Source of the DNA: an uncultured Bacillota bacterium
GTDB taxonomy: Bacteria; Bacillota_I; Bacilli_A; Izemoplasmatales; UBA1188
DNA length: 49,362 nucleotides
Assembly: GCA_937907585.1 (NCBI GenBank)
Contig: CALCVH010000018.1
Coordinates: 1 to 49,362, forward strand
Direction: 5' to 3'
Shown: positions 1-49,362 of the stretch, piece after piece
Numbering within the stretch: position 1 is the first letter of the stretch
Layout of the letters: the number at the start of each line of letters is the position of its first letter
Position numbers and translations under genes: made by a program
The notes under the pieces: model-generated
What the model was told of the DNA's origin: nothing
The model's input: only the letters and a program-made list of their open reading frames with translations
The model's database searches: none

Positions 1-121
1 ACAACGGGTACGTGGTTTTCTAGAATACCAAAAGAGCCGTATTTTCTATCGACTACTCTTAATTCTTTACATTCGTATTCTTTTTCTTTTCCTTTTGGTG
101 AATAGAAAGCCACTTTAATCA

Positions 122-122
<1 letters not shown>
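1..122 (-). CDS. atpC: F0F1 ATP synthase subunit epsilon (N-terminal part only; the 3' end lies outside the window)
   Basis: Minus-strand translation from the ATG at 120-122 gives MIKVAFYSPKGKEKEYECKELRVVDRKYGSFGILENHVPV..., which carries the GILxxHxP-type epsilon N-terminal signature. The gene sits directly after atpD and its start overlaps the atpD stop (TAATG). Confidence 0.75.
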
Positions 123-2409
<2,287 letters not shown>

Positions 2410-2411
2410 AA

Positions 2412-3917
2412 TTAGAATGTTTGTTTAAATTGATTTATTAATTTATCCATTACTTGAGCGTCTGGTACTTCTTTTGTCTCAAGTATATTTTGAATTACCA
2501 TTTTACCATTGTAATCACTTCTAAAGAAGTTGAGTAATCCTTTTTCAAATTCGCTTACACGTTCTAGTGGAATACTATCTAAATATCCTTTAGTTAAAGC
2601 GTAAATTGAAATTACTTCAAGTTCAACAGGCATTGTTTCATGAACTGGTTGAACCATAAGTTGTAAGGATTTTTTACCTCTTTCAAGTTTTTTAGCTGTA
2701 GCTTCATCTAAGTCAGAACCAAATTGAGTGAATGACTCTAATTCTTGGTAAGAAGCTAAATCTAATCTTAATGTTCCACAAGTTTTCTTAATCGCTTTTA
2801 TCTGCGCAGCGCCACCAACACGAGACACTGATAAACCTGGTTGAACTGCAGGCCTAATACCACTATGGAACAGATTGCTGTTAAGATAGATTTGACCATC
2901 AGTGATTGAAATTACATTTGTTGGAATATAAGCACTGAAATCGCCTGCTTGAGTTTCAATTATAGGTAGCGCAGTTAATGAGCCTCCACCTAATTCTTTT
3001 GATAATTTAGCCGCTCTTTCTAATAGTCTAGAATGAAGATAGAAGATATCTCCTGGATATGCTTCTCTTCCTGGTGGTCTATGTAATAGTAGTGATAGTT
3101 CACGATACGCTACCGCATGTTTAGATAGATCATCATAAATGATTAATGCGTCTTCGCCGTTGAACATAAATTCTTCACCGATTGCTGCACCGCTATATGG
3201 AGCGATATATTGAAGTGGAGCTGGATCTGATGCGTTTGCCGCAACTATTGTTGTATATTCCATTGCGCCATATTTTGTTAAAGTGTCTACTAAGCTTGCG
3301 ACAGTTGATTCTTTTTGTCCAATAGCGACATAGATACAATGAACATTTTTCCCTTTTTGGTTAATTATTGTATCAATCGCAATAGAAGTTTTACCAGTTT
3401 GTCTATCACCAATAATTAATTCTCTTTGACCTCTTCCAATTGGAATTAACGCATCAATAATCTTGATACCAGTTTGAAGAGGAACACTTACTGATTCTCT
3501 TTCGATAACACCAGTTGCTTTTCTTTCGATAGGGCGTCTTTTTGTTTCTCCAAGTGGTCCTTTTCCATCTATAGGTTCACCTAATGGGTTAACAACTCTA
3601 CCAATTAATGCATTTCCAACTGGAACTTCTAAAATATGTTTAGTTGTAGTAACCTTATCGCCTTCTTTAATAGAAGATGTATTGTTTAATAGTATTGCGC
3701 CAACACTATCTCGCTCTAAATTAAGAGCCATTCCATATACATGATTAGGGAATTCTAAAAGCTCACCACTCATGGCGTTATCTAATCCATATATTAAAGC
3801 TATACCATCACCTATAGATGTTACTACGCCAACTTCTTTTGTCTCAGTCTGACTTGAGTAGTTCTTTATCTGAGCTTTTATTAATGAGCTTATTTCACTT
3901 GCGCTTACTCTTTTCAT
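2412..3917 (-). CDS. atpA: F0F1 ATP synthase subunit alpha
   Basis: 501 aa with Walker A GDRQTGKT and conserved alpha blocks ([44 protein letters not shown]). Confidence 0.97.
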
Positions 3918-4432
3918 AGGCTCTCCTTCAATTCATCTTTAAATTTTCTAAATTTAGAATCTAACGTCATATCAATCTCTTTAGATTCATAGGCTATTTT
4001 AATTCCTGCGGTTATAGATTTATCAATCTCGTTTGTAATATTGATTTTTCTATTTAATTTGTTTTCTAATTTAATATTCAATTTATCTAAATATTCACTG
4101 CTTAATAAGCTATTAGAATAGACATAGACATCAAGAATATTCTTTTCGTTATCAACTAATATTTGATATTCATCTTTTATTTCATCTAAAGAAGAGAATC
4201 TATCATTATCTATTAACACAAATAAAAAGTCTCTGAATAATCCTTCTTCATAAATCTTAGATATCATTTTCTTTTTTTCTTCCTTTTTAATTTCAGGATG
4301 TAAAAAGAAATTTTTAATATCTTGATCTAATGATTCTACTAGTGAAGTTAGATTATAGAGAATGTCTTCTTTTATTTGTTTATTTGTTGAAAGATCGTAT
4401 AGAGCCTTTGCGTACTCTTGACTAGCTTCCAT
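3914..4432 (-). CDS. atpH: F0F1 ATP synthase subunit delta (OSCP)
   Basis: 172 aa in the operon position between atpF and atpA. The OSCP-like N-terminus reads YAKALYDL. It overlaps atpA by 4 nt and atpF by 1 nt. Confidence 0.85.
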
Positions 4433-4971
4433 TATTCGCTCTCCTTATCTAATTCATCTAGAACAGAATCATCATATTTAGAAACATCAATTTCTTCAGA
4501 TATCATTTTTTGCGCCATCAAAGAAGCCAAATCAACAACTTCTTCTTTAGCTTCCTTAATTATTAATTCTTTTTCTTTTTTAGCTTCTTCTTTAGAATTA
4601 GAAACAATCTCTTCAGCGCTCGCTTTAGCTTCACCGATGATACGGACCTTTTCTTTAGTCGCAGTATCTTCAGCAGTTCTAATGATATCGTGAGCTTGAG
4701 CTCTTGAATCACTAAGAACTTGTTCTGCTTCAAGTTTCATCGCTTCTGCTTCTTTCTTGATTTCACCAGATTCTTTATATTCGTCTTGGATATTCTTTTT
4801 CTTCTTTTCTAAAAAAGCAGTAACCTTATTCCAGAATAAGAATCTTACAATCAAAACAAGAATAACAGTCGCTAGCAAGTTTATTAATAGTTCCCAGAAG
4901 TTTACACCAAGGGCTTTCTCTACTATTTCACTTAAGCCTTCAAGAGATTCTTTGATGCCATAGAAAACCAT
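4432..4971 (-). CDS. atpF: F0F1 ATP synthase subunit b
   Basis: 179 aa with one N-terminal TM helix followed by a long charged coiled coil rich in E, K and A, in the expected operon position. Confidence 0.85.
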   Translation of the reverse strand: MVFYGIKESLEGLSEIVEKALGVNFWELLINLLATVILVLIVRFLFWNKVTAFLEKKKKNIQDEYKESGEIKKEAEAMKLEAEQVLSDSRAQAHDIIRTAEDTATKEKVRIIGEAKASAEEIVSNSKEEAKKEKELIIKEAKEEVVDLASLMAQKMISEEIDVSKYDDSVLDELDKESE

Positions 4972-5006
4972 AAATTAGAACCTCCTTTTATGGTTTTAAA
5001 ACCTTA

Positions 5007-5992
<986 letters not shown>

Positions 5993-5996
5993 AGTT

Positions 5997-6374
5997 TCAT
6001 TCCTTTTTTATCATTATTAGTGATAATACTAATACCATTAATGGATATTCGCTTATACCGAATATCATATATATAGGATTAAAATCGCTTAGAAAAACCC
6101 CTATTACAATAATTCCACCATATAATAAATATCTAATGAAATAGCTAAATATTGTAAATCTTTTTAATCGTTTAGGGTTGTCCTGTGAGATTTTAATAGT
6201 CATTTTTGTGTGCCAATAATTGAGTATTATGGCAGATGAAGCACCAATCAATAAAGATTTAACTTCAGAATTCTTGTTTCCTGTTATCAAAAGAAGTGCT
6301 ATTGCGAGCACAATCGTAAAAGGTATAATGCATAAAATAGCTTTATCAAATAACGTTATTTCTTTTTTAAACAT
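5997..6374 (-). CDS. atpI: ATP synthase protein I (AtpI-like small membrane protein)
   Basis: 125 aa with four predicted TM segments, immediately upstream of atpB as in Bacillus atpIBEFHAGDC. The call rests on position and topology only. Confidence 0.65.
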   Translation of the reverse strand: MFKKEITLFDKAILCIIPFTIVLAIALLLITGNKNSEVKSLLIGASSAIILNYWHTKMTIKISQDNPKRLKRFTIFSYFIRYLLYGGIIVIGVFLSDFNPIYMIFGISEYPLMVLVLSLIMIKKE

Positions 6375-6377
6375 TCC

Positions 6378-6641
6378 TTACCCATTATTGTTGTTAACTC
6401 TTTTAATAAGATTGTAGATAGGGACGAAAGCGAATAAGAAAAATAAAATGATTAGAAATAAGCATTTAGTTCCAAGCTTCTTATCTAAAAATAATCCTAG
6501 CGCAATCGCTCCGCCCATAAATACAAAGACTTCAAGAATGAACTGGGTAAATATTACATACCCAGTTTTAACATCAATATCTTTATTTTTCTTTTCTTTA
6601 TCTTTATTATTTTGTTCCGAAGATTCTGTCACCAGCATCAC
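6378..6641 (-). CDS. AtpZ/AtpR-like small membrane protein (putative F0F1 assembly/Mg2+ accessory protein)
   Basis: 87 aa with a charged N-terminus and two TM helices. The motif GGAIALGLFLDKKLGTK resembles the GxxxGxxLDxxxGT motif I recall for the ATPase_gene1/AtpZ family. The start is uncertain because the ORF overlaps the upp 3' end by 35 nt. Confidence 0.55.
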   Translation of the reverse strand: MMLVTESSEQNNKDKEKKNKDIDVKTGYVIFTQFILEVFVFMGGAIALGLFLDKKLGTKCLFLIILFFLFAFVPIYNLIKRVNNNNG

Positions 6642-7233
6642 CTAAGCCAGGCATAATATAGCCTTTATCATTTAATCTTTCATCGATTGCGGCGATGAAG
6701 ATATGAACATCTGGATATGCTTTTTCAACTGCTTTAATACCTTCAGGACATCCAACTAAGCACATTAAACGGATGTTGCTATAGCCTCTCTTTTTAACCG
6801 CATCAATAGCTGCTATAGCGCTTCCACCAGTCGCAAGCATAGGATCGCATATTACAACTAATGGGTTTTCTACTTGTGGTAATTTGAAATAATATTCATG
6901 TGGTTCAAGAGTTTCTTCATCTCTATACATACCGATATGACCAATTCTTGCTGTTGGAATCATGTTTCTAACTCCATCAACCATACCGATACCAGCTCTT
7001 AAGATTGGAGCTAAGATAATCTTATTGTTTAATTTTTCCTTATGAAGCTCTACACCAGTAGGAGTATTGTAAGTTTCATCGATTTGATGTGTTTCTAAGT
7101 CTTCAAATACTTTGTAACACATTAGAGACGCAATTTCATCTAAGTTTTCTCTGAATTCCTTAGACTTAGTGTTCTCATCACGCATAAGAGCGAGTTTTAC
7201 CTTAATTAATGGATGGTTTACTACTGTTAACAT
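6607..7233 (-). CDS. upp: uracil phosphoribosyltransferase
   Basis: 208 aa with N-terminal VxxHPLIxxKLxxxRD, the PRPP loop VVICDPMLATGGS, and a C-terminal YIxPGLGDAGDRxFGT. Confidence 0.95.
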   Translation of the reverse strand: MLTVVNHPLIKVKLALMRDENTKSKEFRENLDEIASLMCYKVFEDLETHQIDETYNTPTGVELHKEKLNNKIILAPILRAGIGMVDGVRNMIPTARIGHIGMYRDEETLEPHEYYFKLPQVENPLVVICDPMLATGGSAIAAIDAVKKRGYSNIRLMCLVGCPEGIKAVEKAYPDVHIFIAAIDERLNDKGYIMPGLGDAGDRIFGTK

Positions 7234-7676
7234 TTCATTTCTCCTTCAAAACTTATTATTTCTTTTACTCTTCTTAAGTGTCTTTCTTCATTTGAGAACT
7301 CTGTAGTTAAGAATGTCCTAACTATTTTTAAAGCCTCTTCTTTGGTTTGATTTACTTGTCCTAATGAAACTATGTTCGCATCATTATGTAATTTAGAATG
7401 AGATGCCATATCTTCATTTAGGCACAAAGCGCATCTAATTCCTTTAAATTTATTGGCCGCAATGGTAATTCCAACTCCGTTTGTACAGATTAAAATTCCA
7501 TAATCAGCTTTTTTAGAAATTAAGTCTTCCGCAACCTTTTTAGCGTAAAGTGGATAGTCTACAGATTCTTTGTTGAAACAACCTTCATCCACCATCTCAT
7601 AATCATTTTTTAATTCATTAAGCAGATATTCTTTTAGATCGAATCCGCCATGATCAGAAGCAATCGAAACCTTCAT
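7227..7676 (-). CDS. rpiB: ribose-5-phosphate isomerase B
   Basis: 149 aa RpiB/LacA/LacB fold: MKVSIASDHGGFDLKE, CTNGVGITIAANK, and C-terminal ERHxRRVxxI. Confidence 0.9.
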   Translation of the reverse strand: MKVSIASDHGGFDLKEYLLNELKNDYEMVDEGCFNKESVDYPLYAKKVAEDLISKKADYGILICTNGVGITIAANKFKGIRCALCLNEDMASHSKLHNDANIVSLGQVNQTKEEALKIVRTFLTTEFSNEERHLRRVKEIISFEGEMKC

Positions 7677-7721
7677 ACATTCTCCTTTTAAATATTATAC
7701 ACTATTTTTTAATTATTATAA

Positions 7722-8291
7722 TTAAAAAAGTTTTATTTTTACGCTGCCCTCTCTAAGCACCTTACCATTGATCGCATCATATACAGTAGATGGGATACCG
7801 CTTAGGTCTTTTCCTTTTACTATATAGTCAACTTTATCTAAATACTTTAATGCATCTATATACTTAGTTATTGGTGGTTCGCCACTTTTATTTAAGCTTG
7901 TCATAATCATAGGTCCAAACTTATCAAGGACCTTTAAAGTCTTCTTACAATCAGGCATTCTTAGCCCAACTGTATCTGATGGAGAAATATATTCTTTAAC
8001 CTTATCGCTCTTTTTAAATATTATAGTAAGGGCGCCAGGCCAATGTTCATTTATTAATGCGTAACTATCAAATGAATTAACAGTTAGTTCATCGACTTGT
8101 TTCATATTAGATACAAGGAGTGAAAAATATTTTTCACTTCCTCTATTTTTAATATCTTTTATTCTTTGCGCAGCCTTTTCACTATTCATTAGTGCGCCTA
8201 ATCCATATACCGTATCAGTTTCAATTATAAAAACTTCATCTTTTAAATTCAGTTTTAAAAAATCTTCTATATCAATTTCCATCTGGTTCAC
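7722..8291 (-). CDS. tsaC: L-threonylcarbamoyladenylate synthase (short TsaC/YrdC type)
   Basis: 189 aa YrdC-domain protein with TDTVYGLGA, GALTII, GLRMPD and PSTVxD blocks. It occupies the Bacillus ywlC-like position upstream of rpiB. An alternative start is at 8282. Confidence 0.85.
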   Translation of the reverse strand: MNQMEIDIEDFLKLNLKDEVFIIETDTVYGLGALMNSEKAAQRIKDIKNRGSEKYFSLLVSNMKQVDELTVNSFDSYALINEHWPGALTIIFKKSDKVKEYISPSDTVGLRMPDCKKTLKVLDKFGPMIMTSLNKSGEPPITKYIDALKYLDKVDYIVKGKDLSGIPSTVYDAINGKVLREGSVKIKLF

Positions 8292-9102
8292 CTATTTTTA
8301 AAAACTTTAATAAATATTTAGCGATCGCATCATTTTCACACGTATCATCAAGCACAACAGTTGCGAGCTTTTTAATATTTTCATCTGCGTTTTTTGGCGC
8401 TATACGTATATCCCCTTCTTCAAAAAACTCAAAATCATTTATTGAATCTCCACAGATTATTGTATGCGCTTTATCAAATCCTAAATCTTCTCTAACTTTC
8501 TTTATCGCAGTTCCTTTGTTGATGTTTTTTAAATATATCTCAACAATTTCTTTGTATACTCCGTAAGTCCATATTCTTGCGCCAATATCACTAAAGTTAT
8601 TGTTGATATAATCTTCTATTTCTTTTCCGTATCCTTCTTTTGCGAGAATCAATGTTCCATGAACATCATCTTTTAGTATTTTATCTAGGTCACCAACATA
8701 TAATGTAGACATGAAACTATGATGCATTAATGGATATAGGTATTCATCATCTACGTTAGAATAAATATCATCGTCATCTTCACAGAAACACACAGTGAAT
8801 TTATCCATCATTTTATGATAAATATCTAGTATCTCTTCTTTTGGAATCTTTTTAGAGATAACTTCATATCTATAATCTCTAGGATTATGGATAAGTTGAC
8901 CATTATAATTTATTAGTGGTGTTAATAATTCAAACTTCTTATACACAAAAAAACTACTTCTAAAAGGTCTTCCAGTAGTTATGATTATACTATGTCCGTT
9001 TTTTGCGATTTTCTTAAATGCTTCGATGTTAAAATCACTTAAACCATATAGATTAGGCATGATTGTTCCATCGAGATCTACAGCGATTAGATACTTTTCC
9101 AT
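8272..9102 (-). CDS. Cof-type HAD-IIB family phosphatase
   Basis: 276 aa with HAD motif I AVDLDGT, motif II TGR, a cap region, and motif IV GDSINDxEF. Confidence 0.85.
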   Translation of the reverse strand: MEKYLIAVDLDGTIMPNLYGLSDFNIEAFKKIAKNGHSIIITTGRPFRSSFFVYKKFELLTPLINYNGQLIHNPRDYRYEVISKKIPKEEILDIYHKMMDKFTVCFCEDDDDIYSNVDDEYLYPLMHHSFMSTLYVGDLDKILKDDVHGTLILAKEGYGKEIEDYINNNFSDIGARIWTYGVYKEIVEIYLKNINKGTAIKKVREDLGFDKAHTIICGDSINDFEFFEEGDIRIAPKNADENIKKLATVVLDDTCENDAIAKYLLKFLKIGEPDGN

Positions 9103-9146
9103 ATTTTCACCATTCTAATTATAACACGGAGAGGGATATGAGTTTA

Positions 9147-9197
9147 TGTATTTTTTATAAAAAATACACAATATGAAAAAGATGTGTTTTAAATACA
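9147..9197. promoter_or_regulatory. pair of related operator-like palindromes
   Basis: A perfect 22-bp palindrome tgtattttttataaaaaataca sits at 9147-9168. A related imperfect palindrome tgtgttttaaataca sits at 9183-9197. The centres are about 33 bp apart, immediately upstream of the putative + promoter. Confidence 0.4.
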
Positions 9198-9203
9198 CCA
9201 ACT

Positions 9204-9232
9204 CAATATTTTTTTCAATAATATGTTATAAT
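9204..9232 (+). promoter_or_regulatory. putative sigma-A promoter with extended -10 for the membrane-protein/ftsK operon
   Basis: TGtTATAAT lies at 9224-9232 and a weak -35 (caatat) at 9204-9209. The AGGAG RBS and ATG follow about 20 nt downstream. Confidence 0.4.
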
Positions 9233-9252
9233 ATTGAAAAATAGGAGTTAGT

Positions 9253-10008
9253 ATGATTTTCGCAGATAGTTCAATTTTTAATGTTTCTAATATATTCGCA
9301 TTCTTGTTAGGGATTGTAGCGGGTTTTATCCTACTAATCGCTATTTTCGCTATTATTATCGCAACAGAAAAAACAAAATCTAAAAAGATAACTGGCTCTA
9401 CAATAGAAAAGCTTAACGAAGAGAAAGTAAGAGAGTTAATAGCGAATAAACAAAATGATTTTATCAAATTAGTTGAAGAGGATGATCAAGAATATTTCAA
9501 GACTGCTTTAACTCTTACTTTAGAACTACTTCATGAGATATCATCATATTATTTCCCCGATTCAGATTATCCTGAGTATGAATTAACTATCACAGAAGCT
9601 ACTGAATTAATTCATTATATCGTTGATCAGATAGCGATTCTTATGGATAAACCAATCTTAAGAAAACTTAAAGACATGAAGATATCAAAAATCGTAAAAG
9701 TGATTGATAATTCAAAAAGAATCGCTAATAGTAAAGCTGCGAAAGCTATGAAGAAATCAACTGGTGTCGCTGGAGTTGCGAAAGCGATATTAAATACTAT
9801 TAACCCTGTTATGTGGTTTAAGAAGATAGTTGTGAATGGAACTGTTAATATCGCAATAAAAAAACTATGTAAAGCTGAATTATTAATAGTTGGAAGAGAA
9901 TGCGATAAAGTATACTCAAAATCTCTATTTAAAAAAGATATTGATGAAAATGTAAGAGATAAAGAGAAAGAAGATATTGAAGAGATATTTGCGGATGACA
10001 AGGAGTAA
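9253..10008 (+). CDS. hypothetical single-pass membrane protein, translationally coupled to the ftsK-family gene
   Basis: 251 aa with one N-terminal TM helix (IFAFLLGIVAGFILLIAIFAIIIA) followed by a charged helical region. An AGGAG RBS lies 6 nt before the ATG. Its stop is 5 nt before the next ATG, and the downstream gene's AAGGAG RBS sits inside its last codons. Confidence 0.7.
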   Translation: MIFADSSIFNVSNIFAFLLGIVAGFILLIAIFAIIIATEKTKSKKITGSTIEKLNEEKVRELIANKQNDFIKLVEEDDQEYFKTALTLTLELLHEISSYYFPDSDYPEYELTITEATELIHYIVDQIAILMDKPILRKLKDMKISKIVKVIDNSKRIANSKAAKAMKKSTGVAGVAKAILNTINPVMWFKKIVVNGTVNIAIKKLCKAELLIVGRECDKVYSKSLFKKDIDENVRDKEKEDIEEIFADDKE

Positions 10009-10013
10009 TAAAT

Positions 10014-12281
10014 ATGTTTGAATTAGGAAAGAAAAAGAGTAAATACGTAGTAAAAGAGAGAAGTAAGGAGGACCAACCATTTATTATTCCATATATCAGT
10101 AGAGGTAGCGAAGACAACCTAAACGATATGAAAAAGTTAAACCAATTCGCATCTCCAATGCATGGTAGAGATAATAAAGATGAGATGGTAGTTCCTAAAA
10201 ATTCAGATAAAACAAATGATATTTCAAAATGGGACTTTTTAAGACAAGAACCTATCAAACAGAAAAAAGATGATTATTCTGAATTCACATTCGTTCCTTC
10301 TAGACATCCTAAAAAGACTGAAGATGTTAAAGAGGAAGTTAAAGAGGACGTAAATACTAAAGAAGCAGTTAAAGAAGAATACGATGATAACACTTCTTCT
10401 TTTGATTATGAAGAACCTCAAGTTCAAGAAGAACCAAAACAGAATGAATATGTAGCGCCACAAAATGATTATTCTGATTATAATCAGAGTGATGAAACAA
10501 AATCATTTGATGAAAATGGTTATGATAATGATAATAATGAAGATGAACCATTTGAATTTGAATATAATGAAGAAGATACTGAGGAGAGCGATCCTAAACT
10601 ACATGAAAGTATGTTTGGTGTAGATATAGATGATGAACCACAAGAAATAAAATATGAAAAGGCTGAAGTAGAAAAGCCTGTTCAAGAAGAGCCAAAACAA
10701 AATGAATATGTAGCTCCAAAAGAAAACAATGACGCTAAGCCTATTAAGATGGATAAGCCTGAAAAGATGGAATATAATCCAAATAGTAAATATACTATGC
10801 AGGAATTAGCGATTATTAATTCAGGACATAAACCTCTTGAATATAAAAATTATAAGAGACCTCCAATGTCTCTTCTTGAAGAACCAGTTCTTCCAGAATC
10901 TAATGAAGAAGGATGGGTTGATCCTAATATAGAAGCGATTAACGCAACTCTTAAAGGATTTAGAATTGCTGGTGAAGTTGTGGAAAGCGTATCTGGTCCT
11001 ACTTTTACTAGATATTCAATCAATCTAGCACCTGGTGTATCAGGCTCAAAGATTACTACTATTCAAAACGATCTTCAAAGATCTTTACAAGCTACTTCTT
11101 TACGTATACAAAACCCAATTCCTGGAAAGGCTTATGTCGGAGTTGAAGTACCTAATAAAAAGAGAAGAAAAGTATGTATTAGAGAATTAATTGATAGACC
11201 TGATTTCCTAGAAAATAAAGATCCATTAAGCGTTCCAATTGGATTAGATGTTGAAGGAAACTGTGAATTCGTTTCGATTGGTAAATTACCTCACGCACTT
11301 GTTGCGGGAGCGAGTGGTTCTGGTAAATCAGTATTTATCAATAGCGTAGTTACATCTTTAATGTATAAAAACAGTCCTGAAGAAGTAAGATTCTTCTTCA
11401 TTGACCCTAAACAAGTAGATTTACAAGCATATAAAAATATACCGCACTTACTATGTCCAATTATTCCAGACGCTAAAGGTGGAATTGCGGGGCTTAAGTG
11501 GTTGATTGCGGAAATGGAAAGAAGATTAAAAATCTTCGCTATTGTAGGATGTTCGAACATAAATGGTTATAGAGAAAAAAGAAAAGATGATCCTGAACTT
11601 AAAAAGATTCCATTCATTATCGCTATAATTGATGAATGTGGTGATTTTCTTATGAATGGTGGAACTGAAGCACAAGAATTACTAACAAAACTAATTCAAA
11701 AATGTCGTGCTGCAGGTATCCACATCTTCTTAGCGATGCAGAAACCTATCGCAAAACAACTATCAAGCGCAATTAAATCTAACGCAACAGGTAGATTTGC
11801 GTTCCGTGTTACAAGCCAAGTTGACTCATTTACTATCCTTGAAGAAGGAGGAGCTGAAAACTTGCTTGGACAAGGCGATATGATCTACCACAACAATGGT
11901 AGTGGTCGTTACCAAGCTGCGTTTATTGATGACTTTGAAGTTAGAAAGATTACCGCTTTTGTTAGTGAACAAGGACCACAGGATTTCTATTTCACTGTTA
12001 AAGATTTAGAAGAAAAAGAAAATACTAAGAACCCTGGTAAGATTACAGATGATGAATTCTATAAGATAGCTAGATTCGTTTGTGACGAAGGCGAATGTTC
12101 AACTAACCAAATCTGTAAGAACTTTAATATAGGATACAATAGAGCGAACGATATAGTAAATCAATTAGAATATTATAATATCGTATCCGCCAGCAAGGGT
12201 ACTAGAGCTAGAGAAGTGCTTCTTACTAGAGAAGAACTTGAAGAAGTAATTGAAAGAATTAAAGAAGATAACGCATACTAG
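10014..12281 (+). CDS. ftsK: FtsK/SpoIIIE-family DNA translocase lacking an N-terminal membrane domain (SftA-like)
   Basis: 755 aa with Walker A GASGSGKS, Walker B IIAIIDECGD, and a C-terminal winged-helix gamma domain (YNRANDIVNQLEYYNIVS). The roughly 300-aa N-terminal region is acidic and low-complexity with no hydrophobic helix. Confidence 0.93.
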   Translation: MFELGKKKSKYVVKERSKEDQPFIIPYISRGSEDNLNDMKKLNQFASPMHGRDNKDEMVVPKNSDKTNDISKWDFLRQEPIKQKKDDYSEFTFVPSRHPKKTEDVKEEVKEDVNTKEAVKEEYDDNTSSFDYEEPQVQEEPKQNEYVAPQNDYSDYNQSDETKSFDENGYDNDNNEDEPFEFEYNEEDTEESDPKLHESMFGVDIDDEPQEIKYEKAEVEKPVQEEPKQNEYVAPKENNDAKPIKMDKPEKMEYNPNSKYTMQELAIINSGHKPLEYKNYKRPPMSLLEEPVLPESNEEGWVDPNIEAINATLKGFRIAGEVVESVSGPTFTRYSINLAPGVSGSKITTIQNDLQRSLQATSLRIQNPIPGKAYVGVEVPNKKRRKVCIRELIDRPDFLENKDPLSVPIGLDVEGNCEFVSIGKLPHALVAGASGSGKSVFINSVVTSLMYKNSPEEVRFFFIDPKQVDLQAYKNIPHLLCPIIPDAKGGIAGLKWLIAEMERRLKIFAIVGCSNINGYREKRKDDPELKKIPFIIAIIDECGDFLMNGGTEAQELLTKLIQKCRAAGIHIFLAMQKPIAKQLSSAIKSNATGRFAFRVTSQVDSFTILEEGGAENLLGQGDMIYHNNGSGRYQAAFIDDFEVRKITAFVSEQGPQDFYFTVKDLEEKENTKNPGKITDDEFYKIARFVCDEGECSTNQICKNFNIGYNRANDIVNQLEYYNIVSASKGTRAREVLLTREELEEVIERIKEDNAY
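10422..10718 (+). repeat. intragenic direct repeat in the ftsK linker (2 x about 39 nt encoding VQEEPKQNEYVAP)
   Basis: 10422-10460 (gttcaagaagaaccaaaacagaatgaatatgtagcgcca) and 10680-10718 (gttcaagaagagccaaaacaaaatgaatatgtagctcca) differ at only 3 positions. Confidence 0.85.
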
Positions 12282-12294
12282 TATAGGTAATACA

Positions 12295-13059
12295 ATGGAT
12301 AAAGACATTAAGAAAGGTTTGATTATTAATACAATAGTTGGAGGAATTTTCTTCGTCCTTCTTTTGGTGTTCTACCTATTTGATAAATCTAATTCTATTG
12401 GTTTTTTATCAAGGGATTTATCGACCAATAGATTTATAGGTAGACTCATCCCAATACTCATTATAGGATTTTTAATTGTTTCATTAATATCTTATATAAT
12501 GAATATTCTATTCTTAATTAGACCTTCTAAAGATGATAACTCAAATAAAAAAGTGATGGATTCAACAAATACTTTAAATATTGTCCCAATTGTATTAGCG
12601 ATATTCTTATGTATAGACGCCTTCTTCTTTAGCCCAGTAAGAGTGTCTGGTTCATCTATGAATGATACGCTTTCTAATAATGATATTCTTCTTATTTCTA
12701 GATCATACAGGTCTATTGACCATGGAGATATAATAATTGTCGAAAAGGAAGATGGTGATTTCATTATTAAAAGAGTAGTCGCTAAAGAAGGTGACAAAAT
12801 CAAAGTAGATAGTAATAGATGCGTTTATGTTAATGATGAATTAATAGAGATGAGCAATGGCTGGAAAAGCGGAAGATTTGTCGAAATTGAAGAAAGAGTA
12901 TTAGAAAAGGGTGAATATTATTGTTTAGGTGATAATAGAAATAATTCTAGTGATTCAAGATACTATGGAATCTTCAAAGAAGAACAAATCATAGGTAAAG
13001 TATTTATCAGTATTTATCCATTGAATTTTAAAATTGAAGAAAAAATTGTCTATAAATAG
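12295..13059 (+). CDS. lepB: signal peptidase I
   Basis: Catalytic Ser box SGSSMNDTL, Lys box IKRVVAKEGD and box E GDNRNNSSDSRYYG, with N-terminal TM helices. The ATG at 12295 is preferred because the 12250 start would overlap ftsK. The start remains uncertain. Confidence 0.85.
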   Translation: MDKDIKKGLIINTIVGGIFFVLLLVFYLFDKSNSIGFLSRDLSTNRFIGRLIPILIIGFLIVSLISYIMNILFLIRPSKDDNSNKKVMDSTNTLNIVPIVLAIFLCIDAFFFSPVRVSGSSMNDTLSNNDILLISRSYRSIDHGDIIIVEKEDGDFIIKRVVAKEGDKIKVDSNRCVYVNDELIEMSNGWKSGRFVEIEERVLEKGEYYCLGDNRNNSSDSRYYGIFKEEQIIGKVFISIYPLNFKIEEKIVYK

Positions 13060-13068
13060 GTATTGATA

Positions 13069-13920
13069 ATGGAAAAAGCGATTCATTGGTATCCCGGCCA
13101 TATGGCCAAAACATATAGACTAATTAAAGAAAAAATAAAACTTGTTGATGTGGTTATTGAAGTATTAGACTCTAGAGTGCCTAATGCTTCTTTAAACAAG
13201 AACATAAGAGACGTTATTGGGAATAAGCCACTATTAAGGATACTCAATAAAGCTGATTTAAGCGACAAAAAAGAAACTGAAAAATGGTTAAAGGAACTGA
13301 ATAAAGAAAGTTATACTATAATGCTTGATTCTCTTAATGGAACAGGTAATATTAATAAAATTAGCGATGCGATAGATATATTGTTAAAAGAAAAAAACGA
13401 AAAAGATAAAAGTAATGGAAAAAGAATATATCCTATTAGAGCGATGGTTATGGGAATACCTAATGTTGGAAAATCAACTTTATTAAATAACCTCGCTAAA
13501 AGAAGAGCTTTAAATGTTGGAGATAGACCAGGTGTCACTAAAAATATGCAGTATTTAAAAGCGAATGATAAACTTCTTCTTCTTGATAATCCAGGAACAT
13601 TATGGCCTAAATTTGAATCCGATGAACAAGCTCACTTATTAGCTTTAATAGGTTCTATAAAAGATGAAATATTACCTATTCCAAATATCGCTATATATGG
13701 TCTTGAAAAGATTAAAGAATTTTATCCAGAAATGCTTAAAAATAGATATAAATTAGATAATATTGATTTACCAAATAATGAAATATTTATGGAAATTGGT
13801 AAGAAGCGTGGATGTTTAATTAAAGGTGGAGAAGTCGATATCGATAAGGTTTATGATTTATTTATTAAAGAACTAAGAAGCGCTAAGATTGGAGAGATGA
13901 CTTTTGAAAGAACAAATTGA
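13069..13920 (+). CDS. rbgA: ribosome biogenesis GTPase A (YlqF/RbgA)
   Basis: N-terminal IHWYPGHMAK and circularly permuted GTPase motifs (NKADL ... GIPNVGKST ... DNPG). The ATG at 13069 is preferred to the TTG at 13063. Confidence 0.9.
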   Translation: MEKAIHWYPGHMAKTYRLIKEKIKLVDVVIEVLDSRVPNASLNKNIRDVIGNKPLLRILNKADLSDKKETEKWLKELNKESYTIMLDSLNGTGNINKISDAIDILLKEKNEKDKSNGKRIYPIRAMVMGIPNVGKSTLLNNLAKRRALNVGDRPGVTKNMQYLKANDKLLLLDNPGTLWPKFESDEQAHLLALIGSIKDEILPIPNIAIYGLEKIKEFYPEMLKNRYKLDNIDLPNNEIFMEIGKKRGCLIKGGEVDIDKVYDLFIKELRSAKIGEMTFERTN

Positions 13921-14542
13921 TTTATATAAATATGAAAATGAATTATTGAATAAAGGATATAAGTTAATTGCGGGATGTGATGAAGCTGGTAGAGGCTCTC
14001 TAGTTGGTAGCGTTTATTGCGCATCAGTAATATTAGATCCACTAAATAAGATAGAAGGATTAAATGATTCTAAACAATTGACAGAAAAGAAAAGAGAAAA
14101 ACTATATCTAGAGATTAAAGAAAAAGCGCTATTTTACAAAATAGTCGCTATAGATAATGAAACAATAGATAAAATTAATATATTAGAAGCCTCTAGGCTT
14201 GGGATGATGAACGCAGTTAAGGAATTAGGTGTTAAACCTGATTATATACTTACTGATTATATGAAACTATATGATATTGATACTCCAGTATTAGATTTGG
14301 CTCATGGTGATGCGTTAAGCGCATCTATCGCTGCCGCATCAATATTAGCTAAGGTTGAAAGAGATCATTATTTAATTGAACTTGATAAAGAATATCCTGA
14401 GTATCATTTTAAAGAAAATAAAGGGTACGCTACTAAAAGCCATAAAGAAGCTTTAAAAAAGTATGGTCCTACAAAACTCCATAGGATGAGTTACGCTCCT
14501 GTTAAAGAAGTAACTTTAATCCAATATAGTTTAGATATATAA
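13904..14542 (+). CDS. rnhB: ribonuclease HII
   Basis: 212 aa with GCDEAGRGSLVGSV (DEAGRG), DSKQL and a KGYAT...H tail. It uses a TTG start with a GGAGAG RBS 7 nt upstream and overlaps the rbgA end. Confidence 0.92.
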   Translation: MKEQIDLYKYENELLNKGYKLIAGCDEAGRGSLVGSVYCASVILDPLNKIEGLNDSKQLTEKKREKLYLEIKEKALFYKIVAIDNETIDKINILEASRLGMMNAVKELGVKPDYILTDYMKLYDIDTPVLDLAHGDALSASIAAASILAKVERDHYLIELDKEYPEYHFKENKGYATKSHKEALKKYGPTKLHRMSYAPVKEVTLIQYSLDI

Positions 14543-14555
14543 GATGGGTTTTATT

Positions 14556-14584
14556 GAAATAGATATATTCTATTTCTTTTTTTA
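14556..14584 (+). terminator. weak intrinsic terminator after rnhB
   Basis: The AT-rich hairpin gaaataga-tatat-tctatttc is followed by a tttttttatt tract. Confidence 0.4.
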
Positions 14585-14589
14585 TTCAG

Positions 14590-14622
14590 AAAAAAATAAT
14601 AGGCACGAAAAATCGTGCCTAT
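14590..14622 (-). terminator. intrinsic terminator after ffh
   Basis: The stem ataggcacga/tcgtgcctat (14599-14608 and 14613-14622) has a 4-nt loop. On the minus strand it is followed by a T-run (attattttttt). Confidence 0.7.
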
Positions 14623-14649
14623 AACTACCTACCTAATTTTCGAAAGCTT

Positions 14650-16044
14650 TTATCTTCTTCCTTTTCCGTGAGATTGATAATTTGGATCAAATCCTCTTAT
14701 TTCACCATTTTGGAATCTTTCTGCGGCTTGTTGGAGTTTAGCTTCGTCCATACCAGCCATCATCTTGAATGCTTTCTTTTGTTTCTCTAACATCTGTTCA
14801 AGTTTATTAACATCTGTTAGGCTTCTGCCAGAACCTGCGGCGATTCTTCTTTTTCTTGATGAACTCATCGCGATAATTGATGGATCTCTTCTTTCTTCTG
14901 GTGTCATTGAATCTATAATTACATTAACAAAATCTAATGCGTTATCATCAACATCTTTAAGTTGAGATAAGTTAGACATACCTGGAATCATCTTTAATAG
15001 TCCTGACAAACGGCCCATTCTATTAATCATCTTAAGCTGTTTTCTTAAGTCATTATAGTTGTATGTTCCATCCATCATTTTCTTCATGAGTTTTTCTGAT
15101 TCTTCTTCGCTTAAAGCTTCTTCTGCTTTTTCAACTAAAGTCAGAATATCACCCATGCCTAGGATACGTGAAGCCATTCTATCAGGATAGAACACTTCAA
15201 GATCATCCATCTTTTCGCCTATACCACTAAACTTAATTGGTACTCCAGTTACTTTCTTAACTGATAATGCAGCACCACCTCTTTGGTCGCCATCTAACTT
15301 AGTTAAAATTACGCCAGTAATTCCAACTTCTTCATTAAATGTTCTAGCGACATTAGCGGCTTCTTGACCCATCATTGAATCTACTGTTAATAGAATTTCA
15401 GATGGTTTTACTTCTTTCTTGATATCTTTTAATTCTTGAATTAGTGGTTCATCTATTTCAAGACGTCCTGCGGTATCGATTAATACAACATCATATCCTT
15501 CTTTTCTTGCTTTAGATAAAGCTTCTTTAGCGATTGTGACAGGGTTAGTTTTACCCATATCAAAACAATCAGTATTTACGCTTGACGCAACTGTTTTTAA
15601 TTGTTCGATTGCGGCTGGTCTATAAATATCACCCGCAACGAGTAAAACTTTCTTGTTGTAATTTTTATTTATATACTTAGCTAATTTACCAGCGTGAGTA
15701 GTTTTACCTGCACCCTGTAAACCTATAAGCATAATTACACTAACGCCTTTATCTTCAAGTATTAATTCAGATTCAGTTGAACCCATGAATTTAGTTAATT
15801 CATCTGATACTATCTTAACTACCTGTTGACCAGGGTTTAAACCCTTCATTATTTTTTCGCCTAGCGCTTTTTGTTTACAGTCATTAACAAAACTATTAAC
15901 TACCTGAATATTAACATCGGCTTCAAGAAGTGATAGTCTCACTTCCTTCATCATTTCATCAATATCTTTTTCATTTAAATAGTCCTTATGAACAAATCTT
16001 CTAAGGGCCATATTTAATCTACTTGTAAGGTTTTCAAAAGCCAT
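14650..16044 (-). CDS. ffh: signal recognition particle protein Ffh
   Basis: N-terminal MAFENLTSRL, the NG domain (GLQGAGKTT, DTAGR, TKLDGD) and a Met-rich M domain. The ATG at 16044 has a GGAG RBS; the annotated 16059 start is upstream of it. Confidence 0.95.
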   Translation of the reverse strand: MAFENLTSRLNMALRRFVHKDYLNEKDIDEMMKEVRLSLLEADVNIQVVNSFVNDCKQKALGEKIMKGLNPGQQVVKIVSDELTKFMGSTESELILEDKGVSVIMLIGLQGAGKTTHAGKLAKYINKNYNKKVLLVAGDIYRPAAIEQLKTVASSVNTDCFDMGKTNPVTIAKEALSKARKEGYDVVLIDTAGRLEIDEPLIQELKDIKKEVKPSEILLTVDSMMGQEAANVARTFNEEVGITGVILTKLDGDQRGGAALSVKKVTGVPIKFSGIGEKMDDLEVFYPDRMASRILGMGDILTLVEKAEEALSEEESEKLMKKMMDGTYNYNDLRKQLKMINRMGRLSGLLKMIPGMSNLSQLKDVDDNALDFVNVIIDSMTPEERRDPSIIAMSSSRKRRIAAGSGRSLTDVNKLEQMLEKQKKAFKMMAGMDEAKLQQAAERFQNGEIRGFDPNYQSHGKGRR

Positions 16045-16045
16045 A

Positions 16046-16363
16046 TTATATCTCCTCAAGTTCTTTAATTAAATCATTAACTTCACTAATGTTTAATTCT
16101 TTTAATTTTTTATATTTTTCTTCTCTTTTTAAATCATTTTCATAAAGATGAAGTTTCATTTCATATTTATTAATTGAATCAACTGTAAGATTGAGTTGTG
16201 AATATACTGCATTTCTGCTTACAGAATAATTTTCAGCTATTTCAGATAAACTCATATTTTCAAAATAGAATGCTTCAAAGTAATCTCTTTGTTTTTCTGT
16301 CAATAGTTCTTTATAGTAGTCATATAGAGAATTCAAGCGAATAGTATCTTCTATCTTATTCAC
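16046..16363 (-). CDS. ylxM: YlxM/p13-like putative DNA-binding protein (UPF0122)
   Basis: About 105 aa with LYDYYKELLTEKQRDYFEAFYFENMSLSEIAENYSVSRNAVY, the sigma-70 region-4-like HTH typical of YlxM, in the conserved ftsY-ylxM-ffh position. I place the start at the GTG at 16363, 6 nt after a perfect AGGAGG. The longer ORF start at 16459 lies inside ftsY. Confidence 0.8.
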   Translation of the reverse strand: MNKIEDTIRLNSLYDYYKELLTEKQRDYFEAFYFENMSLSEIAENYSVSRNAVYSQLNLTVDSINKYEMKLHLYENDLKREEKYKKLKELNISEVNDLIKELEEI

Positions 16364-17339
16364 TATTTTCCTCCTCAAACAAAACTCCATTGAATATTGA
16401 ATATAGATAATTATCAATATTGAAGACATCAAAATCTTCTGCTTTCTCACCGAATCCATATAACTTAACTGGTATTTCTAATGAGTTAGAAATTGATAAT
16501 ACTATTCCACCTTTTGAAGAACCATCAAGTTTAGTAAGAATAACGCCAGTTACTTTTGCGACTTCATTAAACACTTTAGCTTGATTTAATCCGTTTTGTC
16601 CTGTTGTCGCATCAACTACTAAGAAAGCTTCATGTGGAGCTCCGTCTATTTCTCTACCTATAACTTTATAGATCTTTTCAAGCTCCTTCATCAAGTTAAT
16701 TTTTGTTTGTAATCTTCCCGCAGTATCAATTAAAACATAATCGATTTTCTGTGCTTTCGCACTTCTTAATCCTTCAAATATTACGCTCGCAGGATCAGCT
16801 CCATCCTGTTTATAAATAACAGGAATATTTAATCTTTCACCCCAAGTAATAAGCTGTTCTTTAGCCGCAGCACGGAAAGTATCGCCAGCGATTAACATAA
16901 CGCTTTTATTTTCGTTTTTTAGTTTATATGCGAGTTTCGCAATAGATGTTGTCTTTCCAGTTCCATTAACACCCATAAATAGATAAACTGTTGGTCCATT
17001 ACTTGCGGATACTAATTTCTCATTTTCTCTACCCTTATACATCGAATAGAAAGTATCAAAAAGGAATGATTTTAATTTATCAACATCTGTAATCTTTTCC
17101 CTTTTTATTGTTTTCTTTAAAGATTCCATATATTGTAAAACAAAATCAATACCCATATCAGAAAGAATCAATGTTTCTTCAAGTTCATTTAAAAAAGAAT
17201 CATCAACTTTCTTTTTTGTTTCTAAAAGATGCTTTAATCCTTGAAAAGAATACTCTTTAGTCTTTTTAAGGCCGAGTTCCATCTTTTTAGCTTTTTGTTT
17301 TTCTTCTTTAGATTTAAATAAATTCTTAAACCAGCCCAT
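16356..17339 (-). CDS. ftsY: signal recognition particle receptor FtsY
   Basis: 327 aa with a short basic A region and an NG domain (GVNGTGKTT, DTAGR, TKLDGS). Confidence 0.95.
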   Translation of the reverse strand: MGWFKNLFKSKEEKQKAKKMELGLKKTKEYSFQGLKHLLETKKKVDDSFLNELEETLILSDMGIDFVLQYMESLKKTIKREKITDVDKLKSFLFDTFYSMYKGRENEKLVSASNGPTVYLFMGVNGTGKTTSIAKLAYKLKNENKSVMLIAGDTFRAAAKEQLITWGERLNIPVIYKQDGADPASVIFEGLRSAKAQKIDYVLIDTAGRLQTKINLMKELEKIYKVIGREIDGAPHEAFLVVDATTGQNGLNQAKVFNEVAKVTGVILTKLDGSSKGGIVLSISNSLEIPVKLYGFGEKAEDFDVFNIDNYLYSIFNGVLFEEENSE

Positions 17340-17358
17340 AATTCACCTATCTTTGAAT

Positions 17359-17387
17359 ATTATACCATAAACTGATAAAAAATAAGA
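17359..17387 (-). promoter_or_regulatory. putative extended -10 promoter for ftsY-ylxM-ffh
   Basis: The minus strand reads tatgGTATAAT (TGgTATAAT; hexamer at 17359-17364). The -35 position falls in the topA terminator stem. Confidence 0.4.
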
Positions 17388-17404
17388 ATACATCGTGTAT
17401 TCTT
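17374..17404 (-). terminator. intrinsic terminator after topA
   Basis: The 9-bp stem aagaataca/tgtattctt (17385-17393 and 17397-17405 region) has loop tcg. On the minus strand it is followed by TTTTTT, immediately after the topA TGA stop. Confidence 0.75.
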
Positions 17405-17405
17405 A

Positions 17406-19370
17406 TCATTTAGTCTTGATTTGGTTGATTTTGCTGATGGTAAATTTACAGCTTGGATAGTTTGAACATCCCCAGAACTTCTTGCCAGCTTTAGGGCCAA
17501 CTCTTGATACTCTTTCAACAAGATAACCTGTATGGCATTCAGGACATTCAATCTTAGGAGCGTCCTCTTTTTGTTCATGCTTGATATATTTACATCTTGG
17601 ATAATTTGAACAAGCTTCAAACATTCCATTTTTATTAGATCTATAAACCATCTTAGAACCACAGTTTGGGCACACTTCTCCTGTTTCAATTGGTTTAAGT
17701 GATGATTTCTTTTCATCAAGAAGAGTCATGAACTCATTATAGAATGAAGGAACAACATCAGATTCTTTTATATCGCCTAGAGCGATTTCATCTAAGTTCT
17801 TTTCCATGTTCGCAGTATAGTCAACATTGACTATTTCACCGAAGTTTTCTATTAAGAATTTAGATGCGCCTTTTCCAATCTGTGTAGGAACAATTTCTTT
17901 CTTTACAATAGTAACGTAGTTTCTAGATTTTAAAATTTCTATAGTTGATGAATATGTTGATGGTCTACCTATTCCAGATGATTCCATCTCTTTAACTATG
18001 CTTGCTTCAGTGAATCTTTTAGGACCTTCTGTTTCTTTTTTTAAGAGTTTTGGCTCCTGAGTAGATGTCATCACATCTCCGATTTCATGTTTAAACTCAT
18101 AAGGTTCTTTTTCTTTTTCGGTTCTATTCTTTTTAAAACCATCAAAGATTCTCTTTTCAAAAGTAACAGTGAAGTTGTAATTATGATTTGTTAAAGTAAC
18201 AGTCTTGGTTTCAACTTCAGTATCCTTCATCATAGATTCAACTGTTTGATTATATATGAGAGTATATATCTTTAATTGGTCATTATTTAGATATTCCTTG
18301 GCTTTTTCAACTGTCATATATAATGAAACAGGTCTGATTGCTTCATGCGCGTCTTGGGCGTTTTTATTAGTTTTAAAATTATGTGAAGATAAGTATTCTT
18401 TGCCAAACGTATTAACAATATGACCAACTAACTGTTTTTTAAACACATCACTAATTCTAATTGAATCAGTTCTCATATAGCTGATGAAGGCTATATGTTT
18501 AGAATTAGCTTCAACACCTTCATATAATTCTTGCGCTATTTTCATTGTCTTTTTGCTGGACATATTATATTTATTTAACGCAGCTTGAATTAGTGTTGAA
18601 GTAGTGAATGGAGAACCAGGTTTTTCATATTTGGTTCCATATTTAATATCAGATACAACAAATGAATTATCTAATTCACTTACTATTTTATTCGCCAGTT
18701 CCTCATCATTTATCTTCCAAGCAGTCTGTTTTCCTGCTTCAGTTAACATAGCTTTAAAGTGTCTAAATTGAACTTCTACTTGATAATAAACAACAGGAGT
18801 AAAATTCTTGATTGCTTCTTCTCTATCAGTAATCATCTTTAATGTAGCGGATTGAACTCTTCCTGCACTAATATTAGCGTTTGATGACGATCCTAAAACA
18901 TGTTTTAATACTGATGATAGCTTATAACCGATTATTCTATCTATTATCTTTCTTGTTTCTTGCGCTTCAAATAGATTTTCATCTATATCTCTTGGATTCT
19001 TTATAGCTTCTAATATCGCTGGTTCAGTAATTTCGTTAAATTCGATTCTTTTAACATCTTTACCACCAAGATTAAGAGTTTCTTTTAAATGCCAAGAAAT
19101 GGCTTCACCTTCCCTATCAGGGTCGGTTGCGAGGTATACTCTATCACTTTTCTTAACAACTTCATTCAACATCTTAATAGTTGAATATTGTTTAGGAATG
19201 ATTCCATAGATTGGCTTGTAGTTATTTTCTAAATCCAAGCCTAAATTATCTTTTCCAGTATTTTCAATATCTCTTATATGCCCTTTTGTCGCAACCACAT
19301 CATAGTCGCTACCAAGATATTGTTTTATTGTCTTAGTCTTGCTTGGAGATTCAACAATAACCAAATTCAT
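17406..19370 (-). CDS. topA: DNA topoisomerase I
   Basis: 654 aa with the Toprim N-terminus (LVIVESPSK, DPDREGE), the active-site region SYMRTDS, and two C-terminal C4 zinc ribbons (CPNCGS...CSNYPRC; CPEC...CSNYPSC). It ends in TGA. Confidence 0.95.
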   Translation of the reverse strand: MNLVIVESPSKTKTIKQYLGSDYDVVATKGHIRDIENTGKDNLGLDLENNYKPIYGIIPKQYSTIKMLNEVVKKSDRVYLATDPDREGEAISWHLKETLNLGGKDVKRIEFNEITEPAILEAIKNPRDIDENLFEAQETRKIIDRIIGYKLSSVLKHVLGSSSNANISAGRVQSATLKMITDREEAIKNFTPVVYYQVEVQFRHFKAMLTEAGKQTAWKINDEELANKIVSELDNSFVVSDIKYGTKYEKPGSPFTTSTLIQAALNKYNMSSKKTMKIAQELYEGVEANSKHIAFISYMRTDSIRISDVFKKQLVGHIVNTFGKEYLSSHNFKTNKNAQDAHEAIRPVSLYMTVEKAKEYLNNDQLKIYTLIYNQTVESMMKDTEVETKTVTLTNHNYNFTVTFEKRIFDGFKKNRTEKEKEPYEFKHEIGDVMTSTQEPKLLKKETEGPKRFTEASIVKEMESSGIGRPSTYSSTIEILKSRNYVTIVKKEIVPTQIGKGASKFLIENFGEIVNVDYTANMEKNLDEIALGDIKESDVVPSFYNEFMTLLDEKKSSLKPIETGEVCPNCGSKMVYRSNKNGMFEACSNYPRCKYIKHEQKEDAPKIECPECHTGYLVERVSRVGPKAGKKFWGCSNYPSCKFTISKINQIKTK

Positions 19371-19399
19371 AGAGCCACCTCCTTTTTTCGTGCAAGTAA

Positions 19400-19429
19400 A
19401 TTATACACACAATAAGGGCCTTAAATCAA
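19400..19429 (-). promoter_or_regulatory. putative sigma-A promoter for topA
   Basis: The minus strand reads TTGATT (19424-19429), an 18-nt spacer, then TATAAT (19400-19405), followed by a leader with the AAGGAGG RBS. Confidence 0.45.
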
Positions 19430-19440
19430 ATAAAAAAATA

Positions 19441-19478
19441 AAATAAAAAAAGACCTTTATTCTTTTATAATAAAGGTC
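19441..19478 (-). terminator. intrinsic terminator overlapping the last codons of prmC
   Basis: The 10-bp stem gacctttatt/aataaaggtc (19452-19461 and 19469-19478) is followed on the minus strand by TTTTTTTATTTT. The stem includes the prmC stop codon. Confidence 0.7.
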
Positions 19479-20299
19479 ATTCTATCGCGGTCCATTGAAT
19501 CTTTAAGATTAACAATCATACAATCATCAAAATAGTTCTTGATAATCTTATTTAATTCGTCTTTTGTATCATATCCATGTTCAAATCCGATAACGAATTT
19601 ATCATTAACATATTTTCTTGCGTCTTTTAGAATATCTCTATAGAATTTAAGTCCATCTTCTCCGCCATATAGCGCAACATCAGGTTCATTATTTTTAACT
19701 ATATCTTCAACATATTCAGTCTCCTTTAAATAAGGAGGATTAGAAACGATGATGTCAAACTTTTCATTTTCAAATGGACTAAACCAACTTCCTACTCTAA
19801 AATCAATCTTTGCTTCATTTAATGAAGCGCTTCTTTTAGCTTCCATAATCGCATCAATCGATATATCTGAAGCATAGACTTCCATATTAGCTTCTTCTTT
19901 AGATAAGGCTATTGCGATAGCGCCTGATCCAGTGCCTAAATCAAGAACTTTTATTTTCTTTCCTTTAAACATTCTATCATAATATATAAGTATATTATTA
20001 GCGAGCTCTTCAGTTTCCCATCTTGGAATTAAAGTTCCTTCATTGACTAGAATTTTATATCCATAGAAATAGGCATATCCAAGGATATATTGGATAGGCC
20101 TTTTTTTAACTGTATAATCATTTAATAATTCTAGATATTTCTTTTCAACATCAAGAGGAGCGTCATTATCTAAGATAAGATATAACTCTGTAGGAGTTTT
20201 ATTAGAAGCTTCTAGTAACAAGCTTTTTACCGCAGTTTCTTCAAGACCTGCTTTTCTAGCTTCTTTTTCACCTTTCTTTAAAAGAGTTGTATATTTCAT
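19457..20299 (-). CDS. prmC: peptide chain release factor N5-glutamine methyltransferase
   Basis: 280 aa with the SAM motif LDLGTGSGAIAI and catalytic NPPY, directly downstream of prfA. Confidence 0.9.
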   Translation of the reverse strand: MKYTTLLKKGEKEARKAGLEETAVKSLLLEASNKTPTELYLILDNDAPLDVEKKYLELLNDYTVKKRPIQYILGYAYFYGYKILVNEGTLIPRWETEELANNILIYYDRMFKGKKIKVLDLGTGSGAIAIALSKEEANMEVYASDISIDAIMEAKRSASLNEAKIDFRVGSWFSPFENEKFDIIVSNPPYLKETEYVEDIVKNNEPDVALYGGEDGLKFYRDILKDARKYVNDKFVIGFEHGYDTKDELNKIIKNYFDDCMIVNLKDSMDRDRMTFIIKE

Positions 20300-20301
20300 T
20301 A

Positions 20302-21375
20302 TTAATCCTCTTTAGCTTCTAATTTTCTCTTTTGTTCCTCTAAAGTTAAAGCTTCAATAATAGGTTCTAATCTTCCTTCCATAACCTTATCAAGCTGTTG
20401 AATAGTAAAACCTATTCTATGATCTGTAACACGGTTTTGTGGATAGTTATAAGTTCTGATCTTTTCACTTCTATCGCCAGTACCTATCATAGATAGACGT
20501 TCAGCACCTTCTTTTTCAGCTTTTTCTCTTAACATTCTATCGTATAGTCTAGATTTTAAAACTTTTAAAGCTTGTGCTTTATTTTCGTGTTGGCTTCTTT
20601 CATCCTGACAAGTTACAATTGTGCCAGTAGGGATGTGAGTTACACGAATAGCGCTACAAGTTGTATTAACTCCTTGTCCTCCAGCTCCTGATGAATGGAA
20701 AATATCAACCCTAACGTCTTCCATATTTAATTCAAAATCAACATCTTCAGCTTCAGGAATAACAAGTACTGTAGCGGTAGATGTATGAATTCTACCCGAT
20801 GATTCAGTTACAGGAATTCTTTGAACTCTATGAACACCTGATTCATATTTTAATTTAGAATATGCACCATTAGATGAAATGATACATTCAATCTGTGAGA
20901 AGCCTCCAGCTTCACACACTTCAGCGTTTGTCACTTGAAGTTTTAAGCCGTTCGCTTCACAGTATCTAGAATACATTCTAAATAAATCTCCAGCGAAGAT
21001 ATTGGCTTCATCTCCTCCTGCAGCACCTCTTATCTGCATAACTACGTTCTTGTCGTCGTTAGGATCTTTAGGAATCAATAGAATCTGAAGTTCTTTTTCA
21101 ACTTCTGGAATTCTTTGTTTAGTTTCTTCTAATTCAAGCGCAGCCATTTCGCTAATCTCAGGATCTGGATCATTAGCCATCTCTTGAAGTTCGCTTAAAG
21201 ATGAATTTAATTTTTTGTATTCTTTATATTTTTCTAGTATTTCACTATATGAAGAGATTTCTTTAGAAAGCTCTGTCATTTTCTTTATATCCTGTTGAAG
21301 TTCTGGTTTAAGAAGCTCTTGAGATATAAATTCAGCTCTTTTTTCAATTTGTTCTAATCTAGCGGTTGTTAACAT
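20302..21375 (-). CDS. prfA: peptide chain release factor 1
   Basis: 357 aa with the RF1-type tripeptide region (RIPVTES), the GGQ motif (SGAGGQGVN) and the RIHTSTATV block. Confidence 0.96.
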   Translation of the reverse strand: MLTTARLEQIEKRAEFISQELLKPELQQDIKKMTELSKEISSYSEILEKYKEYKKLNSSLSELQEMANDPDPEISEMAALELEETKQRIPEVEKELQILLIPKDPNDDKNVVMQIRGAAGGDEANIFAGDLFRMYSRYCEANGLKLQVTNAEVCEAGGFSQIECIISSNGAYSKLKYESGVHRVQRIPVTESSGRIHTSTATVLVIPEAEDVDFELNMEDVRVDIFHSSGAGGQGVNTTCSAIRVTHIPTGTIVTCQDERSQHENKAQALKVLKSRLYDRMLREKAEKEGAERLSMIGTGDRSEKIRTYNYPQNRVTDHRIGFTIQQLDKVMEGRLEPIIEALTLEEQKRKLEAKED

Positions 21376-21376
21376 A

Positions 21377-22717
21377 TTATTCTTCTTCTCTACTTTCGTC
21401 CATGTCTATAAAGTTAGTACATGCACCTTTAAATATTAAATCAAAGCTTCCGGTCATACCACTACGGTTTTTAAGAATATCAATTTGAGCTGTTCCAGGT
21501 TTTTCTGATTTTTCTTTAGTATAATATTCATCACGATAAATAGATAATACTAAGTCGGCATCTTGTTCGATTGAACCTGACTCACGAAGGTCTGACATTA
21601 CTGGAATTGATGGATGTCTTGATTCAACTGTACGCGATAGTTGCGCGAGCGCAAGCACAGGAACATTAAGCTCTTTAGCCATCGCTTTTAATATTCTTGA
21701 TATTTCAGATACTTCTTGAGTACGTGAATCATTCTTGTTTGATGAACTTAATAGCTGTAAGTAGTCAATGACTACAAAATCAAGTTTACCTTCGTTTTTC
21801 TTCTTTCTACAGATGCTTCTGACATCCTGAACAGTAGAAACACCACTATCATCAAACATAATGTTATATCCTCTTAAAGTTTCAACTGCGTAATTTATTC
21901 TATTCCAAGCATTTGAATCACTAAAGTGACCAGTTTTTAATTCTTGTTGAGGGATGTTTGATATCTGTGATAACAAACGAATAACAAGGTCGCTTAAGCC
22001 CATTTCTAAAGAAAAGAAGGCTACGTATGGTCTAGATTTTAAAGACGCGACATTACATGCGAGGTTTAACGCAAAAGCTGTTTTACCCATCGCTGGACGT
22101 GCGGCTAAAATTATCAATTGAGTTCCTTGGAAACCGAGAGTTTTATTATTTAATTGATGATATCCAGTATCAAAACCAATGATTTTTGAAGTGATTTGGG
22201 CGTTCTTTTGAATCTTCTCAATAACATCATCTAGAACATTACTGATACCTACTAAGTCTTGAGCGCCTCTATCCTTAGTTACTTCAAACATTCTTTTTTC
22301 AACGTTGTCAATAAAAGACTTATTGTCTTTAATATCTGTATTTGTTTCTTGAATGATATCATTACATAATTTAACGATTGATCTTTGTGTCGCTTTATCT
22401 CTTACAAGTTCAACATACGCATCAACATTAGATGTTGTAGGAACAGCGTCCATTAATCCAAGTATATATTCTGCGCCACCACAATCATTTAATCTACCTC
22501 TGCTGTCTAAATAAGATATTACCGTAGTAGTATCGATAGGCGTTTTCATTTTAAATAGATCGCACATAGCGTCAAATATATATTGATGTCTTAAATAATA
22601 GAAATCGGAAGTTTTTAGTTTATCAACTAAGCTTTTAATAGTTGATTCATCATAAAATACTGAACCAAGTACGGATTGTTCTGCATCAGTATTCGCAAGA
22701 ACTTTCTGGTTTGGCAT
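21377..22717 (-). CDS. dnaB: replicative DNA helicase
   Basis: 446 aa with the N-terminal EQSVLGS motif, Walker A ARPAMGKTAF, Walker B VVIDYLQL and the RES...IEQDAD block. It follows rplI as in Bacillus and Staphylococcus. Confidence 0.95.
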   Translation of the reverse strand: MPNQKVLANTDAEQSVLGSVFYDESTIKSLVDKLKTSDFYYLRHQYIFDAMCDLFKMKTPIDTTTVISYLDSRGRLNDCGGAEYILGLMDAVPTTSNVDAYVELVRDKATQRSIVKLCNDIIQETNTDIKDNKSFIDNVEKRMFEVTKDRGAQDLVGISNVLDDVIEKIQKNAQITSKIIGFDTGYHQLNNKTLGFQGTQLIILAARPAMGKTAFALNLACNVASLKSRPYVAFFSLEMGLSDLVIRLLSQISNIPQQELKTGHFSDSNAWNRINYAVETLRGYNIMFDDSGVSTVQDVRSICRKKKNEGKLDFVVIDYLQLLSSSNKNDSRTQEVSEISRILKAMAKELNVPVLALAQLSRTVESRHPSIPVMSDLRESGSIEQDADLVLSIYRDEYYTKEKSEKPGTAQIDILKNRSGMTGSFDLIFKGACTNFIDMDESREEE

Positions 22718-22720
22718 ACA

Positions 22721-23176
22721 CTAATCCTCCTTTTCTTCTTTAATATCAATTGTTAAATCAGCTTCTACATTTGTATGTAATTTAACTACACATTTGAATG
22801 TTCCAAGAGAATCCATTTTATCTTTTGGTAAAATGATCTTTCTCTTATCTATTTCAATATTGTGTTGTTTCATTAATTCTTCTGAAATCATTTTATTAGA
22901 TACAGATCCGAAGAATTTGCCAGAATCACCAGTTTTAACTTTCACAACGACAGTTAACTTAGATAATATTTCTTTTAATTTAGTTGCGATTTCTAATTCT
23001 TCTTTCTTTTTCTTTTCTTCAGAAGCCTTTTCTTCATTTAACACTGCCATATTCGCAGCGTTAGCTTCTATCGCATCTTTCTTAGTTAATAAGAAATTGG
23101 CGTATCCTGGAGTAACGTCTATAACGTCTCCTTTCTTTCCTTTTCCTTTAACGTCCTTAACTAAAATAACTTTCAT
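22721..23176 (-). CDS. rplI: 50S ribosomal protein L9 (internal start within the long gdpP ORF)
   Basis: The last 151 codons of the 828-aa ORF read [30 protein letters not shown]...[14 protein letters not shown], a full-length L9 with N-domain, long helix and C-domain. The ATG at 23174-23176 is preceded by AAGGA about 10 nt upstream. Confidence 0.85.
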
Positions 23177-25207
23177 ACTGTTATCATCCTTCTTATCTTT
23201 ATCTTTTAATTCTTTAATCACATTAATTAATTCAGATTTAACTTCTTCAATACTCTTATCTTTGATTTGCGCAGCACCCATATTGAAGTGTCCACCACCA
23301 CCAAAGTATTCCATTAAAACGTGGATATTAACTAGACCGTTACTTCTAGCGCTTATACCAACTATATCTTTATCAATTTTACCGATCGCAAATCCCGCAG
23401 ATATATCATCTACTTCAATTAACGCATTAGCGGTCTTCGCTAATGTTTCACGTGCTTGAATTTCATCGTTAGAATATGAGAAGATTGAGAAGTTTTGTTC
23501 AATAATAGTCGCTTTTTCAATATTCTTAATTCTTTCAGTTTGTTCCTTGCTTGATTCACGTGACATCATCTTAGCTTTAAACGCATCAGCGCCACAATCG
23601 ACTAGTACGCTCGCGCTTTGGAATGTTCTTTCAGAAACGTGTACTGAGAATTTCTGAGTATCTATCAACATACCTATAAACATCGCAGTAGCGGCGAATG
23701 GGCTGAATTCAACAGGTTTAGGTACTAATGTTGCGATTTCAGTAACAATTTCTACCGCACTAGATGCACCATGATCAATGAACTGACTATCAGATTCAAT
23801 ATCTAATCTTTCATTTAGTCTATGGTGGTCAATTATAGTAGTAGTTGCTTTATAGTCGTAAACCTTTAAAGATGGAGATAACTTCTTGCTGTGGTGGTCA
23901 GTGATTATTAATAATCTCTTACCAACAAAGAATTTATCTAAATCATCATCAGTGATAATGATGTTGTGAAGTTTAATATATTCAGTGCTTGATGTTTCGA
24001 TAATCTTTTTAACTGTAGAATCTAATTTTTCTTTATCTAGTAATATCTTTGCTGGAGTATTAATAGATTCACAAATTTCGTATAAACCCATCGCAGAACC
24101 GAGCGCATCCGCATCAGTATCCTTATGTGGCATGATTACTACAGATGAAGAATTTTGAATATAGTTAATTAATTTAGCTGCGTATAGTTTAGTAGAGATA
24201 CGGCTTATTCTTTCATAAGATGGAGTATTTCCACCATAAGCGCTCTTAGTTTCACCATTATAGATAATCGCTTGGTTTCCACCTCTTTCTGATGCGAACT
24301 CTAATGCTTTTTCAGCGAAGAAACCTAGAGTTCTATAATCCATTGATCCTGTACCAATACCAATAGATAATGAAATACCAATATTTTCAGATTTAGATAT
24401 TCTATCAGCTTCTTTAAGAATTGAGAAATCATCTTCAATCATCTTATTTAAGTCGATAGCCTTAACAACAAACGCTTGTTTGTTAGTTGAATCTGATAAT
24501 ACGAATGAATCGAATTTCTTACTCCATTCTTTAATCGCATTATAGTATTTTCCAAGCATCTCTGTCTTTTCTTTTAAATCGAAACCGATTAGAGATTCAT
24601 CTAGGTTATCGATTGATATGATAGCGATTGATGGCTTAGATTCTTCAAAAGTGATAAGCGCATTTGTTTCTTCAGTGATATCAAACATATATACTGCTTT
24701 ATCTTGAGCGTTGATACTGCATCTATATGTTTTGTCATAGATTTTAATATCGATGGTCTTATTCTTTCTAATAATCGCAGTGAATAATTCTTTTGATAAA
24801 CTCTTAACATCTTTTCCAAGTAAATCTGTTTGGAATATCTTCTTCGCAAATTCATTTGAGAATACGATATTATAGTGTCTATTGAATATGAATAAACCAA
24901 TTGGTAAATTGCTTGTGATATTTTCGTTGTTCCTAATTAAAGATTGATTTAAATCTTTTTCTATATTTAATTCAGATTGAAGTTTCTTGTTTTCTTTTAA
25001 ACTATGATTAGAGAAAATAATAGCTCCAAATAGGAATGTGATAATTAATCCAAACAAAAATACCGGTCCATAAAAGGTCAAGTAAATAATAGTCGCATCG
25101 CTTATATATTGTTGGATAACTTCTTTTAAATAAAATACATACCCAAGTATGTAACCTATTTGAAATATCAAGAAGATCAGCATTAATATGAACGTTCTTT
25201 TTTTCAT
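22721..25207 (-). CDS. gdpP: GdpP-type cyclic-di-AMP phosphodiesterase (2 TM, PAS-like, degenerate GGDEF, DHH, DHHA1) reading in frame into L9 with no stop codon
   Basis: 828-aa uninterrupted ORF with two N-terminal TM helices, a degenerate GGDEF region (ERGGNQAI), DHH motifs ([11 protein letters not shown]; ITDHH) and DHHA1 GGGGH. The GdpP part ends around ...[13 protein letters not shown] and runs straight into the Met of L9. A GGAGG RBS precedes the 25207 ATG. Confidence 0.85.
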
Positions 25208-25240
25208 ATTGCGAATTCCTCCTTGTATAATATAATATCA

Positions 25241-25275
25241 AAAAAATAAATAAAAAACAATCCATAAGGATTGTT
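25241..25275 (-). terminator. intrinsic terminator after the lipase-like lipoprotein gene
   Basis: The stem aacaatcc/ggattgtt (25256-25263 and 25268-25275) has loop ataa and a long T-rich run on the minus strand. Confidence 0.6.
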
Positions 25276-25393
25276 ATAGTATAAATATCTCAATTTTTTA
25301 GGTACGTTATATAACCAATTTGTAGAAAATTTTTAATAATGTATTATTAATTCACAACTTATTATATCACATTTTTAACTCATTAAACTATTT

Positions 25394-27172
25394 TTAATCA
25401 GCCATGATATAGTTACTAACTAAAATGTAACTACATAAAGAATCGTGATGGAATCCAAGTCTTGAAATTGAATCTAGGTTTTTAGTTGAGAAATATCTAA
25501 CTAAAACAGTTGATACTAATCCATTCGCAGGTCCAAATATTAACTGTGATAAATCATCACATGTGCTTCTTAATTTTTCATCATCATATTTAAAACCGTC
25601 TAATTCAATTATGGGTTTAACCATATTATATATTTTACCTTCTCCTTTTAAATTAAAGAATTTAGATAAACTATTTACTTCTTTTTGGAATGTATTCATG
25701 ATTGATACAATGGTTTCATCTTTTAATGAAAAGAATAATTCAATAAAATACATTGATGATGTTTGATAGTTTTCATAGAATTCTTCTTTAGTAGATAAGG
25801 TTTTATAACTACTTTCTGCTTTCTTTGTTAGAGTTGATATTATATATTCAGTTCTTTCAATTTCATTTGTGTAGTTTGAACTATAAACATCGAATTCAGG
25901 AATAGATAAATTAGAATTGAACATTTTAATGTAATAATCAACATTACTATCATAGATACTACAGTCTATTCCAGCTCTTTCATTTCCATAAGATTCTGGA
26001 AGTATTTGTGTAACTATATCAGCGTTATTTACCATATTGAATATATACGGGTATGCATTATCATCTATAACTGAACCTCTAGGAGCTTCAAAAGTATATA
26101 CATAAATATTGTCTTTATCTATAAAATCATATTCACTTATTAACATCTTCCCAACGATATTCGCAACTGCGCCAGCTCTTGAATAACCAGTTACTAATAC
26201 CTTAACTTTTTTATCCTTATAATAAGCATCAATATAATTTTTTAATGAATCAATAACTTCAATAGATCTATCATTAAACGCTTTATGATATGGTTCATTA
26301 CCGATATTGAAATTATCTATAAATTCCATTCCATAATGGAATCCATTAATTGATATATTTATCATTTCAAAATCATCTATTGTTCTATGAGAAAAACAAT
26401 ATGCGACCTCTTCTATTTTATCAGTATCATAAGTATCTGAATAATAAGGATTATCAAAACCAGATTTTGTATTAAATACACCAATAGTAGATTTATTTCT
26501 ATTTGTAATACTGCTTCCAAGAGCGTAAAGACATAATTCTTTATTAAAAACTGTGTTAGGTTTTAAGAAGAAGCTATCTCTATATGGAATATCAACCATT
26601 TCTTTGCCTTCTATAAAGATACTTCCTATATCAACTTTAATGGATGTTAATTTATCATTATTCCATTTAGAATTAATCACATAATCTTTATAGATTGGGG
26701 TGCTGAAATCAAAATCCCAGCCATCAAAATATAATGTCTCATTATTTATAGTATATTCAACAGGGAATTTAGGTGGATTAATAACTCTAATTCCGTTTGG
26801 CACAACAACCTTATAATATTCTTTATTATCTCCATCCAAAAACGTTACTATGTGCTTATCCCACATAGCGTATAGCTTATAATCACCATCAATAGTTGTT
26901 TCATTATTCACCATTTGAGCGTCTTTATTTAGTTCTTTAAACCATCCAATAAACTTTCTTCCTATCTTAGTTGGTGTAGGTAATTCAACATTATCCCCTT
27001 TATTAACATAGATGATATTTTCATCTAAAGATCCACCATTCGCATCTAGTTCAATAGTATACTGGTCTATTTTAGTAGTACTAATAGATGTTGTATCTTT
27101 ACTACAAGAAACTAAGAATACTAAAATAGTAATAATGAATACAATGTTTATTATTGGTAAGTATTTTTTCAT
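25394..27172 (-). CDS. lipoprotein with two InlB-B/Flg_new-type repeats and a class-3-lipase-like alpha/beta hydrolase domain
   Basis: The signal peptide has the lipobox LVSC. Two repeats of about 70 aa fit the Listeria-Bacteroides repeat pattern (LDANGGSL...GxxxxLPxPTKxGxxFxGWF). A nucleophile elbow follows (VTGYSRAGAVA, GxSxG-like). Confidence 0.8.
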   Translation of the reverse strand: MKKYLPIINIVFIITILVFLVSCSKDTTSISTTKIDQYTIELDANGGSLDENIIYVNKGDNVELPTPTKIGRKFIGWFKELNKDAQMVNNETTIDGDYKLYAMWDKHIVTFLDGDNKEYYKVVVPNGIRVINPPKFPVEYTINNETLYFDGWDFDFSTPIYKDYVINSKWNNDKLTSIKVDIGSIFIEGKEMVDIPYRDSFFLKPNTVFNKELCLYALGSSITNRNKSTIGVFNTKSGFDNPYYSDTYDTDKIEEVAYCFSHRTIDDFEMINISINGFHYGMEFIDNFNIGNEPYHKAFNDRSIEVIDSLKNYIDAYYKDKKVKVLVTGYSRAGAVANIVGKMLISEYDFIDKDNIYVYTFEAPRGSVIDDNAYPYIFNMVNNADIVTQILPESYGNERAGIDCSIYDSNVDYYIKMFNSNLSIPEFDVYSSNYTNEIERTEYIISTLTKKAESSYKTLSTKEEFYENYQTSSMYFIELFFSLKDETIVSIMNTFQKEVNSLSKFFNLKGEGKIYNMVKPIIELDGFKYDDEKLRSTCDDLSQLIFGPANGLVSTVLVRYFSTKNLDSISRLGFHHDSLCSYILVSNYIMAD

Positions 27173-27206
27173 ATATTCATATCCTAAATTTAATATATTT
27201 ATGATT

Positions 27207-27785
27207 CTACTTTAAAACACTTCTTATTACTCTTGATACTTCTAATGCACACTTTTTATATCCTTCTATAGTTAAATGAAGAGAATCGCTACATTTATAA
27301 TGTCTTTTCTCTTTATCGTATAGAAGAGAATATAAATCATCAACCAACACATTTTCTTCTTTCATTAGCTTTAATGCAGCTTCATTATATTCTTTTACCC
27401 ACGCATCTTTATAATTAATCATTTCAAAACCTTCAGTTTCTACATCTGTATCATATATTGGTGTAGTGGTAGCGAATATAGGAATAGCCCCAGTAGATCT
27501 AATTAGGTTTATTAATCTTTTTAGATTATGGATATAGTCTTCAATTGGAACTTCTCTTTCTCTATTTGGTCCTTCATTATTCATATCCCAATATCCGTTA
27601 TTAAAATGAACTACATCAAATGGACCATGTAAATTGTTTTGTATATTAAACATCCATATTGTATATGAAGAGAATCTTCCATTATCATCTGGGTCATATA
27701 CTACTTCATATTCTTTTAATTCCTCTTTAACAAAGTCATCGTATCCCATTCTAATAGAATCGCCTAATAGTAATATCTTTTTCAT
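27207..27785 (-). CDS. SGNH/GDSL-family hydrolase (cytoplasmic esterase)
   Basis: 192 aa with block I LLLGDSI, block III FNNGYWD and block V SDSLHLT. No signal peptide. It lies 34 nt upstream of the lipoprotein gene on the same strand. Confidence 0.8.
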   Translation of the reverse strand: MKKILLLGDSIRMGYDDFVKEELKEYEVVYDPDDNGRFSSYTIWMFNIQNNLHGPFDVVHFNNGYWDMNNEGPNREREVPIEDYIHNLKRLINLIRSTGAIPIFATTTPIYDTDVETEGFEMINYKDAWVKEYNEAALKLMKEENVLVDDLYSLLYDKEKRHYKCSDSLHLTIEGYKKCALEVSRVIRSVLK

Positions 27786-27870
27786 CCTTTAATCCACCAT
27801 TTGTTATTATTAATTTTATTATATCATTCAAGGAATTATTATAAAATAATAATTTTGAAAACAATAAAAA

Positions 27871-27946
27871 TTGAAAAGCGTAAAAATAATATTAGTTTTT
27901 TGTTTGAAAAGCGTAAAAAATAGCGTATAATATAGATTGAAAAGCG
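27871..27946 (+). repeat. three phased direct repeats of TTGAAAAGCG (two extended to 16 nt)
   Basis: ttgaaaagcgtaaaaa occurs at 27871-27886 and again at 27904-27919, and ttgaaaagcg at 27937-27946. Start-to-start spacing is exactly 33 bp both times. Confidence 0.85.
27904..27931 (+). promoter_or_regulatory. near-consensus sigma-A promoter for the AAA/DUF4143 gene
   Basis: TTGAAA (27904-27909), a 16-nt spacer, then TATAAT (27926-27931). A GGAGG RBS sits at 27946-27950 and the ATG at 27957. Confidence 0.55.
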
Positions 27947-27956
27947 GAGGAAAGTT

Positions 27957-29270
27957 ATGTATAGAAAGATTTCTAAGTATATAGAAGAGTATTTGACTAG
28001 CGATGAAAAAAAGATATTATGTATCGATGGCGCAAGACAAGTTGGGAAATCATATATAATTAGAGAACTCGCAAAAAAACATTTTGAAAACTACATTGAA
28101 CTAAATATGGCTAATGACAAAGTTGGTGATAGATTGTTCGCTAATGTAAATACAATTGAAAAATTTTATATTGAAGCTAGTGTAGTCGGTGGTGATAAAT
28201 TAAAGGACAGAGATAATACTATTATTTTTATAGACGAGATTCAAGAATATCCTCAATTATTAACATTATTAAAGCCTTTAAGAGAAGACAACAGATATAA
28301 ATATATATGTAGTGGATCTGAATTAGGAATAGCTTTATCCAACACAACTTTAACTCCTATGGGCTCAATAATTAAAAAGAAAATGTATCCAATGGATTTT
28401 GAGGAATTTTTAATTGCGAACTCTGTTGGCGAACTAGTGATTGAACATATGAAAAAATGCTTTAACACTGGAGAATCACTAGATGAATCATTACATAATA
28501 AAATTTTGTATTTATTCAAAACGTATTTATATGTTGGCGGAATGCCGGATGCTGTAAAGAGTTATGTTGAAACTAAGAATATTGTTAAAATTAGAGAAAT
28601 TCAAAAAGATATAATAGATTTATACTTAGAAGACGCAACTAAATATGATAAAGAACATAAACTAGTTATAGAAAGAATTTATAGGATGATTCCATCTAAC
28701 ATAGAAAACAAGGTTAAACGAATACAATATAAAGATATTGAAAAAATCGATGATGTTAGATTTACTAGATATTCTAATGAATTTGAATACTTAATATCTT
28801 CAGGGATTGCGTTAGATACTAAAGCAGTTAGTGAACCTAAATTCCCTTTAGTTCAATCTAGTAGTAAAAACTTAATCAAGTTATATATTAACGATGTTGG
28901 CTTATTAACAAGCATTTTATATAAAAATAATATAAGTTCAGTGCTAGATGACGCTACAGGAGTGAATCTTGGCGCTGTATATGAAACAGTAGTTGCTCAA
29001 GAATTAAAATGTCATGAACACGATTTGTATTACTATGATAGAAGAAAAGTTGGCGAAGTGGATTATTTAATTGATGATTATGATTCATTGAATGTTCTTC
29101 CAATAGAAATTAAATCTGGAAAAGATTATAAGAATTATAGAGCGTTACCTAAATTACTGTTAGATCAAAATTACAAAATGTCAAAGGGATATGTTTTTAG
29201 TAATGAAAGAAAAGTGACAGTAGATGGTAAGATAAAATATTTTCCAATTTATTTTGTAATGTTCTTATAG
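27957..29270 (+). CDS. AAA-family ATPase with a DUF4143-type C-terminal domain (PD-(D/E)xK-like)
   Basis: 437 aa with Walker A GARQVGKS, Walker B IIFIDEIQ, and a C-terminal GEVDYLI...PIEIKSGK resembling a D...ExK nuclease-fold motif. It is monocistronic with its own promoter, a GGAGG RBS and a terminator. Confidence 0.8.
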   Translation: MYRKISKYIEEYLTSDEKKILCIDGARQVGKSYIIRELAKKHFENYIELNMANDKVGDRLFANVNTIEKFYIEASVVGGDKLKDRDNTIIFIDEIQEYPQLLTLLKPLREDNRYKYICSGSELGIALSNTTLTPMGSIIKKKMYPMDFEEFLIANSVGELVIEHMKKCFNTGESLDESLHNKILYLFKTYLYVGGMPDAVKSYVETKNIVKIREIQKDIIDLYLEDATKYDKEHKLVIERIYRMIPSNIENKVKRIQYKDIEKIDDVRFTRYSNEFEYLISSGIALDTKAVSEPKFPLVQSSSKNLIKLYINDVGLLTSILYKNNISSVLDDATGVNLGAVYETVVAQELKCHEHDLYYYDRRKVGEVDYLIDDYDSLNVLPIEIKSGKDYKNYRALPKLLLDQNYKMSKGYVFSNERKVTVDGKIKYFPIYFVMFL

Positions 29271-29283
29271 AAATAATGATTCT

Positions 29284-29319
29284 AATAATAACGGGCACCG
29301 TTTGGTGTCCGTTATTATT
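29284..29319. terminator. bidirectional intrinsic terminator between the convergent AAA-ATPase and XRE-TPR genes
   Basis: The 16-nt arms aataataacgggcacc / ggtgtccgttattatt have one G-T position and loop gttt, with A/T runs on both sides. The right arm covers the XRE gene stop codon. Confidence 0.75.
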
Positions 29320-30382
29320 TTATTGTATTAAGTAATTTGTTCTTCTTTTCTAGCGCTTCAATTACTGTTGATTCGTCATCGCTCATTTTCCACTCTTCTT
29401 TGTATAAAGCTAATAAACGATCATATGTTTCGATCTCTTTTTTAGTATCACCAATGATATCATAAATATCTATAATACTTAATAATTCATCGCTATAACT
29501 TGGAATTCTTGTTCTTTTATTAAAAGATTCTTCATAAAGATTTATCGCTTTTACATATTCACCTTTTTTAGTGTAATATTGAGCCATCTCAAACATAAAT
29601 GCCGATTCATCTTTGTAAGTTTTTGCTAGATTATTCATTATTGCATCGGCTTCTTTTTCATTGAATTTAGCTAGTTCTATTTCAGCACGATAAGCTTCAG
29701 TAATAATTACCATATTTGGTTTTAGTTCTTTTTCTTTATCTTTATATAATTCTTTTAATTTATTAAGATATAACGTTGCTTCATCTGTACGATGGTCAGC
29801 GATAAGATTCCAAATGATATGATGGTAAGGTTCTATAACATTAGGATTGTTATTTATTAATTCTTTATAGAATTTAATAATACCATTATGATTACTAATA
29901 TCCCAGTCCCAACAAGATCCTGCTTCTGCTTTATTAACCATCCATTGAGCGTTTTCTCTTTCGCCTGGATTAAGTTTAATTGCCTCTCTTCCATATTTAC
30001 TGATCTTTCTAGAATCGCTTTCTAATCTATGAGTATATAGGTAAGCCAGTAAATAGTTTATTTTTTGAACTTGATTTTTTTCATTTAATTGTGATTTTAA
30101 GAATGTTTCTATATCTTCAAAATCACGTGATGATAATTCTAACTCAATATCTAGTTTATTTTCTATTCTATCTAATTTTTGTTCTATTGATAAATCGAAT
30201 AAATCGTCAATTGTAACTCCAAAAGTTTCAGATAAGATAGGCAATAAACTGATATCCGGTGTTGTAACATCATTTTCCCATTTTGATACTGCTTGAGGCG
30301 ATACTCCAATTTTGTTTGCAAGTTCATCTTGAGTATATCCACATTTTGTTCTTAGTTGTTTAATCTTGTTTGCTAGCTGCAT
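29315..30382 (-). CDS. XRE-family HTH transcriptional regulator with a C-terminal TPR-like domain
   Basis: The HTH_3 N-terminus reads IKQLRTKCGYTQDELANKIGVSPQAVSKWEND, followed by about 280 aa of helical TPR-like repeats (e.g. MAQYYTKKGEYVKAINLYEESF). I place the start at the ATG at 30382, preceded by AAAGGAG. The 33-codon upstream extension in the ORF track has no RBS. Confidence 0.85.
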   Translation of the reverse strand: MQLANKIKQLRTKCGYTQDELANKIGVSPQAVSKWENDVTTPDISLLPILSETFGVTIDDLFDLSIEQKLDRIENKLDIELELSSRDFEDIETFLKSQLNEKNQVQKINYLLAYLYTHRLESDSRKISKYGREAIKLNPGERENAQWMVNKAEAGSCWDWDISNHNGIIKFYKELINNNPNVIEPYHHIIWNLIADHRTDEATLYLNKLKELYKDKEKELKPNMVIITEAYRAEIELAKFNEKEADAIMNNLAKTYKDESAFMFEMAQYYTKKGEYVKAINLYEESFNKRTRIPSYSDELLSIIDIYDIIGDTKKEIETYDRLLALYKEEWKMSDDESTVIEALEKKNKLLNTIK

Positions 30383-30404
30383 AATAATCTCCTTTTCTAG
30401 CTCA

Positions 30405-30433
30405 ATTTTAACAAATAGATAAATAATAAACAA
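30405..30433 (-). promoter_or_regulatory. putative promoter of the XRE-TPR regulator gene
   Basis: The minus strand reads TTGTTT (30428-30433), a 17-nt spacer, then TAAAAT (30405-30410), about 20 nt upstream of the AAAGGAG RBS. Confidence 0.35.
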
Positions 30434-30478
30434 TAACTTAAAAAGATACTTAAATAACCAATTAGTTGAGTTATTGTT
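30429..30478. promoter_or_regulatory. 10-bp perfect inverted repeat (candidate operator) in the divergent XRE / small-membrane-protein region
   Basis: aacaataact (30429-30438) and agttattgtt (30469-30478) are separated by 30 nt. The left arm overlaps the putative -35 of the regulator gene. Confidence 0.4.
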
Positions 30479-30707
30479 CAATAAAACATACTATAGATTA
30501 TGCTCTATAACACCAATTCTTATATTATCATTATGCAACTTAAATATAATATTTCAAATATTAATATTACAACTCTATTTTTACTATATTTATACCAAAA
30601 AATAATAGATACCTTAAATTCCTAAACATAATTTCATAACAAATAAAAAATAATTATTTAATATTTTTATAATTATTATATAATTAGATATGAAGGAGGA
30701 CTCTTTT

Positions 30708-30932
30708 ATGAAATGGTTTAACTCACAATCTCGTTTAGTTCAAATCTTATTATTATTAATCCCTGGAGTAAACTGGGTTACTGAAGTAATCGTAAGAGTA
30801 ACTGGCGCTATTCAAAAACCTACTTTAACAAATATCTTAGGATTAGTTCTAGGTGTTTTATTTGGTTTTGTTTTTGGTTGGGTAGATTTAGTTTGGGTAT
30901 TATTATTCAAACACTTAATTTTCTGCAAATAG
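30708..30932 (+). CDS. small hypothetical membrane protein (two TM helices)
   Basis: 74 aa beginning MKWFNSQSRLVQILLLLIPGVNWV, with a second helix LGLVLGVLFGFVFGWVDLVWVLLF. An AGGAGG RBS lies 8 nt upstream of the ATG at 30708; the 30690 ATG in the ORF track lies just upstream of that RBS (AGGAGG, 30693-30698). A strong terminator follows. Confidence 0.6.
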   Translation: MKWFNSQSRLVQILLLLIPGVNWVTEVIVRVTGAIQKPTLTNILGLVLGVLFGFVFGWVDLVWVLLFKHLIFCK

Positions 30933-30942
30933 TTAATTGAAT

Positions 30943-30974
30943 AAAGGGCATCCCGAGAGGATGCCCTTTATTTT
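30943..30974 (+). terminator. intrinsic terminator after the small membrane protein gene
   Basis: The 11-bp GC-containing stem aaagggcatcc/ggatgcccttt has loop cgaga and is followed by atttta. Confidence 0.8.
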
Positions 30975-31035
30975 AAACCAACGGAAAATTAGGTTGGTAT
31001 ATTATTTAATTTATCTATAACTATTCGTTATTTTT

Positions 31036-31090
31036 AACAACAATGTTGCAAATGCAACATAAAAAATGTAGCAAATGCATCATTGTTGTT
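31036..31090. repeat. 55-bp imperfect palindrome containing a nested perfect 16-bp palindrome
   Basis: The arms aacaacaatgttgcaaatgcaacat and atgtagcaaatgcatcattgttgtt match at 21 of 25 positions around loop aaaaa. The outer 10 bp are perfect. The nested palindrome tgttgcaAAtgcaaca is at 31044-31059, and gcaaatgca occurs twice. Confidence 0.8.
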
Positions 31091-31213
31091 TTATGACTTA
31101 ATTATATATTTTATTAAGAGGAATCATAAAAGTTTCTGTAATAGTTAATACAATATTATTACTTAATGAATTTTTATAAGAGTTTAAAATGTTGCTATAA
31201 ATAATTAGGAGCT

Positions 31214-31250
31214 GTTAAGAAACTTAGACTTTCTTAACATCCCCTTTTTA
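31214..31250. terminator. hairpin next to the SASA esterase stop (terminator-like; orientation ambiguous)
   Basis: The 9-bp stem gttaagaaa/tttcttaac has loop cttagac. A T-run (ccccttttta) follows on the + strand, and only weak U-richness follows on the - strand. Confidence 0.4.
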
Positions 31251-31257
31251 TTTGAAT

Positions 31258-32169
31258 TTATAATTTTTTATTAATAGCAATTTTTCCAAATAACTTTCCA
31301 AGTAATATCTCACTTTCACTATCAAAGTGTGCAATATCAGGTCCATCTATTGGTTCTTGATCATAGTGAAGTCCGACATCAATTGTGTCAAAATAATAAT
31401 TATAATCATCTTCATTGCTAAACTTTATTTTCGCATTATTTATCTTTTTATACATTGTCCAATAAGGAGAATCACTAATACCAGCATCAATAAAATCAAT
31501 CTCTTTTTGATATGAAGATAAATCATGTCTTAAAAATCCCACAAATTGTTTAGTATTTTTATAATACCTATTAGATAAATTAAAATTAGAATCACTTTCT
31601 CCCTGCATCCAACAGATAGCATCAATTTGGATATCATAATTTTTGCTGATTAAATAATCTAGAGATGTCTTAGTAAAATTGATGGCAGCTTCATATAATT
31701 CTCCACGCTTATATTTACCATTCATCCATTGATAATCAAGGACAGTTCCACCCCATGAATATTTTATGATAAAACATTTCAATCCCTTTTCTTTATAAGT
31801 TAAACCAATTCCTACTTCTGGACCAAAATGTTCTTTTGTAGCACCGTTTCCTAAAGAACATATAACAAATTCATTATTTGATGAATTAGACCCGTTTTCA
31901 CAACAATAATTAATATAAATGTTATCTATTCCATTATTTGTTGATGCATATGTTTCATTATCTTTTTCTTGTAAATATTTAACACTTGAACAACCAGTTG
32001 CATTAGATTGTCCGTATAATAATATCACTCTTACTTTCTCACCATTACCATCACTTAAATTATCATTAATAGAAAAACTAGTAACAGCACCTAATAATTC
32101 TTTCTTTTTACAAGATGATAATGATATTGAACTCAATAATATAATTATAATAAGTAATATTTTCTTCAT
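31258..32169 (-). CDS. SASA-family carbohydrate O-acetylesterase lipoprotein (sialate O-acetylesterase-like)
   Basis: The signal peptide has the lipobox LSSC. Also present are the GQSN block (LLYGQSNATG) and the WMQGESD block characteristic of the SASA/DUF303 esterase family. Confidence 0.8.
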   Translation of the reverse strand: MKKILLIIIILLSSISLSSCKKKELLGAVTSFSINDNLSDGNGEKVRVILLYGQSNATGCSSVKYLQEKDNETYASTNNGIDNIYINYCCENGSNSSNNEFVICSLGNGATKEHFGPEVGIGLTYKEKGLKCFIIKYSWGGTVLDYQWMNGKYKRGELYEAAINFTKTSLDYLISKNYDIQIDAICWMQGESDSNFNLSNRYYKNTKQFVGFLRHDLSSYQKEIDFIDAGISDSPYWTMYKKINNAKIKFSNEDDYNYYFDTIDVGLHYDQEPIDGPDIAHFDSESEILLGKLFGKIAINKKL

Positions 32170-32231
32170 ATAAAATATTCTCCTATATATTTAAATATTA
32201 TCATAATACGTCCACATTCTAATTATCTTTA

Positions 32232-32394
32232 TTATTTTTTATCTTCATATACTTGATATACAAGACGATGTTGAAGATTGATTCTTCTTGAATATACAAA
32301 CGAGTTTTTCATATGAAGGTGGATTTTGAAATGGATTTTCTTCTATTAACTCAAGTTATGCAACAACTTTTTAAAGTAAGTTTGGTTTTTGCTT
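32232..32394 (-). pseudogene. decayed YoeB/Txe-family toxin remnant (frameshifted and 5'-truncated)
   Basis: One minus-strand frame reads ...YSRRINLQHRLVYQVYEDKK*, the YoeB SRRIxxxHRLVY core. A second frame just upstream reads LIEENPFQNPPSYEKLV, matching the NPF...G.P E.L segment. A third frame reads FKKLLHNLS**. No antitoxin ORF is present and the remnant abuts the uxaC stop. Confidence 0.6.
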
Positions 32395-33777
32395 TTATAC
32401 AATAATTTTAAAATAATTAATAGCGTTATAGTAGGAAATATTTTTTATTACCTCTCCAACAAGTTTTATATTGTTGGTTATTTCGTTATTCTCTACCAAA
32501 TTTCCTAAATAATCACATAATATTCTTCTAAAATAATGATGTCTTGAATATGATAAGAACGATCTACTATCAGTTAACATTCCTATAAACGAATCAATGT
32601 GTCCTAATGATGTTAAATCATCTAAATGTTTTTTGATACCATTTTTGTGATCTAAGAACCACCAGCTTGCACCATATTGTATTTTTCCCTTAGCACTGCT
32701 ATCTTGAAAACAACCTAGTAAAGTCAGCATTTCGGAGTTCATTTTAGGGTTCAAATTAAACAAAATAATTTTAGGCAATAGGTTTTCGTTGTTCAATTTA
32801 TCAAATAAACAGCTTAGTTCTTTAATGCTGTTTTCGCTTGAAATGCTATCAAATCCAGTGTCTAATCCAAGTTTATTTAACATTTTTGTATTGTTATTGC
32901 GCATAGCACCTATATGAAGTTCAGTAACAATATTATATTTGGCATATAGTTTTAGCAAATAGTATGTTAAATATCCTTTGAAGATTTTTACTTCGTTAAT
33001 AGATAATTCCTTGTTGTTTCTTCTATCAACGAACACTTTATTTGCTTCTTTTTTAGTTGGTACATTATATACAGCTTCAAGAGCAATATCAGCAGCAACG
33101 CACCCCTTACTAATAAATGATTTTAGCCTATTTTCTATTGCGTTTTCAAGTTCATCTATATCTTTTATGTTCCCTAATTTATCAACATAACTATTGTAGT
33201 TTGAGGCATCTATATTCATTATCTTATCAGCTCTAAAAGCAGGAAATACTCTAAACTTATAGTTTTTCTCTTTAATACAATCAAAAACTTCTAGATTATC
33301 AAAGATTTCATTAGTAGTAAATAGATGTGTAACCTTAGATTCTTCAATTAGTTTAACAGGAGTGATCTCATTTTCTTTTATATATTTATTACATTCATCC
33401 CAAATTTTTGGCGCATTTTCTTCATTAATTTCTAGATTACAATTAAAATAATCTCTTAATTCAATTTGTGACCAATGATACAAAGGATTTCCAAATGCTG
33501 TTGATAACACCTTGCAATAAACTAAAAACTTTTCTTTGTTTGATTTGCTACCAGTAATATATTCTTCATCAATTCCATAATTACGCATTAAACGCCATTT
33601 GTAATGATCGCCTTTAAGCCATATTTCATATATATCTTCAAATTGTTTATTTTCTAGAATTTGATATTCTGAGAGATGACAGTGATAATCAAAGATAGGC
33701 ATATCTTTAGCATAATTAAAATATAACTCATTTGCAGTTTTATTAGAAAGCAAAAAATTATCATTAATGTATGACAT
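32395..33777 (-). CDS. uxaC: glucuronate isomerase (uronate isomerase)
   Basis: 460 aa. The N-terminus NDNFLLSNKTANELYFNYAKDMPIFDYHCHL closely parallels the E. coli UxaC N-terminus (FLL...A..LYH.YAKD.PIFDYHCHL). Confidence 0.93.
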   Translation of the reverse strand: MSYINDNFLLSNKTANELYFNYAKDMPIFDYHCHLSEYQILENKQFEDIYEIWLKGDHYKWRLMRNYGIDEEYITGSKSNKEKFLVYCKVLSTAFGNPLYHWSQIELRDYFNCNLEINEENAPKIWDECNKYIKENEITPVKLIEESKVTHLFTTNEIFDNLEVFDCIKEKNYKFRVFPAFRADKIMNIDASNYNSYVDKLGNIKDIDELENAIENRLKSFISKGCVAADIALEAVYNVPTKKEANKVFVDRRNNKELSINEVKIFKGYLTYYLLKLYAKYNIVTELHIGAMRNNNTKMLNKLGLDTGFDSISSENSIKELSCLFDKLNNENLLPKIILFNLNPKMNSEMLTLLGCFQDSSAKGKIQYGASWWFLDHKNGIKKHLDDLTSLGHIDSFIGMLTDSRSFLSYSRHHYFRRILCDYLGNLVENNEITNNIKLVGEVIKNISYYNAINYFKIIV

Positions 33778-33789
33778 AGTGACCTCTTA

Positions 33790-34407
33790 TTAATTATTTA
33801 TTTCCTTTACTATTTTTCTTGCGCATAAAGATAATTGAGTTATTTCTTCTTTATTTCCTTTTACTAGCCAAGAACCTCCACAAGCAATTATCTTTTTAAA
33901 ACTAAGAAATTCTTTTAAATTATCATTATTTACTCCGCCTGTAGGCATAAATGATACTTGTGGAAATGCAGAACTTAAAGCTTTAATTGTTTTTAATCCG
34001 CCAAATTCTCCTGCAGGAAAGAATTTAACCAAATTAATGTTCTTGCTTAATGCATTCATTATTTCTGTTGGAGTTAATACACCAGGAATATACGGTATCT
34101 CACTTTTTTTGCATTCTTCATATACTTCATCGCTAAAACCAGGAGATACAATAAACTTCGCTCCATAATTAATTGCTTCTATACATTGTTTTTTATCTAT
34201 TATAGTGCCTGCGCCAATAAGCATATTAGGATATTCCAATACAGCTTTTTTTAAACACGCAGGTGCACATTCTGTTCTATAACATATTTCAGCAATAGGA
34301 ACATCTCCATCTATAAGCGCTTGTAGTATTGAATCAACTTCTTTTATGTTATTAAATACAACTACTGGAACTATTCTTATTTCTTTTATTTTTGATATAG
34401 CGTCCAT
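33790..34407 (-). CDS. eda: 2-dehydro-3-deoxy-phosphogluconate (KDPG) aldolase
   Basis: 205 aa with IVPVV, the GAGT block and the Schiff-base Lys region VKFFPA typical of KDPG/KHG aldolases. Confidence 0.88.
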   Translation of the reverse strand: MDAISKIKEIRIVPVVVFNNIKEVDSILQALIDGDVPIAEICYRTECAPACLKKAVLEYPNMLIGAGTIIDKKQCIEAINYGAKFIVSPGFSDEVYEECKKSEIPYIPGVLTPTEIMNALSKNINLVKFFPAGEFGGLKTIKALSSAFPQVSFMPTGGVNNDNLKEFLSFKKIIACGGSWLVKGNKEEITQLSLCARKIVKEINN

Positions 34408-34412
34408 AATAG

Positions 34413-35438
34413 TTACCTCTGAACTCTTCCAGATGCATTACCTTTTACTAAAGATAACACTTCTTCTTCAGTTACTAAATTGAAATCACCAGGAATAGTA
34501 TGTTTAAGCGCGCTTGATGCGACAGCGAATTCTAACGCATCTTTTTGATTACCATTATATTTGATTAATCCATGAATTAATCCAGCAGCGAATGAATCTC
34601 CTCCACCCACTCTATCAACTATAGGCATAATATCATAATGTTTTGACTCATAGAATTCTTTTCCATTATATATTAATGCTTTCCAGCCATTATGAGATGC
34701 GCTATATGATTCTCTTAAAGATGATACTACATATTTAAAGTTATATGTTTCTTTCATTTCTTTAAAGATTTCATAGTACCCACTAGCGCTTGTATCACCT
34801 TTTTCTATATCAGCCTTAGGAGTGAAACCTAGACACAGTTTAGCATCTTCTTCATTTCCAATGCACACATCAACATATTTCATTAATGGTTTCATTATTG
34901 ATTGAGCTTTTTCAGTAGTCCATAATTTCTTTCTAAAGTTTAAATCACATGAAATAATTACATTATGTTTTTTAGCACATTCACAAGCTTTTTTAATTAA
35001 CTCTGCAGCTTTATCAGATATTGCAGGTGTAATACCTGTCCAGTGGAACCAAAAGCATCCATCAAATATCTTATCAAAATCAAAATCACTAGTATCTGCT
35101 AAAGATATCGCAGAATCTTTCCTATCATATATTACCTTTGATGGCCTCATTGATGAACCACTTTCAAGAAAATATATACCCAGTCTATCTCCGCCTCTTG
35201 ATATATATTCAGTATTTACGCCATATCTTCTTAATGCGTTTAAAGCAGATTGACCTATTTCGTTTTTAGGTAGCTTAGTAACATAATATACATCATTACC
35301 ATAATTAGCTAATGATATAGCGACATTAGCTTCTCCTCCACCATAACAAACATCAAACGAATCTGATTGTATAAATCTTTGATTATCAGGTGTAGATAAT
35401 CTTAACATTATCTCACCCATAGTTACTATTTTTGGCAT
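34413..35438 (-). CDS. kdgK: 2-dehydro-3-deoxygluconokinase
   Basis: 341 aa PfkB kinase with N-terminal VTMGEIMLRL, the GGGEANVA di-Gly region and C-terminal GGGDSFAAGLIHG, lying between uxaA and eda. Confidence 0.88.
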   Translation of the reverse strand: MPKIVTMGEIMLRLSTPDNQRFIQSDSFDVCYGGGEANVAISLANYGNDVYYVTKLPKNEIGQSALNALRRYGVNTEYISRGGDRLGIYFLESGSSMRPSKVIYDRKDSAISLADTSDFDFDKIFDGCFWFHWTGITPAISDKAAELIKKACECAKKHNVIISCDLNFRKKLWTTEKAQSIMKPLMKYVDVCIGNEEDAKLCLGFTPKADIEKGDTSASGYYEIFKEMKETYNFKYVVSSLRESYSASHNGWKALIYNGKEFYESKHYDIMPIVDRVGGGDSFAAGLIHGLIKYNGNQKDALEFAVASSALKHTIPGDFNLVTEEEVLSLVKGNASGRVQR

Positions 35439-35449
35439 TTGGGCACCTC

Positions 35450-36889
35450 CTAAAGTGTAACGCCATCTTTGAAGATGGCTATATCATATAATTTATTAAT
35501 TTCATTTTTAGTTTTATATTCACCATTTATAGTTTTTATAACTAAGTCTAATAATTCACTAAATGCACTATCGAATGTTTTATTATCGATAATATCTCCA
35601 GCATTATAATCAATCCATCTTTCTTTTTTATTAAATAACGTAGAATTAGATGAAATCTTAACAGTTGGAACAATAGAACCAAATGGTGTTCCTCTTCCTG
35701 TAGTAAATAAAATCAGTTGAGCATCAGAACAAACAAGATTTGTTGTAGATACAATATCGTTTCCAGGACCATTTAAAAGATTCAAGCCTTTGTTTACTAC
35801 TTTTTGGTTTTCTTTTAATACATCAACTATTTCGCTATATCCACCTTTTTGAATACAACCAAGTGATTTATCTTCTAGTGTAGTAATTCCGCCCTCTTTG
35901 TTTCCTGGAGATGGGTTCTCATAACATACTTGATTATGATTTTTATAATATGTTTTAAAATTGTTAATCAAATCAACCGTTTTATTATAGATAGATTCAT
36001 CCTTACACCTATTCATAAGGAGTTGTTCAGCACCGAACATCTCAGGAACTTCTGTAAGAAGTGATGATGCGTTATTTTTAACAAAGTAATCAGATATTAT
36101 TCCTACAAGTGGGTTAGCGGTAATACCTGATAATCCATCAGAACCACCACACTTTAATCCTAAAGTAATAGATGAAAGTGGCACTTCTGCTCTTTTATCT
36201 TTAACCATCTCTTGATAAATCTCATTTAATAATTCTAATGAGTCTTCAATCTCGTCTTTAGAGTTTTGAAGAATGATAGATTTAATTCTTTTTTTATCAT
36301 AATCTTTTAAAGATTTTAAGAATGGTTCAAGTTGATTGTTTTCACAACCTAGTGATACTATCAAGACACCTCCAAAGTTAGGGTGCTTTGCGATGCTTAA
36401 TAGCGTATCTTTAGTAAACAACATGTCATCACCAATCTGTGAACAGCCATATGGATGAGTTAACGCAATAACATCATCTATACCATCAAGATTGTTTCTT
36501 TTAATAAACTCATCTTTAATTCTATTAACAGTACTATTGATACAGCCAACAAGAGGTAGTATTAATAGGTTATTTCTAATGCCGTATTTGTTGTTTGATC
36601 GTTTATAGACCATTACTTTCTTGTTATCGAAAGAGAATTTATTCTCTATTACTGCTTTTTCATAGTGATATACAGGTTCTTCATCTAATAAGGTCTTAAT
36701 ATTATGAGTATGAACGTGCTCGTTCTTTTTAATATCTTTAGTTGCGACTCCTATTGGATAACCATATTTATAAATCTTTTCACCTGCTTTAATATCTATT
36801 GATGCTATCTTATGTCCGAAAGGAACGATATCGTTTGTTAAGGCTATTAAAACATTATCTTTTTCATTTAATTTTATATACTTATTCAT
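35450..36889 (-). CDS. uxaA: altronate dehydratase
   Basis: The N-terminal SAF domain reads MNKYIKLNEKDNVLIAL (compare E. coli MQYIKIHALDNVAVAL), followed by the large UxaA/GarD C-terminal domain. The ATG at 36889 has a GAGGGG RBS and overlaps uxaB by 8 nt. The ORF-track start at 36904 is a TTG. Confidence 0.92.
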   Translation of the reverse strand: MNKYIKLNEKDNVLIALTNDIVPFGHKIASIDIKAGEKIYKYGYPIGVATKDIKKNEHVHTHNIKTLLDEEPVYHYEKAVIENKFSFDNKKVMVYKRSNNKYGIRNNLLILPLVGCINSTVNRIKDEFIKRNNLDGIDDVIALTHPYGCSQIGDDMLFTKDTLLSIAKHPNFGGVLIVSLGCENNQLEPFLKSLKDYDKKRIKSIILQNSKDEIEDSLELLNEIYQEMVKDKRAEVPLSSITLGLKCGGSDGLSGITANPLVGIISDYFVKNNASSLLTEVPEMFGAEQLLMNRCKDESIYNKTVDLINNFKTYYKNHNQVCYENPSPGNKEGGITTLEDKSLGCIQKGGYSEIVDVLKENQKVVNKGLNLLNGPGNDIVSTTNLVCSDAQLILFTTGRGTPFGSIVPTVKISSNSTLFNKKERWIDYNAGDIIDNKTFDSAFSELLDLVIKTINGEYKTKNEINKLYDIAIFKDGVTL

Positions 36890-38321
36890 AATGCCCCTCA
36901 ACAAAATCAGCTAAAGCTTTCTTCATTCCTAATTCTTTTATTCTATTATAGTAATCTAATACATATTCATAGAAACCATTTAACTTTGTTAAATCGGTTC
37001 CAAAGAAATCTGTATTGCTTAAGAATTTATAGACATAATCGCTATCGTTCTTAATTGAGTTTATATATTCTAAGTATTGAGCATTATCGTTTAGCTTTAT
37101 ATCATCTTCTCCTCTTTTACCTTGATAGAAAATGGCTAAAGAGGCGAGGCTAAACGCTATCACCTTAGAATATGTTCCGTTTAATTTATTATAATCAAAT
37201 AGAGTTGGTAGAACTCTTTCTTTATATTTAGATATAGAGTTTAATGCGATAGACATTAGTTCATGTCTAACGAATGGATTCAGATATCTTTCAAATACGC
37301 TATTCGCAAAGCTAGTTAAATCATCTTTATCTAAATCTATAGTAGGTATTACAACATCATATACAAATTTCTTAGCGTATTCACCTACATATTTATCTAA
37401 TATAGATTCTCTAACTGTATCAATACCATATAGATATGATACAGGAACCATTAATGTATGACATCCGTTAAGGATTCTTACTTTTCTTTCTTTATATGGC
37501 TTAATTGATTCTACGTATTTAGCATTTAATCCAATTTTATGTATAGGGAATATATTCTTTATATGTTCATCGTTTTCTAATACCCATAGGTGGAATATTT
37601 CGCCAACTACTACGTTTTCATCAATGTAGCCTAGTTCATTATATGTTTCGTTGATATCACCTTTAGGATATCCAGGAACAATCCTATCAACTAGTGTAGA
37701 TGAAAAATGACAACTATTATTGATCCAATCTATAAAATCATTATCATAACCTTTTAATTCTGATAACTTTAATAAGACTTCTTTTAATTTCTTTGCGTTA
37801 TTATCTATTAGCTCGCAACAAATAAAAGATAGTCCCTTACTAACGTCGTGGTTAAAATAATCATATCTCGTCTTAAGAAGAGAAAGTACTTTTGAAGGAA
37901 ATGATTTAGGTGTTTTATCAAAATCTAAATCATTTTCATCTAACACTATACCTGCTTCAGTTGTATTAGATATAATTAATTCTAAATCTTCTTTTTTAGC
38001 GTAATCTAGGTATCTATCATATTCTGTATATGGATTGATAAAATCGCTCAAAACATCAATAACTTCATGATTTCTAATGACCTCGTTGTTTTCAATGCCT
38101 TGAAGATATAAAGTATATAATCCATCTTGTTCTTTCAAATCTTGAACTCTTCCACTTGGAAGTGGCTGAACAACACATACGTGACTATCAATAAGTCCTT
38201 GATCATTCATCTTTTTTATAAACCAATCAACAAACGCTCTTAGAAAATTTCCTTCGCCAAATTGAAGTATTTTAATATTTTTTGTTTTTTTATTAATAAT
38301 TTTTGATGTTAGCTTTTCCAT
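36882..38321 (-). CDS. uxaB: tagaturonate reductase (altronate oxidoreductase)
   Basis: 479 aa long-chain mannitol-dehydrogenase family protein. The N-terminal ILQFGEGNFLRAFVDWF matches the UxaB signature IQFGEGNFLRAFVDW. Confidence 0.88.
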   Translation of the reverse strand: MEKLTSKIINKKTKNIKILQFGEGNFLRAFVDWFIKKMNDQGLIDSHVCVVQPLPSGRVQDLKEQDGLYTLYLQGIENNEVIRNHEVIDVLSDFINPYTEYDRYLDYAKKEDLELIISNTTEAGIVLDENDLDFDKTPKSFPSKVLSLLKTRYDYFNHDVSKGLSFICCELIDNNAKKLKEVLLKLSELKGYDNDFIDWINNSCHFSSTLVDRIVPGYPKGDINETYNELGYIDENVVVGEIFHLWVLENDEHIKNIFPIHKIGLNAKYVESIKPYKERKVRILNGCHTLMVPVSYLYGIDTVRESILDKYVGEYAKKFVYDVVIPTIDLDKDDLTSFANSVFERYLNPFVRHELMSIALNSISKYKERVLPTLFDYNKLNGTYSKVIAFSLASLAIFYQGKRGEDDIKLNDNAQYLEYINSIKNDSDYVYKFLSNTDFFGTDLTKLNGFYEYVLDYYNRIKELGMKKALADFVEGHYE

Positions 38322-38337
38322 ATAAAACCACCTCTAT

Positions 38338-39606
38338 TTATTCACTAACTAAGTTTTCTTTCTTTTTTGATTTTGTAAATATCAAATAAATAAGCGCAAG
38401 CAGTGCAGATATTATTGCGATAACTATAAGTGAAGAGAACGCATATGTCCACCCGCCTTTATCTGCCATAGCACCTAAAACGTATGTAGCAATTGAAGTT
38501 CCTATATAACAAGCACCATTTAAAAATCCTGCTAGAAAACCTGCATCAAACTTTCCTTCAAAAGTTAAAGGTATTTGTACAGTTGTTGTATTTGATACTA
38601 TTCCCATTACTATTGCTTCAATAGTAAATAATGTAATTACAAGTACCCAGTTAACATTTAAGAATACATAAACTAAAACAATCAATAAAGCTCCAACAAC
38701 AAAACAAAGCAGCGATATGAATATATGATTCTTTAATAATTTAATTAAAACAGGAGATATTACCGCTACACTTAATGAAAACAAAGGCAACATTACCGAC
38801 ATAAATATTGAAAGAGAATCAGACAAGTTATAGCATTCTTTAAGTATTGCGGGAACCCACGACTGTAATCCACCTGAAATAGCATAGCTAACAAGTGAGA
38901 ACTCAAAAAATAACAATAAAAGAACCACACTTCTCTTATCAATTTTTTCTTTTGGAGCAATTCTTTTTCTAAACAACAATCTTTCTTCTTTTCCCGGTTT
39001 TTTAATTCCTTTAGTAAATGAAAAGAATAATATTGCAGCAGAAATTGATATAATTCCTGCAGTTAAAAAGCAATACATAAACATACTTGTATTTATAGCG
39101 AATATGGCGCAAATACCAATTGCGGCAAACTTGCCTCCAGTTGAAGCTGTAGCCATAACAACAGTAACGATACCAATATTTTTCTTTGATATATTTTCTC
39201 TTAATATTAAAAGAAATACTGGCCATAAATTTGCCTGAGCTAGTCCATTTAGAAGCCATAAATATTTTATGATGTTGAATTCTATTCCAGCATATATAAT
39301 GACATTTATTATGCCCGATGTTACTAGCGCAATTATAATTAATAATCTTCTATTATATCTATGGCATACGAATCCTACTAATATCTGTCCTAGTCCATAT
39401 GCAAAAAAGAACAAAGTAGCAGGAAGTGATGCTACTGCATGTTCAACAGAAAACTTTTCCATTATAAGAGTTACATTTGAACTATAACTATATCTACCTA
39501 ACAAGGCAAGAACATACGATATCCAACAAATAACAATTATTGCTATTTGTTTTTTGTTGGATAAGGATGTTTCAACTACCTCTTCTTTTATTTCACAATT
39601 ATCCAT
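38338..39606 (-). CDS. MFS transporter (candidate sugar-acid / sugar-phosphate importer)
   Basis: 422 aa with about 12 TM helices in a 6+6 layout around a basic central loop (KKPGKEERLLFRKRIAPKEK). Substrate is inferred from context only. Confidence 0.85.
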   Translation of the reverse strand: MDNCEIKEEVVETSLSNKKQIAIIVICWISYVLALLGRYSYSSNVTLIMEKFSVEHAVASLPATLFFFAYGLGQILVGFVCHRYNRRLLIIIALVTSGIINVIIYAGIEFNIIKYLWLLNGLAQANLWPVFLLILRENISKKNIGIVTVVMATASTGGKFAAIGICAIFAINTSMFMYCFLTAGIISISAAILFFSFTKGIKKPGKEERLLFRKRIAPKEKIDKRSVVLLLLFFEFSLVSYAISGGLQSWVPAILKECYNLSDSLSIFMSVMLPLFSLSVAVISPVLIKLLKNHIFISLLCFVVGALLIVLVYVFLNVNWVLVITLFTIEAIVMGIVSNTTTVQIPLTFEGKFDAGFLAGFLNGACYIGTSIATYVLGAMADKGGWTYAFSSLIVIAIISALLALIYLIFTKSKKKENLVSE

Positions 39607-40142
39607 TAAACACCTTTTCCAAGATCAAACGCCTCTTGTAAACCCTTATTTCCTTCAATTGCCCTTTCTTCTTCGATTCCACCAACAAAAACTTTGCCAG
39701 CAAGTCTAGATCCTTTCATGCATTTAATCCAGCCTTCTACGCCTTTTACTAATGCGTCTATTGTATGTGGATCATTATCATCTGATGTTGCTAATATATA
39801 AACATCTTTAAAACTTCTTTCTCTTGAAAATAAAGAATTAGCTCTATCAATCATAGTTTTCATTTGGCCACTCATCTCATAGTAATATACAGGTGTAGCC
39901 CAAACTATTACATCTGATTGTGCCATTTTATCAGTAATTTCGTTGGCATCGTCATCAATTACACAATGTCCTATTTTTTGACAGGCAAAACAACCTCTAC
40001 AAAAACTTATATTTTTATTCTTTAAAGATACTATTTCTACTTTATTTCCGCTAGAGATAGCACCTTCTTTAAAATATTCAGCAAGCATGCTAGAGTTGCT
40101 GCCGTTTCTTAAACTTGTTGTTATTATTAGAACATTCTTCAT
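39606..40142 (-). CDS. iron-sulfur flavoprotein-like NAD(P)H-dependent FMN reductase / flavodoxin-fold protein
   Basis: 178 aa with the flavodoxin-like N-terminus VLIITTSLR, the compact cysteine motif CRGCFACQKIGHC (C-x2-C-x2-C-x5-C) and the ATPVYYYEMSGQMK FMN-reductase block. Confidence 0.8.
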   Translation of the reverse strand: MKNVLIITTSLRNGSNSSMLAEYFKEGAISSGNKVEIVSLKNKNISFCRGCFACQKIGHCVIDDDANEITDKMAQSDVIVWATPVYYYEMSGQMKTMIDRANSLFSRERSFKDVYILATSDDNDPHTIDALVKGVEGWIKCMKGSRLAGKVFVGGIEEERAIEGNKGLQEAFDLGKGV

Positions 40143-40151
40143 ATGGTACCT

Positions 40152-40769
40152 CTACTTTAAATTGTCTATTATTTGATTACATATTTGGTTCATGCCTAGA
40201 GCTGTTGGATGGCCATTGATTTTATCTATATCATGCAATACAACATAATCTATACCAAATTTATTTGATGATTCAATCATACAATTTACTATTTCCTCTT
40301 TTAAATCGGTGTTGATTACACATAGTATTTTAGATTTAGGTAAATCTTCTCTTAGATTGTATAGTAAATATGAAATCGCAGGAAAAACATTATATAAATC
40401 ATCTTCAGTCCAATCACTGAATTTTATTTCACCTAATGGTGCATCAGCCCAACTATCATTAATTCCGCCAAACACTATTGCTAAATCAATATCATTATTA
40501 AATAATCCATTGTTCTTTTGTTTTTTATATCTACAAATAAAAGATGATGTTTTAGAACAGTCGTAATTATTGTATCCGGTATAACAGATTGTAGAACCTG
40601 ACCAACTATTATTATGAACAAGGTTATATCCGGTTTTACTAATAAATAGCTTCCACCACGTCTTATCTACTTCATCAACATCTAAGCTTGGATAATATTT
40701 AGTATGGCCTTCAGGTACATAATCTTTAAATGTGGAATAACTATCTCCAAATATTATAAAATTTTTCAT
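40152..40769 (-). CDS. SGNH/GDSL-family hydrolase (cytoplasmic esterase)
   Basis: 205 aa with block I IIFGDSYS, block III GGINDS and block V NGHPT. No signal peptide. It overlaps the upstream gene by 4 nt. Confidence 0.75.
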   Translation of the reverse strand: MKNFIIFGDSYSTFKDYVPEGHTKYYPSLDVDEVDKTWWKLFISKTGYNLVHNNSWSGSTICYTGYNNYDCSKTSSFICRYKKQKNNGLFNNDIDLAIVFGGINDSWADAPLGEIKFSDWTEDDLYNVFPAISYLLYNLREDLPKSKILCVINTDLKEEIVNCMIESSNKFGIDYVVLHDIDKINGHPTALGMNQICNQIIDNLK

Positions 40770-41701
40770 TCTGTTTTACCTTCTATATTAGAACGTTCAT
40801 CGAGTTCTATTCTTTTTCTAATGTCTTCTTCTTTTTCTTCATCTAATCTGTAATCGAAATTTCCGTGTACACCCATTACATCTGAATAGTAAACAAAAGC
40901 GCCATCTATTTTTTTAATTAATCTTAAGAATTCACCTATTTGTCTATAACTAACTAGGCAAATCAATATATCTTTTTCTTCGTTACTAAAAGCTCCTTCT
41001 GCTTTTAATATGGTTGCGCCATGTCTTAAATCAAAGATTATCATATCTTTTAGTATGTTTGTTTGTGATTTATCAACTACTATTTCAAATTTAACAGCGT
41101 TTCTTCTGTCCCTTAATATCATCTCTGATATCTTTTCACAAACAAACACTTCAATTATAGATAATAACGCTGAATGGATATTGCCATATACAATAAAGCC
41201 AATAACTATGATGATATAACTAACATAAGCAATAATAGATTCAACATTTTTATGTGGCAATTTCTTTTGAATCATACAACCGATAACATCTGCACCACCT
41301 GATGATCCGCCAATTTTAAGCAGTATTGCGGTTAATCCTTGGCATACGCCACCAAATATAGCAGCAAGAACATCGTTATCGGTATATTGATACATATTTA
41401 TCTTTTCACATACTAATAAAGTAATAGAAAGAACTACTGTATAGATAAGCGTATAAATAACATATCTTTTTTTAAGCATAAACCATGCAGCAATCAATAA
41501 AGGTAAGTTTAAGGCAAAAGTAAAAATACCAGCATTTACCTTAGTAAGATACTGAAGCACAGTTGCGAGTCCATCTACACCACTAGGCGCAAAGTTGGCT
41601 TTATATACAAACATCCACAAGCCTAACGCCACAACTATGGTAGTTGGAATAATTATTAGTATATTTATTATTTCATGTTTAATGGTTTTGCTTGATTTCA
41701 T
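40766..41701 (-). CDS. YitT-family membrane protein (DUF2179 C-terminal domain)
   Basis: 311 aa with five or more TM helices, the GGSSGGADVIG motif and a soluble C-terminal domain of about 80 aa, as I recall for the YitT/DUF2179 architecture. Confidence 0.8.
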   Translation of the reverse strand: MKSSKTIKHEIINILIIIPTTIVVALGLWMFVYKANFAPSGVDGLATVLQYLTKVNAGIFTFALNLPLLIAAWFMLKKRYVIYTLIYTVVLSITLLVCEKINMYQYTDNDVLAAIFGGVCQGLTAILLKIGGSSGGADVIGCMIQKKLPHKNVESIIAYVSYIIIVIGFIVYGNIHSALLSIIEVFVCEKISEMILRDRRNAVKFEIVVDKSQTNILKDMIIFDLRHGATILKAEGAFSNEEKDILICLVSYRQIGEFLRLIKKIDGAFVYYSDVMGVHGNFDYRLDEEKEEDIRKRIELDERSNIEGKTE

Positions 41702-41709
41702 TTTATTAA

Positions 41710-42726
41710 TTATTCTTTGAACATTTCATTTATTGCTGCCCAAGTAATATCAGGACACCAATAGTGTCCTTTTGGTGTTACAACTAATTTAGAATTAAGA
41801 GGCGATCCTGCTTTTTCATATATCTTTTTTACAGTATCGTATCCCCTATAAACACCTTCTATTGGGAAAATAATATCTTCTTTACCCGCTATAACTATTA
41901 GTTTTCTTGGGGCGATTAAGCATGCTAAATCTTGCATATCAAAATATCTATATGCTGAAGGTATAAAATTACATGCGCAGTGATATATATCTAAAATAGA
42001 TTCTTTATATGGACAAAAAGAGCAAGCAGGTGCACATAGTTTAATTCTTTCGTCATAACAAGCAGAATAATAACTAGCAGTACCTCCACCAGAACTACCT
42101 GTAATCATGATATTATCTAAATCACATTCTTTGAAATTGGATAAAGCATCTATCGCTCTTGATACATCCCATACTCTTTCACCAATTAAAGTTCTGCCAA
42201 GTAAAAATGCAGCTTGTGCAGCAAATGAGCACATCTTGCCCCATCTTCTTTTTTCTTTTTGAGGTTTGTTTTCACCCATAGCTCTTTGTTCAATCGCAAG
42301 AGCGATATATCCGTTTTCAACAGCTTGTAAAGCGAAAGCTACTCTTGGTAAATCCTCTTTATCTTCTTCAAATTTAACTATTCCTAAAGAGTTATGAAAG
42401 CCAGTCGAATGTCCTTGAAGTGTAATTACGACTGGATATTTTTCTTTTTTAGTGTTTGGAATCAATAGATAACAAGGCACAATAGCGCCAACTTCACTTT
42501 CAAAAGTAAATCTAATCTGTTTATGATTATCTTTCTCTTCAATAGATTCTATATCGATATTTAAAGGACAGGTATTTTGTTTAATTAAATCTATTCCTGT
42601 TAATTCACAAAACTTCTTTCTTAATGTTTCTTTCTGAATAGATAAATCTTTGTTTTCATCAAAACTATAAAGAGGTTTCATCTCTTCAGCTATAATATCA
42701 TGACATTTATCACCATTAACTATCAT
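41710..42726 (-). CDS. alpha/beta hydrolase (putative cytoplasmic carbohydrate esterase, acetyl-xylan-esterase / dienelactone-hydrolase-like)
   Basis: 338 aa with the nucleophile elbow ITGSSGGGT and a C-terminal GHYW region. No signal peptide. The family assignment is approximate. Confidence 0.7.
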   Translation of the reverse strand: MIVNGDKCHDIIAEEMKPLYSFDENKDLSIQKETLRKKFCELTGIDLIKQNTCPLNIDIESIEEKDNHKQIRFTFESEVGAIVPCYLLIPNTKKEKYPVVITLQGHSTGFHNSLGIVKFEEDKEDLPRVAFALQAVENGYIALAIEQRAMGENKPQKEKRRWGKMCSFAAQAAFLLGRTLIGERVWDVSRAIDALSNFKECDLDNIMITGSSGGGTASYYSACYDERIKLCAPACSFCPYKESILDIYHCACNFIPSAYRYFDMQDLACLIAPRKLIVIAGKEDIIFPIEGVYRGYDTVKKIYEKAGSPLNSKLVVTPKGHYWCPDITWAAINEMFKE

Positions 42727-42742
42727 ATAAATGCTTCCTTTC

Positions 42743-43585
42743 TTAATCCCTAATATCTTTTAAAGTTGGAATACCTTCAAGTACATAATTATGTGTAACT
42801 TTATAGGTTGCAGCTTTAAGAGCGAATTTAATCGCATCAGTTAAGCTATAATCTAATTCTAAAGCGTAACATAAAGCACCGTTAAATACATCTCCAGCAC
42901 CAGTAGTGTTTATAACATCTACTTTTTTAGTCTTAAAATCAGTTGTTTTTCCATTTTCAATTAATCTAGCACCATCTTCACCTAAAGTAATAGCTACTCT
43001 AGCTGGATTAATTAATTTAAACAAGTTCTCATATTCAACTTCGTTAGGAGTAAATAACCATACTTGTTTTAAAAAATCTAATGGGTAGTTTCTTACGGGT
43101 GATGGATCGAATATGATTTTATTATCCTCACCACATAATTCTTTTACTTTTAATAATACTTCATCAGATAACTCGCCAGATAATAATATATAATCGGAAG
43201 ACTTAATCTCTTCTTCAAATGTAGTTATATCAGCTGTATTAATCTTTACATTATTATCAATATATACAGTAACACAGTTATCTCCGTTTGAATCATGCAT
43301 TATAAGACCATAATCAGTCTTACCTTCTTTTTCAATACAAGTAGCGTTTAGGTTTTCTTTTTTAAAGAAATCCTTACACGTTCTAGCGTAATCATCATTT
43401 CCTATTGAAACCAAGAAGGATACATTACCACCTAATCTTTTGATTGCGGTCGATGCATTAGCGCCTTTTCCGCCTGGTTCAATATAAATATTATTCGCTT
43501 TTATGCTTTCACTTGCTTTAGGAAACTTATCACAATATAAAAATACAGATTGTCCGCATATACCTATAACCGCAGTCTTTTTCAT
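42743..43585 (-). CDS. PfkB/ribokinase-family carbohydrate kinase
   Basis: 280 aa with the ribokinase-like PGGKGANAS motif and C-terminal TTGAGDVFNGAL. Substrate unknown. Confidence 0.88.
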   Translation of the reverse strand: MKKTAVIGICGQSVFLYCDKFPKASESIKANNIYIEPGGKGANASTAIKRLGGNVSFLVSIGNDDYARTCKDFFKKENLNATCIEKEGKTDYGLIMHDSNGDNCVTVYIDNNVKINTADITTFEEEIKSSDYILLSGELSDEVLLKVKELCGEDNKIIFDPSPVRNYPLDFLKQVWLFTPNEVEYENLFKLINPARVAITLGEDGARLIENGKTTDFKTKKVDVINTTGAGDVFNGALCYALELDYSLTDAIKFALKAATYKVTHNYVLEGIPTLKDIRD

Positions 43586-43586
43586 A

Positions 43587-44309
43587 TTATAAATGCTTAA
43601 TCCTTTCTTTATATTTTGATACTAACTCGTTATTCGTTTCTTTATTTTTAGATAAGTTACCACTTTCAAAATAATCTACATTAATATTATTCTTTTTACA
43701 TAATAAAATTGCTTGATAGATACAACTTTGTATTAGAAATGTAGATATAGATGTAGATACTGGTACAGCCTTAGAATCATTATCAAGCTCTAATACAGCA
43801 TCTCCCTTAGGTACACAGTTATCAATAAAAATATCGCAAAAATCTTTAAGTATTTTTCCTGATGAATGTCTTGATTTCTCGTTAAAATATGATGATGAAC
43901 CCATGCCGATTACTTTTAAGTCTTTATCCTTAAAGCTCTTCGCAACTTCAATAGGCACGCCATTAATACCTGATGTAGAAAATACAAATAATATATCTTT
44001 ATCTGTAACGTTATATTCATCAAATATTTTAGGTGCGTTAGCTTCGTCTTTTTCAAGTTTGCTACTATTAGACGCGCTAATATGCAACATTAATTCAGGA
44101 ACAAAAATTGGTTGAACATTTGATAGTCCACCAGCTCGATAGAAACAATCTTGAGCAATTAATAGAGAGTGTCCGCATCCAAACATATAGATAATTCCAT
44201 CGTTTTTAATGCATTCAGCAATAAGTTTAGCAGCTTCATTAACTGCGTCTTTATTTACTCTATCACTTTGTTTAATTAGGTTACTTAAAGTTTTTGCGTA
44301 TTTTGTCAT
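43587..44309 (-). CDS. SIS-domain protein, UPF0309-like (paralog B)
   Basis: 240 aa with IYMFGCGHSLLIAQDCFYRAGGL and FSTSGINGVPIE, a SIS phosphosugar-binding fold. It overlaps paralog A by 4 nt. Confidence 0.8.
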   Translation of the reverse strand: MTKYAKTLSNLIKQSDRVNKDAVNEAAKLIAECIKNDGIIYMFGCGHSLLIAQDCFYRAGGLSNVQPIFVPELMLHISASNSSKLEKDEANAPKIFDEYNVTDKDILFVFSTSGINGVPIEVAKSFKDKDLKVIGMGSSSYFNEKSRHSSGKILKDFCDIFIDNCVPKGDAVLELDNDSKAVPVSTSISTFLIQSCIYQAILLCKKNNINVDYFESGNLSKNKETNNELVSKYKERIKHL

Positions 44310-45055
44310 AACATCTTTACACGTTTAGTATATTTATCAAGTAATTCTTTGTTCTTTTCATCTCCAAGAGGAGTGTTGGCGCTTGTCCAACAAGGAGGAA
44401 CGATTCCTCTTTTTACACATTCTTCAACAGTAAATATTTCAAGTAAGTGAGCAATATAAAAATCAACAATATTTGATACTGGAGCAATTGATGTATCAAA
44501 ACCTTCAATATTTATTACTGCATCACCAACAGGGTTATAATCATCAATACAAATGTCTGCATAATCAAATAGGTTCTTTTTATTCGGATGGCGAATGAAA
44601 TGATCTTTTGACATTTCGTTTTGCCAGATACTACTTGATACTGCGATTATTTTAACGCCTCTTTTTTTAGCTTCTTGAGCCGCATCTATGGTTGCTGGGT
44701 TGATTCCGATATTATGGAATATAATCAGTAAATCATCTTTTTGAAGATTGTAGTATTTTATTATCGCAGCTCCATAATTAACTGTTCTTTCAAATTCTAA
44801 ATATTTTAAAGCTTGATTAAATACAGATAATCCAGTCTCCATTAATGGATTAATGTTTGCGAGACCACCAGCTCTAAAGAACATTTCACCCATACATAGT
44901 GTTGTGTGTCCACCGCCACCATAAACATTAATAAGCTTATCGCTTTCAATCGCATCAGCCATTAAAGATGCGGCTTTTTTAATGTTTTCTGTCTGTTCTT
45001 TGTTAACTTTTTCAATATTATCTTTAATAAAATCCCAGTATTTTTGTTCGTACAT
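44306..45055 (-). CDS. SIS-domain protein, UPF0309-like (paralog A)
   Basis: 249 aa with INVYGGGGHTTLCMGEMFFRAGGL and FHNIGINPATID. It has the same layout as the downstream paralog. Confidence 0.8.
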   Translation of the reverse strand: MYEQKYWDFIKDNIEKVNKEQTENIKKAASLMADAIESDKLINVYGGGGHTTLCMGEMFFRAGGLANINPLMETGLSVFNQALKYLEFERTVNYGAAIIKYYNLQKDDLLIIFHNIGINPATIDAAQEAKKRGVKIIAVSSSIWQNEMSKDHFIRHPNKKNLFDYADICIDDYNPVGDAVINIEGFDTSIAPVSNIVDFYIAHLLEIFTVEECVKRGIVPPCWTSANTPLGDEKNKELLDKYTKRVKML

Positions 45056-45069
45056 TTTTTATTTGCTCC

Positions 45070-47133
45070 TTAAAGTTTAGATTTCCACTCTGCAATAACA
45101 TCATAGATATTAGAGAATGTTCTAAGTCCGCCTAATTCTCCGTTTTTGCATATTCTTTCAAATTCATCTATTTTTGAAGTGAGTTCTTCTTTAGAGAAAT
45201 AACTTGAGTATAATGTAATCTCAACATATCTAAAGAATATTGATTCATATTCTAATCTCTTAGTTAAAGTTTCTTTCGTTTCAGTAGATAATTCTTGAGA
45301 ATTATTTATTTTGCTTATTGCATTTTTAAAATCGTCGTTTATTCCTTCAACAAATGAGAGTGGATAATTCTTGATTGTTGTAGTAGCTGAAGTCGCTGCG
45401 CCGTTATATCCCATTGGCTGCATATAATTAAGATAGTGGAATGTTATTTGCTCGATATAATTTTTGATTGTATCTGCACCATCCTTATAATATACATCAA
45501 TGAATTCATCCATAAGTTTCTTATAATCTTGATGAATATCCCATAGAAGTCTTGATCTAACCCACATATCCATATAGTAGAATGATAGGTTAGTAGATGA
45601 ACCATTGCCCTGATTATAGATATCGATATATCCATAATCATAATATGATTTTAAGTTTTCATATCCAGCAGTCCAGTTAGGGAATGGTTGATATGTTTCA
45701 CCGAAGTTGATAGTGTAATCCCATACTGCAAAATGATTAGCGAGTGTCTTCCATCCATTCATTTGGATATTTGATCTTGCATTATGTTTTTCATCAAGTA
45801 ATGGGAATAAGTATCCCTCAAGCATAGGAGCGTATCTTATAACGATATTATCTCTTAATACTAAAGATGGATCTAATGGTTTATATTCTCCATTTTCATA
45901 GCTAACAGGAGGTTGAACTACAGTTAAGTATGCGAAGATTGTAAAGTATATAGTTCTTTCAGGACAGTTCTTGTCTTGCCACTCTTTAACAACGTCCGCA
46001 ACTTGATTCGCAAATCTAATCACAAGTCCTGTTCTTGTGTATTTAGATATATCTTCCTTACATCTTTCACAATCACAGAAATATTCATTATCACTCATTC
46101 CAAGTTGGAATAGTGTTTTATCTGTTTCAATTGAAACATAATCCTTTATTAAGTTATAACAGAAAGTCCAGAATAGTCCGTGGGTTCCATCACTAAATGT
46201 TTGGTCTGTAGTTAGTGATCCATCCTCATTTAATAATCCACTTGTATATGGGTCGTATTCACCCTTATCATATAAAGCTTTTGTGAAACAAAGTTGTGAT
46301 CTAGTGGCGTTAGTATCTCCACCAGGCCCATAGTACCAATCTGGGTGTTCAGCTCCATATATTTTTGATGGACATATCTGTTCTTCCATAGATTGATCGT
46401 ATAAAGAACTCCACCACGTACCTTCACCATAAGTTTCTTCCCATTTAGAATAGATAGAACCATTAAGGTAGTACTTCATTGTAGTAGATGGATCTGTCTT
46501 TGTAGTTAGGTTATAAATATCTCTTTCTGGGAAATCAGGCCAATCTTCATAATCATAGTTTAGCAGCTTAATATCATCAGATTTATCAATCTTGATTTCA
46601 TCTGGTGCATAATACATGTAATTGCAATTCTTTTCAAAGAATCTATATACGCCATATATTAAACCAGTATTATCACCCGCAAGAATGAGCAATCCATCTT
46701 CATAGGATTTGATTTTAAAGCCGTTTCTATTGTATGAATTAGCACCATCAATATAACCTGATAATTCTGCGAGTTTAGTATTTCCGATAGAAATATATTT
46801 TGTTGTGTCCTCTAAATCAGATGTTGATACAATTTCGAGATTAGTTCCGCAAACAGAATCTAATAACATATTGAATTCAAGTGCTGCATAGTTTTCTGCT
46901 TTGGAAGCATCTTCTCTTAATAGAATCTTGTATTCACTTGTCTTGTTGTTTACAAGATATGTATCACTATCAGATATCTTTTGAGTTCTTCCATAATAGA
47001 TATCACTTTTTGTAGAATCATTACCATTATTATTATTTTCTGTAGTGTTTCTATTTTTGCAGGACGATAAAAAGAGAGCTAATGAAAGACAAAGTATGCA
47101 ATTAATAAATATTAATAATTTCTTTTTCATCAT
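45070..47133 (-). CDS. lipoprotein, DUF4838-like putative glycoside hydrolase
   Basis: The signal peptide has the lipobox LSSC. The protein is large and rich in W and Y, with a CDCERCKE (CxCxxC) motif and overall layout that I recall from DUF4838/GH20-like proteins. The family call is from memory and was not searched. Confidence 0.6.
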   Translation of the reverse strand: MMKKKLLIFINCILCLSLALFLSSCKNRNTTENNNNGNDSTKSDIYYGRTQKISDSDTYLVNNKTSEYKILLREDASKAENYAALEFNMLLDSVCGTNLEIVSTSDLEDTTKYISIGNTKLAELSGYIDGANSYNRNGFKIKSYEDGLLILAGDNTGLIYGVYRFFEKNCNYMYYAPDEIKIDKSDDIKLLNYDYEDWPDFPERDIYNLTTKTDPSTTMKYYLNGSIYSKWEETYGEGTWWSSLYDQSMEEQICPSKIYGAEHPDWYYGPGGDTNATRSQLCFTKALYDKGEYDPYTSGLLNEDGSLTTDQTFSDGTHGLFWTFCYNLIKDYVSIETDKTLFQLGMSDNEYFCDCERCKEDISKYTRTGLVIRFANQVADVVKEWQDKNCPERTIYFTIFAYLTVVQPPVSYENGEYKPLDPSLVLRDNIVIRYAPMLEGYLFPLLDEKHNARSNIQMNGWKTLANHFAVWDYTINFGETYQPFPNWTAGYENLKSYYDYGYIDIYNQGNGSSTNLSFYYMDMWVRSRLLWDIHQDYKKLMDEFIDVYYKDGADTIKNYIEQITFHYLNYMQPMGYNGAATSATTTIKNYPLSFVEGINDDFKNAISKINNSQELSTETKETLTKRLEYESIFFRYVEITLYSSYFSKEELTSKIDEFERICKNGELGGLRTFSNIYDVIAEWKSKL

Positions 47134-47143
47134 TCAATCCTCC

Positions 47144-49362
47144 TTATGACACCGTTACAGCAAATGATAACAGGCTATAGTTACCACAAGAATCAACTGT
47201 ATAGTAATAGATAGTCCATATTCCTGTTACATCAGGTGAAAAACTATCAGAATCTATTATCACAAATGAACCAGTAGGTCTTTGAGCGTAGATGCTATAA
47301 GTTAAGTTTTGATCAACGTTATCACTAACCTTAGCAGAAGGTAAGGAAATAGATTCACCTAATTTTATAGATTTAGTGACAGTACCATTAACCATAATAG
47401 TTGGTGAAATATTGTCATAACAATATATATTAAAACTTAATGATGTTTCGTTACTGAATTTATCTATCGCTTTAAATATAACGTTATATTTACCAAATTC
47501 TGTTATTTCAAATGAACAATAACCATCTTTACCTGTTGATAATACTTTACCGTTATATTCAACTCTAACAGTAGCGCTACAGTATTTATCAAATAGATCA
47601 AATGAATCATAATTGAATGATACTTCATCACCTATCTTGTACAGCCTATTTAAATCAGTATAGATGATTGTTGGTTCAGTAATGTCATCAGCGTTATATG
47701 AGAAATCTTGGTTTCCACAGAACTTAGAAAATTGTATTGTTGTTTCATTTATTGAATTATATAAACTTATATTTACATATGCTTTTCCGCTTTCAAAGCC
47801 ATCAAACTCATCACCATTATCATAATTAGTTATCTTAAGGACAGCGTTAAGTCCATCATAAACCCATCCATTTGAGTAAACAATATCAAACGGAATCTTT
47901 GCTGTGCTTATAGCGCCTGCTATAACTACAGATGAATCTTGATTAGATAAAACGCTTGAATCAGCTTTGTTCTTTAAGATATTTAATGTAACTGAATGAT
48001 TCTTATTTACACTATCAGTTAATGTAATAACTAGCTTTGGAGCGTTTTCGTTTGCGTTAATTGCTTTAAAGTCGAATTCAACCATGCTAGTTAATACAGG
48101 GTTTAAGAAATAGAATGAACTATCTCCGTTAGATGCAGTAAACACCATTTCTCCATCTAGATTATCTATAGACATATTATCTGTAACAAAGAAATCTCTA
48201 ATGAACTTACATTCTTTTGCGTAGAATGAATATTCTTTAGATACAGATGTATTATTTAGAATGTTGCTTGCGATTATTTTAAATTTATATTCTCCCTCTT
48301 CTTTTGGAATATAATCTTTTGTTATTTCTTTATATACTCCGTTTGATGGTTCTTTTATCGCATAAGTTACTTTGGCATTTACACCATCGCTGAACGATGA
48401 ATAATCGATAGCGCTAAATTCTGGTATTACTAGTTTATTTCCTACTTCTACTACTTCATCTACTAAAGGGAAATAAACGACAGGCGCTTCATCTATATAT
48501 GTAAGGATAGGATAATCAAAATAGATAGGTGTATCATAATAATCCGTAACTGTATATCTTAAAGTGTATACACCTTGTTTTAAAGGGATGAAATAATTAT
48601 CGCTAGATATTTCAACATTCTTATCGTTATATAGAACACTTACACTATATTTCTTGTTGATAGAGCCGCCATAAACAATCGCTTTAGGAATGCTTATACG
48701 TTCACCAACTTTAGCGTTTGAATCTAGCTCATCTAAAAGGCTTAGGTGTAAATCATTAATTCCTTTTCTAATTTCTACATTTCTAACGTTTTTACCAACG
48801 TTACCAGATCTGTCTTTTGCAGATGCGACAATTGAATAGGTTCCATATCTATCTGGTGTAAACTTATTATCAACTATGCTTATTTCTTTTTGATTAGTTT
48901 CGCCATAATTATAGAATACTTTATAGTTGATATCATAGATAAAGCCATCTAGTAAATCATAAGCGAAACACTCAGTAATAGGCATTGGTCTATTTATTTC
49001 ACCATAGAGATTATCTTCATCTAAAACAGTTTTTTCAATAACTAGTGGTGGGTTATAATCTATAACTCTACCTTTAGTGAAATCCATACCGTTATATGAT
49101 AGAATCGCAACTTGCGCAGTTCTACCGCTGACGATATTGATAAATCTGATGCTGACCTCTAGTTCGGTTGAATCAAAACCATCCCAAGGAATATCAGTTC
49201 CTATCATGTATCTTCCATCATCTAAATCACGAACAAGAACTCTTTTTCCTCTATCACTTCCTGTAACTGAAAACACTTGTTTTGTTTCATAGTCTAAAGC
49301 TAAGAAACCACCTAAAGGAAGTTTGTTGTCGAAGCCTTGTGGAACACCATCATAATCAGAAA
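47144..49362 (-). CDS. large surface/secreted protein with tandem Ig-like (beta-sandwich) repeats (5' end outside the window)
   Basis: The frame stays open upstream of the GTG at 49276 to the window edge (...SDYDGVPQGFDNKLPLGGFLALDYETKQVFSVTG...). At least four units of about 85-100 aa fit the pattern G(D/E)x(I/V)x(I/L)Pxxxxx(D)...Y(x)V...F(I/T)Pxx.G.Y...Y...D..GN, for example the final unit PTIMVNGT...SFAVTVS. Confidence 0.7.
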   Translation of the reverse strand, partial: SDYDGVPQGFDNKLPLGGFLALDYETKQVFSVTGSDRGKRVLVRDLDDGRYMIGTDIPWDGFDSTELEVSIRFINIVSGRTAQVAILSYNGMDFTKGRVIDYNPPLVIEKTVLDEDNLYGEINRPMPITECFAYDLLDGFIYDINYKVFYNYGETNQKEISIVDNKFTPDRYGTYSIVASAKDRSGNVGKNVRNVEIRKGINDLHLSLLDELDSNAKVGERISIPKAIVYGGSINKKYSVSVLYNDKNVEISSDNYFIPLKQGVYTLRYTVTDYYDTPIYFDYPILTYIDEAPVVYFPLVDEVVEVGNKLVIPEFSAIDYSSFSDGVNAKVTYAIKEPSNGVYKEITKDYIPKEEGEYKFKIIASNILNNTSVSKEYSFYAKECKFIRDFFVTDNMSIDNLDGEMVFTASNGDSSFYFLNPVLTSMVEFDFKAINANENAPKLVITLTDSVNKNHSVTLNILKNKADSSVLSNQDSSVVIAGAISTAKIPFDIVYSNGWVYDGLNAVLKITNYDNGDEFDGFESGKAYVNISLYNSINETTIQFSKFCGNQDFSYNADDITEPTIIYTDLNRLYKIGDEVSFNYDSFDLFDKYCSATVRVEYNGKVLSTGKDGYCSFEITEFGKYNVIFKAIDKFSNETSLSFNIYCYDNISPTIMVNGTVTKSIKLGESISLPSAKVSDNVDQNLTYSIYAQRPTGSFVIIDSDSFSPDVTGIWTIYYYTVDSCGNYSLLSFAVTVS

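Follow-up and report, generated by a model that had tools for sequence, protein, structure and literature searches.

What does a cell make from an open reading frame (ORF) that begins as gdpP, encoding a c-di-AMP phosphodiesterase, and ends as rplI, encoding ribosomal protein L9? Such a frame lies in the window, that is, the whole stretch of 49,362 nucleotides from an uncultured Bacillota bacterium that was analysed here. The first-pass annotation had left three readings: a membrane-anchored GdpP-L9 fusion is the only product, both the long fusion and a free L9 are made, or a stop codon was lost through sequencing error or recent mutation. Below, we consider the junction itself, the two protein modules, the start signals inside the ORF and the related loci in other genomes, and weigh these readings against each other.

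Results

A stop-free junction between gdpP and rplI

The ORF listing of the window contains one uninterrupted frame of 828 codons on the minus strand (22721..25207), with an ATG start and a TAG stop at 22723-22721. It encodes a complete GdpP (residues 1-677) and a complete bL9 (residues 678-828) with zero stop codons between them. The junction reads "...aag aag gat gat aac agt ATG aaa gtt..." and lacks an in-frame stop, and the TGATAA at 23186-23181 belongs to a different frame. The first-pass annotation had described this anatomy (GdpP domains, an L9 of 151 aa, the stop-free junction, the out-of-frame TGATAA and an upstream AAGGA), and Pfam, TIGR00158 and the sequence bear it out. The window DNA has a GC content of ~31%, and a chance origin of an 828-codon open frame is far from plausible. 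When orthologous junctions were compared, that of an 84%-identical relative (P0002 / L086) proved equally stop-free, with nucleotides that differ from those of the window (gataaaagggatgataacagcATG), which argues against an error in the window's assembly. Besides, a public collection holds a protein identical to the fusion protein of the window. The gdpP-rplI fusion is genuine and no assembly error.

The gdpP start codon (ATG, 25207-25205) is preceded by a Shine-Dalgarno (SD) sequence (AAGGAGGA; 25217..25224, minus strand) with an anti-SD duplex energy of -11.2 kcal/mol; this and all following duplex energies use an assumed anti-SD sequence, as the window has no rRNA that would show the actual one. 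On the other side, dnaB (replicative helicase; 21377..22717, minus strand; Pfam DnaB/DnaB_C) lies 3 nt past the stop of the fusion with no stand-alone rplI in between, and its own SD (AAGGAGGA; 22725..22732, minus strand; -12.5 kcal/mol) sits inside the last L9 codons. No other L9-coding region occurs in the 49 kb of the window, although a second rplI may lie elsewhere in the genome. Scans for Rfam families (gathering threshold) and tRNAs gave no matches in the window, hence neither a c-di-AMP riboswitch nor rRNA, and a Pfam scan found no diadenylate cyclase among 40 window ORFs.

The GdpP and L9 modules

The N-terminal region of the GdpP part (residues ~1-66; 25010..25207, minus strand) carries two hydrophobic helices, modelled by AF2 as residues 2-31 and 37-100, that may serve as a membrane anchor, membrane insertion being predicted from the sequence. 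There follow, all on the minus strand, a PAS_GdpP domain (residues 93-177; 24677..24931; PF21370, E 6.6e-13), a degenerate GGDEF domain of the GdpP type (GGDEF_GdpP, residues 197-320; 24248..24619; PF24898, E 4.1e-20), a DHH domain (residues 356-513; 23669..24142; PF01368) and a DHHA1 domain (residues 586-665; 23213..23452; PF02272), with all four Pfam models above their gathering thresholds. Residues 99-666 align to the solved GdpP structure 9n0l (E 2e-58). Alignment to PDB entries 9n0l and 5xsi places D365, D367, D437 and D460-H461-H462 within DHH, and the GGGH of DHHA1 occupies positions 637-640; in an alignment of 14 fused homologues, all of these residues (D365, D367, D437, D460-H461-H462 and G637-G638-G639-H640) as well as D516 are invariant. 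With every catalytic motif retained, the GdpP part is predicted to be an active c-di-AMP phosphodiesterase.

The bL9 coding part (151 codons plus stop; 22721..23176, minus strand) is complete by Pfam, TIGR00158 and comparison with L9 chains in the PDB. Ribosomal_L9_N (PF01281) covers residues 678-722 (23042-23176) and Ribosomal_L9_C (PF03948) residues 741-823 (22739-22987), while the L9 equivalog model TIGR00158 matches residues 678-825 with 120.7 bits against a cutoff of 58.6. In ribosome structures, positions 1-148 of the L9 chains align with the same residues, and a hidden Markov model (HMM) built from stand-alone L9s scores the domain at 160 bits. Between the two modules lies a short linker (residues 666-677; 23177..23212, minus strand), which is variable in the alignment and has an AF2 pLDDT below 50 at residues 671-675. 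Its flexible part amounts to ~6 residues in the AF2 model, which is informative on the domain layout and on this short disordered linker alone.

Signals for a probable internal start

The linker-coding DNA carries an SD-like AAGGA (23187..23191, minus strand) 10 nt upstream of an ATG (23174..23176, minus strand) that corresponds to residue 678 and to the start codon of L9. This methionine is invariant in the homologue alignment, and ATG or GTG occupies the position in 90 of 105 fused loci. With a duplex energy of -6.4 kcal/mol, the AAGGA ranks at the 3.1st percentile within the ORF and among the top 4.5% of random window positions. It is close to the median of 44 gene starts in the window (-7.15 kcal/mol) and in this sense ordinary for the genome; within the fusion family, the window and its closest relative (-5.7 kcal/mol) have the weakest internal SDs. 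A promoter and terminator scan of 21300-25500 returned promoter-like sites at the shuffled expectation, which is neutral as to an internal rplI promoter.

The fused loci fall into two classes, which provide a natural control. Class A comprises 90 loci, that of the window among them, and has ATG (84) or GTG (6) at the L9 position together with a retained SD motif, whose median duplex energy is -10.3 kcal/mol. Under the HMM of stand-alone L9s, the L9 parts of this class score 119-167 bits, a range matching that of true stand-alone copies. When in-frame positions were ranked in 22 fused ORFs, the internal start site came out at a median of the 0.75th percentile of its own ORF, and few stretches of the ORF are less structured at the mRNA level than the one around it. 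None of the 90 loci was found to have a second rplI nearby or to have regained a stop within its variable linker.

In class B (15 loci), start codon and SD are both gone (median -2.3 kcal/mol), and in 14 of the loci the fusion is separated from dnaB by a stand-alone rplI that has a strong SD of its own; for the start-less locus L093, no stand-alone rplI was seen within 3 kb. The association between start loss and a stand-alone rplI is strong (Fisher p = 1.6e-16, loci counted without phylogenetic correction), and at least four separate class B groups display both features. The fused L9-like domain of class B is nonetheless still in frame and open over ~150 codons, under purifying selection: in two-copy genomes, dN/dS was 0.29 and 0.07 for this domain, as compared to 0.13 and 0.07 for the catalytic part of GdpP and 0.18 and 0.14 for the free rplI. 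A third class B group (L095, L102, L129) is too divergent for an informative dN/dS.

Spread and previous records of the fusion

A single fused ORF is shared by 105 non-duplicate loci, including Ca. Phytoplasma mali and Ca. Izemoplasma, with complete genomes among them. These came from alignment-based scans, a genome scan with a single protein as query having yielded three loci. Among cluster representatives at 50% identity, at least 41 full-length proteins carry the fusion, plus five that span the junction. In a set of 18 fused homologues, whose identity ranges from 100% down to 31%, catalytic and L9 residues are invariant. Trees were rough neighbour-joining ones, and the rooting of the 111-sequence tree left the outgroups unseparated. 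The fusion is of ancient origin, being preserved across the 105 loci even where identity falls to about 30%.

Nor is the architecture new. The NCBIfam profile NF011110/PRK14538, named 'putative bifunctional signaling protein/50S ribosomal protein L9', aligns almost end to end with the window protein (residues 7-827 to positions 20-837 of 838, E 4.9e-152), yet the score of 507.9 bits stays below the equivalog cutoff of 707, so that the NCBI rule would not name the protein automatically. Members of this family include ACL_0196 of Acholeplasma laidlawii as well as PAM012, ATP_00177 and PA0149 of phytoplasmas; they share with the window the order TM-PAS-GGDEF-DHH-DHHA1-L9_N-L9_C and a location upstream of dnaB and prfA, and the genomes of the named members have no rplI other than the fused gene. 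What sets the window apart is its origin from a separate uncultured lineage, whose protein shares only ~30-38% identity with named members from Acholeplasma, phytoplasmas and Izemoplasma. Grosjean et al. (2014, Table S3) had flagged the gene of A. laidlawii and of three phytoplasmas as a "fusion" and listed it as the only rplI there. The architecture is thus already catalogued for Acholeplasma, phytoplasmas and gut relatives, and the novelty that the first-pass annotation attached to it was overstated. We found no functional study of the fusion in the literature, the flags in that table being the only mention, nor proteomic or Ribo-seq data on either product in any organism.

The unfused gdpP-rplI-dnaB(dnaC) operon of Bacillus, Lactobacillus, Romboutsia and Lachnospiraceae has the same gene order and the same set of GdpP domains as the window, but retains the stop between gdpP and rplI that the window lacks. 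Among the unfused loci retrieved, in which in-frame pairs are over-represented, nearly all have rplI in the frame of gdpP, beginning 0-138 nt after the gdpP stop; in ~20 of them the gap is 0, and very often the stop abuts the ATG. In the unfused junctions inspected, the rplI SD likewise lies in the 3' end of gdpP, at the same position as in fused loci, leaving the stop codon as essentially the sole difference between fused and unfused junctions.

Discussion

Taken at face value, the comparative data favour a loss of the gdpP stop that left the start of rplI in service. Before the fusion, a few codons at most would have separated the gdpP stop from the rplI ATG, the two being in the same frame and often abutting, and the rplI SD would have been located within the final gdpP codons, as in many Bacillota. 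The two genes would then have been joined when an ancestor of the Acholeplasma, phytoplasma, Izemoplasma and gut 'Bacilli-Mollicutes' lineages lost this stop; the window carries a divergent member of this known fusion family. As no stop precedes the end of L9, ribosomes initiating at the gdpP ATG would translate the ORF in full and yield a membrane-anchored GdpP-L9 of ~95 kDa. In addition, initiation at the internal SD and ATG (23191-23187 and 23176-23174) is predicted to give a free 17-kDa bL9 that would act as a normal ribosomal protein. The start codon and SD are kept where no rplI exists besides the fused gene, and are lost only next to a separate copy, which makes the production of both proteins the best supported of the three readings proposed by the first-pass annotation. 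Where a separate rplI arose downstream, the fused copy would have shed its start signals and diverged, while staying in frame under purifying selection. That the linker never regained a stop, and that the fused L9-like domain has a low dN/dS in genomes with two copies, suggests that the L9 module of the long form is itself under selection, whether for a possible docking of GdpP on ribosomes or rRNA or for a structural role. In sum, we consider it likely that free L9 is made by internal initiation alongside a full-length GdpP-L9 that is itself selected.

Nested in-frame genes that give two proteins through internal initiation are well known from Escherichia coli, as in the IF2 forms of infB, in clpB and in the long and short forms of cheA. 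The window resembles these cases in that a longer ORF encloses an in-frame start equipped with an SD of its own, so that a long and a short C-terminal product are expected. Unlike in these systems, the short product here would be a complete, independently evolved ribosomal protein, and the two products are predicted from sequence.

The lack of a stop codon means that the long form must be translated, and one might argue that it is the only product, with L9 acting while still attached to the membrane enzyme or after proteolytic release and the internal ATG standing idle. The merely moderate internal SD of the window (-6.4 kcal/mol) would fit such a scenario, as would the ability of engineered L9 fusions to bind ribosomes (PDB 4w2e, 5j8b). 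However, an idle start is hard to square with a start codon and SD that are kept in 90 of 90 single-copy loci and lost only beside a free rplI. The linker between GdpP and L9 is very short, too, and while GdpP is a signalling enzyme in the membrane, every ribosome requires about one copy of L9. An exclusive production of the 95-kDa protein is thus improbable for the window. At the other extreme, only free L9 and the GdpP enzyme might be functional, the L9 tail being a harmless by-product of stop loss. Several bacteria can do without L9, and some Mollicutes have lost it (Grosjean et al. 2014), so that a tail may be tolerable; the junctions of fused and unfused loci differ in essentially nothing but the stop codon, and our literature search retrieved no functional data on the tail. 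Yet, a neutral tail would hardly account for the 90 class A loci in which a hypervariable linker, in AT-rich genomes, has not once regained a stop, or for two-copy genomes in which the fused L9-like domain remains open over ~150 codons at a dN/dS of 0.07-0.29. We therefore regard the neutral alternative as rather unlikely.

Two further explanations carry next to no weight. A sequencing artefact or a very recent stop loss confined to the genome of the window has nothing but its a priori possibility in its favour; the identical public protein, the same junction in the 84%-identical relative and the occurrence of the fusion in 105 loci, complete genomes included, exclude it, and with it the suggestion that the stop had been lost by error or recent mutation. 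Similarly negligible is a programmed frameshift within the linker that would end translation at the out-of-frame TGA TAA (23186-23181) and release a GdpP without L9. The motif does lie in an alternative frame just 5' of the L9 ATG and recurs in the 84%-identical relative, but no slippery heptamer is present upstream, the TGATAA is missing from every other fused junction inspected, and this lineage-specific motif is accounted for by the codons GAT GAT AAC of the D-D-N residues. We therefore rejected this candidate.

Returning to the preferred reading, with both a free L9 and a selected long form, the question is what the L9 module of the latter might do. It is conceivable, albeit on balance doubtful, that the long form docks through this module on ribosomes or 23S rRNA, where it would rival or replace free L9 and couple c-di-AMP hydrolysis at the membrane to translation. 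Selection for such a coupling, if true, would explain both the stop that was never regained and the purifying selection on the fused L9-like domain even where a genome has acquired a separate rplI, a selection that lends the idea some indirect support. The N-domain of L9 is able to carry a covalently linked protein to the ribosome. This property is used in the engineered fusions of the L9 N-domain with EF4 (PDB 4w2e, 5j8b). There, the partner is C-terminal to the N-domain, whereas the window places a membrane enzyme of 677 residues on the N-terminus of L9, in a fusion known from sequence. With ~6 flexible residues in the linker, it is sterically uncertain whether the long form could dock on the ribosome by way of L9.

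Conclusions

For genome annotation, it would be wrong to record the fusion as a frameshift, a pseudogene or a novel architecture, and gene callers and censuses of ribosomal proteins should be aware that, in such genomes, rplI is concealed in an 'L9' of 810-830 aa. For the organisms themselves, the comparative pattern argues that one ORF supplies a ribosomal protein as well as a signalling enzyme with an L9 tail, and that the tail is under selection. If this tail does not dock on ribosomes, the family would still offer a clean natural case in which a fusion by stop loss was succeeded by duplication and subfunctionalisation. If it does, c-di-AMP turnover would be directly and physically tied to translation in wall-less Bacillota, the phytoplasma plant pathogens among them.

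Results

A divergent member of a known fusion family

According to the first-pass annotation, the ORF 22721..25207 runs from gdpP into a complete rplI without a stop, with an AAGGA and an out-of-frame TGATAA at the junction, and the ORF listing, the sequence and Pfam bore out every part of this description. The single 828-aa ORF, on the minus strand, carries PAS_GdpP (residues 93-177), GGDEF_GdpP (197-320), DHH (356-513), DHHA1 (586-665), Ribosomal_L9_N (678-722) and Ribosomal_L9_C (741-823), all above the Pfam gathering score. Residues 99-666 align to the near full-length GdpP structure 9n0l (E 2e-58), and residues 678-825 score 120.7 bits against the L9 equivalog TIGR00158 (cutoff 58.6) and align to positions 1-148 of L9 chains in ribosome structures. 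The junction (...gat aag aag gat gat aac agt ATG aaa gtt att...) lacks an in-frame stop; on the minus strand, the L9 ATG lies at 23176-23174, the AAGGA at 23191-23187, 10 nt 5' of it, and the TGATAA at 23186-23181. In an AF2 model (mean pLDDT 79.8), the last DHHA1 helix (653-671) is predicted to pass through a disordered stretch (671-675) into the first L9 strand (678-682), which would leave a linker of only ~6 residues. The dnaB ATG follows 3 nt past the fusion stop (22715-22723), with prfA, prmC and topA thereafter, and its Shine-Dalgarno (SD) sequence AAGGAGGA (22725-22732) is encoded by the final L9 codons gaa aag gag gat, so that the layout of the gdpP/L9 junction, an SD within the upstream gene, recurs at the next one.

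The architecture belongs to a known, annotated family and is thus not novel. In an NCBIfam scan, residues 7-827 aligned with positions 20-837 of the 838 of NF011110 (PRK14538), where 507.9 bits, below the equivalog cutoff of 707, mark the window protein as a divergent member. Besides, the rows of Table S3 in Grosjean et al. (2014; PMC4014445) for Ca. P. mali (ATP_00177), P. australiense (PA0149), onion yellows phytoplasma (PAM012) and Acholeplasma laidlawii (ACL_0196) each hold one RPLI entry, given as "fusion", and the Spiroplasma and Hominis-group rows examined list plain rplI; the main text of that paper leaves the fusion undiscussed. No functional study of a GdpP-L9 fusion was found in the literature searched.

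In a large protein collection, all six domains were present in 18 proteins with 100% down to 31% identity to the window protein; they are 810-828 aa long apart from one 578-aa fragment, and unfused GdpP proteins (~655-690 aa) ranked only below them. D365, D367, D437, DHH 460-462, D516 and GGGH 637-640 are invariant in a 14-protein fused alignment, as are many L9 residues. HMMER without filters against 1.84 billion representatives clustered at 50% identity returned, among the best 150 matches, at least 41 full-length fused representatives and at least five junction-spanning fragments. In two alignment-based scans that covered one genome per GTDB species, 160 loci were retrieved, and a script called them fused or unfused by tracing the gdpP frame to its stop. 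Fused genes occur in Acholeplasmatales, Ca. Phytoplasma, Izemoplasma/Izimaplasma, Mariniplasma, Anaeroplasma and many gut/rumen "Bacilli/Mollicutes" MAGs, and unfused ones in Lachnospiraceae, lactobacilli, Romboutsia, Erysipelotrichaceae, Bacillaceae, Ca. Bathyoplasma and one Izemoplasmatales MAG. A rough NJ tree built on the DHH-DHHA1 region separates fused sequences from unfused Bacillota, and the nearest relatives of the window protein come from MAGs and metagenome assemblies. Mollicutes-type fused genes also sit on contigs in MAGs labelled Alistipes finegoldii, Prevotella sp., Acidiphilium sp., Bacteroidales or Gammaproteobacteria (loci L018, L119, L132, L149, L151, L152 and L162; collection protein P0014), probably mis-binned contigs or mislabelled bins.

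Genomic surroundings

The window is ordinary chromosomal DNA (~31% GC) of an uncultured relative of Acholeplasma-like Bacillota. Its genes include an F-type ATP synthase operon, upp, rpiB, tsaC, ftsK, a signal peptidase, a 50S-binding-type GTPase (MMR_HSR1), rnhB, ffh, ftsY, topA, prmC, prfA and dnaB; no diadenylate cyclase was found among the 40 window ORFs scanned, and no tRNA genes or Rfam families above gathering score in 1-49362. Just upstream of gdpP, where loci L090 and L093 have rpsF-ssb-rpsR, a gene at 25394-27172 specifies a protein of 592 aa that combines a Listeria-Bacteroides repeat and a class 3 lipase domain with a lipoprotein-like N-terminus (...LVSCSKD). The stretch 27000-33000 has the lowest GC (0.26-0.27 vs ~0.31) and may be an acquired island; it holds an AAA_14/DUF4143 ATPase (27957-29270), its only plus-strand gene, an HTH_3-TPR regulator (29315-30481) and a ~0.8 kb gap (30482-31257) devoid of ORFs of at least 110 aa. 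A hexuronate catabolism cluster at 32395-38321 and 42743-45055 (UxaC, KDPG aldolase, PfkB kinase, altronate dehydratase, mannitol-dehydrogenase-family oxidoreductase, MFS transporter), near another PfkB kinase and two tandem SIS_2-domain proteins, is consistent with a gut/rumen sugar-acid fermenter.

Probable origin by stop loss

Comparing orthologous gdpP-rplI junctions, a check proposed in the first-pass annotation, revealed fusion in 105 non-duplicate loci, which excludes the reading that the stop had vanished through sequencing error or a recent mutation. In the unfused genomes retrieved, rplI lies nearly always in the gdpP frame, a frequency overestimated for Bacillota since tblastn ranking prefers in-frame pairs, and in ~20 unfused loci no nucleotide separates the stop from the rplI ATG (in-frame gap-0 Bacillota loci include L020, L023, L025, L028, L030, L032, L038, L043, L053, L054, L059, L064, L066 and L067). 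A single stop-codon substitution would therefore suffice to fuse the two genes. The rplI SD falls within the last gdpP codons, as cttAAGGAGGAagaaTAG ATG in unfused Romboutsia versus tacAAGGAGGAactaaca ATG in the fused locus L004.

Putative start signals for free L9

SD strength was scored as the pairing energy of the anti-SD CACCUCCUUUCU with positions -20 to -4 of the L9 codon. This codon is ATG in 19 and GTG in three of the first 22 fused ORFs, where the SD energy reaches a median 0.75th percentile of the in-frame positions of the same ORF (range 0-10.9%, n=22), and 17 of the 22 hold no rival internal start codon with an equally strong SD. Few stretches of the ORF are less structured than the 50 nt that surround the L9 start (median percentile 0.89, n=87). 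At -6.4 kcal/mol (3.1st percentile in the ORF; top 4.5% of random window positions), the window's internal SD is among the weakest of the fused family; it is close to the median of its gene-start SDs (-7.15 kcal/mol, n=44) and hence ordinary for this genome.

Across 64 fused proteins, the L9 Met1 column reads M 51, V 7, L 1, K 2, and S, A and T once each. Four of five exceptions examined on contigs have a complete stand-alone rplI between fusion and dnaB; at these exceptions the gene encodes 147-151 aa where complete and has a strong SD. All 105 non-duplicate fused loci divide accordingly. Class A (90 loci) keeps ATG or GTG, with a median SD energy of -10.3 kcal/mol and a fused L9 domain of 119-167 bits on a stand-alone-L9 HMM, whereas class B (15 loci: L091-L100, L102, L116, L129, L131, L132) has non-start codons (AAG, GCA, GCG, ACT, TTA, ATT, AAA, CTG, TCT), -2.3 kcal/mol and 40-101 bits. 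An adjacent stand-alone rplI accompanies 0/90 class A loci, four of which have <500 nt downstream, where it could be missed, versus 14/15 of class B (Fisher p = 1.6e-16, phylogeny uncorrected). These class B genes score 121-167 bits with a median SD energy of -10.2 kcal/mol; in L092, for instance, the fusion (1434-3947) is followed by rplI at 3957-4403. Class B loci form at least four separate groups with class A as nearest neighbours. Its sole exception, L093 (3001-5460, GCA_040777085.1 contig JBEVUJ010323286.1), has no start codon, no SD and no rplI within 3 kb, and the next gene is dnaB; the organism either carries rplI at another place in its genome or lacks free L9. The window falls into class A, with ATG, 160 bits and a single L9-coding region in 49 kb.

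Discussion

On the simplest interpretation, cells require free L9, which in class A would be supplied from the internal start. Of the readings left from the first-pass annotation, a long fusion alone or a fusion plus free L9, the latter, one ORF with two products, is the best-supported mechanism, and the start signals together with class B as a natural control lead us to regard it as likely.

The long form is probably no mere by-product. Although the linker is the most variable stretch of the fused protein in alignments, no stop has reappeared there in any of the 90 class A loci, and the L9-like domain fused to GdpP in class B, though redundant as a ribosomal protein, stays open over ~150 codons. 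It has diverged (40-101 vs ~150 bits) yet evolves under purifying selection: pairwise NG86 dN/dS, at a partly saturated dS of 0.5-1.7, was 0.29 in six related genomes (GdpP catalytic part 0.13, stand-alone rplI 0.18) and 0.07 in three others (0.07 and 0.14, respectively). The L9 module of the long form is thus probably selected for some role. In class B, both halves have lost similarity to the L9 profile, the N-domain falling from 65 to 26 bits and the C-domain from 96 to 55 bits, and the GYAxNFL-type N-domain motif is replaced, which suggests that the present role may differ from canonical L9 binding. The hypothesis of a direct link between GdpP and the ribosome, as raised at first pass, strikes us as rather unlikely.

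Neither the division of single-copy loci, with start signals, from two-copy loci, which lack them, nor selection on a redundant fused domain was found described in the literature searched. Together, they lead to concrete experiments in A. laidlawii.

Follow-up and report, generated by a model that had tools for sequence, protein, structure and literature searches.

A widely conserved, biochemically uncharacterised module of two NagS-type SIS proteins and a ribokinase-like kinase, most likely for an N-acetyl amino sugar

The occurrence of two paralogous SIS proteins next to a sugar kinase raises the question of which substrate the three proteins handle, and of whether the paralogs act as one enzyme or as two. 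An earlier note on this DNA had proposed a heteromeric SIS enzyme acting on the product of the kinase. In the window, that is, the whole stretch of 49,362 nucleotides analysed, the three open reading frames are all present on the minus strand with the 4-nt overlap and the 1-nt gap described for them:

44306-45055, minus strand: SIS-A, a UPF0309/NagS-type single-SIS protein of 249 aa
43587-44309, minus strand: SIS-B, a UPF0309/NagS-type single-SIS protein of 240 aa
42743-43585, minus strand: PfkB kinase, a ribokinase-like sugar kinase of 280 aa

In the window sequence SIS-A and SIS-B overlap by 4 nt in an ATGA stop/start, and the kinase follows SIS-B after a 1-nt gap (TAAtATG). An AGGAG-N9-ATG stands ahead of the SIS-A start and a ribosome-binding site is found in front of the gene next after the kinase; motif matches of promoter or terminator type around the trio stay within what shuffled sequence gives. 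SIS-A and SIS-B are 31% identical to each other, and the SIS motifs said to be shared by them are found in both.

Both proteins match Pfam SIS_2 from end to end (121.6 bits for SIS-A, 140.3 bits for SIS-B) and nearly the whole of the UPF0309 profile NCBIfam NF002805/PRK02947 (223.6 and 249.4 bits, respectively; curated cutoff 135), which bears out the family assignment made earlier. The accompanying statement that UPF0309 has no assigned reaction is outdated. NagS (SCO4393; PDB 9eol, 9f7o, 9f7v) of Streptomyces is a GlcNAc-6-phosphate 2,3-dehydratase (PMC12680351; PLoS Biol 2025), which opens the 2-acetamido aldose, carries out C2/C3 elimination chemistry and thereby converts GlcNAc-6P to 6P-chromogen I, a ribose-like, 2,3-dideoxy-2,3-unsaturated five-membered ring. 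The enzyme is a dimer that binds its substrate at the interface between the subunits, with R64 and N228 supplied by the partner subunit. Residues H53, R64, E94 and D179 are essential and N228 is important; S54, S119 and S121 bind the phosphate and S91 contacts the sugar. MurQ forms the sister SIS clade to NagS (all PMC12680351). The NagS paper, with its preprint, was all that a literature search on chromogen I and the dehydratase brought up; searches on UPF0309 and on SIS, PfkB, MocA and N-acetylglucosamine in combination returned nothing useful.

NagS does not set the function of SIS-A and SIS-B, because homologs of about 30% (26-36%) identity are inactive or nearly so on GlcNAc-6P, including the sole related Clostridium protein assayed, whose dehydratase activity is negligible (PMC12680351). 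SIS-A and SIS-B, at 28.0% and 33.8% identity to S. coelicolor NagS, fall within this range. The orthologs of NagS are at least 58.7% identical to the S. coelicolor protein and confined to Streptomycetaceae, where the nagS gene stands in divergent synteny with the iron regulator gene dmdR1 (PMC12680351). The host of the window is no Streptomycete, however, and its locus has neither dmdR1 synteny nor a DtxR-type regulator; it encodes two paralogs instead of one, and these share a catabolic glycan locus with the PfkB kinase gene to which they are coupled, whereas NagS has a role in signalling or toxicity. Family, fold and essential residues are nevertheless common to NagS and the window proteins.

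The two paralogs differ in the phosphate site. SIS-B has the complete NagS signature (H47, S48, R58, S83, E86, S111, S113, D170, N218), with the phosphate-binding serines and the equivalent of S91 retained, and the residue mapping, these serines included, holds in 60-61 of the 61 members of its clade. Its best PDB matches by sequence are 3cvj (E = 3.6e-38) and NagS 9eol (E = 2.2e-34). The former, BH3325 of Bacillus halodurans, is an uncharacterised structural-genomics protein; unlike SIS-A it is of the single-copy, canonical type with the full HSRTESSRDN signature and is not serine-less. SIS-A keeps the catalytic residues of NagS as H50, R61, E89, D178 and N227, and their equivalents (H53, R64, E94, D179 and N228 in NagS numbering) are invariant in all 79 SIS-A-type sequences. 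The contacts to phosphate and sugar are replaced by T51, L86, H114, I116 and I118, and these replacements (S54T, S91L, S119H, S121I and R123I in NagS numbering) are found without exception in the 79 clade members. The phosphate-binding serines of SIS-A have been permanently replaced by His, Ile and Ile, and both paralogs look functional, since the NagS catalytic residues are invariant in each clade. The loss of the serines is no proof of lost phosphate binding, because NagS retains partial activity when S119A or S121A is introduced alone (PMC12680351), and His114 could itself bind an anion.

The SIS-A type is unusual within its family, which comprises 843 clusters at 50% identity (E <= 1e-10). 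Among 150 family representatives the signature HSR[S/T]ESSxDN is almost universal; SIS-A shares a long branch with five further representatives that lack the serines, the nearest of which (P0381) is on a 3.3-kb contig together with AP_endonuc_2 and amidohydrolase genes. The NagS-type fold is a single three-layer alpha-beta-alpha SIS domain of about 245 aa, and the AF2 model of SIS-A (pLDDT 82) superposes on NagS 9eol_A with a TM of 0.82 (E = 1.5e-17) and on 3cvj with a TM of 0.83; GmhA and MurQ follow at E ~1e-6, and MurR is also among the fold matches.

Pfam PfkB gives 149.6 bits with the kinase. Among equivalog models ribokinase TIGR02152 scores best, but its 194.4 bits fall short of the cutoff of 299.65, and a second ribokinase model, NF008353, gives 158.3 bits against a cutoff of 341. 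Ribokinases are also its nearest solved structures, and the catalytic base, the anion hole and the GGKGAN motif of E. coli-type RbsK are conserved, with the catalytic residues K40, N43, E138, N181 and D232 invariant in 65 clade sequences. In the same 65 sequences, without exception, N14 and D16 of RbsK are replaced by glycine and serine (G11 and S13 in the window kinase). We take N14 and D16, from the E. coli structure, to be the ligands of the 2'- and 3'-hydroxyls of ribose. The kinase is therefore not a plain ribokinase and would be, by its residues, a ribokinase-like PfkB protein with altered sugar specificity. Nor is it a KdgK duplicate: the KdgK models NF052444 and NF040938 give 23 and 36 bits (cutoff 400 each), and the KdgK-like PfkB gene at 34413-35438 of the window resembles it at 27% identity over 86 residues only. 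Both candidates had been named in the earlier note as possible objections. An ordinary annotation of the trio, as two phosphoheptose or phosphosugar isomerases with a plain ribokinase or a KDG kinase duplicate, could appeal to the ribokinase model as best match and to the PDB depositors' label for 3cvj, 'putative phosphoheptose isomerase'. It is extremely unlikely given the kinase results and the separate KdgK-like gene, and the models of GmhA (sedoheptulose-7-P isomerase; NF001628 and NF010546) score 16.4-23.6 bits against cutoffs of 265-276.

The MurK/MurQ or AnmK/MurQ type, to which the trio had been likened, is an apt parallel: the kinase makes a 6-phospho 2-acetamido sugar, on which the SIS enzyme performs C2-deprotonation and C3-elimination. 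MurQ has another SIS architecture, however (NF003915 gives 15.4 bits for SIS-A against a cutoff of 168, and no match for SIS-B), and the window kinase is PfkB/ribokinase-like, not of the BadF/ROK or AnmK type. In FrlD/FrlB and AgaS-type systems, too, a PfkB-family kinase goes with an enzyme of the SIS family whose substrate is an amino-sugar derivative, but the window kinase reaches only 32.9 bits with the FrlD model NF007321 (cutoff 247), and FrlB, like AgaS, is a GlmS-like double-SIS protein, whereas both window proteins are single SIS_2 domains.

The grouping of the three genes is not peculiar to the window. SIS-A-type loci number about 440 in species-representative genomes; the best 80 of these SIS-A relatives are at least 74% identical, and the carriers are uncultured gut and rumen Clostridia, with Ruthenibacterium sp. 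CLA-JM-H11 as a cultured carrier of the module. We compared the neighbourhoods of 85 loci besides the window. In most of them SIS-A-type, SIS-B-type and kinase genes occur together, a grouping far beyond chance, and the trio is thus a genuine functional module, as had been supposed. It recurs in several gene orders. The usual layout is AraC<, a GH-like barrel protein (family f2), SIS-B, kinase, SIS-A, a further family (f3) and a Gfo/Idh/MocA oxidoreductase, so that B-kinase-A is the common order of the trio; the tandem A-B arrangement of the window was found in 8 loci only. The kinase directly follows SIS-B in 57 loci. Conservation is highest for f2 (90%) and SIS-A (84%), and lower for SIS-B (59%) and the kinase (56%). 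SIS-A tracks f2, and SIS-B is always accompanied by the kinase; of the 42 loci with enough flanking sequence, 10 have SIS-A with f2 but neither SIS-B nor the kinase nearby. By sequence, f2 and f3 have no significant match in PDB, Pfam or NCBIfam. A structure model places f2 as a GH-like barrel, and we regard it as a predicted cytoplasmic glycosidase-like barrel protein, as yet unclassified. In the window itself tblastn found none of f2, f3, f4 or the other companion families, and two related loci, L007 and L008, also have no f2, f3 or f4 within view. This suggests that in these three cases SIS-A either works without its usual partners or has them elsewhere in the genome.

These data bear on the proposal that the two paralogs make up an obligate heterodimer acting on the product of the kinase. 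Such a dimer would have a phosphate-competent site, made up of the SIS-B pocket with R61 and N227 of SIS-A, and a remodelled site, made up of the SIS-A pocket with R58 and N218 of SIS-B, which might serve a regulatory role or bind a second ligand. It would suit, as well as homodimers would, the interfacial active site of NagS, whose partner-supplied residues R64 and N228 are invariant in both paralogs, as well as the translational coupling of the two genes in the window and their co-occurrence in about three quarters of the judged loci. Single-chain UPF0309-UPF0309 fusions also exist, and in one of them, P0303, the halves have degenerated unequally; the gene context of another tandem fusion, P0267, is uninformative. 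The overlap of SIS-A and SIS-B, however, is not specific evidence for a heteromer, because it belongs to a minority layout and overlaps are as frequent at other junctions (42 of 51 between kinase and SIS-A, 32 of 36 between f2 and SIS-B). In most layouts other genes stand between the two: the kinase, f3-f4, or GH20, GH113 and acetyltransferase genes; their evolutionary rates are strongly unlike; SIS-A occurs with f2 where neither SIS-B nor the kinase is near; and the invariance of the pocket residues of SIS-A itself would be needless in a mere scaffold. We consider an obligate heterodimer less likely than two enzymes acting in sequence, though not improbable. Since homodimers are the norm in the family, a predicted A-B dimer would not tell the two models apart.

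Alternatively, SIS-A might have no catalytic role and be a subunit that binds sugar or regulates, serving f2 or SIS-B as a sensor or chaperone, which would leave SIS-B and the kinase as the only enzymes. Ligand sensing by SIS domains is known from RpiR/MurR regulators, MurR is one of the fold matches of the SIS-A model, and a GntR-UPF0309 fusion (P0322) exists. The very high conservation of SIS-A could reflect multiple protein contacts, and it has no equivalent of S91, the loss of which lowers the kcat/Km of NagS 40-fold (PMC12680351). We find this role improbable in view of the four NagS-essential residues and N228, invariant in 79 of 79 sequences, and SIS-A has no DNA-binding domain.

The neighbouring genes bear on the substrate. 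On either side of the trio, and beyond it on the upstream side, the window encodes the following:

41710..42726, minus strand: alpha/beta-hydrolase esterase (Abhydrolase_7, PF12715, 64.7 bits)
45070..47133, minus strand: predicted lipoprotein with a DUF4838 catalytic domain (PF16126, 139.6 bits)
47144..49362, minus strand: large repeat-rich surface protein, the gene for which runs off the end of the window

The lipoprotein adjoins SIS-A on its upstream side. Its N-terminus, MMKKKLLIFINCILCLSLALFLSSC, reads directly as a signal peptide with a lipobox, and a weak GH67N/GH20b-like domain is present in the N-terminal part. DUF4838 is the catalytic domain of the GH163 and GH185 beta-GlcNAc-ases (PMC10570127), and the family recurs in seven other module loci. 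The surface protein is syntenic with L007 and L008: residues 214-948 of the 948-aa homolog from L007 correspond to window positions 49345-47147 (tblastn), and in both loci it is preceded by what appear by eye to be an ABC sugar-binding protein and two permeases. It probably belongs to the same glycan-utilisation locus. The esterase, directly downstream of the kinase, is distantly like acetyl-xylan esterases (AXE1, 35 bits; GCE_fung, 47 bits), its closest PDB entry being 3nuz, a putative acetyl xylan esterase (E = 1.6e-8); members of its family occur in four other loci (L007, L008, L010 and L022). Across the loci the neighbours of the module include GH20, GH113, an AAC(3)-like N-acetyltransferase, GH89/NAGLU, MurQ-like genes, BadF-kinase genes and a GlcNAc 2-epimerase-family gene, and UPF0309 domains are fused elsewhere to NanE, to bona fide NagA, to GlcNAc-kinase-like BadF ATPases and to GNAT. 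The fusions to NanE, NagA and GlcNAc-kinase-like proteins, together with GH20, GH89, DUF4838 and GlcNAc 2-epimerase-family neighbours, point to amino-sugar chemistry, and the module most likely handles an N-acetyl amino sugar. Directly beside the module, the Ruthenibacterium-type locus has a pair consisting of a MurQ-like and a BadF-type kinase gene, and this separate MurQ-like gene argues for a different substrate of the module itself.

A uronate or sugar-acid substrate had been suggested from the position of the trio. A conjugate of this kind would feed the adjacent uxaCAB/kdgK/eda genes, and its C6 carboxylate would take the place of the phosphate in the SIS-A pocket, where His114 (for Ser) could bind it. 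The complete pathway does lie 4-10 kb downstream of the trio on the same strand, the esterase beside the kinase is weakly like glucuronoyl esterases as well as acetyl-xylan esterases, and GH28 genes occur near the module in five loci. The potent inhibition of NagS by 6-phosphogluconate (PMC12680351) also indicates that the fold accepts sugar acids. In the 85 other loci, however, the UxaA, UxaB, KdgK and Eda families are entirely missing and UxaC is found once, so that the adjacency is peculiar to the window genome among the loci compared and cannot be a general feature of the module. With fusions across the family and the most frequent neighbours both made up of amino-sugar enzymes, a uronate conjugate seems quite unlikely.

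We favour, with a probability of roughly 0.45, a cytoplasmic amino-sugar-processing module in which two NagS-type enzymes act sequentially on either side of the kinase. SIS-B would act on the phosphorylated product of the kinase, since its 6-phosphate site is kept and it always travels with the kinase. SIS-A most likely acts on an unphosphorylated or differently 6-substituted sugar, given the replaced phosphate serines, the stronger constraint and the association with f2. The data establish the family membership, the conservation of the catalytic residues, the lost phosphate site of SIS-A, the linkage of the genes and an amino-sugar context; how the steps are ordered, what the substrate is and whether the proteins act as homodimers is what we infer from them, and the placing of SIS-A before the kinase is likewise conjectural. 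In concrete terms, a HexNAc-containing fragment would be supplied by an importer together with surface enzymes of beta-HexNAc-ase-like type (DUF4838 in the window, GH20 or GH89 in other loci). SIS-A would convert the free N-acetylhexosamine-type sugar to a 2,3-unsaturated furanose resembling chromogen I, and the kinase, which has Gly and Ser in place of the ligands of the ribose 2'- and 3'-hydroxyls, would phosphorylate this furanose. SIS-B would then turn over the phospho-product for entry into central metabolism. In a more far-reaching version, a phosphate-independent SIS-A would act on N-acetylhexosamine freed in the cytoplasm by f2, or by the surface DUF4838 or GH20 enzymes, and would make up, with a re-tooled ribokinase and SIS-B, a previously unknown amino-sugar catabolic route that needs neither NagA nor NagB and is widespread among uncultured gut and rumen Clostridia; in Streptomyces this chemistry is known only as a side-path of toxicity or signalling. 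We think this version rather unlikely as a whole.

The trio is a real, widely conserved and biochemically uncharacterised module. UPF0309 is a large SIS subfamily with one characterised member, the activity of which has been shown not to extend to distant homologs, and the module, with its unusually conserved core proteins, is present in some 440 loci of uncultured gut and rumen Clostridia. Our analysis predicts a paralog with a phosphate site and a paralog without one flanking a kinase that has lost the ligands of the ribose diol. Solving the chemistry of the module would assign a function to thousands of genes annotated as 'sugar isomerase domain-containing' or 'hypothetical', would probably define a new glycoside-hydrolase-like family (f2), and would show how abundant, unculturable Clostridia associated with fibre and mucin make use of amino-sugar glycans.

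The three tightly packed ORFs described in the earlier note, two UPF0309-type SIS proteins followed by a PfkB kinase, are confirmed by their reading frames, junctions and profile scores:

44306-45055, minus strand: SIS-A, ORF of 249 aa
43587-44309, minus strand: SIS-B, ORF of 240 aa
42743-43585, minus strand: PfkB kinase, ORF of 280 aa

On inspection of the DNA, an AGGAG ribosome-binding site lies upstream of SIS-A, the A/B junction is an ATGA stop/start overlap and the B/kinase junction reads TAAtATG. A ribosome-binding site also precedes the next gene, and promoter-like and terminator-like matches in the region show no excess over shuffle expectation. Pfam SIS_2 is covered full length by both SIS proteins, and both exceed the curated cutoff of 135 bits for NCBIfam NF002805/PRK02947 (UPF0309; SIS-A 223.6 bits, SIS-B 249.4 bits), with 31% identity between them.

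The earlier note's view that no reaction is assigned to UPF0309 is outdated, as the Streptomyces member SCO4393 is NagS, a GlcNAc-6P dehydratase (PMC12680351). The product of NagS, formed by dehydration of GlcNAc-6P and more weakly of ManNAc-6P, is 6P-chromogen I; this 2,3-unsaturated furanose is described as having a ribose-like 2,3-dideoxy-2,3-unsaturated five-membered ring. It is a homodimer with both active sites at the subunit interface, where H53, E94, D179 and, from the partner subunit, R64 are essential, S91 and the partner's N228 are important, and S54, S119 and S121 hold the phosphate (PMC12680351). PDB entries for the family are 'UPF0309 protein SCO4393' (9eol, 9f7o, 9f7v) and the uncharacterised Bacillus halodurans protein BH3325 (3cvj); an AlphaFold model of SIS-A (pLDDT 82) matches NagS at TM 0.82 and BH3325 at TM 0.83, a level that no other structure comes near. 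SIS-A and SIS-B are of the same family as NagS, but their identities to it (28% and 34%) are in the range of the tested homologs from Clostridium, Paenibacillus and Acidothermus (26-36%), which have no or almost no NagS activity, true NagS being confined to Streptomycetaceae (PMC12680351). Judged by sequence, the pair are UPF0309 members and not NagS orthologs.

Mapping of the NagS residues onto both clades (79 sequences of A type, 61 of B type) showed H53, R64, E94, D179 and N228 (NagS numbering) to be invariant in each, except R64 in one B-type sequence. S54, S91, S119 and S121 are all retained in clade B; in clade A the same positions are invariantly T, L, H and I, and R123 is replaced by I. 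The signature HSR[S/T]ESSxDN occurs in nearly all of 150 family representatives (50% clustering), and SIS-A lies on a long branch with five others, likewise serine-less, in a group adjoining a UPF0309-NagA fusion protein. The nearest non-clade relative of SIS-A, P0381 (45% identity), also lacks the phosphate serines; after it, on a 3.3-kb contig (L096:303-3214), come a gene of AP_endonuc_2 sugar isomerase/epimerase fold and an amidohydrolase. SIS-A and SIS-B are not equivalent. Serine loss is not proof of lost phosphate binding, because the single NagS mutants S119A and S121A are still active (PMC12680351).

Of the two ordinary identities that the earlier note considered for the kinase, plain ribokinase and KDG kinase duplicate, neither applies. 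Its best model is ribokinase, at 194 bits under the 299.65 cutoff, and ribokinases are its nearest structures; against the models for KdgK and FrlD its scores are much lower still, and the separate KdgK-like gene of the window is only marginally similar. Across 65 kinase-clade members the residues for catalysis and on the ATP side do not vary (K43, N46, E143, N187 and the motif GAGD, which includes D255; E. coli RbsK numbering), and in every one N14 is replaced by Gly and D16 by Ser, positions that in RbsK are the ligands of the ribose 2'- and 3'-hydroxyls. With these replacements, ordinary isomerases accompanied by a ribokinase are a very improbable explanation of the module, for all the kinase's resemblance to ribokinases.

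SIS-A has about 2,550 database relatives, the best 120 at 75% identity or more. When a single genome per species was scanned, 442 SIS-A-encoding stretches were obtained. Identity is 74% or higher for the best 80, every one of which belongs to uncultured Clostridia of the gut or rumen (with the labels Christensenellaceae, Borkfalkiaceae, Acutalibacteraceae, Oscillospiraceae, Scatosoma and Congzhengia). Gene order was compared after ORFs had been called and clustered in the window and 85 other loci. The commonest order is a divergent AraC regulator, then f2, SIS-B, kinase, SIS-A, f3 and f4, where f2 (343 aa) and f3 (231 aa) are without sequence family and f4 is a Gfo/Idh/MocA oxidoreductase. The order A-B-kinase is found in the window, L005-L009, L022 and L027; A-f3-f4-B-kinase on contigs bearing the f2 protein named from Ruthenibacterium; and A-(GH20-GH113-AAC(3)-like acetyltransferase)-B-kinase and f2-A-f3-f4, the latter with neither SIS-B nor kinase nearby, also occur. 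Within the sequence in view, f2, f3 and f4 were not found in the window or in loci L007 and L008. That the trio survives repeated rearrangement argues strongly for a shared function, and the module is real, conserved and more general than the earlier note knew.

The kinase is the gene directly after SIS-B in 57 loci, and in 10 of the 42 loci having sufficient flank neither SIS-B nor the kinase lies near SIS-A and f2. These statistics are conditioned on SIS-A, through which 80 loci were chosen; three contexts chosen via SIS-B comprise two canonical clusters and a solo SIS of another lineage. Mean pairwise identity in 33 complete loci is 90% for f2, 84% for SIS-A, 74% for f4, 59% for SIS-B, 56% for the kinase and 54% for f3. 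By linkage and rate the units are f2 with SIS-A, SIS-B with the kinase, and f3 with f4.

We suggest, at a probability of roughly 45%, that the two SIS proteins are sequential NagS-type enzymes, one on each side of the kinase. Because SIS-A has lost the phosphate site and kept the full catalytic set, it would take a sugar of the N-acetylhexosamine type, either free or carrying a different substituent at position 6; the kinase would next phosphorylate the product of SIS-A, and SIS-B, its phosphate site intact, would convert the resulting phospho-sugar. We infer both the step order and the substrate; the order fits the ribose-like 2,3-unsaturated NagS product and the kinase's lost 2',3'-diol ligands. 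The main rival, a SIS-A/SIS-B heterodimer as first proposed, is less probable. A heteromer is allowed by the composite active site of NagS-type enzymes, the R and N conserved in both proteins, the A-B coupling in the window and the single-chain UPF0309-UPF0309 fusions (P0267, P0303). However, only a minority of loci (8) have A next to B, overlaps of start and stop codons are equally common elsewhere (K/A 42/51, f2/B 32/36), and separable linkage, unequal evolutionary rates and the invariance of SIS-A's own pocket speak against an obligate complex. A non-catalytic SIS-A is considerably more doubtful than the heterodimer.

Domain fusions and neighbours, two independent lines, point to an N-acetyl amino sugar as the substrate. 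The fusions (P0267, P0303, P0330, P0348, P0340, P0293, P0351, P0386, P0380, P0291, P0378, P0322) join UPF0309 to NanE (291 bits, cutoff 189), NagA (TIGR00221, 342 bits, cutoff 226), a BadF-type ATPase (sole kinase match GlcNAc kinase, weak), GNAT, a ceramidase-like amidase, a GntR HTH domain or a second UPF0309. GH20-like neighbours occur in 22 loci, with GH113 and an AAC(3)-like N-acetyltransferase as well, and Ruthenibacterium-type contigs carry MurQ-like, BadF-type kinase, GH20, GH89/NAGLU and GlcNAc 2-epimerase-family genes. A DUF4838 protein lies near the module in the window and seven other loci; this is the catalytic domain of GH163, cleaving GlcNAc-beta1,2-Man, and of GH185, a 6-sulfo-beta-GlcNAcase (PMC10570127). 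A sugar acid or uronate, as the earlier note envisaged, is an improbable substrate: the window has a complete uxaC-eda-kdgK-uxaA-uxaB hexuronate operon (32395-38321, minus strand; UxaC, KDPG aldolase, KdgK-like PfkB kinase, UxaA, UxaB), but by the module elsewhere UxaC occurs in 1 of 85 loci and eda, kdgK, uxaA and uxaB in none.

L007 and L008, syntenic with the window, look like a Gram-positive glycan-utilisation locus, with surface proteins, an apparent ABC importer (read by eye), DUF4838, A-B-kinase, two further genes, an esterase, YitT, a GDSL-like esterase, a flavin reductase and an MFS transporter. By eye, a 721-aa gene between kinase and esterase (L007:12312-14477) looks GH36-like and a 280-aa gene right after the esterase (L007:15503-16345) GH43-like; both have L008 equivalents and are missing from the window. 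The window's large surface-protein gene (47144-49362, minus strand, listed start 49276) is similar to a 948-aa L007 homolog to at least position 49345, so it is cut by the window end (about residues 214-948 present). Esterase genes are unusually concentrated around the locus, which suggests a heavily O-acylated glycan substrate:

25394-27172, minus strand: Lipase_3 with Listeria-Bacteroides repeat
27207-27785, minus strand: GDSL_2
31258-32169, minus strand: SASA-type acetylesterase
40152-40769, minus strand: GDSL-like
41710-42726, minus strand: Abhydrolase_7

Positions 24001-34000 have a GC content of 0.26-0.28, below the 0.29-0.34 of the remainder, and include an AAA_14/DUF4143 ATPase (27957-29270, opposite strand) and an HTH_3 and TPR regulator (29315-30481).

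The cytoplasmic f2 protein, usually encoded just before SIS-B or SIS-A (for example L022:6035-7066, L091:6973-8004 and L093:6973-8004) and 90% identical across species, has no Pfam, NCBIfam or PDB match by sequence and is 'hypothetical' in every source. Its AF2 model, a confident one (pLDDT 84), is a glycoside-hydrolase-like (beta/alpha)8 TIM barrel that most resembles GH42, Cwp19, GH164 and the C-terminal domain of PgaB, which binds PNAG, and with its invariant WDEPH and CxCxxC motifs f2 is a candidate unclassified GH family. A weak hhalign match links f3 (L048:10770-11465 and equivalents) to the C-terminal half of the neighbouring f4 (probability 53%, E = 1.4e-4). Protein f3 may be a partner subunit of f4 without the NAD-binding domain, in which case the cluster would have two asymmetric paralog pairs. 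A kinase plus a SIS enzyme is the known theme of MurK/MurQ and NagS; the new aspect here is the variant, a NagS-type paralog pair with a re-tooled ribokinase.
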